Part shown: piece by piece, positions 1 to 64,000 of the stretch
How positions within the stretch are numbered: position 1 is the stretch's first letter
Layout of the letters: every line of letters begins with the position of its first letter
Assembly: GCA_000002445.1 (NCBI GenBank)
Contig: AE017150.2
Coordinates: 416,001-480,000 of the forward strand
Direction of reading: 5' to 3'
DNA from: Trypanosoma brucei
Taxonomy: Eukaryota
DNA length: 64,000 bases
The notes under the pieces: generated by a model
What the model was told of the DNA's origin: nothing
Database searches by the model: none
The model's input: the letters and a program-made list of their open reading frames with translations, nothing else
Made by a program: the position numbers and the translations under genes

Positions 1-562
1 AGCTCACCTCCCTCTTTTATTTATTTATTTTTTGACTTTGCACCGCCCGCAGCCAGCAATCATTTGCAGCGTTTAAAGAATGTCCACACACACACACACA
101 CAACTTCTTTAACCACACCGCTCCCATATAAAGTAAGCTTACTCATATTTACTCCCTCCGTCAGCCTCGCAAACACAAGTCGATGTCTCAGTTCTATTTT
201 TCCGGCTGTAATGCGGCCCCTTTTCAAACGAACAAATGAACGGCGACACCAAAGGACAAAAAGTTTCCGAAATCATTTCCCCAGTCCGGAGCGCGCCCTC
301 ATTTCATCCTTTTCATCGCATAGCCAACCCCATTCATTCATTCATTCATTGATTCACCTTCAGCCCATACAAATCATCTGCCGAGGTTTCCCAACATTTA
401 TTCATTATGTATTGCGGCTTGTATCATCTCCCTTTTGAAATTCACCGCCCCATTTTCGTCCATCACGTGTTTGTTTGCCTTTGCATTCGTTTGTACACCT
501 GCTTCTAAACCTCCTTTCTTTTTTTTTTTCGTCACCTTCAATTCCCGCCGAGGTAATTTCCC

Positions 563-2620
563 TTACTTGCACATATGGTCAAAAGAATTGGGATTGAGGC
601 ACTGCCAATATCCACCGTGCGTTTCTCGCACTTGTTGCACCAATTCCTCAGCTTGACACCACAACATTCGACTCCTCGGCAGCTTCGACCGCGATCCGTT
701 GCTTTCCAGCAGGGCCCGCATTACCGCTTCCGAGCACCGCGCCACATTTGACAAGTTATATCCTCCCTCAAGCACTACAACAAGTTTGGGGCACACAGCA
801 GCGAGGGCTTTCACAAGCAGATAATAACCAGAAGGTGTTACTTGCATGGAGCCAAGGAGATCCCTAGCAGCAGAATCGAAACCGCAGCTCACAAACACAA
901 CCTCTGGTTCAAACTCCCGCATCACCGGTAGTACCACGTCTAGGACAACTTGCAGATACTCCAAGTCTCCCATGTTATGGGTAGGCCATGGTATATTTAT
1001 GTTCTTTCCCTTCGCTTCTGGGTTGGCATCGCCCCCAACGCGATCCATATGCCCCGTGGAAGGATAAAATGGTCTCGGTTCGTTTGAAGAATCCTCATCA
1101 GAATAAGAATACCCCTCTGAGTCACCAGAGAGTTTTCCCGCCCTTTCCTGTGACTCAGACGATGTTGACGAGTCGCTTTCACTACCGCTACTACCTGATT
1201 CGGGGAATCTCGCAAGCTCCTCTGCGTTAACGCCGAAAATTCGAGCCAACTCGTCGTCCTGATTCGCCATTTCCTCCGCCAGTTTGTTGTAGTCCACAGG
1301 TTTGCGCTGTCTCCTACACGACGACTCTTTTTTTTCTTCATCATCCTGTGGTGACTCGTGTTTACACTCACCGCCAGTTGATTCCTCCTCCTTCACGGGA
1401 GACCTTTCATTCGGCACCGTACCACAAGCTAAACCTTCCGCTACTTCCTGATCAGTTTCCTTATTCCTCACGCTGTCGTCACCACCGCAGAGCTCCGGTT
1501 TCACATCCTCAATTGGGTCCATCAACGCGGCCAAGTCATCTAATTCCACGATGTTGTCCACTACAGTGGGGTTCTTCCGCAAGATATGCCCCCGTTTCGA
1601 ACCATGTTGGTGAATAGACACAACTACAACTGAGGGATCTTCGTAAAATATGTTTTCGGTACCATCGCAATGATGAACATCCCAATCAATCACAAGTACA
1701 CGCGGCTCTGCTGCGGTTGAAGCAGGTTCACAAGGGCCACCGGAGCTACGGGGAGAAGGTGCGGCGTTACCACCTTCTTGCAACTTCTTTAGTTCCCGCT
1801 GGGCCGCACGCACGGCAACTGCAACATTGTTGAAGAAACAAAATCCTGACGCCCTGTCACGTCCCGCATGGTGACCTGGTGGGCGAATCAATGCAAATGA
1901 ATTGCGCACCTCACCGCGGACGACACTCAGAGCAGCCGCTATTGCGCAACCGGCCGCAGCACGCGCCGCTCTAGATGTATTTTCATTTGCGTAGAGGTCC
2001 TCGCCCACATTGCAGCTCTCTCCAGGCTTGCGTAGCAGCGTAGCAACCTCTAGTTGGTCTACACTATCAATGTGCTCAGTCGAGTGCACAAGGCGCAATT
2101 CCCTTGTGCGAGCGGAGCGGTGATGCAAACGACGGCAGCATTCGAGAAGCCCAATCACCTCGAGGTGATCTAATGTTCGTTGGAGTCTTCCGGGGCGTTC
2201 GTAGTCTCCCGGATCGGTAGAGGCATGTAAAAGCGTAACTTCATCATAAGCGACACCTGTACCTTCAGCTTCAATTGCGGTGATGTCCAGAGTGGGGGTC
2301 ATAGTTGTCAGTGTAATTGAGGTTTCGTTTACCTCCGGAATCATCATATCGAGGATTGTTGGGAGGGGATCGATGGGTGGAAGTGCTGTGGGCAGCACCG
2401 AAGGCACTCCGTGTGCTTGACCCATCCAATTGTGAATATAAGTTTCAAGACGGTCCGTGCAGCGCCGGAAATTTGGATGTGACATTTCTTCATCATGATG
2501 CGGCTCACCACCTTCTTTCCTGGTCGCGACGGAAGATGATGAAGTTTCTTTTTTAACCTTTTTGTTCACCCGCTTGTCATCGTTCTCCACACTTTCTGCT
2601 TCACGCGTTTCTTTGCCCAT
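563..2620 (-). CDS. DAC3: Histone deacetylase, class-II-like zinc-dependent (685 aa) with a ~150-aa acidic/Ser-rich insertion inside the catalytic domain
   Basis: Complete HDAC motif set is present: RPPGHHAGRDRASGFCFFNNVAVA (HH pair), VIDWDVHHCDGTENIF (Asp/His zinc ligands), SCGFDSAARD (third zinc ligand Asp) and VLEGGYNLSNV (catalytic Tyr). The start codon is ATG at 2618-2620. The DAC3 assignment rests on size, class-II-like motifs and my unverified recollection of T. brucei chromosome 2 synteny; confidence in the DAC3 symbol specifically is about 0.55. Confidence 0.85.
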   Translation of the reverse strand: MGKETREAESVENDDKRVNKKVKKETSSSSVATRKEGGEPHHDEEMSHPNFRRCTDRLETYIHNWMGQAHGVPSVLPTALPPIDPLPTILDMMIPEVNETSITLTTMTPTLDITAIEAEGTGVAYDEVTLLHASTDPGDYERPGRLQRTLDHLEVIGLLECCRRLHHRSARTRELRLVHSTEHIDSVDQLEVATLLRKPGESCNVGEDLYANENTSRAARAAAGCAIAAALSVVRGEVRNSFALIRPPGHHAGRDRASGFCFFNNVAVAVRAAQRELKKLQEGGNAAPSPRSSGGPCEPASTAAEPRVLVIDWDVHHCDGTENIFYEDPSVVVVSIHQHGSKRGHILRKNPTVVDNIVELDDLAALMDPIEDVKPELCGGDDSVRNKETDQEVAEGLACGTVPNERSPVKEEESTGGECKHESPQDDEEKKESSCRRQRKPVDYNKLAEEMANQDDELARIFGVNAEELARFPESGSSGSESDSSTSSESQERAGKLSGDSEGYSYSDEDSSNEPRPFYPSTGHMDRVGGDANPEAKGKNINIPWPTHNMGDLEYLQVVLDVVLPVMREFEPEVVFVSCGFDSAARDLLGSMQVTPSGYYLLVKALAAVCPKLVVVLEGGYNLSNVARCSEAVMRALLESNGSRSKLPRSRMLWCQAEELVQQVRETHGGYWQCLNPNSFDHMCK

Positions 2621-3665
2621 TGCGGTTGCGGTTCAACAAATGGAACGAAACTGCAGCGCAGGCGGTATGGAGAGCAATACCACGTGGTTATTGGCCCAAC
2701 CAGTAACCACGTGGTGCGTCGTGGGGGATGAGATGCTGAAAGAATGCTTTCGCCTTTGAGCCGCTTCCCCCCTTTTGGTTTCACTTTAATTATTATCCTT
2801 GTCACGACGAGTAGAAGACTTCACTGCCGGTGGTGCACGTGGTCGTGATGGCGATATGCGCTACGTCCCCTTTCCTTTCCTTTCCCTTCCCTTCTCTTCT
2901 TTTGTTTTTTGTGTGCGTGTGTTCATGAAAAACCAAGAATGGAGAGGCGCCTAATTGGAAGGGTGATCCACCCGGGGACGCCACATAAACACAGTCGACA
3001 TTTTCCTAATCCATTTTTTCCCCTTTACCAACTTCCCTTTTCTTTCTTTTTTTCATTTTTAATTTCCCCTTATTCCCCCGCAACCCCCACAATATGGCAG
3101 GCAACGTCACAAAACTGTCACGACGCCAGCACCATCCACCAACCAAGACACGTACACTAAAAGGAAGGAAAGACACCAAAAAAAGGGCAACAACTCGCAA
3201 CCAAAACCGGCAGTAGTGCAGGTCTACGCCATGGCATTCATGGGTATGTGTGTGTGTTTGGTGTTTGTTTGGTGTTAACCTCTTTTTTTTCTTTTTTCTT
3301 TTTTCTCTGTTTCCCACCCCCGCCCTGCTGGTGTCGAATTGTTAAAAGCTTTACTGAGGCTGAAGATATCCGAAGGCCTCCCGCATCCCCCTCTCTTCAA
3401 AGGTTTGACACAAATGTAGTCCTCCTACCCAAACATCCGCATGTGCTGCGCGATACTTAAATGGTCTTAGACGGAAAGGCAAAGACAAAATGCACGCTAT
3501 TGCACCTCAGTGTACTTTCGTCTCGTTGGACGAGTGAAGGAAAAGAGGACGGGTAATGCACAGAAAAAAACCAAATTTCTCACCACCCAGAGTCGCTTCT
3601 CCTCCTCCCCCCCCAAAAAAAAAAAATAATAATAAAATCGTGGCGGTCATACAACATTTGACATT

Positions 3666-4238
3666 TCAGGCTGCTGTGGCTTTTCCCAGTCCCTCTTCGC
3701 ATATCAGATCCATCGCATGTTTGAACACCTCCGCTCCAAATCGCCTCGTCACTTCAGATCCATAACCTGCAGGTGTACCCAACAGATCCGATTGATTTTC
3801 TCCTATAATTCCACATGCCACATAAACGGCAACACCTGAAGTAAACTCTCGCTCCAGCCTCCTCGAGAGCCGACGCGCGAGGGAATCTGCAAACACCGCC
3901 TGTGGATTGGGAGCCCCAACGCCTACTTCATGTTGTGCTTCTTTAAAACCAAGCTGTGGAAGAGCCGTATCGTCAACGAGTGTTGTAGCGGCACTGTCGC
4001 CTGAAACTCCACTAAAAGACACGGCGCAGGCCCCAAATGGTGGTGGTGGAGCGCTGAATCCCTCACGGGTCATGGCAATGTGAAACCAAAAACAACGACG
4101 GTTGAACGAAACCATCTGAAGTGTCACACAAGCGATGGGAACGCGACGCGGGGCATTTTCTTCCAATTCAAAAACATCATCCGCCGGCACTTCATGGGTG
4201 AAGGTAAAATGTCGTGTCGCTAAACTGGGGGCAGGCAT
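3666..4238 (-). CDS. Hypothetical protein, 190 aa, no recognisable motif
   Basis: ATG-initiated ORF in the same orientation as the surrounding transcription unit. A purine-rich tract on the plus strand (a minus-strand polypyrimidine tract) lies upstream at about 4420-4445. The sequence is non-repetitive. Confidence 0.5.
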   Translation of the reverse strand: MPAPSLATRHFTFTHEVPADDVFELEENAPRRVPIACVTLQMVSFNRRCFWFHIAMTREGFSAPPPPFGACAVSFSGVSGDSAATTLVDDTALPQLGFKEAQHEVGVGAPNPQAVFADSLARRLSRRLEREFTSGVAVYVACGIIGENQSDLLGTPAGYGSEVTRRFGAEVFKHAMDLICEEGLGKATAA

Positions 4239-4516
4239 TTATTATATGCGCGTTGCCCCTCTACAAATAAATAAACAAATATAAACTTCAAAACTCTGAA
4301 AGTTAGTGGGGGAAGATGGGCCGTATTTTATCAGGTACTGAGACGCACTGAAAAAAAAAATATATGAAGTGGTCCGCACTTCCCCTTCCCTTCCCTTCCT
4401 TCCAGTGGCTTTCCCGACAGGGGGGGGGGGAAAGAAAAAACGGGACTTAAGCGGTCAAAACACGAGCTTGAAAAAAAAAATTGTGTGCAGGAGCTTTTTG
4501 GCATCTCTCCTAAGGG

Positions 4517-7500
4517 TTACGGCATGGCCACCGTTGCCGTGGTTACGAAGGAAGGTAATGTTCGGGATCTCTCTTCATTTTTTTCACCGTCATTCCCCCG
4601 TCCTTCCATTTTGGCCCCCTCACCCTCAACTTCATGTGTTGCACCAATGCCAACACTTTCAGTACGAAGCATCAGGTCCATTTGCTTCTCAAAGACGCCT
4701 TGAACACCATGTGAGAAAGCGTGCGTTTCCGTCAACCACTGTGACAACCAATTTTCTACTTCATCCCCCTGTAAGACAAGGTGGTGCACCGGAGTATCTA
4801 ACGGAAAGTTGCTGATGTCAATATTTGGCTGCACTGCCGACGTCACCGATCCGTCCTCTCCTTGCAGCATCAGTTCACCAAGGGCATCGGTAACATAAAT
4901 TAGAGGAATACAACTGTTAAAACTATCAAGACTAAACTTAAACTCACGCTCGTTGCTGCTGGATGCCACGCTGGACCCATCCCCATTCTCATTACCTTCC
5001 GAATAACAAACGCTACTCATCATGCCTGCATCCTCAAGGATACACAACTGGACGTAATCGCTGAAACCGAGCACCACCGCATCCCCACCTCTGATGCTGC
5101 CTCCCTCTACCGCCACAGCATAGAGAGTACTAAAAGCCCCACGTGCTATGGATCGGCTCTTCGCTGCACCGATTGTGGTTTCATAGACAATTGGAAGTAA
5201 GGGGATAATACCGGCGCCGTCAGGTTGTGATGCATTCGAACCACGCTGACGGTTCACTGTCCTTATGGTAACGCTGTTCTGTTCTGCACTAATTACACGC
5301 TTCAGTTGTTCAACCCCGAGGTGGAAACGAGGCGTGCGATTCGTAGCAGCACGGTGACGCAGCCAGCCAAGCGAAAATTGGGTCAACATGCCATCCAAAC
5401 ATTGTAACAGCTTATCACCCTCCCCGGTAGTTTCCGGTAGACTTACCAGCTTTTCCTCAGGCTTCATTTCTGCCTCTTTCATTATAGATTTAATCCGCTG
5501 TCTTATGTGGCGCAACAGCCGCAGTGTTGTGAGTGCAGCCGTGCTCACACCCGCTCCCCGCAGCTCGGCGCGCCACGCCTCAACGACGTTACGGGCGTGA
5601 GCAAAGTTTTCCTCCCCACTCCAACCTCTGCTGCATCGCTGCAAGTCACGGTAGAACGCAAGCAGACGGAGAAAAAATGTGCACTGTGGTTCTACTTCCC
5701 GCTGTGGCTTAATGAGATCCAGGACAGTGTAAATAACCTCAGAGTCGCACTGTTGCAGCATGAGCTTAGCGGCGAGCAACTGCACTACACAGGAGGGCAT
5801 AACGAGTGGATCCAACTGAGAAAGACTAAAGTAGCGGGCCGCGTCATGTAGGGCACACTGCTCTGATAACAGTAATGCTGCTGAATTCTCCGAAACCTCA
5901 GCTAATCGAACATTCGGAGCGGCTAACTGATTGTAGAGCAGGACCGCCACGGGAGCGTTGCGAGCAGAGCTCGCAACGCTCAGCAGAGCAGCTGTCAGAC
6001 TGGAAGAGGTGCACACTTCTGCTGCTGATGACTGTTGCACCCGCGAGAAAAACATGTGCGCAGCTTCCATCTTAGCAATGGGGTCCATTGCAGCACGAGC
6101 CAAAGCATTCAAGGCGGCACAAGCTGCCTCACGTACAGTACACCATGTATCTCGGAAGTAACCAACATCGGTTTGCGAAGTGAGGAGCAGCACATTATTT
6201 TGCACAAAGGCATAATGTGCTGCATTGGCACCCACACACTGGGAGAGCGCAACTAATAGTTTTAACTTAGTAGCGGCTAAAGTTATCACCGTGTGGTCAC
6301 CAGCATCACTTGATTCGATAGGATCATTATTCCTGACGTCAGTTCCACTGCAACCCTCAGTAGCTGCACCGCACATCTCGTCACCGTTTAAGATACTATT
6401 ATTTTCGTTAGCGGAACTTTGGTCCATAGTTTGGGAACACTCTTCCGCCATCGCATTAAACTCTTCAAACAGTCTGCAGGCCGAGGTAAAGTCACCGCTG
6501 GTCCGGAACGCCAAAATCGCCAAACCCACGTCATTTCCCAAATCACAAACACGTTTTTTGTAGTCAACCCCGGTATCATTGCCACTACCACCTCCTGTGT
6601 ATTGCTTCGCCCTACCTTGCTGTTCAGCATAGAACGGAAGCAGCTTGTTAAGCACATCAACAGCCAACACGCCATCTTGAAGGACACTCACCAGTTGCAG
6701 TCTGGCGCGCAACTCGCTCATCATTTCGTACGAATCTTGAAGTTGTTGTCGGTGATTGCCAACTGAGTGGTGGAGCGGGAGCATATCCATTAGCTCATAA
6801 GCGCGATGCTTTTCTTCGCCAAGCGCCCACTGCAGCCGTCCCATCTCGCCCCGGTCGCTGAATGGTTCCCACCCACTGGTATAAGTTTCTTTAGCCTTGT
6901 CACCACTAGCCTTTTGCTTCTGCTGCTCCTGATGTGCTTCACGCCTATCCAAAAACTTTTGAAGCTTGGAGGCCTTCCATTGAATTCGCTCAGCCGCATT
7001 TTTTAATAAAATGGTGGCTGCCGCCGAGGGGACAACCATCTCACCCAACTTATTCCCGGCGCTGGAAACGGCATCAAGAACCTTCCGCAGCACAGTCACA
7101 GGAGGTATGTGGCAAGCTACGCCAGCCCGGCAGGCCTCAGTAAAAGTTGAAAAGTTATAGCGAAGTGCTTCCGGTTCTAAGGCGGACGAAGCAGGCGGCA
7201 ACGTCGTTGAGGCAATTGAAGAACATACAACATGTGCGTCACACGTGGAGGAGCCACAAGCCGTAGGCAACTGCTGCGTGCGCTGCTCCATGAGATCCAT
7301 AACGCCTAATTGTTCCAGCAGGGAGATATTTGCTGTGACCGGCTGGTCTATTGGGAAAACCACACCTCCCATATCATTGTTATTATTATTATTATTGATA
7401 TTATTGTTTCGGCTAACATCACCTCCACGCACGTCTCTTAGGAGTTGCTTGAAGAGTGCTTGTTTGGGATAGTTATGCTGGTGCCTGTTGTGTCGACTAC

Positions 7501-7636
7501 CAGCTGCCGCCGGCTCGTGCAGATTCTCAGTTTGGCTAAACATAAATGTGACCATACCAACAGAAAGGGCCCCGGTATGTGTTGCTGTCACTGGGAAGCG
7601 CACACGCCGTGACGTACAGCAGTGCCTCCTCCACAT
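4517..7636 (-). CDS. Hypothetical large protein, 1039 aa, mostly helical by composition, with an N-terminal poly-Asn run
   Basis: Long ATG-initiated ORF on the unit strand with a polypyrimidine tract upstream (plus 7696-7735). The asparagine run NNNINNNNNNND is encoded by an (AAT/ATT)n stretch at about 7375-7410. I did not recognise any domain. Confidence 0.7.
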   Translation of the reverse strand: MWRRHCCTSRRVRFPVTATHTGALSVGMVTFMFSQTENLHEPAAAGSRHNRHQHNYPKQALFKQLLRDVRGGDVSRNNNINNNNNNNDMGGVVFPIDQPVTANISLLEQLGVMDLMEQRTQQLPTACGSSTCDAHVVCSSIASTTLPPASSALEPEALRYNFSTFTEACRAGVACHIPPVTVLRKVLDAVSSAGNKLGEMVVPSAAATILLKNAAERIQWKASKLQKFLDRREAHQEQQKQKASGDKAKETYTSGWEPFSDRGEMGRLQWALGEEKHRAYELMDMLPLHHSVGNHRQQLQDSYEMMSELRARLQLVSVLQDGVLAVDVLNKLLPFYAEQQGRAKQYTGGGSGNDTGVDYKKRVCDLGNDVGLAILAFRTSGDFTSACRLFEEFNAMAEECSQTMDQSSANENNSILNGDEMCGAATEGCSGTDVRNNDPIESSDAGDHTVITLAATKLKLLVALSQCVGANAAHYAFVQNNVLLLTSQTDVGYFRDTWCTVREAACAALNALARAAMDPIAKMEAAHMFFSRVQQSSAAEVCTSSSLTAALLSVASSARNAPVAVLLYNQLAAPNVRLAEVSENSAALLLSEQCALHDAARYFSLSQLDPLVMPSCVVQLLAAKLMLQQCDSEVIYTVLDLIKPQREVEPQCTFFLRLLAFYRDLQRCSRGWSGEENFAHARNVVEAWRAELRGAGVSTAALTTLRLLRHIRQRIKSIMKEAEMKPEEKLVSLPETTGEGDKLLQCLDGMLTQFSLGWLRHRAATNRTPRFHLGVEQLKRVISAEQNSVTIRTVNRQRGSNASQPDGAGIIPLLPIVYETTIGAAKSRSIARGAFSTLYAVAVEGGSIRGGDAVVLGFSDYVQLCILEDAGMMSSVCYSEGNENGDGSSVASSSNEREFKFSLDSFNSCIPLIYVTDALGELMLQGEDGSVTSAVQPNIDISNFPLDTPVHHLVLQGDEVENWLSQWLTETHAFSHGVQGVFEKQMDLMLRTESVGIGATHEVEGEGAKMEGRGNDGEKNEERSRTLPSFVTTATVAMP

Positions 7637-7695
7637 AGCACAGGCCGATACCGCTGCGACCCTCTCTAACCTTCAACTTTAACTCTTCACTGCAT

Positions 7696-7735
7696 GGAAA
7701 AAACCACCAGAAAGAAAGAAGAGTAAAAAAAAAAC
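7696..7735 (-). promoter_or_regulatory. Polypyrimidine tract (minus strand): candidate trans-splice acceptor region for the 1039-aa gene
   Basis: Plus strand reads ggaaaaaaccaccagaaagaaagaagagtaaaaaaaaaacac, lying 60-100 nt upstream of the ATG at 7636. Confidence 0.35.
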
Positions 7736-7846
7736 ACTGGCTTTTGTGCATCCGAGCTATCACACATATCCTCACGCACATGTCCTCTAATCACCGTACC
7801 TTTGCTTCGATGTGACGTCGATGCACGCTAGCAAATAGTGTCCGCG

Positions 7847-7848
<2 letters not shown>

Positions 7849-7912
<64 letters not shown>
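7849..7912. repeat. Compound microsatellite (AC)n(AT)n
   Basis: Direct reading: acacacac...atatatat across about 64 nt in an inter-CDS spacer. Confidence 0.95.
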
Positions 7913-8197
7913 GTTATGTGAAAATGAACTGAAGAGTAGTTACCTTCATGTTAACTTCCCTTCGTCTCCTGTTGCTTGCCGTATCTCTTAACCCATCGTT
8001 CAGTGCGGCACACCCTATTCAAATGATTGCCGGTTTTGCAAGCCTGCGAAAAAAGGAAGTCAATTACTTTGGTAGTGAAAAGGAGGGTCAACCCCACCCT
8101 CTGACTGCATAGATGCACTTCTATAAAGAAGGATCAAAACGACGACAAACCGCAGAAAATAATAATGATAATGGCGAACCGAGTGTATCACATGCTT

Positions 8198-9139
8198 TTA
8201 GTTTCGCTGCCGAGAGAGCGGTTCCTCTTCTTCCCCAATCAGCTCAGCCGTAACGGCAGTTGGGTTTACGACATACTTCACTGCCCCGCCCCGAGTTGTC
8301 ACGACACGGCAGACAGCGTTCCCACAAGTGGAGCAACATCCCTCTAGAAGCGCCGGATCGCTGCGTTTGTTCACATCCCTCAAACACGTCTCTCGCCATG
8401 TCTTCGGCTTCAACAGTTCACACCGACCGCTGCGTGTCGTGCGGGTCATTTCCCCCTCAATGGGAAGCCCTCGCGCTGCAAGTGTTGCCGTAAGCGGTGA
8501 CGAAATAAATTCCCTTGAAGAACTGAGATCCCCACGGTTGGAGTCGGCTGCCATCGCGCCCCTACCACGGCCCACGGCACTGCGCTGTAGGAGTCCACGC
8601 AGCTGAAGCGCTTTTGCACTTGCCGGCGCGGTAAAGCACGGCCAACCATCTTTATGTGACCCGAGAGTGCTGGCTACTGTGAAGTCATTGCTGCTAAACA
8701 GCGTGGAACTGCACTCCCTGCAATTATATGAAACAACATATCGTTCGGCATCCGTACCATTCACTGGCATTCGATGAAGTCTTTCCATAACTGCGGTTTC
8801 TCCGCCAACTGGTGTGAAGGGCGGATCCAATACGAGAGGAGGGACATCTGCTAATGTTGGGGGGCCACTTCCTTTCGCACACGGAAGCCTTTTGTGATGT
8901 TGTTCTCGCTGCTGCTGCTGCTGCCGAGCACATTCGCTCCCCTGTGGCGTGTGGCAGACATCATTAGTAAGCGAAGAAGTGTCGGCTCCACGTTTTATAT
9001 GCCTTTCCCGAGCGCCCGCGAGCCACAACATGGACTGAGGAATGGGCCCTGTATGTATGCGACGGCATTTGCTGACAGCTCGGTATTTGACCGCTAGCTG
9101 CACTGTACGTCTAAACGTGTTTTGTAGATGTGAATGCAT
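8198..9139 (-). CDS. Zinc-ribbon protein with a degenerate MsrB/SelR-like (Mss4-like fold) domain, probably catalytically inactive
   Basis: The first half carries the MsrB signature Y-x-C-x-x-C...LFSS...GWPCF (YNCRECSSTLFSS....GWPCFTAP). A second Cys pair (CCSTCGNAVC) is followed by KYVVNPTAV where MsrB has RYC(I/V)NSA(A/S)L, so the catalytic Cys is replaced by Val and the HLGHVF histidines are also lost. The track ORF starts at TTG (9167-9169), so I trimmed it to the first in-frame ATG at 9139. Confidence 0.5.
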   Translation of the reverse strand: MHSHLQNTFRRTVQLAVKYRAVSKCRRIHTGPIPQSMLWLAGARERHIKRGADTSSLTNDVCHTPQGSECARQQQQQREQHHKRLPCAKGSGPPTLADVPPLVLDPPFTPVGGETAVMERLHRMPVNGTDAERYVVSYNCRECSSTLFSSNDFTVASTLGSHKDGWPCFTAPASAKALQLRGLLQRSAVGRGRGAMAADSNRGDLSSSREFISSPLTATLAARGLPIEGEMTRTTRSGRCELLKPKTWRETCLRDVNKRSDPALLEGCCSTCGNAVCRVVTTRGGAVKYVVNPTAVTAELIGEEEEPLSRQRN

Positions 9140-9862
9140 AATGAAATGCAGTGCTGCCTCAGTAGGCAAATATTTTCAAACCTTTCAGTCTTCCTCTGTG
9201 AATAATTTTGGCTTCAAATCAACCACCATCTATAAATGTCATTAAGTGTGGCGTGAAGAAGAAAAAGAGAACAGCAGTTGAGAACCACAAGGCAGGGCTC
9301 AAGCAAAATAGGGGAAAAAGAGAGAGATGCCTTATCGGAATGACCCGCATCATTGTGCATCGGGGCAGAGGCACTGCAAGGTTTTTGTCTTGTCTTAACT
9401 TTTGCGCAGGGTTGAGTAAAAGGCTACAAAAGCATCTCAATCGCAGTTGAAGCCATTCCACTTTTTCTTTTCATTTAGCTTTCTGTCGGATGAGGAGCTT
9501 ATACACGATGCCCGCCTTCCTTTTCTTTTTTTCTTTTCTTCTTTTCTGTTATTCCTCCTAGAGGTTTTAGAGATGTTACACTACTTAGTCGCGACTGGGT
9601 CAATTCTTTATAGAAATTTGTTATACGAAAGACAAGGGAATATAAATTCCCTGCAACAACTCACCTCAACTCCGAGTGACATGGCAACCTACCAATACGT
9701 AGTCACATTGCCGCACACCAACTCAAGCAGAAAAAAAATCAGAAAGAGTGAAAGAGTGTAAGAGAAAAAGAAAACAAAAAAAAACACAGAGCTCAATCTG
9801 AAGGATGCTAGTCCCCTCCTCACCATTTCTTTACCCTTCAATATCTACCTTACCACCCCGTC

Positions 9863-9893
<31 letters not shown>

Positions 9894-9902
9894 ATGCTTC
9901 AG

Positions 9903-11069
9903 TTATTTACGTCGTCGGTTGTTGTGCCTCTTCGGCTGGCCACGGCTCGCATTATCGGAAGTCCCACTTCCACTACCTGTACGTTGATGATGTTGCTTGC
10001 TCTCCACCGTATGCTCCCCCCGTGGTAGTTTGGAATTACTAATCTCTTTGCGGATGAGCTGCATGAAGTTCGATTTGAAGCTATTTACTCCTTTTGGTGT
10101 CGAAATAATCGTCGTGTGCTTTTTTCCACCGCTTCCACGGATCCGAACGATACACTTCGTTGGAAGCACGTCAATCACCTGCTCGCCGTGGAGCAAATCT
10201 GCGCTGCTGCTGTTGGGAGTGAGGGCCAAAGTGTTGCTGTCCTGAGGAGCAAGCGGCTCCGCAATCTGAAAGTAAAACTTCGAAGGGACTTCCGCCGCCT
10301 CGGCCAGCACAGCTTCGGTGTTGTCTGTTTCTAACGGCAACGACTTGGAAAAGCGCCGCAATATGACATTCTCACGAGTGATGATGTCCGCCCATTGGTC
10401 CCTGTCATACACTGTCTCTGGCACTGCTGTGGTCATATCCGCCGCCCCCACTGCAGCGCTGCTCGAAATTGTGCTTTCAACCACCTGCTTTAGGCGCGCA
10501 CCGACGGGTTCACGCCGAAGAATTCCTGCCGCCACGTCGTATTGCTCGCGCAGGTATTCAAGACCCTCGTCGCTGTTCGGTCCGCTGCCATCCGGCAGGA
10601 GTAAACCGGCTTCCTGCGCTTGCTGCCATGCCGTCTGTACGTATGCCTCCGCTGCTTCCAGAGCTGCCAACCGCCGTTGTTCAGAGAGGCGCCCACGAAA
10701 GACTTTATTATGTTCCACAATGGCAGTCATGGAGGTGGTGGGTACACGTGTAAAACCCCCTTTTAACACTACCCACACTGTCCCACCGCGGGTTTTGCGC
10801 CGCGGCCCCCTCGTGCGTCGGCTTTTATCGCTACTGCTTTTCCCCTTCTTACCCTTCTTGCTGTTGCTCTCCTTTTTCTTGGGCTTCTTCTCGGATGCCT
10901 TGCCGGTTCTGGGCTTGCTCGGACTTGCGCTCCCTTCTTCAGTCCGAGCGGCCGCTCGCTTTATTACACGCTGCTCTCGTGCATTAGCGCGAGCCACGTG
11001 GAAAAGCCTACCCAATTCTTGGACCAAAACCTTCTCGTCCTGAAGGGTTCTCGCACCACCGCGCCGCAT
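9903..11069 (-). CDS. Hypothetical basic protein, 388 aa, with a Lys/Arg/Ser-rich NLS-like N-terminal segment, possibly nuclear
   Basis: ATG-initiated ORF on the unit strand. The N-terminal 110 aa are extremely basic (KKPKKKESNSKKGKKGK...RRKTRG), and the C-terminal part is a non-repetitive globular region. No confident domain assignment. Confidence 0.65.
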   Translation of the reverse strand: MRRGGARTLQDEKVLVQELGRLFHVARANAREQRVIKRAAARTEEGSASPSKPRTGKASEKKPKKKESNSKKGKKGKSSSDKSRRTRGPRRKTRGGTVWVVLKGGFTRVPTTSMTAIVEHNKVFRGRLSEQRRLAALEAAEAYVQTAWQQAQEAGLLLPDGSGPNSDEGLEYLREQYDVAAGILRREPVGARLKQVVESTISSSAAVGAADMTTAVPETVYDRDQWADIITRENVILRRFSKSLPLETDNTEAVLAEAAEVPSKFYFQIAEPLAPQDSNTLALTPNSSSADLLHGEQVIDVLPTKCIVRIRGSGGKKHTTIISTPKGVNSFKSNFMQLIRKEISNSKLPRGEHTVESKQHHQRTGSGSGTSDNASRGQPKRHNNRRRK

Positions 11070-11698
11070 CTTCCTGGGCTACTAATGGAGCGCTTGTTTT
11101 TCTGCTCTTCCTTTTTTTTAATATAATTTTACTGTTGAGGTTCAAACGAAACAAGTAAATCGAAACGGAAGTATAAACATATGCACACACGTACATATAC
11201 ACATGCGTAAATTCATACGTTTTGTGTATGTGTGTGTGTGTGTGTGTTTTAAAGCACACTTTCGACCCTCGTAGCGCCCAGGACAGAGGAGAGTCGGAAC
11301 AGACGAGGTCCTCAAGCGCTTTTGGCTTTGAAGGAAACCGTAAATCAGTCAACAGAAAGTAAGCAGAAGAAAAGTATATGATTTTATTTTCTTTTGTAAT
11401 TTTCTTTGTACGTGTACAAATACGCACCCTTCAATAACGGTCGTTCTCACAACAAGTTGTACGAGCGTGTTGAAATTTACAAGTCATAAATGCGGCATCA
11501 TTTCACATCCGCAAGAAAAAAAAGTGGCATCGACATCTCACCTACAACTGGAAGTTCGTTCGCTGCTACTAACAGAGCGGATTCCCATGCGGCCGCTTAT
11601 GCTTTGCTCATTATGTATGGATTTTCATATTCTCCCAACTAGGTTAAACGGGAAGGCGGGAGGAAAAAAAAACAAATAAAAAGTCCCAACCGCCGCTA

Positions 11699-14600
11699 CT
11701 ACGCTGCGTAATGTTGCCTCGCAAACTTCAGCATATTGCAGAAGCGCACCTTCATCTCCGTTGAGAAGCGCCCCGGCTGCTGTTGCAGAGCTGATATAAA
11801 GCCCGTCGCTTCACTTTCACCCACCAACGGTGAAAATGTTTCATATAACATCACGGAAAGTGAAGCGTCTGCGGGGCCAAGTTTATTCATGAGTGCCTTT
11901 AGCAGGAGCCCAGTCTCGCCGATGAAAAGAAGGCTCTTCGCGTCCTTGAGGTCGAAGGTAGGGGAAAACATCCGAGCAAATACAACGCGCAAAGCATCAT
12001 TTAGCATGAACTTCATCCATGCTTCACCAGCAGCTCCAGTGCTTCCTTGACTACAGTCGTTGCGAAGAGGGTGGCGGCCAGCGCCGCTGCTTTCATTGTT
12101 CGTACAACATGGTTCAACGGTGGCTGTGACCTTCGTCATGATTTGAAGCGCAATCTTCGGTAGTTCCGTTTCTCCAGGAAGTTGAATTGCCGTGAGAAGC
12201 TGAACTAACAAGGCATTGAGATTGACAGACGGGAGAAAAAGAATGACGTGCGCACACTGTGCTTGCGCAGCACCATGAACGACGGCAAATAGCTGTCGAT
12301 ACACATCTCGCTGTTCCCGCATGGTTTCCGACACAATATCTGATTGATCATCCTCAGCGGAGAGTTCACCCACGGCACTAACTTTCTCGAGCAGAGGCGG
12401 CATAAGTTGCGAGAGTATTTCTGCCACGCAGGGGCCACTTCGGTGAATAAACTGAAGAAGGAACCGTAGGAGTTTGATCAACTCTTGTACCGCTTCCATC
12501 CACATCAACCAGTTGCTAGTGTACACAGGAACATACACCTTCATGGAGTCGAAGGGAAGTAGATGAGCCATTTGTGTGAAGTACTGCACTATACGGTCTC
12601 GTACGGATGGAGACGCGTGCCATGTACTGAATACTTCCATTACATCGGATGTAACGTTATGAAATACCTCAGCCACCACTGCCTCACCGGTGGATTCCGA
12701 AACCGAATTACCGTCTGTAGCATTATTAATTTTAATACTTTCGCTACATGCGTTGCTTCCGCTGCCGCTACTGTTTTTATTAGGGGAGGTATAAGTTGCG
12801 TTATTTACTGCGGCGCCACTACCGCTACTACCACCACCACCACCACCACGGAGCCCCTTCACCAGGGCTGTGAGAAATGATATCCCGTCCGCCACCGCCT
12901 CGGCGCAAGCGATGTTACCTACGACGGAGGCATCCCGAAGGTTTTGCCTCACGACTTGAACGACATGAAGCGTCATGGCCGTTCCTTCCGTTGCACCAGC
13001 AGCGGGTAACTGCGGCACTGTGCTCAGTAAAATTCCAATGGCCTCGTATAAATCCCGCCGGTTGCTGGGTAGGAGGTACTCCGTAGCGGCGAGGATACGT
13101 TGAAGTGCAGTAATGATATCTTGCACATGTGGCACCAAGGATGACTTGAGCACCTGCACGAGGTGACCAAATAAGTAACAAATTCGGGCGCGCACGTTCG
13201 GACTCGAGTTCATAACGCCATGTGGCATAAGCAGCAGTCGTTGAAGAAGTAGTGGTATGTAATTCCTATGGTACGTGAAAAAGACGCAGTAACGGTCCAA
13301 AACCTCGAAATAGCTTACGTGTACAACAGAGCAGGTATGCTGTGGAAGGTGCTCTGAGGTGAGCACAGCGAATATGAGTTGAGCAAACTCATTGGAGCTG
13401 TCCCGGAGTTGCTCCATGCGAAAGGATTCACCTAATTCATACAAGTAGCGCAGTGCAGCCTCAGCCTCTTCCGGGCTGCTAGCCGTATTGCTGCTGCCGC
13501 CTACAGCCGCACTAATCCCTTCACAGTTGAGGCCTCTCCCATTGCTAATGTTATCAATTCCATGCGACTTTAAATCCTTGTCCTGCCCCATCACTCCGGT
13601 CTGACCGAAACCTTCAGCAGAAGTGGTCGTTGGATCGGAGGCGCTACTAGCGGCTCGCGCAACGACTTCCCGAAGATGCGGCATTACAACTGCAGGATGA
13701 TCCCTAAACAACAGCCGCATTATGTTGTGCATCTGCTTGCGGCGGTCGATGATGTCATCCATCCAAAAAGGTTCCTCATTCTCTGCCACGCCTCCTATGA
13801 CCGTGTGGTCGTAAAGTGCACGAAGGAGCTGTGCTGCCTGCTCCTCACGCAGAGCAGAGGACTTGATATACATTTGGATGAATGGAATAAGTGTATCCAC
13901 AACAACGTCGTGACGAATGCTTAGCAGTCGCAACAATTCCGGAACAACAACATCTAACGCTACTTGAACCTCACCAAGGAACTCCACAGACAGGTGACCA
14001 TCAGGAACGAAATATGAGTGTTGTTGCTGTTGGCGCCCCTGAAAGTTCCTGCAATCCACGTTGGTGCAATCGATGCCACCTTCTGCATCTAAGCTTTCCG
14101 TGCTCCTCACACAGCTGAGTGAGGGTGGAGACGTAGCTGTTTCCGCGCTGCTGCTATTGTGGCTCATATTCGCATGGTTTCCACGAGCGCCACTCACTCC
14201 ACCCCAACTGGCGTAGTTGTTGCGGTTGCTAGTGATGTGTTCATAAAGCGACAGGAACTGCATAGACACCTCCCGCACCAGTTTCGCCACCGATTCTGTA
14301 AAGTTCACATCTTCATCACTCTCTGGCGGTGCAGGTACTAAACTTACAACTCGTGGTACCGCGTCCACGACGTTGAGCTTACGCAGTGACTCTAACTTCG
14401 CAGCGGATACTTGCTTCTTTTCTACTAACCCACACAGACACTCACATGCAGCACCGCGAACGGTATCTGCCGAGAGCATAAAGTACAGCAGGTTGATCCA
14501 CTCCGCGGTAAAGAAGAGGGAGATGTCGACCCATTCAATGTAGGTTTGCACGATGCTCATGCAAATATTTGCCAGTTCAGGCACCCGCTGTCGGCACTCA

Positions 14601-15358
14601 CATAACGTTGCATGCCAAAATGCAGTAGCACGAGGAATGACATGTTCTCGCATGGCATCCTTTAACTCCATGTCGCGCGCTCTTTGATCGCGGCTTCTAT
14701 CACTTCGCTCGCGCACTGAGACGACGCGTTCATCAATATATTCAAACAGCCGCAATATGTACAAAGTTACAGAATCGCGAATATGTTGCTGAAGGGATGC
14801 GCCACGGTTGATGAGCTCAAATGCATCATCAAAGAATGAACGCCAGCGAGACGGGAAGAACTCTTGCAATCCAGCCACCATCATTTGGGCGTGCTTATTC
14901 GCAAGGTAGTCGATAGACTGCCGTTGCCGCGTGCCTGTGGCAACACCGCTCAGAACGGTGCAGTTAACCGTAGAAGAGGAAGTTGCCGTAAGGCCTATTA
15001 ACGACGCACCTGACACTGAGGTTGGCGCGTTGGATGAAAAAAAGTAGCGGTAGATAAATGAGAAGAGTGTTTTGTAGAGTTCCTCCGCCTTGGTATCATC
15101 AACATCACGCGCAATGCGAGGAAGATGATGCATGATGGTGTTGAATGCCCAAAAACAGCACGTGTCCTGCACCGGCTCGCTATTGATGATACCAAATGCT
15201 AAGTTAAGTCCATCGGCTGTGACACGCAGTTCCATGAGATACTGCTCTGCCTCTTGCCGTTGCTGCTGCGTTACACCAGGCTGATACGTGTGGGTGAGCT
15301 CCATCGCCTGCGTGAAACTCTCCATTGAGAACACAATAGGGGAGCTCAGTTGCGACAT
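11699..15358 (-). CDS. Importin-beta superfamily nuclear transport receptor, exportin-like (exportin-t/exportin-5-like), 1219 aa
   Basis: The N-terminal region resembles the importin-beta N-terminal (IBN_N) module (QQRQEAEQYLMELR...NLAFGII...CCFWAFNTI), followed by about 1100 aa of HEAT-like helical repeats. The size fits exportins. Starts with ATG at 15356-15358. Confidence 0.55.
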   Translation of the reverse strand: MSQLSSPIVFSMESFTQAMELTHTYQPGVTQQQRQEAEQYLMELRVTADGLNLAFGIINSEPVQDTCCFWAFNTIMHHLPRIARDVDDTKAEELYKTLFSFIYRYFFSSNAPTSVSGASLIGLTATSSSTVNCTVLSGVATGTRQRQSIDYLANKHAQMMVAGLQEFFPSRWRSFFDDAFELINRGASLQQHIRDSVTLYILRLFEYIDERVVSVRERSDRSRDQRARDMELKDAMREHVIPRATAFWHATLCECRQRVPELANICMSIVQTYIEWVDISLFFTAEWINLLYFMLSADTVRGAACECLCGLVEKKQVSAAKLESLRKLNVVDAVPRVVSLVPAPPESDEDVNFTESVAKLVREVSMQFLSLYEHITSNRNNYASWGGVSGARGNHANMSHNSSSAETATSPPSLSCVRSTESLDAEGGIDCTNVDCRNFQGRQQQQHSYFVPDGHLSVEFLGEVQVALDVVVPELLRLLSIRHDVVVDTLIPFIQMYIKSSALREEQAAQLLRALYDHTVIGGVAENEEPFWMDDIIDRRKQMHNIMRLLFRDHPAVVMPHLREVVARAASSASDPTTTSAEGFGQTGVMGQDKDLKSHGIDNISNGRGLNCEGISAAVGGSSNTASSPEEAEAALRYLYELGESFRMEQLRDSSNEFAQLIFAVLTSEHLPQHTCSVVHVSYFEVLDRYCVFFTYHRNYIPLLLQRLLLMPHGVMNSSPNVRARICYLFGHLVQVLKSSLVPHVQDIITALQRILAATEYLLPSNRRDLYEAIGILLSTVPQLPAAGATEGTAMTLHVVQVVRQNLRDASVVGNIACAEAVADGISFLTALVKGLRGGGGGGSSGSGAAVNNATYTSPNKNSSGSGSNACSESIKINNATDGNSVSESTGEAVVAEVFHNVTSDVMEVFSTWHASPSVRDRIVQYFTQMAHLLPFDSMKVYVPVYTSNWLMWMEAVQELIKLLRFLLQFIHRSGPCVAEILSQLMPPLLEKVSAVGELSAEDDQSDIVSETMREQRDVYRQLFAVVHGAAQAQCAHVILFLPSVNLNALLVQLLTAIQLPGETELPKIALQIMTKVTATVEPCCTNNESSGAGRHPLRNDCSQGSTGAAGEAWMKFMLNDALRVVFARMFSPTFDLKDAKSLLFIGETGLLLKALMNKLGPADASLSVMLYETFSPLVGESEATGFISALQQQPGRFSTEMKVRFCNMLKFARQHYAA

Positions 15359-16007
15359 TTATATTTTCCCCTTTCTTTTCGTTTTTGCTTGCTCAGAATC
15401 CTAAAAAGACTACCCTAAAGGCACACGAACCACTAACGACCGTTCCAACTGATATGTATATATATAAATATATATAACTATATATATACACACTGCCAAA
15501 GGTAACGCGTGCAATGTGACAATAAGAGAGGTGGAGCGCTCCTTGCTCTTTCCGTCCCCCTCTTTATATATATATATATATATATATTATTTTAGCCGCT
15601 TGATACTTAATTTCTTCTTTTTCTTTCCTTTTGTCCTGCGCTTAATATACCTGTTTATATTTCCTTAAAAGAGAAACCCTTAATTTTAGATTTACAAAAT
15701 TCTACGTTTCCTCTTTTTTTTTTATTTTTTACTTTACTCCTCTTCCGTCCGGTGGTTCAGCCCCACGGTGCCCCTGGGCGACGTGGTGTCCTTTCCCCCT
15801 TCGTTGAAGAATACACTTCAGCAAATGGAAACAAAAACAAATACCAAAAAGAAAGAGAGAAAGAAAAAAAATAGAAAAGAGAAATACGATAAAAGATAAA
15901 AAAAATATACACACACACGAATAAATAAATAAATATATATATAATAATAATAATGAATAAAATAATTAACTTCCACGGGTACTCTCTTTTTCCATAAATG
16001 CGGTTCT

Positions 16008-16028
16008 GATGATGATGATGATGATGAT
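16008..16028. repeat. (GAT)7 trinucleotide repeat
   Basis: gatgatgatgatgatgatgat in the exportin-ATM spacer. It reads as a His-run only in a low-complexity antisense ORF. Confidence 0.9.
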
Positions 16029-17364
16029 AGAGTAGCACTAGTACTAGTAGCTCACAGTTCACGAAGAACGGCACCAGAGAGACAATGCGATTAATAAAGA
16101 AAAAAAAAGAGAAGCGAATTAAAAAAAAAAGAAAAAAGGAAGTCAACCCGAGCACATATTATGAATGACGAAAAACTGAGTGTGGGTCGCTGTAGAGGAT
16201 ATACACACAATTAAGCCTGCAAAAAAAGAGGGGGAGGGGGGGGAGTTGAAATTCTTTTTTTTTAAAAGATTAAAAAGGAGAAAAAAACATAAGAGTTTAT
16301 CGGACAGTCATCAGAAAAAAAAACATAATTCCGCGGCATCGCAGGGAATAAGGGATGAAAAGGAGTCACGTAATACTAACAAAGGCAACGCAGACACAGA
16401 AAAGGGCAGCAACGGCAACGAAAGCAGTAATAAACAGTTTTTTTTTCCTTTTTGGTGCGACGAGGCGTAAGAAAACAAGGGGGAGAAAAAAAGATAAAGG
16501 CATAAACAAAACAAAACAAAAACCAAAACACACACACACACACAAACATACTTCAGCTTCCGCCTTCCTTTGCCATTTCCTTTTATTTGTTACTTGCGAA
16601 TACCGTTACACACAAACTCTCTCTCTTTCTTTTTCTTTCTCACTCTCACACACACGCACGTGCTCTTTTTATTTTTATTTTTTCCCTTTCACACAACCGT
16701 CATCTCACTTTAGTACGCATGGCACAATCGGGAAGCTTCTGCTCGTGACACATTGTGTTCAACCCCGTAGACGGTCCGCTGCGTGCGCATATAGAGCTAA
16801 GAGCACATGGACACAAACTAAGCCAATAGAATAAACAAAAATAACAGTAAAAAAAGAAGAGGAGGGGAAGGGAGGGAGTTGTGAAAAAAAAAATGATGTA
16901 ACCCTCTATTTCCCTCCATTCTATTTTCGTTTCTTTTTTTTTTTCTTAAAAAAAAGTTTTGGGTAGTAGGAGGATGCATTACTTAGATAAAACTATTTAC
17001 TAATCCCTTTTTTCAGGAACCTTCTTCCAATCCCTGCGTACGGCAAACTAAGTTTCTTCTCTTCTCTTCTTTTGTTTTCATTTCTTTTCCTCTTCTTGCT
17101 TTGTCTCCTATGAGCTGCACAAGGAACTTTCCACACTGAAACATGCAAGAACACAAACAAGCGTGAACACGCCCGTTTGTTTAACTAAGTACATGTGCAA
17201 GGACTTTTTACTTCACAACGTGAGCCAATCATCACCAACTGAACCACCACCATAACGGACAAAGGAAAAAAAAAAAGCAACAATAACAAAAAACAACAAC
17301 AACACAAGAAAGTGCAGTCCATTGAACAACCAAACGCGTAATGGACGCATAATAATAATAATAA

Positions 17365-20300
17365 TCACAGCCAAGGTGACCAGCCGTGAAACATTTGGGC
17401 CAACAGTTCCGTGTTCTGCGCTGTTTGGAGTAACTTCTGTACATGCGTGCGCACGCTGAGCAATTCGCCAGATTCGTAGCCTTGAATTTTTTCCATTACA
17501 CGGGAAAGTACCCGCTCTGCATCGGCGTATGTTGGCTTCTTTCGGTGCACACCCACGCCTTGCTGCCGTGCTGAGTTGGCGCCACTACCGTTACTGTCCT
17601 GTTCATCTTGTTGAGCATTCTGCTGCTGCTGCTGCTGCTGTTGCGGGGGTATAATTGAAACTGCCCAACGAGAAAGCGGGTCATGCGCACAGGCTGCGAG
17701 AATTGTGGTAAAAAACTCCTTCTGCCCGCGAAGTAGTTGAAGTGCGGCTTGGCAGTGGTGGCGGAACGGTCCCTCCGTCCCCTGCACACCAAAGCCATCA
17801 ACAATATTACGGGTTAGTCTAAAGGGAACCAACTCCGGCACGTGCAACAACTTTCCTTGATCAAAGGCGAAACCAAGGTCAATGTGCACCAACTCAGCGC
17901 GACCCACGTGGAGGAGTAAATTGTTGGCATGACGGTCGCCAAGGCCGAGTATGTAGCCGAGCATGCTTGATGCCGCCACACTACGGGTGTACGCTTCCCG
18001 CCGCTGCAACCACTCCTGCGGTGTAAAGAAATGCTCAAGGAAGAAATAATGGAGGGCGGGACTGAACTCTGCATAGAGGGAGAGTAGCACAGCGTGCTTT
18101 TGCGTTTTGCTTGCCTCATTGAGGCGCGCTCGACACACTTTCGAGGTGATTTCAGTGGGAAAGTACCGCTCATGAGCACCGGTAGGGTTCTTACTGCTGC
18201 TACTGTTTAAGTAACGGTCCAGTGGTATGGTACCATCCACCCACTCAATCAACCCAACGGTTGGGGCAAGGGGTACAACATTGTAGGTATATATGTGGAG
18301 TTGCCGCGTTAAGGGGTGCTTCTCAAACAAGGCATTTGATAAGCCAAACACTTGCTGAATTAGAGAATCTTGACGAAGATCATCCTGAGATTTAAGCAAC
18401 TGCTGGACTGTGCGACCATCACTTAACACACAGCGGAGCACCTTTGGAACGTTAATCCCCCCAGGCGTTCTGAAAGTGCTCTTGTACTTCATAACTCGCG
18501 GCACTTGAGCCCGTTGCTCATCTTGCTCGTGCCTCAGTAGGGACGCTGACAGCGCAGAGTTAGTCGCGGGAACAGTCAGCGTGGGAGGCGGGATAGAAAG
18601 ATCTTGCAGCGCGTCGCTGATAAGCATAAAAGTTTTCGGAATATTGCACTCCACATTGTCAGCAGCATCTGCGCGGTGAAAGGCCAGTTGTATATAGGCT
18701 TCGGAAAGGCTCTCTGCATCAGTGATAAACTTCCTTCGGCACTCAAATGCAGAGGCGTCCTCTGCGTCATTACTTGTTTTCTTACTGCTGCCGGTGCTCT
18801 TACTTTTCCCCCAAGGTTGTGCACTCGGTTCTTTAAGGGAAGTTAGAATACGTCTGGCGATAGCAACTTTTTCCTCATCTACCACATGCACAACTCCACC
18901 ACTGGAGGCACCTTTACCTCCGGTGTCTCCCACACCTGGGCCAAACACATGTCCATTCGCAAGCGCAAGAAGCGGCCATACGGCACGTAGTGGCTGCTCC
19001 GTTGCAACTCGGTGCACCAATGTTTCAAGGTTTTTATTATCTAAAGACGTGCCCAGTTGCGCCACCAGCTGTGAGTAAAGGGGAAGAAACTTGTGCAGAG
19101 GCGTGTTGCTTATGGCCTTCGATATGACGTTGTCCGTAGCGGGAGAGGTGTCTTTTCGCACATAGCTTTCATCTTGATGTAACCACAGTGACACAAAACC
19201 AAACACCGCGAGGATGTCATTATCATCACCATCATGTCCACTCAGTTGCAAGAACCGCGAGTAGCCATTCAGTGCACTTCGCCTGTACAGAGCGTAAGAT
19301 TCCGCTTCCTCCACAAACTCCCTCTCATCACAAGCATGCTCTGCAATGAGGCCTGAAATACGGCGCCGCAAAAGATTCTTCTCCTCTCTGCTCACCCCAG
19401 ATTTGGATAGTTGCTCTTGTTTTTGCTGCAGCTCGGTGCGTGTGTGGATCAAGCTCTCCATACTTTTTTGCATTGTGCGATAATTGTAACTGCGTAGCCG
19501 CTCGGCAATGTCACGTGTGAGAGTATGACATAACCTGGCTAGTTGCAGGCTGCAATATCCAGTCCGGTCGTCAATGGCGCATCGAGTAAAGAAGGGATCA
19601 CGCACTATCTGTGAAAGGGGAACCAGTCGAGCCTCGGTAACCCAAGCAACGAGCTGCAAAACGACAGGTGGCATCAGCGAAGGATTCTTTGGAAATGATA
19701 GTCCAGGCACACCCACAGCAAAAGGAGAAAGGAACGAAAACTGTGGATCTCCAGAAGCTCGTACCTGCGGAGAAGCTGGCGACGGTGCTGCAATGTTCTG
19801 AAGAATAGCAATTGCGCGATGTGGGTAGCCGCAAGCAAACTCCGCACGGGCATGTACGAGAGCTATAAGAACGGAGGCTGGTAAACCACATGAGCTCGTG
19901 GCGGCCTGCAGTACGGGCTTCAGGTTGCAATCCGGGCCGTTCGAGCCATGTGCCTCAACACTACCACCGCCAACACCGCCATCAACCACTGTTGAGAGCT
20001 CTGCGTAGGACGAAACCCATTGCCGAACCAAAAGCGGTTTGTTCGAGCACAGTGCTCGCTCACTGCATACTTCCAGATGCGTAAGCCACCACTGTGGTTG
20101 TTTACAGACAACACAGAGTTGCTGTTGCACGCTGTCCAGAAGTTGAAGTTCGTCATACGGCAGACGCACGTGCGCGAGGGAAGTGCCAACCCATCGTGGA
20201 GGTCTTGCGGAACCCACTCGAATTTCATGCTTACCGCAGTCCTCAATTTGCTGCAAAGCTTCCGCCCGCAACATTATATACCGCCAGTTCGAGGGATTAA

Positions 20301-23300
20301 GCTGTCGAAGCAGATGCTGCTGCGCCTGCGCACACCAACGGTGGGCGTCATGTCGATCGCCACGCCTCACACACTGTAGGGCATGATAAATGCCTTCGTC
20401 GACCGTAACAGTGGTCGGCAGCAACAAATCATGGAGTTTCCGCTGTTGCTGATAGCCATCTTCTTGTAGAAACCTCAAGTCCCACCGCCCACTCCGCCAG
20501 AGAGCACCGGCTAACGCAGCCCGCAACTGCATACACTCATTTTCATGTCTTTCTTCTTCCTCAGTTGCGTCCTGGACTGGTTGTTGAATATGATCATTAC
20601 TTCCTGTAACAACGCCAAAAAATGAGGTGTGAAACTTCCTCTTGAGAGCGGAAGCCAGTAGGTGCAGGGCGGTCCCCGGATCCCCAAGATGAAGCAGTGC
20701 GTTCGCCTTCTCAATCACAATACGTGCATCCAAAATGCTGGTCTGGTAATCACGGCTCGAGTTGTTGGAAACAGGGTGCTCCAGGCGGTCAAGCAAACAT
20801 AGTACAGCCTGCCAGTTACCTCGGCTCTTCTCCTGCTCAATTCGACGCATGGGGTGTTGCAGAAGAAACGCCTCTTCCCATGGCGTTGTGTGTTCTTCAG
20901 CTGCGGCACCCGTTTGGGCGGGCATGGCTAACCTTGATGCTGCCCCCGTGCCGCCCACGGCGCTGGCGCTTGTTAGAGTGGGTTTGGAACTTGCGCTTGC
21001 TGAAGCAGGGAGGTCGTCATAGTTGCCCTCACGAAGACGCAGAGCCTCCTTCACATCCACAAGAATGGCATGAACTGCAGACCGGAAATTGAAGAGACGT
21101 AGGGCTAACTCCGCCTGTGCCACATCGGCCCGCAACTGCCGCGGTCGACCATCGGAAGCCCCACGTCGGCACACATCAGGATTAACAGACGGGAAGAGTA
21201 CTGAGGTCTCCTTTTGCTTGTGTGCATCAGCGGATAAACCGCGCGTAGATGCAGCAGAAATATCAGGGACAGTGGACGGAATTCCCTTTCGTCGACCAAG
21301 GAGTGACTCGCCGCTGAGCTCTGTGAATAGAACAGCCAAATGAGGTTCATGACAAGCCGCAGCGGCTGCGGCTAGGGTAAGTGGGTCAATGTCTGAAAGC
21401 CAATATGAATCCTTCATGTCATTTATCTCCGGTGGATCACCGTATTCACTACGCACGTACGGCGGGAATGTTATACCTCCCGCCACCTCCGCAGCGCCAC
21501 GCCCCTCCGGCAATGCAAATTGTCCGCGTTGATTGTAATCTGATGCGTCCGACCGTACACCGCGGCTTCGAACTGCTGTCATGATCACAGATCGGCAGAT
21601 ATTCAATGCGCGCAGGAATAGGCGGGTGGTATGTGGAAACTGTTGCGCTCGCTTGAATAGACACTCCTCCAGTCGACCGGACCACGTAGCCCGCTCCTCG
21701 CGTTGTACTGAGGTCTCTTTCAGTAGTATAACATGAAGCAACGTTATGGGAAGGAATCCTTCAATAAACCACGTAAGACTGCTATTTCCCCCGGTGATGC
21801 CCTTTGGGGTGATTTGCACGGGCAGTAACATACAGTTCAGCACCGTGGAGATGGTGCCCAAACGCTCTTGCAGCTTGTATTGGCGAATGATTGCTATGAG
21901 AAACAAACGCAGAAAACGTGGTTCATCTTCATGCAGCTGGAGTGCGTCCCACACCAACGAACTTCTGAGGGAGTTAAGTTGTTCGACTGCCCCGTCAGTA
22001 CGAACTGCGCTGATGTTTCGTGGAATGCTGCTCAGCTCCCGGCAAAATACCGCCAAATCCCCGAGACTGACAAACGAGTTCGTCCACTCCAAGTGTTGAT
22101 TCCCCCTGTTATGACGAGTCTGCCGCTGTTCCTCTCCGTCTTTTTCAAATAATTGTAGTGTCCGTCTAATGAGTGTGGCACTCCCTCCAACTTTTCGGCG
22201 TGACCTGACCGGTGCCTCATCCGCATCGTTGGCATCTGACAAAGCCTCCACTTTGACGGTAGCTCCTTCACTAAATGGATCACCCTCATTTATGCTTTTG
22301 CCATCCTCTTTTTTGATGCTGGTGAGCCACCCACGAAGTGTAGTGGATGCAATGTGGGCATTACATGCATCGGCATCGAATGAAAGTCGGTAGAGTTGCT
22401 CAAGGTGCTGACGGTAGACGTGATGTAGAGCCTCATCCAGTGAGCGTTGCTGCAACAGGCTGTGGATGTCTGCTGTCGGAGAAAATAATGACTCCACACA
22501 ACTCTCGCATCCAGACTCGATGAAGCACCAGCAAATTGCACGAAGAAGATGAAACGCACTCAACTGAGCATCACGGTTTGTTGTCTGAAACACTGTGACA
22601 GGCGCCGCAACTGCCACTGGAGAGACACCTACAGCTACAGTGGTCTGTGCAGATTGTCCAGCGGTATCAGAACACACCACTGTGAGCAAATGTTGCACTG
22701 CTCGACAACACGTGTTGTAGGCAACGCTGGCTGTTTTAATGGTGACATTTTCCGTGGAGTTGGGCACTCTCTGCGAACCCGCCCCGGAGAGCCGCAGCCG
22801 CTGTTGTTCGTTAAGTCTGTACAGGCGAATGAGTGCCACGAAAGCCTCCCTGTCACGATCCACAGCAGATGCGACATCATCATAAAAAGAGGAGGCTGGT
22901 GCTCCAGAGACGAGAATGACGTTCTCAAGTTGCGATAGCACGCGCGCTACACGACGTGCCGGCCCCTTTGCGCTAACCCCGGAGCTGTTGGCCATGTCTG
23001 CTTGGTCCTGTTGACGAACCTCGTCTTGCTGTTGTTCGACACCAATACTTTTTGACACGGCCACTTCCTCCTCTTCATTATCAACGTTTATGAACTCAAC
23101 AGGTGTATCGGCACAACTGCCCTGCGACGCCCTCCGCGAGCGTTTCATGGCGTCCCATGTTGACGACACCACTCGCGACTCTTCTGTCAACGATGACATA
23201 ATGGTGGAGATGAACGCTTCATCTGCTGCAGCTCCGATACAAACTGCCGAGGGTGCGGTTGCGGGCGTAGTGACAACAACTGACCACACATGTAGCAGCA

Positions 23301-26300
23301 CCTCGCATACCACAGGGCGTACATCCGGGCATGTCATTAGCATATTACCACACATCCGCAAAACTGTGTGCAACATGTGAGGCACTTGTTGGAGCAAATC
23401 ACGACTCCACCACTCCCCCACAATATCTCTGAACATCCGCACCAGAAGCAGACGACGCGCCCCACGGTTTAGGTCCTGTGTGAGACAGACGTACAGTCGC
23501 TGGAGTAACACATATGCATGGTCGCCACCGTCGTTTGAGAAGAATGCATGCACTGCTTGGTGATCAAACGCTGAAGGCGGGTGGGAACCACGCGATAGCT
23601 CTCGCATTTCTGTCATCGCCTGTTGTGTGTTCGAAGAGGCCACGTCACCTATTGACTCACAGAGCAACTTAACTGCCCAGTGAATCTGCTTAAGTTCGAT
23701 GTACGGTGAGAGGGTGCCGACGAGATCTACAAAACGGCACAGAATACCATCAGCATTATAACGCATAAGTGAAGCAAAACGGTGGGAAAGTGCGCTTCGC
23801 AGCCACTCCAATGCCACTCGAGCAGCACATCCTGCTTCTTCCAACTTCGCGTCTTCGTCGGGTTCCTCGACACATTTCCGGGTGTCTTTCAGCCCCATAA
23901 AGCTTTGGTGACCGCATCTGACACGCGCTCCAGTCAATTGTGACCATTCGACACCCATTCCACTCTTCTCGGATAAGGAGGCAAACAGGAGTAACCGTGC
24001 CACTACATCAGGGAAGTGTGCAACGATGCATTCGATAAGTAACTGCGGCGTGCACTCAGGATCAGGTTCTTGTCCAACCGCTTCGTCACCCTTCTCTCCC
24101 CCCTCAATTGGAGTTTTCTCTCGCTGTTGTTGTCGATGGTGGAAGATAGCTAACCGCCAGAGGAGGCTACTGGGCCGCATGAATACGGCACCTGCAGCCT
24201 CGTCCTCCACAGCTTCGCGTGCTTGAACGCTATTCGAACCACGGCTTGAGCAGCATAATAAAACGATCGGCAACAACAACGGCATAAAAGCTGCCCAAAG
24301 CTGCGATATAGAGCTAAAGCCAAAGCACGTAATAGGCAATGCCTCTAGCGGGTGACCGAAGCTCCACAACCAATCAAATAAAAGCCGTTCACGGTGGTGG
24401 TGGCACAACTGTTGAGCACTCATCTTACTTCCCTCTCCAATCGCCAATTCTAATTCAGCTGCGTCACTTCCTAGCAGAGTACCTACATCGTCAGCGACGC
24501 CGCCGCCCCCTACCCTAAGTCTGGCGTACTCACCAATCAACTGGAGACATTCGAGAATCAAATCCTTATGCATGAAGCCGTGCGTGGCCCAACATTCCAG
24601 TAATTTGCACACAACTCGGGGCTCCATCAACGGCACCGCCCTTGCCGCCTCAGCTACCGCCCGTAGACTTGTCGCACAGCTCATACCGCTCGTAGAGTTC
24701 ATTCCCTCGCGAGCGCTGGCAATCATATCGCGCATCACAGCTCCGGCTCGATCGCTAAACCGGCTGAACAGAAAGCGAACCTGCAGAGCTGTGTGCTGCC
24801 GCACGGCGTAAGGGGCATCGGGAGAGAAGAAGGAAAATATGTACCGACCGAGCTTTTCTGCAACTCGAGCGTCACAGAGGAAAAGAAGACCATATATAGC
24901 TGATATGACGGCACACTGTCGTTGGGGAGTAAGAGGTGGGATGTCGCTCTGCGCAGAGTCGCTCACACGTTCAACAAAGCGCTTCAGCATTTGCCCTTCC
25001 TCACACAGTAACTCTTTCTCCGGTTCGTCGACTCCGACACCCGTAGTCGATAACCGATACTCATTTTGCTGGCCTTCGCACCTTTCGGCGGAGTGAGCGG
25101 GCGCTATGGCATAACGAGCTGCTACCGTTGCAGTCCCCTTTGTGTGCAACGCATAGTAGCCGAATGTTGCGAATATGCTTTCACACATGGAGTGGGCATA
25201 GCGGGCGAAGAGAGTTTCGAGCAGCGCAAGAAGCGCATTTCGCGCGTTCATATCTCCCCATAAACCACGCAGCAACTGGAGCAGATACGCCAAACAGTCA
25301 ACGGACGCCAGAACGAAGGGCACGAATGGGTGGGGTTTCAATATCGCCCGGGTATCTGCTCCCTCTTCAGCAGCGTCGTTGCGGCCAGAGATTCTGTCAA
25401 GAGGTAAAATGAGCTCATTCTTCACAAGAATGTCCACAATTACAGCTGTTACGTCCGAGGGGTCCACCAAAGGTTCAGCGGCGGCCAGCATCAAACGCTT
25501 GTGGCGCACCAGCGTTAGAAATTCACCCAGAACTCTGCAGCTGAGTCGCATGGTGGCCTGAACGATTATTGTGCTGTCTGTGGTCGTTATTTCCGTCTGT
25601 TTCCATGAAGCAAGTCGGGATATGCCTTCATTAAGCAGTCGACGGCATGTGGCACCGACAAACCTGAGAATAGTTTGGCGCGGTTCCCATAGTGCTAGAG
25701 ACCGTGAAAGAAGCTCTGTGCCGACATCATGGAGTAGGAGCAGCAGCGCCCGAAGCACCGCACGAGCTTGCGTGAGCGAATCGCGAAGCAGACGGGTGGT
25801 GAGGTAATGACACAACCACATTACAGCGTAGTAGATTCGACCAGGGGCCGTGGGAAGACGTTGAAAAACCGAAGCAGGTTGTTCAAATAACTGCTGTGGT
25901 GTAAAATCCAAAAGCACACGAAGATCTTCCGACTCACTGTCGCCATTGTCACCACTATTAAGTCTGTCTGAGCACCCTCCAGTCAGGTTGGCGTTGTCAT
26001 CAGACTTTGCGCTTGCGACAACCCCTGCACCTGTGCACTCCCCCGGTTGCCGGCTACATTTTCCTTCAGGAAGGTGCCATATCCCAAGCCGGTATAAGCG
26101 CAGAATAAAATGAAGAACCTGAATGGAATGGATGCACAACTTGCGGTGAATCAGTGCCACGGTTTCTTCACACATGCCTTGTTGTTGTTGGTACGCAGAT
26201 GGTTCAGTGCCAACGATCCCAGCAGACGTGGTCGCAATTTTTGCACTGCACGCCATCTCAGTTACAGCACGAACAACTTCAGCAGAAAGGGCTTCCATTA

Positions 26301-29300
26301 CAGCGGCTGGTGTATCCCCAGGACGTAGTCGACTACCACCGACATCCAATACACTTCCCTCCGACGTGCCTTCAGGGTATTGCCCACAAATGTCATAGCC
26401 GCTGCAAACTCCAGTAGTTGAAGGTCCCTGCATGTCACGCAACACCTCTTCCCTGGAGAGCGATAAGAATTCATATAGAAGAAGCCAGTGTCCACGAGCA
26501 GCCTCACAAACAGATGCAGGAAGCTGCTTCTCAGGCGTTGTAAAAGCTGAGCCAACAAGACGGCGCGAGTGGCCAAGTTTTTCTCTGATGCGCCGCAATG
26601 ACGCAACGCTTCTTCCACCACCCATGTTATATAGAAAATTTGCGCTATCCGTTCCTGCTTCAGAAGCGGTGGTAACCTTAACGCCCGATGTGGCAGTCGC
26701 CACGAGGGAGTGTTGACAACCCATCGTGCTCTCGGTGATAATAAGGCATAAGGACAACACATGATCCTCCGCTGAACTCAGCACACTTTCAAACGCTTCG
26801 GCCGCTCTCGCAACAGCGGCAGGGGAGTCTGTTTCCTGTCTCCACACGAGACCATCATCATGCGGAAAGAAACAAACACCGTGTGAAATGCCAGCTACAA
26901 CAAAGGAGAGCACCGTCGAGAGCCGTAGAGATGCTGTAGGCAAATCCATCAGTTGGTCTCCGTGTAGCGACTGAGAGCACCCGTCACGAACTCGTTTCTT
27001 CATTGAAACCCGATGGGATGCGGTTATTTGAGCTGCCGTAGCTCCATAATGATGGTAGGCTGAGAGAAACTGCATCATGGACTTAAACAACGACACCGGG
27101 ATACCCGTTTTGATGGCGTTGTTTGTGGGTGCAAAGGCAGCGGAAGCGGAGGGACCTAACAGAGACGATCCCGCTGCTGAGACGCCTGTTCGCCTTGCAG
27201 CTGAGAATGTTTCTCCAAGTGGCTGGTTAAGCGGTAATACACCTTCCACCCCTGATCCACTTATTCCCCCCGCCATTGCTACCGGTCCCCCAAACCCCGT
27301 TGAAGGTGTCGACGGCAGCGCCCCTCCACCAACAACAGCATAAATTCGCGCAGTAATTGCACTGAAATGAACGGCAGAGTGCAGTCGCATGCGTTCTTCG
27401 GTCGTCACGAGAAATGGGCATTGACCAACCACCCCGCGTTCAAGCAAAAGTGACAACAAAGAGTACACCTGTTCCTTTGGGTGACTCTCTTCCTCTCGTT
27501 GTGCCGTTTCAGTGGGGAAGTAACGACGAATTAGCCATCGAAACAGTTCCTGCTGGCAAACAACGGAGGATCGTGGCCCCACTGCATGCAGCACTGCCAG
27601 CAGTAGCGACTCTAACTGTACGCCATAGTACGGAAAAATGGGGAGAATCCCTTGCTCCACTAAATAAGTGCACTGATGCTCTGTAAAACCAAGCGTGGCG
27701 CACGGTTGGGCGAGGAGATGAAGCATAAAAAGTGAACTGTCCTTGATATTGTTCTGCACTGCCGGCGCGCCAATTGGACCACCGCTGCTTGTGGAACTTG
27801 AAGGCGTGTGCCCACCCGCGCCGAGACCAAAACTCGCGGAGCCACAACGGTGTAGGTTAGAGTCACTCAAAGCACCTGTCACACTCCCTTGTAATGTCCT
27901 GCACGTTCTTACCGGCGTCTCTGCTGCATCACGGCCGCTTTCGAGGAAGAACAGCGAGCGAAACAACTGCAATATAACGTTACTCGGGTGAACGGTGGAT
28001 ACGGGCTGTGGATCGTGGGAGAAGCCGACCTGATCAGAGACGTCAGCGATCCCTTCGTCTCCTTCACGTGGACGTTTTCTCCCTGTACTAACTCCATTAT
28101 CATGGCTCTTATTGCTACCGGTGCTTTCGCTTCTATCACCCGATTTACCGCCACTGTCGCCACCGCTGTGCCTGCTGGTGCCGTCTCCACTGCGTGATCC
28201 AGGGGAAGTAAATAGGAGCGCCAAATAGGCGTCGTGTGTGCTGCAGGCCAAATAAAGCACAATGGCCCCAAAGTCAAACAACGATGCAAGTGGTCTACAT
28301 GGAAAATGTGATAATTCACGACGTGAAACGAAGTTGAATTCACTTCGTGGCACCGTGAATAGTTGCCGCATAAAAGGCAACACCGTTTCATGCAGTAATA
28401 CCAGTGTCCGCGGGGGAGTAGAAGCGGAAAAGGGGGAAGCAGGTGCCTGTACTGCTGTTGGTGAGCAGATTAGGGAGGTTGTTGGTGGTGGTGACGCGGA
28501 AGAACTCTTGGCTTGTGACCGCAATAACGGCGCGTTGCTTTTTTCTTCCTTGTGATTGGATGCGTTGCCGGTGGTACTGCAGGAGTTACTACCAAGAACA
28601 TTTCCGTGGTGGTGTGCAGCACGCGGCCTATTTCGTTCAATGTCTGCTCGCACGTTTTGGCCTAATACTGCCGAAAAGGATGCACACACCTGCGTGGTCA
28701 AGAGGGTTAAGGCCTCCAATCGCCAGCCATCCCTTCGTGTTGTGGCATAAAAGAAGTGACACAGTGGTTTCAGGAGATCCAGCGGCACACCTGAGGTTAG
28801 TGGGTAGTCGTCGCGAGCTATTTTTATAAGTAAGTTTACAGCCACCAGGAGGTGTTCCTCCAACCGCAGTGCACACGTGGGTCTCTGGTGGCGTCGCATG
28901 GTGATGTTCACGAGTTGCTGCATGACAAAGGGTAATGTGACTTTGCGGTTGTTTTCCGGTTTATCGACGGCCACGGCGGTGTCCTGGCTGGGCATAAATG
29001 CGCTAAGAAGATGCGGCGCCCGAAAGAGTTGAACGAGAACTGCAGCATACGTTGTTCCCTCCTCCACAGAAGGAGCTTGATCCCCATCATCATTCATCTC
29101 ATGAGAAGTGGGTCCTCGGTTGCTTTTTTTTGAGTTGCCACAGCCGCCTGCTGGAGGCGCGCCACGGCCACGCACCCACGTCCCCGTTCCTCCACCAGTA
29201 TCACTTCCGTTTGCTTCATACACCGTTTTATCAATAAGGTCTAGCAGACGCACTGTCAACTTCGCTATGAGCTTCGGCAGCAGGTTTGATAGATACCCAT

Positions 29301-30198
29301 CAAAGAGAAACAGATGTAACAAAAGTTGCGCGAATTCCTGACCACAGACTGGGGCCAAAACCTCCGACTGTAAAACCTCGAGCGCGCAACTCACAAATCC
29401 GTTGAGGGGAACGGCGTTCTTCCACAGAAGTGGCAATACTGCGTGGTTTGGAGGCACTGCCCAAATATGGTGCGATGCCTCTCCCCAACCCTCACCACCT
29501 CCAACTGGTGCCACGTGCTGCGGTGCCGATTTGAAGGATGAAGATGTGAAATTGTCCCTCCCATCTCCTCCATGATGATGTTTTGCCGTGTCGAAGCCGG
29601 ATGACATGGAATGCGTATCACCGCCCCCACCACCCACGGAGCTGCTGCCCGTCCCAATAAGCATAGAGGAAAAGGAAGAGGAAGAGGAATGGGCAGCGGT
29701 TTGTTGTTGTTGTTGAACTACCGACGCAGGCAGGTTATGATGGACGGTCTCAATTAGCGCTCGCCATGGACGGGCGAAGTCGGTGCGCAGTTTTCTTCCT
29801 CTATTTTCTGAATAAGCGCTAGTTCCTGACTCGTCCTCAGCAATGTTCACACGGCCCAATGCCGCCATTTGCCGACGCTTTGTTACCGCCTCGTTATACT
29901 GCTGGAGTGCAGGGCGAAGGACACTATTCATCACCACGAAAAGAATGTTGTTTGCCACATGTTGACCGAATAAATCCTGAACACACATGCAACTCTGTTC
30001 CACCGTGTTGTCAAGGAACGTGCGAAGATCTTGCAGAAACTTGGGTGCCTCCCGTATAGTTGCCCCTTGAAGATCATTGCAGATCGTTGTAAGGCTCCTC
30101 TTAAGTGCCTCCTTGTCTAATGAAATACTCCGCTGCGACACTGCCGGATGCCGTCCCCTAAACAATCCAAGCATTGAGGCATCTTGTGAGGCTGACAT
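17365..30198 (-). CDS. ATM: ATM-type phosphatidylinositol-3-kinase-related kinase (PIKK), 4277 aa: helical FAT-like region, PI3K/PI4K catalytic domain and C-terminal FATC
   Basis: The catalytic segment [63 protein letters not shown] closely parallels the ATM catalytic/activation-loop region (LGLGDRH..N.L.........HIDLG.AFEQGK.LP.PE.VPFRLTRDIVDGMG..G.EG.FR). The FATC ending is ...MFHGWSPWL. The track ORF starts at GTG, so I trimmed it to the first ATG at 30196-30198 (MSASQDAS...). DNA-PKcs was considered but the DIVDG(M/F)G and LG.AF.QGK motifs fit ATM better. Confidence 0.85.
   Translation of the reverse strand: [4277 protein letters not shown]
17620..17643 (-). repeat. (CTG)7 on plus, equivalent to (CAG)n on the coding strand, encoding a polyQ run inside the ATM CDS
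   Basis: ctgctgctgctgctgctgctgttg encodes QQQQQQQQ within the ...[19 protein letters not shown]... segment between the kinase domain and FATC. Confidence 0.95.
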
Positions 30199-30785
30199 AA
30201 TCACGGATTCGATGTTTGATGACTACAACTTATACCCTCTCGTGTTTATGTGTATCCGCTTTTCGTTTATTTATTTATTTTTTGTTTTCCTCCCCCTTTC
30301 TTTCTTTCGTTCAACTCCTCTCGTTGTGCTTCCTCCTTCCTGTACGCGTTCGTTAATTGACTGCAACGCCAAACCAGATGGCGCAACTTAGACCCGTCTG
30401 TTCCTGGGAACTAACTAAATAAAAAATCAAATCTGTGTACAGTTACACCTGTTTGTATTTGTATAAACTCCTTAGCCTTCGCTTCTGTTTTTAGCTCCCT
30501 TTTTTTCTCCTCCACTTTCTCAGAGATGTGCGCTGGGAGAAGCTGAGGCTCTGTTGTTGTTGTTTTCTTCCCTTTTTTAAATTTGTTTTGGGGAGCCGTT
30601 TCTCCTTCACACGAGCGGTGGAAATGAAAACCTTCACTTATGTGAAATCTCCAATAATAATAGTGGTAGTAATGCTTCTTCCTTTTTTCCCCCAACTCTA
30701 TTCACCTGAATCGGCTTCGACTTCTTTCCTTTTCGCGTTTTTTTTTCACCCTTGCTGTCTTTATAACGCTACGTAATGTCAGTCG

Positions 30786-30809
30786 ATATATATATAAATA
30801 AATAAATAA

Positions 30810-30850
<41 letters not shown>
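30786..30850. repeat. (ATAA)n followed by an (AT)n microsatellite
   Basis: Direct reading in the ATM-SF3a2 spacer: aaataaataaataaataaatatatatatatatatatatatatatatatatata. Confidence 0.9.
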
Positions 30851-30852
<2 letters not shown>

Positions 30853-31295
30853 CGTATATACTTCTGTTGACTACAGTAAAGTATATTTTTTTGTTTTATT
30901 ACTTGTTGTTGTTGTTGTTACAAAAATAGTTTTGTTTCTGTTTTACCACCAGGGCTCTAAGGCAACTCAACGCTTTCCCAAATCCCCGTAGCGCCTATTT
31001 TTTTTTTCTTTCTTTTTTGTTGCCTTTCTCGCCCTCCCCCAACTCATGTCGAAAGAAAAGGAAAGACAACAAGCCAGTTGTGATAGCACTGAGAACACAC
31101 ATACAGACACATAAAAAAAATAAAATATAACAACAACAGTAGCAACAGAAGCAAATTAGAGTGGACACAACAGCAACTCATTGCATCCAGTAACGCATCA
31201 CCACCATCACCACATCAACCACAGCATCAGAAACATTTCTTCTTTCCCTTCTTAACTTCTCAGGCGGCCAATTATTTATTATACGTGAGCCTACC

Positions 31296-31985
31296 TTACC
31301 CAATAATAAAAAAGAGTTCATAAAGTTTCTTCACTGGATCCCAACTGCAGCGATATCTTCCCTTTTCTTCATCACTTCCCGCATTTCCGTAACCGCCCCA
31401 TGATGTTAATCCACTTGAGGTGCGCGGTAATTTCGATGGAAACTTGAGCCCTACCGTCATGTACCCCTCGCAAGCCACTAAAAGATAAACAACATCATCA
31501 TTAGGCGGTTTTTCCACTTCCTGTTCACGTGCTGAGCGCCACCGGTGCAGCGGCCGAGCTCCCTCCACCGCCTGTGGGAAATAAAATTCCAACCAAACTT
31601 TGGTTTGATACAACTCGGGATCATGTTCAGTACAATAATGAAATTCCGGGCGACCGAATGGTGCGAAGGATGTAACTGATGATGCATGTGGTGCTGAAGT
31701 TTGTTGCAGGAGGAGTTCCCGTGTGGCTTTTTCCTGCTCTGCACGGCGCATGGCTTCTTTGTTAAGTTCCTCCTCCTCAGCCAATCGCTTCTCACGATTA
31801 GCGCTGCGCTCAAGGCGCTCAAGTTGCAAACTGTGAGTTTTACCAGCCAAATGTTTAATGAAATTATTGTCATCACTACAACACACGTCACAAAGGGTAC
31901 ACACAACATGTCCCATATGATTCCGCTTATAATAAGGGTCACAACGCGCCTGAGCGGCGGGGTCAAATGCCTTCACATGTGACAT
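31296..31985 (-). CDS. SF3A2: Splicing factor SF3a subunit 2 (SAP62/Prp11 family), 229 aa
   Basis: Matrin-type C2H2 zinc finger (CTLCDVCCSDDNNFIKHLAGKTH) followed by the conserved SF3a2 core (RPEFHY...YQTKVWLEFYFPQAVEGARPLHRWRSAREQEVEKPPNDDVVYLLVACEGYMTVGLKFPS...RYRCSWDPVKKLYELFF), which parallels human SF3A2 IDYPEIAEGIMPRHRFMSAYEQRIEPPDRRWQYLLMAAEPYETIAFKVPS...FWTHWNRETKQFFLQFHF. Confidence 0.85.
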   Translation of the reverse strand: MSHVKAFDPAAQARCDPYYKRNHMGHVVCTLCDVCCSDDNNFIKHLAGKTHSLQLERLERSANREKRLAEEEELNKEAMRRAEQEKATRELLLQQTSAPHASSVTSFAPFGRPEFHYCTEHDPELYQTKVWLEFYFPQAVEGARPLHRWRSAREQEVEKPPNDDVVYLLVACEGYMTVGLKFPSKLPRTSSGLTSWGGYGNAGSDEEKGRYRCSWDPVKKLYELFFIIG

Positions 31986-34900
31986 GTTCTACAAAGGGAA
32001 AGAAAAAGCACAAACACACACACACACACACAATAATAATAGTAATAATAGTAATAATAATAATTCGGAGGCTAATGAATGATGATTACTATTATTGATA
32101 TATATATATATATATATATATCCTGTTCCTCGCCTTCTTATTCTTGTGTCTGTTTTAATCCTCACGTCACCTCAACTTTTTAATTTAACTTAATTTAATT
32201 TCCCCCCCTGCCCCACAACAGCGGAAGCAGTGAGACCTGTCTCTAAAAAAAAAAAAGTAAGTTGTAGTTGTTGTTATTTGTTGTGGAAGATCGAATGAAG
32301 AGAAAAAGAAGAAGAGAGAAAAAAAAAGGAAAATAAATAAATAAATAAATACATACATACATTTGTGAAAGTGAGAATGTGTGTTAAGATTTCAAAAATG
32401 AAAATAACAACAACAGCAACAACAGAGGAATAAACGTTGACATATATGTATATATATATATTGTTTGAAAGAATAAACATGAGATCCAGAGTGGCAATTG
32501 CTGTTGACTGGGATTTCATAATGATGAATTGCAGGGAATTTGATGATGGTACACAAAAACTCGAATTCACTGCGAAAAGTAAAGGAGGAGGAGGGGGGTG
32601 CGGAAACACGCACACACAAAAAAAAAGAAAAAAAGGAAAAAAAAAAACGGTAGAAGCCGTTGCATAATTTGACAATGGAGAGTCACTAAATGTATCTTTT
32701 TCTTTTTTTTGCTTCCGCTTTTGTCATTTTCTTCTGAAAAGCAGATGGTGAATATTAAAAATTAAAAAAAAAACAAAAACAGAAATAAAAATAAAAATAA
32801 AAGAGACAAATTAACAATAATAAACAGCCAATAAAAAAGAAAAAAAAGGAACACAAAATAACACTGGAGAAATAAAAATTAAGAAGACACCCACCCAAAC
32901 AGGCATTTTAGGGGAAATTGAAGGTAAAATAAAAAAGTAATAAAACGCAAAAAAAAAAAAAGCAAATCAAAACAAACAAAACAACATCAAATCAACAACA
33001 ACAACAACAGGAGGAAAAGAGAACCCAAAATCCGTTTCAAACATAAAAGAGGGTAATTTGTTAAAGCATAACAACCATTAAAAACAAAAAAACAAAAACA
33101 AAAACAAAACAAAAACAACAAAAACGAAAAAAAAAAATGTGCGATGCAACAAATTTTATAAGAGAGTTATAAAATGATCATTAATCCTTCACTGTCATCG
33201 CAATATTTGCTTCTCTGTTTCCTCCCTTTTTCTTTTCTTTTATTTGTTAACCCTAACGGATACATGACATCATATTTTACATTTTGTTGTTTTATTTCCA
33301 TCTCACACGTGTCACTGCCACTCTTTCTTTTTTTTTTTTGAAAAATCACACACACACACACACGAAAAAAAAAGGAAAAAAAAAAAGGAAAACACAACAA
33401 AACATAAAATATATGCAAATGCATATATGCGTAAAGTATATACGACGGAGTTTATACATGATGGATTAAGCAATGACGAAAATAAATAAATATAAATATA
33501 TATTAAAAAAGATAAGAAATGAAAAAGAAAAAAAAATGCTTTTTTTACAACAGAAGGAGAAAGAGGAAGAGGATTAAAACAAAAAACAAAAACAAAAAAC
33601 TTTTATTGCCCACCTTTATTTATTTATTTATCTATTTACTTGTTTATTGTTTTATATTTTTTTTTCTATCGCCTATTCCTCCCCTTCTCAAAAATATTTT
33701 TCCGTGTTGTTTCGTGCTGCTGCTTCATTTTTTTTTCCCCTCTTCTTTTCTCTTTATAATCCTAATCCTAATCTTAATCTTAATCTTTTAAAAAAAACTT
33801 TTCCACAGATTTGATATAACTCTTCATTTCCACTCCATTTATTTCCACCTCATATAAACTTACATTTTGTGTTTCTGTACGAAACAACACCGAATAAAAA
33901 TAAGACAAGAAAAAAAAAAGACAAAAAAAAAGAAAAAAAAAAGAAACAACAACAACAAAAGAGAGCACAGAATACAAAAACAAAGCAGTTAGAAATAAAC
34001 ATACAAATATAAATATCTAAATTAAAATATAAATACAAACACATGAATCCGTAAACAGGGTAAACATATATTTGCAGATGCATTTGTAAATGTAATTAAC
34101 CGCAAATAAGTGAATGAACCACCAAATGGAAAGAGGAATCCCGCATGTCCACTCGTATAATAATAGTGAAAATAATAATAATAATAATAATTATTATTAT
34201 TAAAATTATTAAACTTAAAAATTATTAATATTACCCATCGCACAAATCGGATGAAACACACACTTGCACGATCAGACACACGCCGTGTTTCATAATTGCA
34301 TGAAAACAACAAAATTTTTTTTTTCTAATTTTTATTTTAAATCCCTGCACACACCTGCTTCCCTTTTCCCCCTCCCTTGAGTGCGTTCGTATGCAAATTT
34401 CCTCAAAAATAACAAATTTTGAAGTTATGCACACCCACACCCACACGCACTCGATTCTTTTTCTTTTTTTTTTTTAAAAAAAAAACTTGACTATTCATTT
34501 CGTATCAAAACAACAGCAACAACAACAAAACCCATTTTGAAACGTGTTATGGCATCCGCCTGTTATACATATAAATATAAATAAATATAAATAAATATAT
34601 AAATATATATATAATGGTATATGTTCACACATTCACTTACTCGCAATCTTCCCTCCCCCCCATTTCCATATGAAATCATTTTCTTTCCCACCTCCTTTCT
34701 TTTATGTATTTATATTTATTTATTTATATTTACTACAAATATATATATTTTTAAAAATATACACATAAACACAAATATAAACACACATGTGCTCTTTTGT
34801 TTGTTTGTTTGTTTGTCTTTTTTTTTCTTTTTTATTTTTATTGAAAGCCTCACTAATGCAGAGGCCACCGTATGAAATAAAAACTTTTCATGAACGTAAA

Positions 34901-36559
34901 GCAATTAAAAAAAAAAAAGCGCTTGTCATTTGTCACTTCTCTTTTCTTTTCTTTTCTTTTCTTCCTTTTCCTTTTCCCTCTTTTTGCGAAGAGAAAATAC
35001 CTCGCCATTTCTCTTAACATTTATAAAAAAAATGATAATAATTTCCAGTCCACATAATAATGCAAAGAGGAGATATGAGAGGTGAGAGATGAGGGAATAC
35101 AAGAAAAAGAAAAAAAAACAGAAAAAAAAACAAAAAAAAAACAAAAAAAAACAACAAGAAGACAATATAAGATATAAAATATGGAAAAAATGAATTGTGG
35201 AGAAAAAAGAAAAGAAGAGGAGGAATTCAAGTAATTTCGAGGAATGTTGGTAAAAATCGTGTGGTGAACACAACTGCAAAACATAAACCAAAAAAAAAAG
35301 AAAAAAAACATGTTAATAATATACCCGTCACCACCATAAAATAAGAGAACATCGTCATCAACATCAACATCAACAACAACAAAAAAAGAAAAGAGGTTGA
35401 GGCCAATACAATGTAATGGATGGCGATAATTGGATGAATAAAGGGAGAAGGAGGAAAACACACGACACCCACCCACACATACAAACATATAAATAAATAT
35501 AAATATAAATATAACCACAGATAATCGGCGACAAAAAACAAACACACAAACAAACAAAGAAGGTGCGGAAGACAACCACTCTCCGCATCACATCTTAATA
35601 ATATTAATATTATTAATAATATATTATTGTTGTGATATTTTTTTTCAGAGGGTAAATTGAAACAATAACAAACAACAGACAACCACCACAATAACAAAAA
35701 AAAAAAAGGAAAGAACCAGTGGGTTCGTTTCCCTTCCCGTGTTTAATACCCTTTAGAAATATACCAACATCTCCCACATTATTAATTTATAATGCCCTCA
35801 AACAAACACGATGATCGATGCGAGTTGGAGGGCTTGAAAATATTTCTGTTATTTTTCTTAATTATTAAATTTTGAAGAAGAAGAAGGAGGAACAACATAT
35901 GAAAAACATTTAAGAAAGAGAAAGAAAAGAGCCTCCTCCCCCAAATAAAAAAACAAGAGGAAAAAAAAAACAACAACAAAGCAGAGTGGTAAAATTGTCA
36001 CATCGTTAGTTCCTATTCTTTGACATCTTATTCCCTCTTTTTTTCTTTTTCTTTTGTTTTTTTTCCTTTTTAAATACTTTTCTCCGCGTCTATTCATGCT
36101 GTTAAACTTCCTCTGACTTACGGCCACCACAACAACTTCACGCAACTTTCATATGCACACATTTCTATGAACTCAAATAAGTGTAACATTCAACTATTGG
36201 ATGAATATAACCCATCATTTATGTATACGCATGCATATATTTGTGCAGTGAATATGTGGTTAATGCTGCGACGTGGATGTGGACATGAAACGAAATATTG
36301 CCCAAATAATTGCCAAGGTTACGACATGAAGGTATCTCCCATCCACCCCTCCTCTATTTACATTCACACGCACCTAAACAAAAAAAAAAAAAAAGGACAA
36401 ATAAGAAAGAAACAACAACCTTCTCTTCCTCTCCCTATCCTTCTCTTTTTCCTTTTTTTTTCTCTCCATAAAAACAACAATAACGACAAGAAAAATTTCC
36501 TTGTTAATTTGGTTATTAACATGAGATGCCCTCTGATAATTTAATGTTCTCTAAGATTT
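31986..36559. repeat. 4.5-kb gene-free, AT-rich low-complexity tract with strong strand asymmetry (plus strand A/purine-rich), made of many short simple repeats such as (AAAC)n, (AAT)n, (TA)n, (CAA)n and (ATAAAT)n
   Basis: No ORF longer than about 180 codons, and all ORFs here are F/L/C/K-rich low-complexity artefacts. The tract lies between the SF3a2 start and the GDPD stop, so it would be 3'UTR plus intergenic plus 5'UTR of the minus-strand unit. Confidence 0.7.
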
Positions 36560-39500
36560 TTATGTTGACACCGTCATTCCCCCATGTGCCGCTCCATCAG
36601 TGGCCCACTTGGGTACGGTATCTGTAATGATGGCGTCAACTTTCATTCCTTTTGACTGCGCTGCACGAAACCGTTCGCACATGTTCATTTCCCCCCACGT
36701 CCACACCTGCTGTCCCTTTCCATGGGCATAATTCACAATTGTCCTTCCACGAGAACAGTCAAAGTTGGACCAAAATTCATCCATTTTCCTCCCTGAGATC
36801 CCTACGTGGGCTCCATTATCATCATTATCATTATCATTATCTTCACCATCATGTGTGGTGTTCTCGCCTTTACCGTTCGGGTAACTAAAAGTACCTCCGC
36901 GTTCCCTTTCCGCCATGCCTTGGATTTCCTTTAGTTCACCCAACTGCTTGTCTGTGCACAGTGAGGGAGCATGAATAGAGATACCCGAGAGATTCATCAG
37001 TATAGAAAATTGCAATGCGCCTTCCACTCTGCCAAATGAGCGGTAATCCTTAAAGTCATCGCCCAGTTCCGTGTCACACAAATAAACGACATGGTAACGG
37101 CTTTGCTTTAACCTCAGCGCCAGACACACATCAGGTTCGAAGCTGCTGAATATTACATCCCTGAAGCGTTGCGTTTTCCCCCCTAGTCCGTCATCCACCG
37201 AATGTTGCTGATCGGCGAAAGCGAAAACGACCTGTAGAATATCATCCACGAATGCATTTACCTCAAAGGAGTCCGTTTGCAAAAAGAGATTAGCATCTGC
37301 TATTGGTTGGAAAGGAAATTTAACCTCCAGGTCAAAACGCAGGGAGGGCGCGGTGCCTTCGAAGAGGTCCTGCAGCGTGCAGATGCGATTCGTCACATTC
37401 TCCTCTTGGGATATGATACGTTTGTGCTTATTATACGCGCTGATGTAATCATCCACGCTGGGACAGTGATTATGGCACTTTTCGGTCGAGGAGTTGGATT
37501 TATCATCGCCACCGCTTTCTGAGTTGATGTCGGCACATCCCCTAATGGCATGATTACCACCAACGCTGCCGTGTTTTTCTGTGCATTCCTTTGTGCATGG
37601 GACGCAGGTTCCGAATCCTGCCGCTACTTCCACTACTTGATTCGCATGTTTGCACGCCAACTCCTCACGTACCCTATTTCGATAAACACGGAGAATTTGA
37701 TGCCAGTGCTGCAGAATCAAGTTACGCAGCCTGTTCCCTGCTTTAATATGTGTAAATGTTTCAGTGATTACAACATCCAGTTGGTTCTTAGTGAGTTGAT
37801 GCAGCGCGATTGGGACTGAGGAAAACTGTGGCGGATCGCGCATGAACATTTGATACTCTTTAAGTCTTAGCGATTTCCCCGAAGTACTGGCGCCTGCACA
37901 TATGGCGGATTCGAAGCCAGGAGGGGGTTGTAACATTGGGGAATCAGCGATAAAAGATGGGCTGACGCCAAAACCTACGGACTTCTCATCGGGTGGAGAG
38001 CCAAACGAGTTTACACGGCCATTGCGTGTGCCGGCTCCTCGCTTCCCCCGTGCCTGCAGTTGAATGAGCGGATCATGATAAACGATAGGAACGCGATCGC
38101 GGGTGAGCATCACATCGAATTCCACCATGTCACATCCACGACGGTGAGCTGCATTGAGTGACTCCAAACTGTTCTCCGCTAATTTAACCATTAGTTTTGG
38201 GACCTTTGCTCGCTGTCCTGCGCCGCGCTTCGTTGGGCTAGCTCCGTCGGCAACCACAGATTCTGCGTTGGAGGCGAAGGAGAAGTTTTCAACGGGCTCG
38301 ACCGGCCCTCGTGTGTATGTTTTTCCGAGACCGCGATGACCCACGAGTTTTTTTGTCGATAGTCGGCCGCGTGAAGCAACGGATCGGACAATCTCCAGCG
38401 TGTTACGTTCAGGGTTTGCAAAGGGATAGACGAGAAGGTACTGTAAGTAAAGAGTGTGCCAGTGCGCAGTGACGGTGGGTTGACCACTTACGCTATCCAC
38501 AGTAATTTCTGGAAAGCACACAGGCATAACAAGTGTGCCATTTGTACGTTGTTCGAATAGAGGGGGCTGCAGCATTACAAACCCCCTCAACCAACGAATA
38601 CCGGTAACCCCGGTGCTGCTTCCGCATTCAGTGACTTCTGATGCTGCAGGCGGTGTTTCCGTTGACGTTTCCGGTGTGTCGCCTGTTGCGGCGGCGCCTC
38701 TAGATTCAGTGTTCTCTCCTTTAGACTGCGCGTCATTTTTTTTTGACGCCGACTCGGATGGCTTCCTCACCGAAGTGCCACCGTTGCGTTCTTTTTCACC
38801 ATATATGGGTGTGGGCAACATTACTTCCACCTGCAACCCACAACCAGCGAGCAACGCAAGGTTTACAGTTGTGTGCCACATTCGCATTGTGTGTTGTGGA
38901 GCGCCACGAGTCATCGGAGCAACAGGGTCAGCAAGGCGAAGAGGTTCGACACACCAGCCACGCTGAGTGAAGGCGGTAACAGCAGTAACAACATCCTCCG
39001 TCAAACCTTCATCGCATGCAGAAGCACAAGATACAGAGGGTAGACTTGGATATTTTCGTAACGCTGCAACTGGTGTGTTCTGTGACGGTATAGATGGCGT
39101 GTTTCCCACAGTGGTTGACGTTGGTGCTGAAGCGTTTCCCCTCTCCGAGGCCCTCTGTAGGGATAATTGCTTCTTCACCATACGTATCTGCTGTTCCATT
39201 GGTGGCAATGAGGAGACATGGCCTTCACACCAACAGCAACCCTCAGATGGGACGGGATATACGTCACACACCTCAATAATAGTTGAGGGATTAACCACAT
39301 CCCCATTTTCTTGGTCTTCAGGGGAGTTGGAGCGACTTGTGTCCTTCCAACCATTTTCCTCCATGAAGAGTACCGCGTCTCGACTTTTTTTTGGTAAACT
39401 TTCCAGCCACCTTTTCCGATCATACCGCACTCGAGGATCGTTTCCATACATTGACAGTGAGAGATAAGGGGCCCCCCGTGGGTTTCCGTCAGTCGAATTC

Positions 39501-40183
39501 GGCCTGCGAAGCTGTGAAAGAAACGGGAATTGCCCCGATGCCCTCGCAAAGTGGAGGTTAAGTGACCTCAGGTCAATACGGGCCATGAACATGGGCACCT
39601 CCGAACCATCCTCTTCATAGTAGCCGGAATCACACCTGTTAACGCGGTTTACACGCCGGAGATCAGTCTTTGAAGGTTGCGTACGGGAATTCTCCACCGC
39701 CACAATCGCCGCACCGGGACATAACGAACTAATGGCAGCTGCTTGCAGAAGCAGTTCGTCAACAATAACAAGCCGGTAGCGCAATTGTGTGTTTTCCACA
39801 CATGAGGCTGGAACTTGAGCCGTTGCGGTTAGGAGAAGTGGCGTGTTATCATAATCTGCGTTGGAGCCTCCGCTAGTACTGTAAGTGCTTTCCTCACTGC
39901 TAAGATAAAAGGACGATACGGTTTCTTCAAGTACAAGTGGCGCTGAAAAGCCCCATGCGCCCATTTCTTCTGCATCACTCACAATTCCCAGCCTCAATTC
40001 ACTAATGGCGGGTGGGACGTAACGATGTTTTTGATGCTCGTGTGTGTGTAGTCCATATTCGGGAGACGTGAAACATTGGTGAAGTGCTGGCGTGGAAAAT
40101 CTTGACAGTTCCGTATTTAATGCACCTGCATTCAGCCCTGTAACTTCAAAAGTAACAGACACACGCTGCACTACGGCGGCCAT
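36560..40183 (-). CDS. Glycerophosphodiester phosphodiesterase (GDPD/GP-PDE) domain protein, 1207 aa, with a roughly 560-aa N-terminal extension and large low-complexity inserts in the TIM-barrel domain
   Basis: GDPD motifs in order: VGHRGLG (about 38328-38345 on plus), ENSLESLNAAHRRGCDMVEFDVMLTRDRVPIVYHD, RFDLEVKFP (E-x-K motif), VIFSSFEPDVCLALRL and GISIHAPSL. The domain spans about 36950-38350. Confidence 0.75.
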   Translation of the reverse strand: MAAVVQRVSVTFEVTGLNAGALNTELSRFSTPALHQCFTSPEYGLHTHEHQKHRYVPPAISELRLGIVSDAEEMGAWGFSAPLVLEETVSSFYLSSEESTYSTSGGSNADYDNTPLLLTATAQVPASCVENTQLRYRLVIVDELLLQAAAISSLCPGAAIVAVENSRTQPSKTDLRRVNRVNRCDSGYYEEDGSEVPMFMARIDLRSLNLHFARASGQFPFLSQLRRPNSTDGNPRGAPYLSLSMYGNDPRVRYDRKRWLESLPKKSRDAVLFMEENGWKDTSRSNSPEDQENGDVVNPSTIIEVCDVYPVPSEGCCWCEGHVSSLPPMEQQIRMVKKQLSLQRASERGNASAPTSTTVGNTPSIPSQNTPVAALRKYPSLPSVSCASACDEGLTEDVVTAVTAFTQRGWCVEPLRLADPVAPMTRGAPQHTMRMWHTTVNLALLAGCGLQVEVMLPTPIYGEKERNGGTSVRKPSESASKKNDAQSKGENTESRGAAATGDTPETSTETPPAASEVTECGSSTGVTGIRWLRGFVMLQPPLFEQRTNGTLVMPVCFPEITVDSVSGQPTVTAHWHTLYLQYLLVYPFANPERNTLEIVRSVASRGRLSTKKLVGHRGLGKTYTRGPVEPVENFSFASNAESVVADGASPTKRGAGQRAKVPKLMVKLAENSLESLNAAHRRGCDMVEFDVMLTRDRVPIVYHDPLIQLQARGKRGAGTRNGRVNSFGSPPDEKSVGFGVSPSFIADSPMLQPPPGFESAICAGASTSGKSLRLKEYQMFMRDPPQFSSVPIALHQLTKNQLDVVITETFTHIKAGNRLRNLILQHWHQILRVYRNRVREELACKHANQVVEVAAGFGTCVPCTKECTEKHGSVGGNHAIRGCADINSESGGDDKSNSSTEKCHNHCPSVDDYISAYNKHKRIISQEENVTNRICTLQDLFEGTAPSLRFDLEVKFPFQPIADANLFLQTDSFEVNAFVDDILQVVFAFADQQHSVDDGLGGKTQRFRDVIFSSFEPDVCLALRLKQSRYHVVYLCDTELGDDFKDYRSFGRVEGALQFSILMNLSGISIHAPSLCTDKQLGELKEIQGMAERERGGTFSYPNGKGENTTHDGEDNDNDNDDNGAHVGISGRKMDEFWSNFDCSRGRTIVNYAHGKGQQVWTWGEMNMCERFRAAQSKGMKVDAIITDTVPKWATDGAAHGGMTVST

Positions 40184-41923
40184 GGATATGTGTTAAAGTG
40201 ATTGTAAAATAATGTCTGTTTCCCCCCCTCCAGCTGGCTTACTTGCTTTTTTTGTTGTTTCTGATACGTAATGAGTCTTAATCGCACAAGCAAGCAAGAT
40301 GTAATGTTTTTGGCGAGGTTATGTAAGTCGAATGAAAAAAAAAAGAAACTGATGCGACCAGTCCTTTCTTTTTTTTTTTTTGATTTTTGTCCGGTCCAGC
40401 TTCCTGACTTCACCCAATCTTGCCAGTTTTTGTTGGATGTTAGTTTTTCTCCCGCCTTTCTTTCCTTCTTTCCTTCTTTTTTTTTGTGTGCGGCAGATTA
40501 TTCCTATTAATACACTTTGGTGAAGTGAATGTGACTTACCGCCTGCTTCCCGCTTCCTTCCTTCTTTCCTTCCCACCTGGTGTATATCTGTGTATGTATT
40601 TGTAAAAATATTAAAGAACGGTTTCCTTCGCTACCCTAACAATGTGTACGCCCTGTGTTTTAATAATAAAAAACGGAAATTTGAGCGAGATGTCGAATAA
40701 TATACAAGTACAAATATACATATATACAAAAAGAATATTTGAGGTCAAATCATACGTTTCAGTCAACTTCGGCCTTCAACGCATTAAAAACTCCCGCTAT
40801 CGTTGCTTTGTTCATCATCGGCAACGCTGTTGTTGTTACCGACTGTCGTACACGCAACCTTGTAACAGTTTGAGTTAATTCAATCCAAAGTTAATTCCCT
40901 CCTTTCCCCTCCACTACATCATCACATTTTCCTGTTCAGCAATCAAACCGTAAAAAATAATAATAACAATAACAATAATAATAAGAAACTGAAAGACACT
41001 CGCGCTATTGACAGTCAGCAAAGGGATGCTGGAAGAAAGAATCAGAACCGAACTAAGAGCAAAAAAAAAAAAAAACGGGCACAAACACAAACACACACGA
41101 AAATAATACACGCACAAAAAACTTTTATTGCCTATATATTTATTTTTTTTTATTGTTTTGTTTCTTTTCCTCCTCTTCTCCTCTATTTTCTTTGTTTTTT
41201 CTTCCCCTACGTGGAACCATGCATGAGAGTAACATCCCCAGGGGGTTAGCACGATGTAGTAAAGACAAAAATGAAATTAACGGCAGAGAAAAAGAGGAGG
41301 AGACAAAAAAAAAAAACGAAATGAAAAAGAAAAATAAAGAAAAACAGGAACTACAGCAATAAGAAGGTGCAGCAACAAGAACAACAACAATAACAAAAAA
41401 AAAGAAAAGAGACGAAAAGAAATCATCCTTAGCAATACCCCCGAAAACAGGGTGAATTGGGAGATCACAAAAAAAAAAAACGGAGGGGCGTGGGGGTAAA
41501 AATCGCGACTGGAAGGCGAGGCCAAAATACACCGCAGGTGGAGAGCTGCGGTGCGGCATGTAAAACACCACAAAGCGGGAAAACTCTGCCCCCTTCCAAA
41601 CACCAACACCAACACTAGCAATGACAAAAATGATAATGCAGGAGGAAAGTAATGTTAATGCGAAACAGGCATTTCCTTAGTTTAATTTTCCGTCCCCTTT
41701 CTTTTTCTTTTTTTTTTTTTGCGCCCCCCCCCCCCATAAACCACAAACGCAGACGCCGCCGTGCGTGGTTGAAGCACGCGTCCCAATGCAACAACAACAA
41801 AGAAGGTGGGAGCGAAATCAGAAGGAAACAGCATTACGCTTCAAAAATACGTCACTGCGCACTTATGTTCACACGAATAAATATGCACACGATCCACTAA
41901 ATTCACAAACTCCACACGTTTCC

Positions 41924-43966
41924 TTACGTGTATATTTGCATCGCTTGCTCAACCACCACACGGCATATTGGACACAACATACCATCCATCTGCCTTTCAA
42001 TGTACGTCACGCTGCATGTACTGCACAGTGCCAAATGCCTGCAAGGAAGCAACAACACATCTTTTTCGGCATCTAAACACGTCACACACTTTGTGGATAA
42101 CTCTCGCTCCTTTACGTGCGTCTCTGCCGTAGAATGACCATGTGCTCGAACGTGCTGTGATGAACCACTTCCAGCGGCTATTGGCGAGAGAGCAGGAGTA
42201 ACAGCGCTATTCTCAGAAGGTTCAAAGGACCCGCCCGAACCACTTGCACTGTGAGCTGGTCCCGGGTTCTCTTTGCAGTACTTTACTATCAAATCCGTTG
42301 CCTTCTCCTGTACTTCCTTCAGCACCGCTTGCAGCGAGCCATGCGTTGACCAGTCCTGTATGGAAGTAAAGTTGCGCAAATCCAACTTCCCGCTAGTGCT
42401 GTCTTCAATGATGGGCTGAAGAGCCCGCCGCTCCGGTGAAGAGTCCAGCGCAGTGGGAAAGTACAACCGTGGGGCGTCGGTAAAATCCCCATTTGGGTCG
42501 AATTTTATGCGAAGGGGAAGTTTCATGACAACATCGCCTTCCAGCAGGTCCAACGGCGCTGCTTTGCTGATGCCACCAGAAGTGACGGTTGGCTCATGCA
42601 AATCCACTGAGGCAGACGAAAATGGAGAGACTTTGGTGATTGGAAGGTGTCCCTCCGCGGTACAAGTCACGGCATCATACGTAAAAGCATTATCGCAGAA
42701 CTGCGACAGGGCGCGAAGGACGCGAGTGGTGATCTCTCGCCTGTGAGAGAACGGATAAAACAGTGGTCCACTATTGTTCACCACCTTAGTGGACTCGTTT
42801 GAACGAGTGAGGGGCGCAATCAGAGAAAAGTTCGCCAAAATGACATCCGACACGTATTGTACCAACGACCGCACCTTAGCGTCCGCACTACTTGGGATGA
42901 TTGCTCCGCTTCTGGGATCGATATATGTGGCGCGGCGGTTAATGGACAGACCGGCGAGCGCCTTGATGTCAATTAACGCACGATACGGTGAACTGCGGAC
43001 ACCGCTGCTGTTATCCAAAACACAACTGCTGGTGAGCGCAGTGCGGTCCTTATCGGAAGTAGATGGATTAACACCAGACTCGCTACCAGATTTGTATCGA
43101 TCACCTGCGTGCGTCTTTGTCACAACCAATATGACCGGCGTATAGTACATCTCGCCATTATACTTGTAGGGTAACATCCCTTGAGCACGATAGTTTTGAC
43201 AGGTTTCGTAGAACTTAAACACCCCTTTGTATGCGCGGCGGAGTTCCTGCAAATCGTATGGCAGAGGTTTACTGCGATCAAGATGTCGCGTGTCTCGTGG
43301 CATTCCCTCGTACCATTTCTTAACGCGTTGTGCGCTCGGAAGTCCCCCAGGAGATGAAGCCGCTACCGAGTCCACAGCCAACCACTGCTTTTCTCGCTCC
43401 AAGAGATCAGAGTAATTAAACTCACCACCGCTCATTGGCGATTGATAAGCGGATGGCCTCAGCTGATCTGCACTTGACACCGGCTGAGTGATGCTCATGA
43501 ACGGATTGAATGTCTCGGTTGCGGAAGTTAACCCTTGCTTGTCAGGTTGTTCTTCAACCATCTGCAGCATAACTATGCAATTCTGTGCGCTAGGATGTCG
43601 CCCCAACTGCTGCCTGGCCAAATCAAGAGGCAGTTGGTTCAACGCGTTGCGCTTAGGCGGAATCCCAAACGATAGCAGAAACGACAAAATATCTTCGTTG
43701 CAGTGTTCAGCAGCAACGTGCAGACATGTGTTATCGATGGCTCCACATGGAACACTAATGTCTGCGTTAAATTCAGTGACAAGCATAGCGACTACACTCC
43801 CGCGGTCAGCGCAGGTGGCTGTGTAAAGCAGCGTATGCCTAGTGTTTGGGTTTGGAAGGTTAACACGCTCCCGGTTCGATTGCAGCCACGTGCGGAGAGC
43901 AGCTACATTTCCTTCCGAGGCATAAATAAACTCCGCAGGGGTTATATATGGATTCCCACTAAACAT
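41924..43966 (-). CDS. Ankyrin-repeat protein with a C-terminal C3HC4 RING finger (putative E3 ubiquitin ligase), 680 aa
   Basis: N-terminal ankyrin repeats (TLLYTATCADRGSVVAMLV...NTCLHVAAEHCNEDILSFLLSFG). The C-terminus carries the RING consensus CVTCLDAEKDVLLLPCRHLALCSTCSVTYIERQMDGMLCPICR. A central region of about 200 aa has no assignment. Confidence 0.75.
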   Translation of the reverse strand: MFSGNPYITPAEFIYASEGNVAALRTWLQSNRERVNLPNPNTRHTLLYTATCADRGSVVAMLVTEFNADISVPCGAIDNTCLHVAAEHCNEDILSFLLSFGIPPKRNALNQLPLDLARQQLGRHPSAQNCIVMLQMVEEQPDKQGLTSATETFNPFMSITQPVSSADQLRPSAYQSPMSGGEFNYSDLLEREKQWLAVDSVAASSPGGLPSAQRVKKWYEGMPRDTRHLDRSKPLPYDLQELRRAYKGVFKFYETCQNYRAQGMLPYKYNGEMYYTPVILVVTKTHAGDRYKSGSESGVNPSTSDKDRTALTSSCVLDNSSGVRSSPYRALIDIKALAGLSINRRATYIDPRSGAIIPSSADAKVRSLVQYVSDVILANFSLIAPLTRSNESTKVVNNSGPLFYPFSHRREITTRVLRALSQFCDNAFTYDAVTCTAEGHLPITKVSPFSSASVDLHEPTVTSGGISKAAPLDLLEGDVVMKLPLRIKFDPNGDFTDAPRLYFPTALDSSPERRALQPIIEDSTSGKLDLRNFTSIQDWSTHGSLQAVLKEVQEKATDLIVKYCKENPGPAHSASGSGGSFEPSENSAVTPALSPIAAGSGSSQHVRAHGHSTAETHVKERELSTKCVTCLDAEKDVLLLPCRHLALCSTCSVTYIERQMDGMLCPICRVVVEQAMQIYT

Positions 43967-44649
43967 TATTTTTCTTCCCCCCCTTTACGGCGGTTAAAGG
44001 GGGAAGAGCTAATGGCAAAAGGTAACGGGTCTACACAATTTGCCACAACTTCTCTTTTTATCACACCCTCAACAAAATAAGCGTTGGGGTGTGCGTGCGT
44101 GTGGCCTTGGACCCTCAACACCAACTTCTACTACTACTACTACTATTGTTCACTTTTTACAGCGATTGAGCACTTCCCAGGTGTAACAAAGCAAACTAAA
44201 TCTTTTAGTGGCTCGAAACGCTCCCTGTAAAACGGGGAGAATGTGTGTGGATACGTAGAGTTACAACGGTGCCGATATGGCGGCTAAGTTCGGATGAAAC
44301 AGGTGAATTCGGTTAAAAGTAAAGGAAAAGGAAAAGAAAAAAAACAGGGGGGAAAAAGAGCTCCAGGGTCGGTGGTGGGTATAAAGAACACAAAGAAATA
44401 TTAGCAAGGAACGTGGTTAAACCATCCCTCAACAACGCAGTGATGTGAAACCCGAAAAAGAGTAAGGTAGGGCAGAAATGCAAGTAAAAAGAGAGAGAAA
44501 AAGCATGAACCACCATACCATCCGTCAACCTCACAATGACAGCGCAACGTCAGAACGCGGCTAGTTCAAAGTGACCAAGGGAATGCTCACGCATAAACAA
44601 CAATAGCAGCAGAACACTGCACTTTTCCGCACGAGCAGTACGCACACGT

Positions 44650-44683
44650 GTATGTATGTATGTGTGTGTGTGTGTGTGTGTGC
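44650..44683. repeat. (GTAT)n followed by a (GT)n microsatellite
   Basis: gtatgtatgtatgtgtgtgtgtgtgtgtgtgtg in an inter-CDS spacer. Confidence 0.9.
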
Positions 44684-44800
44684 CGTAAATCAGTGTACGA
44701 GACAAACATTCCCTTGCGGCATCCATTTCCTTCAATCGCTCCCAACAAAATATCACGATTCACGTGCTGTCGCATTGGGGCGCGTATTAAACGTGCGCTA

Positions 44801-47800
44801 CTACCACAATGAGCCCATCCACCCCTTCACTTTGCCATCGAAACGGTTCGACGATGTCGGCTTGGAGGGACTCCCAAGTGCACTACCAACCAGTGCTCCA
44901 GTGCCCCTTTGAAGGGATGTCGCGCTCAACCCACCAATAATACCACTATCGCCTCTCACGCCCACAGCGACGCTACTACTTTTGTTAAAAGCAAACACGG
45001 CCGTCTTGGTTACACCACCATCCACGATATCTGATCCCAATACCTTCGACGGTGTGAATATCAACGGCAGTAGAGGAAAACGGGGCTTCTCTTTTGTGAT
45101 GCTAATGTCGCCGGCAACAGTCCGCTCCCCTTTCAGGGATGTCCGGCTGTCACCAGTTCCCTTTGCAGTCCAAACTTCCTCCAGAGCTTTGGGGTTCCAT
45201 GAGCCAAAAGAGAGAGCCGTCACGCGAAGCAAGCGGTCGCTTGCTTGCAGAAGTAGCGGTGAAATGACTAACCAAGAAGTGGGGTTTACCCAACCTTCAA
45301 TTGTGCGGAGAACGGCGGTAATGGACGGCGTCGGTGCCCGACTGTTGCCGTCGATGGAGAATAAACCTGAAATGTATAATGAATCAAAATAAACTTGAAA
45401 CAGCAGTTCGTCGTTATCACCAGCACTATCGCCACTCTTACCGGCATTTCCGCTTCTATTTACCGCCGCTATCTCTCTTATCCACGGAAGAACCGCGTTA
45501 AGCAGTGCTGACGAGGTTCCGTCAAGTAACTCATTTATGACCATCGGCAGCACCGTGGCACGTAGACGCTTGTTGACACCATTCTTGAACAACATATGCT
45601 GTACCTGGAAAATAAGTTCATTCACATGCGGGGTGACATGTGTCGGGTGCTTAGTAACTTTCTGTGACTCACATTGTACCCCATCAGGTGTGCTGCAGCT
45701 CCAGCAAGTTGCGTACTCGAGCATGAGCTGTTGTCCGTTGATACAAGATGTCCTCTTGTTGGGATCGAGGGTTGTAGCAGAGGAGTTCAGCGGCGTCTTT
45801 GATCTCGCGAAGAGATGCTCGGGCGCGAAAGCGCGGCGGTAGGCATGACGCACACCATCCTCCCACTCGCTGCGTAACAATTTCACCCACGGCGTATGAC
45901 ATGTTACAATGGCCTCACGTAGTTCCATGGGGAGTGTGCTCGCTACATTTCGTGGGGCTGCAACTTCCAGCACCTGCAACAGCACCTCCACCAGCATGGA
46001 AATGCGGTTGAGTGCTGCCATCACCGTCACCTTCGCCTCAAAGCAGTTGCCTTCCACATTCAGCTCCTCCCACTTCTGAAGTTGCCCCGTGTGGTGCTTT
46101 AACAGCTTACGCACCTGTTGCAGGATATTTGTAAACCACTCCCCTACGAGAACAGAGAGTGTGGGGTGCGAGTCAGACCAGGTTCGCTCCACCTCAAAGA
46201 TACGTTGCAACATGGAATACAGCGAGCCGAACTTCAGAGCAGCCGAGGAATCATCATCGACAGCATCGGTGACGCCCTTTTCTGATTTGTCACTTGCTTT
46301 CTCCATAGCCACTGTCCTTTCCTCCTCTCCTTCATCAACGGAGAACAAATTATCATCACTTCCTGCATCTGTCTCCACGGTTTGCATCACCCATCCACCC
46401 TTGTCTTTATTTACGTTCCCACCGGATGCCCGACAGCCCGCCTTAGAGCTAAGATTGGCCGGCAATCTTCCCTCCTTTGGGGTTGTTTTCGATTTTATTG
46501 CAGTGCACTGCATAATACCCCGAGCCAACGCGGCATTCAAATTCTCGCCCTTCTCCGCTGAAGCCACATTTCGTTTATTTTCATCGCCACCCCCAAAAGA
46601 GGAGCACGGGACCATGCACGTCATTTGGTCGGTGTGAAGCAGCCCAAAGGATGTACTTTCGCTGAAGAAGATGGACCGCTGAAGGACTTTCTGGGCAAAT
46701 GTTGTCACGCTGGGCGGTCCCTCTTGTTTCTGCTGTTGGGGTGGCTGCTCTTCGGCGGAGGCGACAACGGTGCTTTTATATCCTTTCCCCTCACTTATAT
46801 GCTTCAGTATAGCGCCGCAAACTCTATCTGCCCTCTTCAATGCCGCTCCAACAGTCTTCAGGAGTGCAGACTCCGTCGCCTGACGAACCGCTTCCCCCCA
46901 CTTGCGTGCGTCAAACAAGTTAACAGCAGCACCCCCAGAAACAGTTAAGTTACTTCCCTCCTGCGCAGATGAGAGCAACATATCCTGAAGCATTTTCCCC
47001 TGCTGGCGAGCAAGGTGCTGTTGAAGTGAAATCGTGCGCGGGTCGTTTAGCAGCCCGGCACCAGACACATGCAACAGCAACTGGAGCGCCAGCTCCTGTA
47101 CAGCTCGCAGTTGGTGTCCCACCTTGCTAAAAACCGCTGTCTCATCACCGCTAACCCCGCTGCACTTCGCAATCTTTTCATTTGAAGAGAAGGAAGAGAA
47201 TCCCCACTGCAATGGAAGAGGATCCAAGATCTGCATCCCGCAAACCTGCCGCATCACTTCGCAGAGATATAGTGTTCGGTGTCGAGACCGTCGCTCACCG
47301 TCTTGGTTCAATCCCACCATGGAAGAAGAGGCATCCAGTGACCCACATTTGGAATCCCCATCCTTTTTCTCACTATCATCTGTTGCCGAGGCAATTGACC
47401 CGCCGCGTTGCGACGCTGAAAGCGCTTCCCGCGCGAGACTCCCACTCATCCTAACAGACTTAGCGCGTCCTGTTCCGGAGGTCTCGTTATCTCCCTCTGT
47501 GTTTGACTCCTGGGAAGTAAGCTTTGAACGAAGCGCAAGAAGCCCCTGCAGTGCGTATCGCCGCCGCTGAGAATCCACGTAGGCGTCCAACTCCCCCGCA
47601 GAAACCTCGTCAGGTTGCTCTCCACCACGGGAACCGTTCGTTCCCCTTCCTTCCCTCGCTGGACCACTCGGTGAGTACAGCACAGAAGCAACGTATAGGA
47701 CAAGATGGGAGAAGAGGTGTTGTGCGCGCTGTACGATGTGCAGTGCCACGGTAGCTTCGCTTACGACCAACCGTGCGTTGACCCTTGCTTCAGTGCTGCT

Positions 47801-49000
47801 GTTTGCATCCTTCGCCAAAGCGGGGACCCTTGGGGCACTTGTTCCCTCGCTTCTTAAGTAAGGCGGAAGCTCCAGGGCTGCCCGCAGCCACTCCATTCTG
47901 CGAAGTGGGCGTAAACTTCTTCCATCGTCAGTGTTAGTGTCTACAGCCGCTGCCTGCGTAAATGACGTTCCCTTCAGTGCAGCCACGACGTGGTCAAGGT
48001 CAGTCTTAATCATATCGTGAATCGTATCGATAAGGAGTAACAGTGCGTCATTCACTGTTGCGTGCGAAAGCACTCCTAAGGCTTTGTGGACCTCCGTCAT
48101 GTGAGCCAGTGCTCGTGATAAATCACTTTTCCAACCTGTTGCCCTACCCATGAATTCAACACCACCTGATGATGTAAACATGTTTGTGGACGATGTCAAG
48201 GATAAGTCCCCACCACCGCTATCATTTCGATTGGCGTTAGCCACACTCAAAGCGCTTTGTGCGGCCTGTTCTGCATCTTCCCGAAGCAGCCCACGCACTG
48301 CACGTTTGAGACGATGTTCATAGGACTCAACAGCCAGCTTTTCATGAGGCTGTTTCCGTTCCCTTCTTATCTGCAAGAGCAGCGCAGCGGCGTCATAAAG
48401 CTTACGGGCACCCAACAATCCCTCCAGAGCCGCGCACTGCTGAGTGTAAATTAACACGTCTCGTTGTCTATCATCTGCCCCCTCACGCCCCCCTCTTGGC
48501 GTTTCTTCACACACACCCTTCAAAGTCGCGGTTGCCTCATGAGGCAACGGGGACCTCACCACCTCGGAAACCGGTGGCGAAGCACTGCTTGAGTGTCCCA
48601 TATGTCGACTCGTTTGAGTTTTCCCTTCTCCCACATTCTTCGCGCGCGGACTTTTACCTCCATGGGGGGATATGGTCCGCAAAACGGGTGACGAGACCCC
48701 CCTTGGGCTCTGCGGCATTGTCAGACGCGACTGTGAATATTGATTCTCCAACTGTTGCTGTTTTTTCTCCTCCTGCATTTGCTTTTGCAGACGCAGCAAC
48801 TTCCTGCATGCCTGTTCTACGACGACCACCTGGTCACAAGCGGCAACGAGGCCCCGGTAGCTTTGGCCGACAAGTTGTTTGAGTCTCTCATCACTTTCTT
48901 GAATGCCTGGTGTTATACGGCTCAGGTAGTCGCGGGCCTGATCCACGCTATTGTTGGTGAAAATGCGTCGCACTTCCTGAATGGCTTCCTCCGATGACAT
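44801..49000 (-). CDS. Large protein (about 1399 aa) with a COG1/Vps51-type N-terminal motif, a candidate Golgi/endosomal tethering-complex subunit
   Basis: The N-terminus (VDQARDYLSRITPGIQESDERLKQLVGQSYRGLVAACDQVVVVEQA) matches the Vps51/COG1 signature (EE.R.LVGE.YRDLI.AADTI). The track ORF begins at TTG (49079-49081). I trimmed to the first in-frame ATG at 49000 (MSSEEAIQ...), which also lies just downstream of a polypyrimidine tract plus AG. The functional call is tentative. Confidence 0.45.
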   Translation of the reverse strand: MSSEEAIQEVRRIFTNNSVDQARDYLSRITPGIQESDERLKQLVGQSYRGLVAACDQVVVVEQACRKLLRLQKQMQEEKKQQQLENQYSQSRLTMPQSPRGVSSPVLRTISPHGGKSPRAKNVGEGKTQTSRHMGHSSSASPPVSEVVRSPLPHEATATLKGVCEETPRGGREGADDRQRDVLIYTQQCAALEGLLGARKLYDAAALLLQIRRERKQPHEKLAVESYEHRLKRAVRGLLREDAEQAAQSALSVANANRNDSGGGDLSLTSSTNMFTSSGGVEFMGRATGWKSDLSRALAHMTEVHKALGVLSHATVNDALLLLIDTIHDMIKTDLDHVVAALKGTSFTQAAAVDTNTDDGRSLRPLRRMEWLRAALELPPYLRSEGTSAPRVPALAKDANSSTEARVNARLVVSEATVALHIVQRAQHLFSHLVLYVASVLYSPSGPAREGRGTNGSRGGEQPDEVSAGELDAYVDSQRRRYALQGLLALRSKLTSQESNTEGDNETSGTGRAKSVRMSGSLAREALSASQRGGSIASATDDSEKKDGDSKCGSLDASSSMVGLNQDGERRSRHRTLYLCEVMRQVCGMQILDPLPLQWGFSSFSSNEKIAKCSGVSGDETAVFSKVGHQLRAVQELALQLLLHVSGAGLLNDPRTISLQQHLARQQGKMLQDMLLSSAQEGSNLTVSGGAAVNLFDARKWGEAVRQATESALLKTVGAALKRADRVCGAILKHISEGKGYKSTVVASAEEQPPQQQKQEGPPSVTTFAQKVLQRSIFFSESTSFGLLHTDQMTCMVPCSSFGGGDENKRNVASAEKGENLNAALARGIMQCTAIKSKTTPKEGRLPANLSSKAGCRASGGNVNKDKGGWVMQTVETDAGSDDNLFSVDEGEEERTVAMEKASDKSEKGVTDAVDDDSSAALKFGSLYSMLQRIFEVERTWSDSHPTLSVLVGEWFTNILQQVRKLLKHHTGQLQKWEELNVEGNCFEAKVTVMAALNRISMLVEVLLQVLEVAAPRNVASTLPMELREAIVTCHTPWVKLLRSEWEDGVRHAYRRAFAPEHLFARSKTPLNSSATTLDPNKRTSCINGQQLMLEYATCWSCSTPDGVQCESQKVTKHPTHVTPHVNELIFQVQHMLFKNGVNKRLRATVLPMVINELLDGTSSALLNAVLPWIREIAAVNRSGNAGKSGDSAGDNDELLFQVYFDSLYISGLFSIDGNSRAPTPSITAVLRTIEGWVNPTSWLVISPLLLQASDRLLRVTALSFGSWNPKALEEVWTAKGTGDSRTSLKGERTVAGDISITKEKPRFPLLPLIFTPSKVLGSDIVDGGVTKTAVFAFNKSSSVAVGVRGDSGIIGGLSATSLQRGTGALVGSALGSPSKPTSSNRFDGKVKGWMGSLW

Positions 49001-49074
49001 GGCGTGCCGAAAAGCGTGTTGAAAATTTCCTAAGCAACGTTCCCTACGGTTGTCTTGCCTCTTGCGTACTGTTC

Positions 49075-49098
49075 TTTTCAAACAAAAGAGAAGGACGG
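49075..49098 (-). promoter_or_regulatory. Polypyrimidine tract (minus strand): candidate trans-splice acceptor region for the COG1/Vps51-like gene
   Basis: Plus strand reads ttcaaacaaaagagaaggacgg. This overlaps the TTG pseudo-start of the track ORF and supports the downstream ATG at 49000. Confidence 0.35.
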
Positions 49099-49829
49099 CG
49101 CCAGCGAAATATGGCCGATGGTGGAGTATTCCCTCGTTTTCTTCCCTTTTAAACTTGTTGATTTAACTCCCTTTTCTCCCGCAGCACCCGGTACGGGGAC
49201 TATCAGCGACTGTGTTCCTTTGGTCCCCTGCACGGTGTAAGGCCTCCTCTCAGCACTCCCGTTGCAAATCAGAAGCGAAAAGAGGTATGAAGAGGGTTGC
49301 AGTAAGTGATAATAAAGGAATAAGACAGCTAACACGTAAACGGAAGCACGTAGGGGAAGGGAGGAGGTGGGGGAATGAAATCGATGCACGGGTTCCATTT
49401 CGATAGAATTGCGAGAGGAAGTGTTATAGGGTAAAGAAAACAGGCTCTCTTTCAGAGAAAATGCCTGCAAAGGCCACTACGTGTAAAACATGAGAGCGGT
49501 GGAAAAACATTAAAAAAAAATCTTTGACGCAACAGCTGGACTTTTGGTTGCGCTATAAAATATCATACAACCGTGCTGACACCAGCTGGCACGAAGAAAT
49601 AATAGAGTATATGGAAACAAAGGAAGAAGAACCTGGCATGAGCACACACATGCACACGCATAGACACAGAATAGTACTTAAAAACAATAGAAGTATGGTT
49701 AAACAATGAGTGTATGCTTTTATAACTTCTATGCCTTGCGTGACCAGCATTGGTTTGCTAAGCATAAAAAAGAAATGGCATAGTTATCGACAATAAAAAC
49801 ACCACATATCTATATTCATCGTTACGCAG

Positions 49830-52454
49830 CTACAATCCACTGCACACTTCTCCACAGTGGTACCATTTCCAAGGGCTTTTGGCATTCTTTTGCACACAGC
49901 CGAAATCATCTTCTTGAGTGCATATCATTCTGCCACTGCGACTTGAGCGCAACCCAACATGCTGAAGAAACGACTCGCGAGAGCGGCGGGATCCGAGTCC
50001 ATATTTCTCCACGTGTTTAAGCGCCGCTTCCCCGTCACTTCTCAACCCCCGCGCAGCGTTGGATTGGCCAAATAGCACAAAGTTCAAGCGCACCAAACCC
50101 CGCAATCGCGCATCCCTCACTTTAGAGGACATGTTTGCGACTTTGTTATTACCGCTTGTTCCATTCCCGGCACCTTTTGCGTGGACGACAGCTGCAAAAG
50201 CAATGGGCTCAGTCGGGGCGTAAAAATCCCAGCCGTGCGTCCACAACCGCCCCGCAAGTAAAACGGCCTCTTCATCTGGTGTCAGGAAACCCATGTACGG
50301 GTCCAGTGGAACGTGATTCCCAGCATTGCCACTGCTACTATTATTGTGGCTATTTTGGTGGTCTGCTGCGTCATGCGAGAAATCAAAGAAGGCACCTGCG
50401 CGAGTGAAAAGGAAATCTGTGCTTAACCACGGTTGCGAAAGTGACGAAGGAAAGCTTTCCTGTCGCCTGCTTCCAAGGCACACCGCATCATTCTTCTCAT
50501 TACACCAATGGATGGGTAGAGGCTCCATATACCGCCGATCGCGCAGGACATATGTGAGGCGGCGCCTGGACTCATATCTCAATTTGAATTTTGCTCCCTC
50601 TCCCCCCGACACAGTGGCGCTAACGTCCTCCCCATTTTCCACGTTGCCACAACCACTGCTGCCGCCGTCGCTTTTCGCATCGCACACTTTCCGGCAACCT
50701 TCTTCGCTGTGCTGCATCTTTACTGCCACACCACATACGTAGGAGGTGGTGTTTTGTTCACTCATACTTGTCAGCAGTTTCTTACGAAGTGGTTCACGCA
50801 ATTTCTTCATCCAATACAATTGGGCACTATTTGGCATCCGGGTTCTCACATTTGGGATCGAGGCTCCGTTTCGCGGGTAGTTGAGAGGTTCTGCTCCAGA
50901 GGTTGCTTCACCGCCATCTTCCTCTGTGGGAAGTCGGAAAAGGAACTCCACAACATCTTCACTCCCGAATCCTCTGGCGCCTTCCGCAGCACTTTCGCCG
51001 TTTCCATCCCCCTTCTCTTTGTCCTCCATTCCATCGGAACTGTGTAAACGCAGTCCTTCAAGATCGTACAGAGCAGATCCACTCCTTTTCTTTGAAGGAT
51101 TTCTCTCGTGAGCTACGTTGAAGTAATCTTCCGTCCCTCCCCTTTCCTTTCCACGTTGGTCATCACGGAATTGTTGATCCCCATGATCCTTAACCCCTTC
51201 ATGTCTGTGACCTTCATTGCTTACGTGGCGGACCACAACTTCTTCCCATGCGCGATGCACCACATCTCGCTGTATGATGTTTGCCATCTGCGAGAGTATA
51301 GGCCGTCGTGACGGGAGCCTTAGTAGCATGAGCCGCGCTGTCACATCCCATGAGGGCACTAACAACACGCCTGCATTAAGAAACATCACGTATGTTTCGC
51401 CGCGATACAGGGCGAGCGTTGCATACCGCTGGGAGGCAATGGAGGTAAAGTCACTGAGCCCTCCACTTGCATCACTCCCACTTGAAGCATCCCCATCCCT
51501 GTAACCAGCATGCTCGTAGTCGTCCTCAGCTCTTCGACTGCGTGGATTTTCTTTTTTTTCACTCACCTTGACGTTACCTTCGCCTCCACCCATATTGCTT
51601 CCTTTGCTGTGCCTTCGTGACTTAGCCGACACACGCAGTTGCCGCAGCCGTATGTTGTCCCGTGGACAGAATCCATACCGTTCGGCGCACGTGTGAGACT
51701 GATAAGCAACAGGAATACATGGAGACGATGGTGGGAAAGGCCACCGGGACGAGTTGTGACCTCCGCGCCCACCCGATTCCTCAGCCGTCATTACGTCGGG
51801 GAGGAACTCAACGATACCGGTGAAAATAGCAACTGACCAAAGTGCCGATTCATATAAGTTGTGAACTGTCATAGCACACACACTCTCTAGAGAAACAGAC
51901 CTTCTCATACGAACCAGTGGCGTTTCATGGTGCAGAAGACCAACGAAGATACTACCCTCGAGCCCGTAGCCGCGGCGTGCGACATGAGTTGGACTCCAGT
52001 ACGTGTCGGAATGTGTGACATTCTTTATGGAGCCATTGTCCAACCTCTTTTCTAACTCATTGTTGAACTTAGGAAGCTGCGTTTCATAGTATTCCAGCAA
52101 AATGGCCGCGGGCGTTGCATTCGGGGGCAAACCAAACATATCCGTGGCTCCTCCAGCTGCCGCTACTGATGCAGGCATTCCATCAGTTTCCTGGTCCACG
52201 AATGCCGTCAATACTGACAGAAGTTTCGTGGTAAATGAAAAAACCGCTGGCGAGGCCCGCAAGTTTCCGACCCCTGGCAAACCACCCCGAACAGCATGGC
52301 TTCCTTCACCAATGTGGCCACCTCTCATTCTGTTTTTACGCTCGCGCGACATATTATTCCATAACAAGAAGGTAACCATGACTAAGGCTGGGAGCACCAT
52401 ATACATCGGGACGGTTATGCAACGCCGGCCCCGACGCCGTGTTTCTGAGCGCAT
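49830..52454 (-). CDS. Divergent GT60-like (polypeptide alpha-GlcNAc-transferase-like) type II membrane protein lacking the DxH motif, about 874 aa; paralog of 55226-57475
   Basis: N-terminal signal-anchor (VPMYMVLPALVMVTFLLW). It aligns with the neighbouring paralog through LYRGETYV, FLFTRAG, VPLDP and RLWTHGWD blocks. The position of the paralog's LILDSHTRF motif reads MFLNAGVLL here. The track ORF starts at GTG, so I trimmed to the first ATG at 52454. Confidence 0.6.
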   Translation of the reverse strand: MRSETRRRGRRCITVPMYMVLPALVMVTFLLWNNMSRERKNRMRGGHIGEGSHAVRGGLPGVGNLRASPAVFSFTTKLLSVLTAFVDQETDGMPASVAAAGGATDMFGLPPNATPAAILLEYYETQLPKFNNELEKRLDNGSIKNVTHSDTYWSPTHVARRGYGLEGSIFVGLLHHETPLVRMRRSVSLESVCAMTVHNLYESALWSVAIFTGIVEFLPDVMTAEESGGRGGHNSSRWPFPPSSPCIPVAYQSHTCAERYGFCPRDNIRLRQLRVSAKSRRHSKGSNMGGGEGNVKVSEKKENPRSRRAEDDYEHAGYRDGDASSGSDASGGLSDFTSIASQRYATLALYRGETYVMFLNAGVLLVPSWDVTARLMLLRLPSRRPILSQMANIIQRDVVHRAWEEVVVRHVSNEGHRHEGVKDHGDQQFRDDQRGKERGGTEDYFNVAHERNPSKKRSGSALYDLEGLRLHSSDGMEDKEKGDGNGESAAEGARGFGSEDVVEFLFRLPTEEDGGEATSGAEPLNYPRNGASIPNVRTRMPNSAQLYWMKKLREPLRKKLLTSMSEQNTTSYVCGVAVKMQHSEEGCRKVCDAKSDGGSSGCGNVENGEDVSATVSGGEGAKFKLRYESRRRLTYVLRDRRYMEPLPIHWCNEKNDAVCLGSRRQESFPSSLSQPWLSTDFLFTRAGAFFDFSHDAADHQNSHNNSSSGNAGNHVPLDPYMGFLTPDEEAVLLAGRLWTHGWDFYAPTEPIAFAAVVHAKGAGNGTSGNNKVANMSSKVRDARLRGLVRLNFVLFGQSNAARGLRSDGEAALKHVEKYGLGSRRSRESFLQHVGLRSSRSGRMICTQEDDFGCVQKNAKSPWKWYHCGEVCSGL

Positions 52455-52570
52455 GGGTTCGGCTACACTGTTTGAGGCGCTGCGAATTTTTGTGACGCGC
52501 TCCACCGAGCTTACGTCTCGGATTCTCGAGAACCCTTTCTTGCTATGCGCGCGCAGATCCTAGAACTAGG

Positions 52571-52660
52571 TAAATGAAATGGAAAATAATAATAATAATA
52601 ATAAAAAACGGGAGAAGAAGGTACGACCAAAGGAACAAGAAGGTAAGGAAAGTAAATGGA
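52571..52660 (-). promoter_or_regulatory. Polypyrimidine tract (minus strand): candidate trans-splice acceptor region for the divergent GT60-like gene
   Basis: Plus strand is purine-rich ((aat)n, aaaaaacgggagaagaaggtacgaccaaaggaacaagaaggtaaggaaag). The first ATG downstream after AG dinucleotides is 52454. Confidence 0.35.
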
Positions 52661-53405
52661 AAGCCGTTCGGCCGCAAAACAAGCCTAACACAATTTGGAG
52701 GCAGGAAATGATGAAATGCACAAGAAACAGTAGAAGTAAGTGCATCTGGGAGTTATAAATTGGATCATGACGACTTTTCTTTCTTTTCTACCATCTTACA
52801 GATACATGGGAAACACTATCCTAGAGCAGACGTAAAGCCTCGGCGTGTTGGCTCATCTACCCTAAGAACTCTTCATTTCCCCTCTCTCTGTTCCGTGTGC
52901 ACTTCGCCCCATGTCTTTAAAATCAGGAGAGGATCTGGGCTAGTTCCACGGCATTCATTTCCTTCCCTTTTCGTTATCCTCACTTCGTTCGGCGCATATG
53001 CACCTTCTTGACATTCTTCACTAACTATCGGCGCCTCTCCTAAACCACATCACCCTCACAAATGGAAGGAATGCACAACTCACCCTTCAATGCTTTCTAT
53101 CCGGCAACTCAAATTGTGTTTCGCCCCCCCAAATCGGTAAAAGGAAGAAAAGAGTTGGCTCAAACACTCACAAGAAGGAAAGAAAAAAAAGGCGATGATT
53201 AGAATCCTCTCCCCACTCAAAGACTTAACCACGCAAAACGGGGGGAACCGGTCAGGAGGACATAACAAAGAAGTCCACACAGTCAAGGGGAAAAGTGCAA
53301 GGAGAGAGAAAGAGAGCAGCGCATGAAGGTCGGGGAGGGCCGGGCCGCTTCCACACTGAAAGTCGACACGTGACGAATCGGGCGAAAAGCAAAAAAGTAC
53401 CGGAA

Positions 53406-53892
53406 CTATCGACGGCCACCCTTACGCTTTTTATTGCCGCCACCATGCTGCTGCTGCTGCTGCTGCTTCTGCGAGGTATTGCCTTTACCACCACCACTTT
53501 CTGCCGACTTCCCTCCAGATTTGTTGCCACCAGCAGGGACCGTACCATCAGTTTCCTTTCCAGAGGACTTCTGCCGTGGAGATGCGGCATTTATGTTAGG
53601 AACCCCCGTTCCTCCTCCTCCTCCTCCGGTGGCCGCTGAAGGCGGTGGGGCTGTGAGGGAGACGGTGCAGCGGGAGACGAAGTCATGGACGATTTCCTCC
53701 ACAATTTTGAGCTCCCCCTGATTTTTCACACGTGTTGTGAGGGTTGTGCGACCATCGGTGGACTTCAAAACAAACGTCTTGCGTCCGCTCGAAGGCCGCA
53801 CACGCAACATCAAACGCGACTTCTTCACGCCGCTCAGCTCAACCATACGGCGTGTAGCCTTGGCGAAGTCCTTCAGCGGCAGATTAACCATT
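53406..53892 (-). CDS. Small basic protein (about 161 aa) with an SRP9/SRP14-fold-like core and a Gly/Lys-rich tail
   Basis: The core FAKATRRMVELSGVKKSRLMLRVRPSSGRKTFVLKSTDGRTTLTTRVKNQGELKIVEEIVHDFV can be threaded onto SRP9 (F.[59 protein letters not shown]). The C-terminal tail is GGGGGGTG...GGKSAESGGGKGN...KKRKGGRR. The track ORF starts at GTG (54065). In-frame ATGs occur at 53925 and 53892. The polypyrimidine tract at 53931-53978 followed by the first AG favours 53892. Confidence 0.4.
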
Positions 53893-53930
53893 TCCCCTTC
53901 CCGTGGTTGACTCTTCACCACCATCCAATC

Positions 53931-53978
53931 CAAAAAAAAAGAGAAAAAAGAAAAGGAGATAAAGGAGATAAAGAAAAG
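53931..53978 (-). promoter_or_regulatory. Polypyrimidine tract (on the minus strand) with a downstream AG: candidate spliced-leader trans-splice acceptor region for the SRP9/14-like gene
   Basis: Plus strand reads ccaaaaaaaaagagaaaaaagaaaaggagataaaggagataaagaaaag, which is C/T-rich on the transcribed strand. The first AG downstream lies between the two candidate ATGs. Confidence 0.4.
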
Positions 53979-55225
53979 TTGTAAGTGGTAAACGTCAAGG
54001 GCAGAAGCAGTCAGCGAATGTGAAAACGTGGTGTCAATCGTACACACAGCGCATCTTCTTTCCACTTTTTTCCTCTACTCACAGGTCACTCTCGAAATTT
54101 CCCTCCCCCAAACGTCCCGGGTACGCACAAAACGTGATACGGTGTAAAGCATGTGGGATCAGATTGTTCGCGAAATCGTGTTTGCATTTAAATACACACA
54201 CACACATATAAATATAAATATAAATATATATATATACAAGCATATATATTCGTTCGCAAAGTGTGCGTGCGCGTGTGGAAACTCCTTGTTGCTGAGGCCC
54301 TCGTGTGTCTGCCCAGTATAACTTCTGTAACCATTCAAATGAAAAGGAGGTGCACGAAATGACTATGGGTGACGGTGCGAAGACAGGTATCCGGCAACTG
54401 TTGTTGTGATTTTGCTGAGGCAGCAAAGTTTCCCGGTTCCATCCCTTTCATTCACCGGACTACTATTGCAGTAGGATAAAATATACAGTCAACTTCATAG
54501 CGTCCCACGCCAAGTAAATGAAATGATGAGGTGAAGGCCAGCGACTTCACAATGAGGCATAGACGACTGATTGTAGGAGAATACGAATAACAGCACAGCG
54601 GCTATTAAATATAAAAGGGAATAACTTTTTTTTTTTGAATTTGGGGGATAAATATAACACAATAAAACGCTTTTCAACACACCGACAAACTGCACCCAAA
54701 TGCAAGCATGCATACGGTACGAAGAGAGGGTTTCCATCTCGACTGGACTCCTGACCCGTTGTGCTAACGGTTTTCAATCCTTTTCGCCTCTTTTATTCAT
54801 TCATTCATTCGTCTCCTCTCCGATGCCTGTGTTTAGGATGAGTTACGCGGCACTCCTGCGTGTCAATAGGACGAACTGGAGCTGCAACACAAATTATGGG
54901 ATCAATGGCCACCGCAATGATTAAAAGGGGGACGAAGGCAAAGCAAAACAAAACAACAAAACGAGCTGCAAGAAGAAATAAACGCCGCAAACAAGTTCAA
55001 ACAATGTCCCTCAAACTTGTCTTCACCTTCACAACGGTTGTGGACAACTTTGTGTTCGAGCAAAGTGACAGGGAGCGAGCAGCTTCAAAAGTTAAAAAGA
55101 AAAAACTAAACTAATGGGTTTAGGAAAGTTGCACACAAAGGTAAAGTTCGATAAGCGTAAAATGGCGTAAACGATGAACAATGAAGCGTAGAGATGGAGG
55201 AGGAGTCCACCCTAATGGGACCACA

Positions 55226-57475
55226 TTAAATCTTACCTTTGCCACACCATCGGCCATCGAATGTGTAGCGCACAGGATCCAATCCAGCGAATCGGTACCA
55301 GTTCTCCACCGTTCGCACTCGTCCCATACCGTAGCGATCCACGTCGATTGTCACCGCCGGATCTGTCGTATTTACCGGGACTTTTGGTACCGTCTGCCCC
55401 TTTTCTCGTGTCTGTAGCAGACACTGGATGCGCTCCCTCGATCGCAAACGCAAACTGGACCAAAGAGGGTTGTTATTCCACACCTTCGGCTGATCATTAC
55501 GGGTGTACACATGATAACAGATAGTACGGTTGGGGGAGTGGATATCATAGCCATGAGTCCACAGCCGCACGGAATACAACACTTCTTCACCATCGAAGGT
55601 ATTGGGGAGATGAGGATCGAGGGGAACCTCACGCATAATAGAACCTCTAGCGAAGAGAAACCCACCCGCTGCCCATGGCTGTGGCAGCGGTCGACTGACA
55701 TCCGCGTCTGGTTTGCGACCGAAACCCTTAGCGGCATAGCGCAAAACCCGCCCTTGGTGGGAGAATTTGTTAACATTTTCTTCATTAACAAGAATGCCTC
55801 CTAGCCGAACATATCCATCTGATTCAATAAATGAAGCACGACAAAGGTAAACAGTGGTGGTCCGTTCATATGTGAAATTTGAGAGCTCCTTTTCAAATCC
55901 CTCAGGGTAGTGGGAAAGAACAATCCGTGGGTGGCGTAAGTACATATGCATAGCAACTACACGTGAGTCCCAGCCATAAACGAAACGTGTGTGCGAATCC
56001 AGTATAAGAACATAGTCCTCTCCACGGTACAGCAGCATCGTCATGTAACGACCATACGTTGGCCCTCGGGCTGCATCAGGTGCAATGTGCCTTAACCTAA
56101 TGTTGTCCATTGGGAAACACAACACATCACTGAAGGCAGCCCTTGCACTTGCCGTGTCGGATGCAATAGCGGCAGAAGGACAAAGTGTGGGCTGAAACAA
56201 ATCATATGACAGACACGGCGGGTCTGACTTGTTGTGTTGCTCTGCTATACCAACGTACGTACGAAACATGTTTGTCGCGCGGTGCACCACCTGCTGCAAC
56301 GTCGAGTGGCACTCCACGTCTCGAAAACTCGCTACACTCACAAATATGGAGGCTGTATGAGAAGGCGAGAAGGATACGGCGTGCTCTTTAATTTCAGGAT
56401 TCTCAGGACTGCTCCCGCTATGGTTAGACACTTGCGCACCTTCGTATGATTGCTGCAATGACGACTCGAATGGTTCCATCTCTTCTCCATAGTAATCAAG
56501 TGCCATGGTATCGAACCATGCAGCGACCGTGCTAATAGTATCAGGAGAAAAGGATTGCATCCGGTGAAAACGCCGTAGTGGGTAATAAAACCGGCCCTCC
56601 ATTACTGAGGGAGCTGAAATTCTCTTCCGCCTCCACCACAGACGATCAGCAGACGATATGGAACGCGTGGGTTCCTCCTTAGCGAAGAAGGAGAGAAGTT
56701 GCAGGTAGAGAATATCATCAAATGGCTCAAAGGCCTCTACTTCCCCCCTTTCGATATCGTGGCTCCCCGTACTGTCAATGCGCTGTGAGCGATCGTCGTT
56801 ACTTGCACCAAACTTTTCCTTAACAAAAAATGCAGCACGATCTAATCCAACGTCTGGGTCCAGCGTCATGATGTCTTGTATTGTCTCCCGTAAGTCGGCC
56901 AGCACCTCCGCGAAACTACGTTGAGACAGCGAGGTACCGTTGGAGACCCGCGGTTTCTCACTTGCATATTTGGACTTTCCCTGTGGTACCCCGGAGTCAC
57001 CAACATTACCGTTATCACCGGCATTCTCATCATCGCCATGGGTGCTCTTCGAGACGCGTGCTTCCATTGACCGTTGATACGTCGATAAAAATTCCAGTAA
57101 CGCCGTCGCTTCACGATCGGAACCAGTTCGCATTATTGTGTCGTACAACCTGCGTATCTCGAGAAGGGCAGATTTGTCAGGGTCCTCCACAATGTGCGTT
57201 TTTGAAGAGAATGCATCAATTGTTGACCACCCGTCACTTCTTAAGAGGATACACAAAAGCACCACGAACAATACTATGAACAGCAGTATGAGCAGAGCGA
57301 CAACAAAAAGTAAAGCATAAAGCAATGGACTCTCATTGTTGCGTTTCGTGAAGTCCCCAACGGCATCATTGACACCCCTGAAGCTCCGGGCTAAGACACG
57401 GAGGCGACCAGGTTTTTGGGCCGGTGGCAGACGCAACTGATTTTGCCGCCTTGCACCACGCGAGGCATAATGCAT
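55226..57475 (-). CDS. GT60-family-like glycosyltransferase (UDP-GlcNAc:polypeptide alpha-N-acetylglucosaminyltransferase-like), type II membrane protein, 749 aa
   Basis: N-terminal transmembrane anchor (LLYALLFVVALLILLFIVLFVVLLCILL). GT-A-like first strand IFVSVASFRDVECHSTL, a hydrophobic strand followed by DxH (YVLILDSHTRFVYGWDSRV), and C-terminal blocks GGFLFARGS..VPLDP and RLWTHGYDIHSP typical of Gnt1/pp-alpha-GlcNAcT-type enzymes. ATG at 57473-57475. Confidence 0.6.
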   Translation of the reverse strand: MHYASRGARRQNQLRLPPAQKPGRLRVLARSFRGVNDAVGDFTKRNNESPLLYALLFVVALLILLFIVLFVVLLCILLRSDGWSTIDAFSSKTHIVEDPDKSALLEIRRLYDTIMRTGSDREATALLEFLSTYQRSMEARVSKSTHGDDENAGDNGNVGDSGVPQGKSKYASEKPRVSNGTSLSQRSFAEVLADLRETIQDIMTLDPDVGLDRAAFFVKEKFGASNDDRSQRIDSTGSHDIERGEVEAFEPFDDILYLQLLSFFAKEEPTRSISSADRLWWRRKRISAPSVMEGRFYYPLRRFHRMQSFSPDTISTVAAWFDTMALDYYGEEMEPFESSLQQSYEGAQVSNHSGSSPENPEIKEHAVSFSPSHTASIFVSVASFRDVECHSTLQQVVHRATNMFRTYVGIAEQHNKSDPPCLSYDLFQPTLCPSAAIASDTASARAAFSDVLCFPMDNIRLRHIAPDAARGPTYGRYMTMLLYRGEDYVLILDSHTRFVYGWDSRVVAMHMYLRHPRIVLSHYPEGFEKELSNFTYERTTTVYLCRASFIESDGYVRLGGILVNEENVNKFSHQGRVLRYAAKGFGRKPDADVSRPLPQPWAAGGFLFARGSIMREVPLDPHLPNTFDGEEVLYSVRLWTHGYDIHSPNRTICYHVYTRNDQPKVWNNNPLWSSLRLRSRERIQCLLQTREKGQTVPKVPVNTTDPAVTIDVDRYGMGRVRTVENWYRFAGLDPVRYTFDGRWCGKGKI

Positions 57476-57950
57476 ATCTTCAAAAGTAATGGGTTATTTT
57501 TTCCCCTTAATTCTCTTTTGCCTTCCTCCTTTTTCACGCGCTTGTTTGTCAGTATAGCCCGTAGAGAAGTGTTGATTTGTTCTTTTTGACGCCGCTGGAG
57601 GGACAACTGCGCTTCGCAGCTTCCACGGGTCGGGGTGATAAAAATAAAAATGTTTTTTTTTTGGACGCTTCACGCAAAGGAGTGATCAAAAAAAAAGTAT
57701 GGGATAAAAAAGTTACGGAGTGAAGAGCTGTATTGGTTTTAGGTGTCAAGTGGTCAGAAGAAAAAGTGCGTGCTGCTATGATGATTTAAAACCACTTAGA
57801 ACGCACCAAATGTACCCGAAGACATGTATCGCTGCAGCCGACTAGTGACCGACTATGTATAACTTTGTAGTGTTAAGCGGGGCGGAGAGTACCCCCAACA
57901 AACCAAAAATTGTGAAAACAAAACGGCAGTTCCCTGGCAGTTCCGATGAT

Positions 57951-60086
57951 TCACCTTCCCGCGAGAAGTGCACGGCTGCGCAGCCGCTTCATGCGCATGC
58001 CTGACGTCAACGAGTTCCTCAGCATTTCGTGCTCAACACCTGACAACTCCAATGCCCGCAGAACTCGCGCTGCGTCATTTTCGTGCAACCCTTCACCCAA
58101 CTCACACGCCCGTTCACCCAGTAATAAGTAAAAGTTTGTTTGCCCTTCCTGTCCTACACTACAGATACGACTCGGTGGGAATTTTGCGCCAATCGATTCG
58201 ACATGCCGTGTTAAGTCGCCATGGTACTTAAGCGTGGCGTAAGCAAGCAACACGCAACTCAGTTGGTGGCCTGAGAGTTCGTCAGCACGCAAAGCGCACA
58301 CAGTGGCGGCGCTCACAAGTACAGTCAGTGCTTCCATGGTGGTAATTTTATAGTACACGATAGCGCTGCAAAGAACGGCAAGTTCTTTCACACTGAAAGG
58401 CAACCTTTCTGGTAGTTGCGTGCCATTGGCATATTCAGAATAAGTCTGTTCCCTCCTTGATGTGCTGTGGTTAGAGGAGCCCGTACTGCTGGAAGAGACG
58501 GGGTGGGCAAAACATGCGAGAAGTGTCTGCGTGTATCCCTTTCCCACACCAAAAGGAATACGCAGTTCAGAAACGGGTGGGAGTGATGACACCGAAGTGT
58601 ACGAGTGCCGTTGTGAGGGTGAAAGCACAGGGGTCGAACAGACAGAGTGCATACACCACGATACGACACGAACTGCCCGAACGGATCCCAGTTCGCGTAA
58701 CGACCCCAATTTCGACGAAATACCGCGTGCGGACGATGTAGCGCCGTTACCTTCGCCATACAACTGTCGAACGCAGAACTCCTCCACGGACATGGGGGTT
58801 CCCGCGCTATTACACAACTGCAGTGTGTCCTCGGATGGCAGCGAAAGCATGACGCGCAAAAGTTTGAAGTAGTGGACTGGGTGAAAAGTTCCCTGCCGTG
58901 GTTCTGAGGACGAGGAGTAATGCGCTTTTGCCTCCCCACAAGAGCGTCTCACAAATGCAGAACTTCCTTCACCCATGCTTTGTATAAACAATGCCCGGAC
59001 TGCCTGCCTTACGACATAACCATGTGCAGTCATGGGCGTGTTACCGACCACTGTCACGATCCGACTGACGAGGTCAAGGAACTCCAACACGCAACTCTTC
59101 GGGACTTGTAGAAAGTGCGACGTAGTCAGCCGGCACGTGGCATCGCGTAGTTGGTGTAACCTTTGAAATCGCACGGCCTCAGACAACATCATTCGTCCAC
59201 CATTATCGTGCCCCCCACGACTTGCTCCATCACCGTCTTGATTTGGGCCATCACAACCGTCCTGAGCAGTTGCATGCCGCACCGCAGAGGCCCGAAGGGC
59301 GGCGAACACGTCACGGAGAGTTGACAGGGCCTGCCTGTACTCTTCACCCAACTGATTTTCTTTTGTAACTCTTATGCGCCGCTTAGCGCGCAATTGAAGG
59401 GAATGAAGGTCACGCTTACCACGTAAGTGAGGGTCATCAGCGTTCCTTCGTCCGTGACACTGTTGGTTTTCCCTGGAATTCCCGGTTTGGGCTCGACCAA
59501 ACGAGTTGCTGGGTTGCATACCACGTGCTGAGCCGCTATTTGTTTTCATCCCTTCCCTTCCACTTTGCCCATTCGCATCAGAGTTGCCACTCCCTTCCAG
59601 TGCGCATGGGACCGGTCGTACCTCAATGAGGTCTAACACATGACGTTTCTGTGCCGCGTTCACTTCGTTTTCTTCCCCTTGGCATTGTTGTCGCTGCTTT
59701 TGTTTTGTACAATCATTTGGATCGCAACCTGTGAAAGGGGCACTCTCCCGACGGATGAACTCCTGGAACTCTAAACGGCGCTGTTGATCCGCTGCATGGT
59801 GGAGACGCTGTTGGCTAACACTAAACGGTGAGAAAAGCCCATTGGAGGAGCAGTAAAATCCTCGTCGAAGGATGCTGCGACGGTGCACTACCATGTGCCT
59901 TCTCTCTGTTTTTTCTTCTGCCTCCTTCGCTTTATGAGGGTCGCCGTACAAACGTATCCAAAATGTGTATATCCTTTTGAATATAAGTGAAAAACAGAAG
60001 GGACTGTGTAGATCATCAACCGTTTCTGAAGGTAGGTGCAGAACAGTCAAGCGTTGTGCACATCCGGTCTTCACACACATGCACAT
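57951..60086 (-). CDS. Hypothetical protein, 711 aa (or 647 aa from the alternative ATG at 59894), with a C-terminal helical-repeat region
   Basis: ATG-initiated ORF on the unit strand. A polypyrimidine tract plus AG cluster at about 59900-60005 sits inside the 5' end of the ORF, so the internal ATG at 59894 (MVVHRRSIL...) may be the true start. The C-terminal 200 aa show leucine/alanine-rich helical repeats of the sort seen in FASTK/RAP-type organellar RNA-binding proteins; this is a very tentative comparison. Confidence 0.55.
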   Translation of the reverse strand: MCMCVKTGCAQRLTVLHLPSETVDDLHSPFCFSLIFKRIYTFWIRLYGDPHKAKEAEEKTERRHMVVHRRSILRRGFYCSSNGLFSPFSVSQQRLHHAADQQRRLEFQEFIRRESAPFTGCDPNDCTKQKQRQQCQGEENEVNAAQKRHVLDLIEVRPVPCALEGSGNSDANGQSGREGMKTNSGSARGMQPSNSFGRAQTGNSRENQQCHGRRNADDPHLRGKRDLHSLQLRAKRRIRVTKENQLGEEYRQALSTLRDVFAALRASAVRHATAQDGCDGPNQDGDGASRGGHDNGGRMMLSEAVRFQRLHQLRDATCRLTTSHFLQVPKSCVLEFLDLVSRIVTVVGNTPMTAHGYVVRQAVRALFIQSMGEGSSAFVRRSCGEAKAHYSSSSEPRQGTFHPVHYFKLLRVMLSLPSEDTLQLCNSAGTPMSVEEFCVRQLYGEGNGATSSARGISSKLGSLRELGSVRAVRVVSWCMHSVCSTPVLSPSQRHSYTSVSSLPPVSELRIPFGVGKGYTQTLLACFAHPVSSSSTGSSNHSTSRREQTYSEYANGTQLPERLPFSVKELAVLCSAIVYYKITTMEALTVLVSAATVCALRADELSGHQLSCVLLAYATLKYHGDLTRHVESIGAKFPPSRICSVGQEGQTNFYLLLGERACELGEGLHENDAARVLRALELSGVEHEMLRNSLTSGMRMKRLRSRALLAGR

Positions 60087-60782
60087 ACACGTGTGTTTAT
60101 TTATTTATTTTTACATGAAAATGTATTCGTATGTACACCAACACGGCTAAAAGTAAGCGTGTCCGTGCGTGCGCGAAGCGGGACAGTATTCGGAATTACT
60201 AGCATAAAATATGCCTGTAGCACGCACCCGTACACGTACAGAAGCTATAGAGCACCACTCTGAGGTAATTGCAAAAAAAAAATTCCTTTACCCCAAGCCA
60301 TCTGTTGTGTGAGGGCAGTGGCCAATTGTTTGAGAGAGCCATTTATTTCCGTTTCCATCAATCCAGTCGCCGTTAACGCAGTCCACCCCATTTTGAATCA
60401 ACCTTCCCTTTTTCTTTCTTTCATCCATCCGACCTCCACCTTCCTTTTTTTTCTCCGGTCATTCCCCTTCCCATTTCATCCTTTCCTCATTTTGTTCACC
60501 TTCACCTTCCACTTGCACTTAACCCCTTTCCACCCAACAGGGCATTTTGTGCTCACCGTACCTAAATGTGGGGAAATTATATATTCGAACGAAAGGAGAA
60601 AAACAACATGGCCTTCGCTCCCGAAACAAACACATTTGTGAGTGCACACAAACACACATGGTATGTATGTATGTATGTATACGTGTTCGTGTTTATATTA
60701 TTCTTCCTTTGTTTTGAGGCATGAAATTGCCCTAGGGAAGTGAACTGAACTCATTATTTCCCCCCTTCCTTCCCCTTTCATC

Positions 60783-60785
<3 letters not shown>

Positions 60786-60821
<36 letters not shown>

Positions 60822-60826
60822 CACAC
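60786..60826. repeat. (TA)n microsatellite
   Basis: atatatatatat... run in the spacer upstream of the 711-aa gene; (GTAT)5 lies nearby at about 60660-60680. Confidence 0.9.
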
Positions 60827-62292
60827 GCGAACACGCCCTCATCTCCTTTTCCTCCTCCTCCTTCTCTCTTTTTTTTTCTTCTGCGGTTTCAGTTCATTTT
60901 CCTTCTGAACGTAAATTTACGACCATCCTTTTATTTTTTCTTTTCAGGTGCGGTCGCAAGCGATAACTACTGCGCTCACAGGCAAGTACACTCAACTACA
61001 TGATAATGATGATAGACGTGACTGGTTATTGGCAAGACCGTATATTTAGGTTGGCGGAATATCATTGGATGGTGAAAAGGAAAAAAAAAGGGTGCGTTTA
61101 GGGGGAAAAACAAAAAACGTGCGCAGTATGCTAACAGATACAATTAAAAGAAATTTCAACAAACAAAAGGTACCTGAATGTGTAGGGCACCAGTCCGTCT
61201 GTGTGAGAAGAAATTAACTGTTCATACTCCATTCTTTTCTTTTTTTCTTTGCCTCTTTTTCTTCTTTTCTCATCACTCCTTAACTTCAATTGCACAACTT
61301 TCATCACCGCTGCATCTCCTCCACATATTGAGCTTTTGGCACAAGTTCCTGTTCTTATTTCTAAATCCATTTCACGCAATACAACAATGAGACGTGCCAT
61401 GGCAAAGTAATAAAAGAAATGATCACACATTTGAATAACGGCGGAAAGCGCATGAGACAAAAGAGGTAATCAACAAAACAAAACTGACACAAGCGTGCCA
61501 GTCACCAAAAAAGAACAACGACAACAACAACAACAACAAGAAAATCAAGGTAAGAATGGTGCAGCAATGAGGGCAAAAGAAAAAAAAAAAGAGACAAAAA
61601 ATATGATTGTTGCCGTTTCTCCTCTTTCCCTTCTTCTGTTTGCTGCGGTTCCGCCTCCTTCCTTTTTGCTTTTACTTGCATTTGACACCCTCAGTGGAAG
61701 GCATGAGGGGTAAAAAGGAATTGCTTATACATATTAGACATGTTAACATGTGGACAAACACTGAAAGAAAAAAAAAAAAGAACAGGGCTCGGAAAATAAC
61801 GAAAAACACACACCAGTCGAAGAAGATGATAGCGGCATATATATATATGTATATAAATAAATATTTATTTACATTTATTTATATATGTGTGTATTTCCTG
61901 ACCCCCTTGGAAAAGAAAGAAATCTGCCAGGTTCGGCTACAGAAGAACTACCGTGACGTTCCGGAACGTTACGGGGAACAGAGGGATAATAATAATGATA
62001 ATGATCATAAAAGATTGTGTGGGTGAATACGCCTGTGCGTAGAGAAGGTCACACGCACGAATAAAAAAAAAAAATGGAGGAAACAAAATGTTGCGGAAGA
62101 GAACTGGACTGCCGCCTCTCACTAGTGCGCGCAGCCCTTTCCTCCATTATTCGATCAAACAACAAGATAAGGGTATATAATTTAAACACTAAAACAAAGG
62201 ACGAAGAAAAAAAAAACAAGAACGCTAGCAGCCGAGGGAAAACAACCAAACAGCCAAACAAGCAGGGACATGGACGATCAAAGGCACTGCCA

Positions 62293-63411
62293 CTAACCTC
62301 TGCGCCTCGGGTACTGTTCCTGTGGGTCTCCCTGCAACACCTTGCGTACTGGATCAAAAAACGGGTGCTGCATTGCATCGTAGGCAAGAATTCGTTCCTG
62401 ATGATCGACCTGCAGCATTTTGTCAAGCAGGTCCAACCCATTTGCATCGCACCAATCTATGTTTCGGGTGGTGACGAATGATTTCCACGGCCTCTTTGGA
62501 TATTTTGTGGAAAGGGCCCTGTCAACCAGGTGTCGAGGGAGTGAAACATCATATTTTTGAACGTAGCGCATTATATCTTCTGTGCCGACTACGCTTGCTA
62601 TCTGATGCAGTTGGTCCTCATTATCTTCTCCACGGAAAAGAGGAAACACCCGGAAGAGTAACTCGGCAAGGACACAACCAACACTCCACATGTCCAAAGA
62701 GTAATCATAAAGCCGTATTCCCACAAGAAGCTCAGGACCTTTAAAATGTCGAGTCCCTACACCTAAGTTATACGCTTGGCCATGAATGTAATACTCTGCA
62801 AGGCCCCAGTCTACGATACGAAGCTTGCGGCGGCGGTGGTCAATGATGATGTTCTGCGGTTTGATGTCGCGATGAAATATTCCTCGACTGTGAGCGAAAT
62901 GCAGACAGCGCAGTATTTCATACATGTAATAGCGCATGTCAAAAGATGTGAGACTACCGCTGTTCATGAGAGTACGGAAGTTATCAGCTGGTTCTATGTT
63001 CTCTGTGACAAGCACAGGCGTATTCTCCTGTTCAACCATGACAACGTCAAGCAGCCTCACGACGTTTGGTCCCCCGCAGAGGTTTTGCAGGATAGTGATT
63101 TCCCTTCTTATTTTCTTTACCCTCACTGGTTTAAGGATCTTCAGCACACAAAGTTCCCCGTTGTGCCGGCTGCGCGCCCGAAACACCTCCGAGTATTTTC
63201 CACGACCAATTTTCTGCAGAAGCTCGTACGGCTCATCACTGTTGAACTCAAGTGTGGCATTCTCGTAGTCCCAATACTCCGGTGGCATCTGCGTATTAAC
63301 GTACCAAAAGGGATGGGCGTATCCGCTTTGGCCACTTGTCTCGGCCAGTTGACTGCTATTAGCATTCCCTAAACCCTTTTCAGTCGCCGCGCGACCACCG
63401 CTGCGGGACAT
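62293..63411 (-). CDS. CK2A: Casein kinase 2 alpha catalytic subunit, about 372 aa
   Basis: Diagnostic CK2-alpha features are present: YWDYEN...LEFNSDEPYELLQKIGRGKYSEVF (glycine loop), the basic cluster KKIRREI, HRDIKPQNIIIDHRRRKLRIVDWGLAEYY (DWG in place of DFG), GPELLV and DMWSVGC. The track ORF starts at TTG, so I trimmed to the first ATG at 63411 (MSRSGG...). Confidence 0.85.
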   Translation of the reverse strand: MSRSGGRAATEKGLGNANSSQLAETSGQSGYAHPFWYVNTQMPPEYWDYENATLEFNSDEPYELLQKIGRGKYSEVFRARSRHNGELCVLKILKPVRVKKIRREITILQNLCGGPNVVRLLDVVMVEQENTPVLVTENIEPADNFRTLMNSGSLTSFDMRYYMYEILRCLHFAHSRGIFHRDIKPQNIIIDHRRRKLRIVDWGLAEYYIHGQAYNLGVGTRHFKGPELLVGIRLYDYSLDMWSVGCVLAELLFRVFPLFRGEDNEDQLHQIASVVGTEDIMRYVQKYDVSLPRHLVDRALSTKYPKRPWKSFVTTRNIDWCDANGLDLLDKMLQVDHQERILAYDAMQHPFFDPVRKVLQGDPQEQYPRRRG

Positions 63412-64000
63412 GACGGCGCACAACTTCGAACAAATACACGTATATATGTGTTTGTATTAATATACCCCAGAAAGTTATGCCAGTGTGGTATGCTTTCTTG
63501 CAGTTTCCCCCCGTTCCTTAACTTTTTGGTACTTTGGTTTGTTGAGCGGCTCTTGTTCGTTATAATTCCTTTCACCTGCCCTAATCTCTTCTGCCCTTCC
63601 CCTTTCTGTTGCTGCTACGTACTTCACCCTTTGTACAGAAGAGTATGTTTATATATACGTGTATGCACGGGTGCTGACAGAATACTAAACGTTAATTACC
63701 TTCCCTCCGAATGATGCCAAAAAATAACACGAACAAACAGGACGCAGCTGCGGTAAGCAAAAGGCAAATAGAATTTAGGTACTAAACGCCACACACAGCA
63801 AAACAAACGTAGTTCAAAGTGCATTTGTGTGCTGAGAAGCTCGCACAAATGTTTTCAAAGGGTATTGTTTAGGGACAATGTTTCCCCGCCATTTCATCTG
63901 ATTATTACTGTTATGGTTGCCGAAATCCTCCTGCATCCGCAAGTGAGCCCGACAATTCACAGAAACTAAACCCACTAGGCTCAAAACCGAAAGCACGCTG

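Follow-up and report, generated by a model that had tools for sequence, protein, structure and literature searches.

Methionine-R-sulfoxide reductase B (MsrB) has structural zinc ligands and catalytic residues, and a protein that keeps the former and lacks the latter raises the question whether it is a reductase misread in sequencing, a member of another zinc-bearing family or an enzyme diverted to a different use. Such a protein is encoded in the stretch of Trypanosoma brucei chromosome 2 analysed here (64,000 nucleotides, hereafter the window), in which the large open reading frames (ORFs) all lie on the minus strand. The initial annotation had placed a degenerate MsrB/SelR-like domain at 8240-8743 and interpreted it as a pseudoenzyme of the Mss4-like fold. 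That observation is correct and its interpretation is supported by the analysis that follows.

The complete coding sequence (CDS) occupies positions 8198..9139 of the minus strand and specifies 313 amino acids followed by a stop codon, with ATG as the start (MHSHLQ). In the ORF list the frame reaches 9169, where it opens with TTG; this codon was rejected as a start, and the CDS begins at the annotated ATG ten codons further in, at 9139. The translation is 100% identical to XP_951532.1 / UniProt Q586K2 of T. b. brucei TREU927. Supplementary Data 3 of Peikert 2017 equates Q586K2 (34.2 kDa) with Tb927.2.2220, and the 113 kDa neighbour Q586K1 with Tb927.2.2210; the gene is therefore identified as Tb927.2.2220 from the UniProt identifier and mass in that table. 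Four further Trypanozoon sequences, T. b. gambiense and T. equiperdum copies among them, differ from the window protein by 2-4 residues, at positions 27, 133, 197, 250 and 285, with no motif residue among these. All sources naming the protein call it a "hypothetical protein", and none of them gives a precomputed Pfam domain.

The surrounding genes include a histone deacetylase (563..2620), exportin-t (Tb927.2.2240, 11699..15358) and, probably, SF3a66 (Tb927.2.2270, 31296..31985), the last as a 229-amino-acid ORF that fits the published mass of 26.9 kDa. Between Tb927.2.2240 and Tb927.2.2270 lies a minus-strand ORF of 4279 amino acids (17365..30204), which, judging by its position and by papers citing Tb927.2.2260 in PIKK/PI3K-related contexts, is probably the ATM/PIKK-family kinase Tb927.2.2260. 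The adjacent gene Tb927.2.2210 (4517..7636, minus strand; 1039 amino acids, 113 kDa) carries a flag in the ATOM40-dependent importome, and its product has been described as a membrane protein of the mitochondrion, recovered as prey in a yeast two-hybrid screen with SF3a60; the protein is devoid of a Pfam domain and has an asparagine run (NNNINNNNNNN). A short (TA)n tract at about 7900..7912 separates it from Tb927.2.2220.

In the main text of the searchable open literature, the identifier Tb927.2.2220 appears only as a qPCR control. The primers labelled with it (PMC9200285) match window positions 4116..4235 exactly, inside the minus-strand ORF 3666..4238, a site two genes downstream of Tb927.2.2220 as identified here. 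Assignment of the identifier to ORF 3666..4238 was considered and rejected, as the Q586K2 identifier and mass point to 8198..9139; the amplicon therefore stems from another ORF, probably Tb927.2.2200, or possibly from the 3' UTR of Tb927.2.2210. Supplements of the TrypTag paper, the Zikova 2017 mitoproteome, the 2026 kDNA screen and the kinetoplast-protein preprint gave no localisation or function data for the gene.

With the T. brucei sequence alone, a Pfam scan returned SelR at E=0.019 and 15.4-16.5 bits, below the gathering score of 24.9, and phmmer of the whole protein against PDB produced no match at E up to 10. Searches with family profiles were conducted at two levels. The profile of 11 Trypanosoma-level homologues (A2) had exclusively MsrBs as its ten best PDB matches, from E=4.7e-4 for the first to E=0.12 for the last, and its second aligned stretch placed LEGCCxxCGkavcrvv...kyvvNptA on VETSCSQCGAHLGHIF...RYCINSAA of human MSRB3. 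The profile of a 25-sequence alignment (A3), run against the 177,635 PDB sequences, had MsrBs in all top 12 places (best E=1.8e-7). Family alignment with E. coli MsrB by hhalign reached 95.6% probability (E=1.3e-8), and that with one half of the tandem MsrB P0043 reached 96.3%; the C-terminal half alone was colinear with E. coli MsrB (E=3.9e-4), and Val290 fell on the catalytic Cys. Pfam scans of the 25 family members detected SelR in 22 (best E=1.3e-7) as the only recurrent family, with no match to Yippee-Mis18, GFA or Mss4. Furthermore, an HMM search of 1.84 billion protein representatives recovered 34 proteins at E <= 1e-3, among them distant kinetoplastid members and one canonical tandem MsrB, P0043 (E=7e-5). 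The C-terminal two thirds of the Tb927.2.2220 product have MsrB homology and the MsrB fold.

Named orthologues are found in T. vivax, T. cruzi, T. rangeli, T. conorhini, T. theileri and T. melophagium, and further in Leishmania major, L. donovani, L. tarentolae, Leptomonas pyrrhocoris, Bodo saltans and Trypanoplasma borreli. As these genera are all represented, the family spans Kinetoplastea at the least, and a few members known from metagenomes may belong elsewhere. Every named orthologue is recorded as "hypothetical", again with no precomputed Pfam domain.

The MsrB N-terminal signature and the second CxxC noted initially are both present: minus-strand positions 8240..8743 translate as RYVVSYNCRECSSTLFSS...GWPCF...EGCCSTCGNAVCRVV...KYVVNPTAVTAEL. 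An MsrB-type domain does lie there, but it extends over 8237..8830 (minus strand; residues 104-301, insertion included). Its beginning is about 30 codons upstream (DPPFTPxxGE) of the range given at first, because the LDPPFT motif (8813..8830, minus strand) is aligned by hhalign with the TEPPFT(GEY) of MsrB. Conservation of this motif among the 35 kinetoplastid homologues is high, with D in 30, the two prolines in 31 and 33, F in 27 and T in 31, and residues of the PPFT and GE motifs are kept in 27-33/35. The first zinc knuckle, CREC (C140/C143; 8711..8722, minus strand), aligns with the first MsrB CxxC, and the second is CSTC (C269/C272; 8324..8335, minus strand), immediately preceded by Cys268. 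All four zinc-ligand cysteines were said to be kept, and each of them is indeed Cys in 35/35 homologues; the Tyr ahead of the first knuckle and the Phe of LF are equally invariant. From this conservation, the four cysteines would be expected to bind zinc. In the GWPCF motif (8633..8647, minus strand) Trp166 is the counterpart of the Trp that binds the substrate methyl group in MsrB, and the GWP columns hold G in 33, W in 34 and P in 34 of the 35 sequences.

The catalytic apparatus of MsrB has been lost. KYVVNP (8261..8278, minus strand) is the counterpart of MsrB RYC(I/V)NS, and alignments to MSRB3 and E. coli MsrB bear out the reported exchange of the catalytic Cys for Val: Cys occurs at this position in 0/35 homologues, which have V, A, I or another residue, with Val in 26. 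It should be mentioned that six entries in this column were misaligned, their segments having ended before the last strand, and the full sequences show V or I. The disappearance of the HLGH histidines, likewise claimed initially, was also found. The AVCRVV strand (8300..8317, minus strand) corresponds to MsrB HLGHVF both in the hmmsearch alignment to MSRB3 and in the hhalign of the C-terminal half, and none of the 35 homologues has His at either position. The first is Ala in T. brucei (Ala 16/35, Pro 8/35) and the second is Arg, as in 24 of the 35. The position of the resolving Cys is occupied by Asp in T. brucei and by Ser in most orthologues (S/G/T 30/35, Cys 1/35).

MsrB chemistry requires a nucleophilic Cys or Sec, aided by a pair of His residues. 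Since every member has lost the nucleophile and the His pair alike, the sulfenic-acid reduction of methionine sulfoxide as performed by MsrB is very unlikely here. The requirement for these catalytic residues is also documented by Lupas et al. 2015 (PMC4287342). From the loss of residues, the Tb927.2.2220 product should, with high confidence, be catalytically inactive.

The two CxxC pairs are separated by a family-specific insertion, delimited by alignments to residues 185-259 (8363..8587, minus strand). The spacing of about 128 residues in the initial annotation was accurate to within one residue (129 in T. brucei), and for MsrB, where about 45 had been quoted, the E. coli protein has 49; from 129 versus 49 the excess is about 80 amino acids. 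An insertion is thus present as had been stated, but with about 75-80 amino acids in T. brucei it is longer than the 70 or so first proposed. In orthologues of the T. cruzi clade and the T. theileri group the excess is about 50-55 amino acids, and both lack a low-complexity segment of about 25 amino acids that is common only to T. brucei and T. vivax. This segment (...AMAADSNRGDLSSSREFISSP..., window 8480..8560, residues ~194-220) has a similar length in T. vivax, and position 197 within it is A or E across Trypanozoon strains. Apart from this variable stretch, the insertion holds a predicted long helix and the conserved motifs RGLxxEGxM and TWRExCLRDxNxR, the latter with Cys252. Across the family the insertion is mostly basic and conserved; the T. 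brucei domain is near neutral (pI 7.5). In the AlphaFold2 (AF2) model its pLDDT is 45-67.

The distant bodonid-like homologues P0022 and P0024-P0027 carry inside the insertion a second motif of the "KYVTTAS / FVSRS" type, resembling the last strand of the family. An origin of the insertion as a degenerate second MsrB half was rejected: hhalign with the family C-terminal half, with E. coli MsrB and with both halves of P0043 gave 0.05-14% and trivial overlap. A search for an internal repeat in the family by hhalign likewise revealed nothing significant.

Most members have 9-13 cysteines in the domain, and one reading of the protein is that it is still redox- or metal-active by means of the extra ones, which would build either another metal (or Fe-S) site or a disulfide acting as redox switch, and that it serves as a thiol/metal sensor or carrier. 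We regard this as unlikely. Cys277, at the position of MsrB Gly102 in the AVCRVV strand, is kept in 32/35 homologues; Cys252 (window 8384..8386, in the motif TWRExCLRDxNxRxDP) and Cys268, ahead of the third zinc ligand, are each kept in 24, and six sequences have His for Cys268, an exchange typical of a metal ligand. Where Cys252 is lacking, a Cys is often found three residues beyond the NPSxV strand, just past the last strand, and of two sequences lacking Cys277 with a visible C-terminus P0040 has Cys one residue further on and P0033 has no C-terminal Cys. Profile positions 153-184 gave a weak, non-significant match (E=0.32) to the [2Fe-2S] region of phthalate dioxygenase reductase. On the other hand, the co-occurrence of Cys252 and Cys268 tracks one clade, and, being confined to it, may represent shared descent only; the insertion bearing Cys252 is modelled with low confidence; and we know of no MsrB with a catalytic residue at the positions of Cys252, Cys268 or Cys277. 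Thiol-based chemistry may nevertheless be performed by the nearly invariant Cys277, which is next to the former active site.

As to the cellular location, residues 1-45 (9005..9139, minus strand) form a presequence-like region by composition, probably a mitochondrial targeting signal, for which Supplementary Data 2a of Peikert 2017 reports positive TargetP and MitoFates predictions for Tb927.2.2220. The first 40 amino acids comprise 7 K/R and 0 D/E, and basic, acid-poor N-termini were present in 18 other homologues. Peikert 2017 placed Tb927.2.2220 in the mitochondrial reference set on the grounds of a "mitochondri" annotation in TriTrypDB, and the published mitochondrial-proteome column of that table is unmarked for it. 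In the whole-cell SILAC experiment of the same study the protein, seen with 2 peptides only, fell to 0.57-fold (p=0.014) after ATOM40 RNAi; the ATOM40-dependent importome as defined there does not list it. The Leptomonas orthologue is annotated as "putative mitochondrial". These data make a mitochondrial location of the Tb927.2.2220 product likely.

A mitochondrial MsrB-like protein could be a structural or assembly part of the translation or RNA machinery of the organelle, or an RNA binder similar to the C-terminal domain of RIG-I. There is a precedent in mS81 of Tetrahymena thermophila (6Z1P chain BL), a SelR-domain protein in the body extension of the mitoribosomal small subunit. The likeness to mS81 is one of fold only, whereas the family profile has no significant sequence match with it. 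Structures of T. brucei and Leishmania mitoribosomes and their assembly intermediates are presumably included in PDB, yet neither the whole protein (phmmer) nor either of the profiles, which include Leishmania-type sequences, matches any PDB chain other than MsrBs; the protein is therefore not a modelled component of the kinetoplastid mitoribosome structures. The columns "Mitochondrial Ribosomes", "RNA-editing" and "MRB1" of the Peikert reference table are unmarked for it, and the near-neutral charge of the T. brucei domain does not favour RNA binding. Altogether, a part in these machineries appears improbable.

Prediction of the fold brings in a further alternative, namely that the protein is not derived from MsrB but belongs to another branch of the beta-tent fold, that of Yippee/Mis18 or of CULT (cereblon). 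AF2 on the 25-sequence alignment yielded a mean pLDDT of 77.8, with 100 residues at >= 90 in the beta-tent core; a run on 11 Trypanosoma sequences, with a pLDDT of 55, was left out of the fold search. In Foldseek the nine highest-ranking hits were all MsrBs (best E=1.4e-4, target-normalised TM 0.61). In fold comparisons of the AF2 model MsrBs obtained values of 11.8, 11.2 and 11.0, followed by Mis18 (9.7 and 9.5), the SelR-domain protein of the Tetrahymena mitoribosome (6Z1P_BL; 9.4), bacterial CULT (8.9), YPEL5 (8.0) and RIG-I-like C-terminal domains (~7). The framework for beta-tent families is that of Lupas et al. 2015 (PMC4287342), within which Yippee/Mis18 and cereblon CULT resemble the present family in using a zinc-bearing beta-tent for binding and not for catalysis. 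However, MsrB ranks above Mis18, CULT and YPEL5 in fold, the family has no Yippee-Mis18 profile match, and the three-tryptophan aromatic cage of CULT is missing from Tb927.2.2220, so that membership of that branch is very improbable. As MsrB ranks first in the fold comparisons, the protein is to be placed as an MsrB offshoot in the beta-tent (SCOP Mss4-like) fold. With MsrB at the top of both profile and fold searches and the catalytic residues lost in all 35 homologues, the early description of an Mss4-like-fold pseudoenzyme instead of an active reductase is borne out.

In comparison with MsrB/SelR proteins (PF01641; E. coli 6SYM, human MSRB3 6Q9V), the fold, the two CxxC pairs and the GWP Trp are common, whereas the family is devoid of the catalytic Cys, the active-site His pair and the resolving Cys, and possesses a conserved insertion of 50-80 amino acids before the second CxxC together with Cys252, Cys268 and Cys277. 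That the protein might be a genuine, active MsrB with its Cys lost through a sequence error or strain variation has nothing more than overall MsrB similarity in its favour and is excluded, because the orthologues all lack the catalytic Cys (and His at both active-site positions), the window protein equals the TREU927 reference with Trypanozoon differences sparing motif residues, and trypanosomes have, according to PMC6400530, a separate canonical mitochondrial MsrB. The Cys-to-Val alignment across kinetoplastids suggested at the outset thus points to a conserved "dead enzyme" in every kinetoplastid examined, which, judged by its residues, is neither a sequencing error nor a working reductase.

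The canonical trypanosome MsrB is described as mitochondrial, active and tryparedoxin-dependent in PMC6400530, which cites Guerrero et al. 2017. The two proteins share the organism, probably the organelle, and the ancestral fold, whereas Tb927.2.2220 is free of catalytic residues; its product is an additional paralogue and not the reductase of the organelle.

Our preferred reading, to which we assign a rough probability of 0.65, is that Tb927.2.2220 encodes a mitochondrially imported, MsrB-derived pseudoenzyme whose role is that of a binding module or scaffold stabilised by zinc. The nuclear-encoded protein is probably imported into the mitochondrion. Its C-terminal two thirds are a diverged MsrB paralogue with the beta-tent fold, the apical four-Cys zinc site, the Trp loop of GWP and the PPFT motif retained, and selection would have held this pseudoenzyme throughout Kinetoplastea. 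The zinc site is predicted to join the two sheets of the tent, and the former substrate groove to be lined by the PPFT motif, the GWP Trp and Asn292, with Arg now at the position of the second His. The remnant of the groove (Trp166, Arg278, Asn292), the basic insertion and Cys252, Cys268 and Cys277 might together make up a surface that holds a mitochondrial partner.

Invariant groove and zinc elements, the Arg and the basic insertion fit a binding module on the old active-site face, in a manner similar to the non-catalytic beta-tent relatives; in Yippee/Mis18 and CULT, binding takes place in the equivalent of the MsrB substrate pocket (Lupas et al. 2015, PMC4287342). Because the insertion is modelled with low confidence, the surface suggested for binding is speculative, and for the binding role of this putative zinc-stabilised module we put the odds at about even.

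Another version, which we deem distinctly doubtful, is that of an MsrB-derived reader or sensor instead of an inert scaffold, in which the Trp pocket would recognise Met or MetSO on a mitochondrial client, or Cys252, Cys/His268 and Cys277 would form a second site for metal or redox chemistry. In either form the state of oxidation or of the metal would be linked to a mitochondrial process specific to kinetoplastids, e.g. translation or RNA processing. Such a role would have its parallel in ciliates, whose mitoribosome independently recruited a SelR protein (mS81).

What is new here is the assignment of the MsrB fold, and of the loss of its catalytic residues, to a hitherto unannotated, kinetoplastid-wide family. 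As things stand, it is neither a drug target nor a mechanism-changing finding, and to the specialist the pseudoenzyme assignment is useful, not startling. As a pseudoenzyme of MsrB descent, the family would show, across a whole lineage, how an enzyme of antioxidant repair became a mitochondrial protein without catalysis and, together with Tetrahymena mS81, hints by analogy at repeated recruitment of the MsrB fold in the mitochondria of protists.

Follow-up and report, generated by a model that had tools for sequence, protein, structure and literature searches.

Two GT60-type genes and the small gene between them

The window analyzed here is a stretch of 64,000 nucleotides of chromosome 2 of Trypanosoma brucei TREU927. 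Two open reading frames (ORFs), referred to as genes A and B, were confirmed at the coordinates at which they had been predicted, both on the minus strand, and a small basic gene lies between them. The features of the locus are listed below.

49830..52454, minus strand: gene B, GT60-derived without the catalytic motifs, 874 aa (PF11397 match and exact protein match)
50181..50273, minus strand: C-terminal block of gene B, with EEA (GEE in A), RLWTHGWD kept, and AAVVH for HVYTR
50475..51278, minus strand: insertion 2 of gene B, residues 393–660, following the DxH strand and preceding the FLF block (32% charged)
51369..51377, minus strand: N360-A361-G362 of gene B in the DxH column, motif lost (BLASTP, HMM, MAFFT)
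51444..51632, minus strand: insertion 1 of gene B, residues 275–337 (38% Gly/Ser/Asn, 34% charged)
51942..51977, minus strand: B-clade signature RRGYGLEGSIFV leading into strand 1, missing in catalytic paralogs
52356..52418, minus strand: putative signal anchor of gene B, approximately residues 13–33 (hydropathy)
53406..53891, minus strand: small basic gene between A and B, 161 aa (first ATG after a polypyrimidine tract)
55226..57475, minus strand: gene A, catalytic-type GT60, 749 aa (PF11397 match and exact protein match)
55499..55513, minus strand: C-terminal His motif HVYTR of gene A, with H655, Y657, and R659 invariant
55544..55591, minus strand: GEE (629–631) to WTHGYD (639–644) of gene A (alignment)
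55991..55999, minus strand: DxH of gene A, D493-S494-H495, invariant in 16 of 16 catalytic-type GT60 proteins aligned
56318..56350, minus strand: strand 1 and loop of gene A, SIFVSVASFRD, with F378, A382, R385, and D386 invariant in catalytic GT60
57242..57328, minus strand: putative signal anchor (type II transmembrane segment) of gene A, approximately residues 50–78 (hydropathy)

Gene A encodes a protein with exactly the sequence of XP_951543.1 from T. brucei TREU927 (UniProt Q586L3), which probably corresponds to what the literature calls TbOGNT1. Residues 376–735 matched the Pfam profile PF11397 (GlcNAc, GT60) with 478 bits (E = 2.6e-143), covering positions 1–351 of the 352 in the profile. 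Orthologs of gene A were found in Trypanosoma, Leishmania, Porcisia, and Leptomonas. The protein of gene B is identical to XP_951541.1 (UniProt Q586L1) and matched the same profile with 79 bits (E = 5.2e-22), split over two stretches; thus, the profile search was significant for both proteins, and both exceeded the gathering threshold of 21 bits. The homology of A and B, as claimed in the original prediction, was also evident from BLASTP, in which three collinear alignments (E = 1e-11, 3e-7, and 1e-3) were obtained, so the similarity is not a matter of chance. The shared blocks named in that prediction (LYRGEDYV/LYRGETYV, FLFARG/FLFTRA, VPLDP, and RLWTHGYD/RLWTHGWD) were all found. Over 275 ungapped columns, gene B was 28.5% identical to the kinetoplastid A types and 19.7% identical to distant GT60 proteins.

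Each protein carries one N-terminal hydrophobic segment behind basic residues, which fits the predicted type II topology; in gene A, Kyte–Doolittle 19-residue windows above 1.6 were confined to approximately residues 50–78. The ATG of gene B at 52454 is the first after a polypyrimidine tract and AG, and some automated gene models begin 34 codons downstream, losing the membrane anchor. The long, charged, low-complexity insertions ascribed to gene B proved to be real (residues 275–337, 393–660, and 690–714, the last with 48% Gly/Ser/Asn) and total approximately 300 aa. Insertion 1 is mostly restricted to T. brucei and T. congolense. Insertion 2, which adds approximately 210 aa over gene A, occurs in every B ortholog and is longer in Leishmania.

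The small basic gene placed between the paralogs by the prediction is present, and its likely extent is 53406–53891. Its synteny is preserved in T. cruzi and T. rangeli, in which conserved counterparts of 157 and 155 aa, respectively, occur. Searches of Pfam and the PDB returned no match for it, and its assignment as a divergent SRP14 was unsupported; BLASTP against an approximate human SRP14 sequence yielded E = 0.019, with the alignment in another register. Its membership in a system with A and B is not demonstrable.

The original prediction had also described A and B as partners in one transcription unit. Trypanosome genes are transcribed polycistronically, and a shared strand is expected in a trypanosomatid polycistron; as evidence of a functional link, the shared unit therefore carries no weight, and each of the 13 ORFs of 250 aa or more in the window is on the same strand. 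The A-type and B-type genes were neighbors in each lineage checked. T. brucei, T. cruzi, and T. rangeli share the order A–small gene–B, while B is followed by A in L. braziliensis, Strigomonas culicis, and one further kinetoplastid-like assembly. In every case, DxH, GEE, WTHGY, and a C-terminal His were all present in the adjoining A-type gene. Given long conserved polycistrons, this adjacency is weak evidence for a functional link.

Predicted donor-site and metal-site residues of the two proteins

GT27 and GT60 enzymes use DxH in place of DxD, and a C-terminal His coordinates the metal in GT27 (PMC7185993). The GT27 family, which comprises the animal polypeptide GalNAc-transferases, is the sister of GT60 in the GT-A tree, and both families have DxH and a C-terminal His and start Ser/Thr O-glycosylation (PMC7185993). 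They differ in the donor, which is UDP-GalNAc for GT27 and UDP-GlcNAc for GT60, and the C-terminal ricin-type lectin domain of GT27 was not detected in A or B. The activity that characterizes GT60 is the retaining transfer of alpha-GlcNAc from UDP-GlcNAc onto Thr, Ser, or Hyp of a polypeptide.

Gene A was compared with a catalytic-type set of 16 GT60 proteins, comprising 13 kinetoplastid and three distant members (413–492 aa). It keeps all 40 of the 40 columns invariant in the set, and E630, E631, R637, T640, H641, G642, and Y643 are invariant across the catalytic family. The order of the motifs suggests that H655 is equivalent to the C-terminal His of GT27. When the PDB was searched by sequence and by profile, with gene A and with the A-family alignment, no relevant hit and no solved GT60 structure were retrieved, and gene A matched none of the PDB chains at the sequence level, GT27 included; residue-level equivalence to GT27 is thus not directly demonstrable. 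If GT27 is a guide, the metal that binds the diphosphate of UDP would be held in gene A by the two DxH residues together with the C-terminal His. Gene A is predicted to encode an active Mn2+-dependent UDP-HexNAc:polypeptide alpha-transferase, and its conserved residues make catalytic competence highly probable.

In gene B, the DxH motif was lost in the very column to which the original prediction had assigned it. YVLILDSHTRF of A was placed opposite YVMFLNAGVLL of B by BLASTP, the catalytic-family HMM, and a 24-sequence MAFFT alignment alike. The residues lost from gene B (A numbering) were R385, D386, D493, S494, H495, E631, H655, Y657, R659, W666, and W672, with R385 and D386 each replaced by E, E631 and H655 by A, Y657 by V, and R659 by H. 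The HMM alignment, which is independent of MAFFT, yielded the same lost columns. Gene B also lacks the ASYRD loop that follows strand 1 and the second acidic residue of GEE, and the Gly-Gly of the G-loop is replaced by Thr-Asp or Pro-Asp in Trypanosoma B proteins, being non-Gly in the other B-type sequences as well. Only 16 of the 40 invariant columns are retained by all seven full-length Trypanosoma B proteins. Gene B does retain an acidic DEE segment, VPLDP, and, in Trypanosoma, RLWTHG.

The reading of gene B as a pseudoenzyme, which had been put forward from the DxH motif, was strengthened by the further loss of the C-terminal His, of the ASYRD loop, and of the final GEE acid, by the recurrence of these losses in all 17 B-type proteins compared, and by the purifying selection on B. 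As the metal ligands, this loop, and this acid are lost, canonical metal-dependent sugar transfer by B is most likely impossible, and gene B probably has no canonical glycosyltransferase activity.

An AlphaFold2 model of gene B built with eight Trypanosoma orthologs only had a mean pLDDT of 34 and was unusable. The model was rebuilt from the 24-sequence alignment of A and B types; because this alignment contains the catalytic paralogs, the GT-A fold of the rebuilt model is not independent evidence. A Foldseek search of the model against the PDB gave nothing significant (best E = 0.04). CHPF and EXT structures turned up in structure searching.

Conservation of the B-type clade

The B-type set comprised 17 proteins, including those of Trypanosoma spp., L. 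braziliensis, L. martiniquensis, and S. culicis. B types outside Trypanosoma, among them those of L. martiniquensis and S. culicis, came from an exhaustive HMMER search, and a profile search of a word-indexed protein database with the B alignment returned nothing new. DxH and the C-terminal His are missing from every one of the 17 proteins, which marks the loss as an old one. The clade has invariants of its own, namely RRGYG..SIFV (RRGYGxEGSIFV), DN(I/L)R, LYRGE(S/T)Y, WD, LF..AE.F, and TE, and within the signature leading into strand 1, R160, R161, G162, Y163, G164, S168, I169, F170, and V171 are invariant in 17 of 17.

Intact full-length B ORFs were found in at least 17 genomes or assemblies. 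The dN/dS ratio (omega) of B was 0.26 between T. cruzi and T. c. marinkellei and 0.50 between T. rangeli AM80 and SC58, the corresponding value for A in the latter pair being 0.44. Constraint on B is strongest in the blocks derived from GT-A (omega of 0.10–0.22), and insertion 2 gave an omega of 0.29 between T. cruzi and T. c. marinkellei. With ratios of 0.26–0.50, which are similar to that of A, B is not a decaying gene; it is under purifying selection over long periods.

The T. cruzi TcOGNT family belongs to the same Pfam and CAZy families as A and B, and its locus has the identical arrangement, with genes for a 724-aa full GT60 protein, a 157-aa protein, and an 814-aa diverged GT60 protein followed by a Vps51/COG1-like gene. 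Gene A is 45% identical to a T. cruzi protein annotated in UniProt as UDP-GlcNAc:polypeptide N-acetylglucosaminyltransferase, and gene B is 34% identical to the diverged GT60 gene, with extra lineage-specific insertions in T. brucei. Judged by synteny, gene B is orthologous to the third GT60 gene in T. cruzi, presumably TcOGNTL, which makes gene B most likely the TcOGNTL ortholog.

Heise et al. (2009) reportedly named the GT60 family, including a "like" member. TcOGNT1, TcOGNT2, TcOGNTL, and TbOGNT1 are named in a 2022 review (PMC9472816), which cites Heise et al. 2009 Glycobiology 19:918 and Koeller et al. 2014 Eukaryot Cell 13:1312, so that the inactive "like" paralog of the prediction belongs to a family in which such a member already had a name. 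The claim that this family initiates mucin-type O-GlcNAc glycosylation is documented for T. cruzi, in which the enzymes start GlcNAc-alpha-O-Thr mucin glycans; in T. brucei, no such glycans are known (PMC9472816). According to the review, the role of TbOGNT1 in T. brucei is open, and the Glc-alpha-1-O-Ser of VSG is floated as its possible job (PMC9472816). A literature search for TbOGNTL or for the accessions of the A and B proteins found nothing beyond this review.

Possible roles of gene B

The account that we favor, and consider reasonably likely as a whole, is that A and B are an ancient GT60 tandem pair, of which A would be the enzyme and B a selected non-catalytic pseudo-glycosyltransferase. 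The pair would have arisen by tandem duplication of a gene for a UDP-sugar:polypeptide glycosyltransferase of CAZy GT60 (GT-A, retaining) in an early kinetoplastid. Gene B would have retained the hydrophobic GT-A scaffold and the signal anchor while gaining large insertions, and selection may keep it for a non-catalytic role in the lumen of the secretory pathway. From its sequence, gene B is most likely a pseudo-glycosyltransferase.

One possibility, on which we would not rely, is that B is non-catalytic and independent of A, its GT60 origin being a matter of descent only; it might serve, for example, as a receptor of lectin type, in cargo handling or quality control, or as a structural component of the Golgi or ER. 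The clade-wide insertion (approximately 210 to more than 400 aa) is itself constrained, with the omega of 0.29 given above, and the B-specific invariant motifs are missing from A, both of which are in keeping with such a role. Koeller et al. (2014) reportedly observed non-catalytic effects of T. cruzi OGNT2 on differentiation, which we counted in its favor. These effects are also summarized elsewhere (PMC10778605). However, the A and B types adjoin and co-occur in each lineage checked despite the flipped order, which is mildly suggestive of linkage, and there is no positive evidence of any separate ligand.

It is improbable that B is still an enzyme, that is, a metal-independent or rewired glycosyltransferase or a related group-transfer enzyme in which basic side chains or residues of RRGYGxEG and TEP stand in for the metal site formed by DxH and the C-terminal His, and the donor or acceptor may differ. 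There is precedent in GT14 and prokaryotic GT6, which independently lost DxD and are metal-free (PMC7185993). The DxH column of the 17 B types reads NAG, RDG, RAG, TAG, AAG, HAD, HSG, KAG, RSG, TSG, NPG, RPR, RTG, or RPG, and NDG in T. congolense P0003, which lies outside the 17-sequence alignment; its first position is basic in most B types (Arg in 9/17, Lys in 1/17, and His in 2/17). The DEE segment, VPLDP, and the RLWTHG of Trypanosoma are kept, and the clade motifs are strongly conserved, with low omega in the GT-A blocks. Nevertheless, the basic residue is not conserved: T. brucei, T. congolense, and one further B type have Asn at this position, T. rangeli has Thr or Ala, and another B type has Thr. 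Moreover, four separate elements of the donor and metal site were lost jointly, the Gly-Gly of the G-loop is gone from the B types, and the His of WTHG is gone outside Trypanosoma (WTRG, WTSG, and WMKG).

A reading of B as a pseudogene in decay or an artefact of gene modeling, with DxH lost through drift, might be argued from its long branch (the 28.5% and 19.7% identities above), its low-complexity insertions, and the 34-codon late start of some automated models, but the dN/dS values (0.26–0.50 overall and 0.10–0.22 in the core blocks) and the intact ORFs of full length in at least 17 genomes or assemblies effectively refute this reading, the clade having its own invariant motifs, and its chance of being right is negligible.

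For the favored reading of B as a selected pseudo-glycosyltransferase, several known systems offer models. CHPF, EXT2, and plant GAUT7 are non-catalytic or weakly catalytic proteins that pair in the Golgi lumen with their active GT-fold paralogs CHSY, EXT1, and GAUT1, respectively. A and B are proposed to follow the same architecture, although the families are unrelated and the analogy is one of logic only. A further parallel is COSMC (C1GALT1C1), a GT31 paralog without DxD and xED that is catalytically inactive and serves its active paralog as a chaperone or scaffold (PMC7185993). Together with T-synthase (C1GALT1), it forms a pair in which a GT-A paralog has likewise lost its motifs, and B shows both motif loss and purifying selection. 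The two cases differ in that GT31 is inverting and GT60 retaining, that the COSMC interaction is experimentally proven while the A–B pairing is a proposal from sequence, and that B, unlike COSMC, is larger than its active paralog and carries big insertions. A literature search for pseudo-glycosyltransferases returned unrelated cyclitol enzymes only.

By analogy with COSMC and T-synthase, our best guess is that B may be a scaffold, chaperone, or regulatory partner of A. Such a partnership is plausible, and that B acts through A can be proposed only tentatively. A bolder form of the proposal, which we regard as a long shot, is that OGNTL is an obligate, kinetoplastid-wide non-catalytic subunit of the polypeptide O-glycosyltransferase, resembling COSMC or GAUT7, that folds or retains OGNT1 or gives it acceptor specificity, with the T. 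brucei pair making an orphan linkage, for example, the Glc-alpha-1-O-Ser of VSG.

The gain is incremental and the novelty modest, since a comparable T. cruzi pair, including its "like" member, has had names since 2009. GT60 enzymes initiate O-glycosylation of the mucin coat of T. cruzi, and gene A is the single catalytic-type GT60 of T. brucei. If B is a dead paralog, its database label "glycosyltransferase (GlcNAc)" is an over-annotation. A possible dependency between A and B should be considered when the phenotypes of knockout, RNAi, or over-expression of either gene are interpreted, and RRGYGxEGSIFV, TEP, and LF..AE.F can serve as mutagenesis targets for the role of a GT-A scaffold that may no longer be an enzyme.

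Identity of the two GT60 paralogs

The two open reading frames (ORFs) of the original prediction were both found, and each was an exact match to a protein of T. brucei brucei TREU927 chromosome 2.

55226-57475 (-): gene A, catalytic-type GT60 protein, 749 aa (XP_951543.1 / Q586L3)
49830-52454 (-): gene B, diverged paralog, 874 aa (XP_951541.1 / Q586L1)

The observations made from the sequence were confirmed in full, and the main interpretation also holds. GT60 similarity was identified for both proteins using PF11397 ("GlcNAc", CAZy GT60), with scores far above the cut-off of 21 bits (A, E = 2.6e-143, profile 1-351 of 352; B, E = 5.2e-22, two stretches). The proposed homology of A and B was recovered by BLASTP as three collinear alignments (E = 1e-11, 3e-7, and 1e-3), and every one of the shared blocks (LYRGE(D/T)YV, FLF(A/T)R, VPLDP, and RLWTHG(Y/W)D) was present. 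BLASTP, the catalytic-family HMM, and the 24-sequence MAFFT alignment concurred in placing YVLILDSHTRF of A opposite YVMFLNAGVLL of B at the DxH column. As expected for type II membrane proteins, each had one N-terminal hydrophobic segment preceded by basic residues (A, ~50-78; B, ~13-33). The low-complexity charged insertions ascribed to B were observed as extra Gly/Ser/Asn-rich and charged segments (residues 275-337, 393-660, and 690-714). Two insertions, ~275-337 (51444-51632, -) and ~580-620 (~50600-50720, -), are confined to T. brucei and T. congolense and were therefore gained recently, within the African trypanosomes.

Reading from the splice-acceptor-like polypyrimidine tract and AG, the first ATG encountered is the one at 52454, and thus, the signal anchor is part of B. 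Some automated B models in public read assemblies (cluster members P0031-P0034) have 840 aa and are 34 residues shorter; this is consistent with initiation at Met35, and such a protein would have no signal anchor.

By synteny, B is orthologous to the diverged third GT60 gene of T. cruzi. As TcOGNT1, TcOGNT2, and TcOGNTL were enumerated as the T. cruzi GT60 members in the review by Duncan and Ferguson (PMC9472816), we take B as the OGNTL ortholog. A is very probably the TbOGNT1 of the same 2022 review, which describes TbOGNT1 as having low expression and, in T. brucei, no known product; Glc-alpha-O-Ser of VSGs was floated there as a possible product (PMC9472816).

Loss of catalytic residues and conservation of B

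In a reference alignment of 13 kinetoplastid A-type and three distant GT60 proteins (413-492 aa; metagenomes and genomes), 40 ungapped columns were invariant in 16/16 sequences. A retains 40/40 and is predicted from its motifs to be a complete GT60 enzyme. The full-length Trypanosoma B proteins (n = 7) all keep only 16/40; the residues retained in B (F170, G213, R343, L349, W369-D370, F681, D718, R736, T739-H740-G741, and G819/G821/R824) appear to be mostly scaffold, and those lost appear to be the functional set.

Catalytic-family elements lost in B
DxH: D493-S494-H495 in A, NAG in B
C-terminal His motif: H655 / Y657 / R659 in A, A / V / H in B
ASYRD loop after strand 1: R385-D386 lost
GEE: E631 in A, replaced by A in B
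Tryptophans: W666 and W672 lost
Gly-Gly preceding FLF: Thr-Asp in B

According to Taujale et al. (PMC7185993), who surveyed GT-A enzymes, the sister families GT27 and GT60 carry DxH instead of DxD, and in GT27 the metal is coordinated by a C-terminal His. From the motif order, H655 would be the GT60 C-terminal His; sequence and profile searches retrieved no GT60 structure from the PDB sequence set.

AlphaFold2 modeling of B with its eight orthologs gave an unusable model (mean pLDDT of 34). With the 24-sequence A and B alignment, a pTM of 0.62 was obtained (pLDDT of 70-94 for residues 165-275 and 340-420), and strand 355-360 terminates at the former DxH position. A Foldseek search of this model against the PDB returned nothing significant (best E-value 0.04). 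The model suggests compatibility with a GT-A scaffold and is not independent proof, because its input alignment includes catalytic paralogs.

The DxH column reads NAG, RDG, NDG, RAG, TAG, or AAG in eight Trypanosoma B orthologs (brucei, grayi, congolense, cruzi, cruzi marinkellei, conorhini, and two rangeli strains). Exhaustive HMMER searching with a profile of B retrieved further B-type proteins, including those of Leishmania martiniquensis and Strigomonas culicis, and an additional one came from the L. braziliensis locus. DxH or the C-terminal His was found in 0/17 proteins of the resulting clade alignment, in which the column also reads HAD, HSG, KAG, RSG, TSG, NPG, RPR, RTG, RPG, etc., and the His of WTHG is also missing outside Trypanosoma. 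The clade has invariants of its own: RRGYGxEGSIFV, DN(I/L)R, LYRGE(S/T)Y, WD, LF..AE.F, TE(P), and two Cys. RRGYGxEGSIFV (51942-51977, -, in B, and in the 16 other B-type proteins) leads up to and into strand 1 and does not occur in catalytic GT60 proteins; it is the strongest candidate for a functional site peculiar to this clade.

Identity across 275 ungapped columns was 28.5% between B and kinetoplastid A types, 19.7% between B and distant GT60 proteins, and 31.8% between A and the latter, consistent with a duplication within the kinetoplastids after which B evolved faster. The L sequence was reportedly treated as divergent by Heise et al. in 2009. Nei-Gojobori estimates of omega for B were 0.50 between T. 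rangeli AM80 and SC58 (dS 0.15; 0.44 for A in the same pair) and 0.26 between T. cruzi and T. c. marinkellei (dS 0.30). Along B, constraint was tightest in the GT-A-derived blocks (0.10-0.22), intermediate in the big insertion (0.29), and loosest in the stem (0.42). These values reject B as a relic and indicate a maintained gene.

Gene order around the pair

The 13 ORFs in the window that reach 250 aa are all on the minus strand, and therefore, the region is one trypanosomatid polycistron. That A and B lie in one transcription unit thus carries no evidential value for a functional link, as all large ORFs share that strand.

53406-53891 (-): small basic protein gene between A and B, 161 aa
44801-49081 (-): gene following B downstream (ORF of 1426 aa), with a Vps51/Exo84/COG1 domain at the N-terminus (PF08700, E = 5e-11)
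~54100-54430: intergenic region separating A from the small gene, with TA and TG dinucleotide repeats (a spurious ORF reads YIYIYIY / CVCV)
~31000-36000: AT-rich stretch within the same-strand gene array (GC 0.28-0.30 vs ~0.5 elsewhere), lacking ORFs of 250 aa or more and containing only short microsatellites (A-rich or AT)

The window, T. cruzi, and T. rangeli share the order A, 155-161-aa gene, B, Vps51/COG1-like gene, and Ank/RING gene. The Vps51/COG1-like gene, which could encode a Golgi tethering-complex subunit, thus adjoins the GT60 pair in all three. In L. braziliensis, S. culicis, and one kinetoplastid-like assembly, the B-type gene is directly upstream of the A-type gene (L002:5026-13015, L007:308-6368, and L008:38-5430), with no small gene called between them. 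The A-type neighbours in these loci all retain DxH (DAH in Strigomonas), FDGEE, WTHGY, and the C-terminal His. In the kinetoplastid-like assembly, the pair is followed by a large ORF without a Pfam match and then an Ank/RING gene, corresponding to the Trypanosoma downstream-neighbour positions. The pair has been kept adjacent across trypanosomatids despite the flipped internal order, which points to an old tandem duplication; for a functional tie, the adjacency is only a mild hint.

In the product of the small gene, a strongly conserved N-terminal domain (~75 aa) is accompanied by a tail rich in Gly, Ser, and Gln that ends QQQQQQHGGGNKKRKGGRR. Syntenic counterparts of the gene are at L001:9058-9531 (T. 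cruzi) and L003:6947-7414 (T. rangeli); tblastn gave no match in the L. braziliensis locus, and no Pfam family or PDB sequence matched. A resemblance to SRP14 was unsupported (BLASTP E = 0.019).

Possible function of B

The pairing of a catalytic glycosyltransferase with a non-catalytic paralog, as originally proposed, is upheld by the complete invariant set of A and by a B that is without metal ligands yet conserved. In B, neither metal ligand remains, two more donor-site elements are missing, the gene is conserved, and it has invariant motifs of its own; on these grounds, a pseudo-glycosyltransferase is the best reading of the sequence. Most economically, B would act as a scaffold, chaperone, or regulator toward A; a precedent is COSMC, a GT31 paralog without DxD and xED that chaperones T-synthase (PMC7185993). 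B could alternatively have a rewired, metal-independent activity, as known for GT14 and prokaryotic GT6 (PMC7185993); the one observation in its favor is that the first DxH position of B-type proteins is frequently basic, but this basic residue is not conserved. With B read as a pseudo-glycosyltransferase, the A/B pair is real and biologically sensible; it adds to a gene family that has already been named and to a known class of pseudoenzymes, and the finding is useful for annotation and knockout design.
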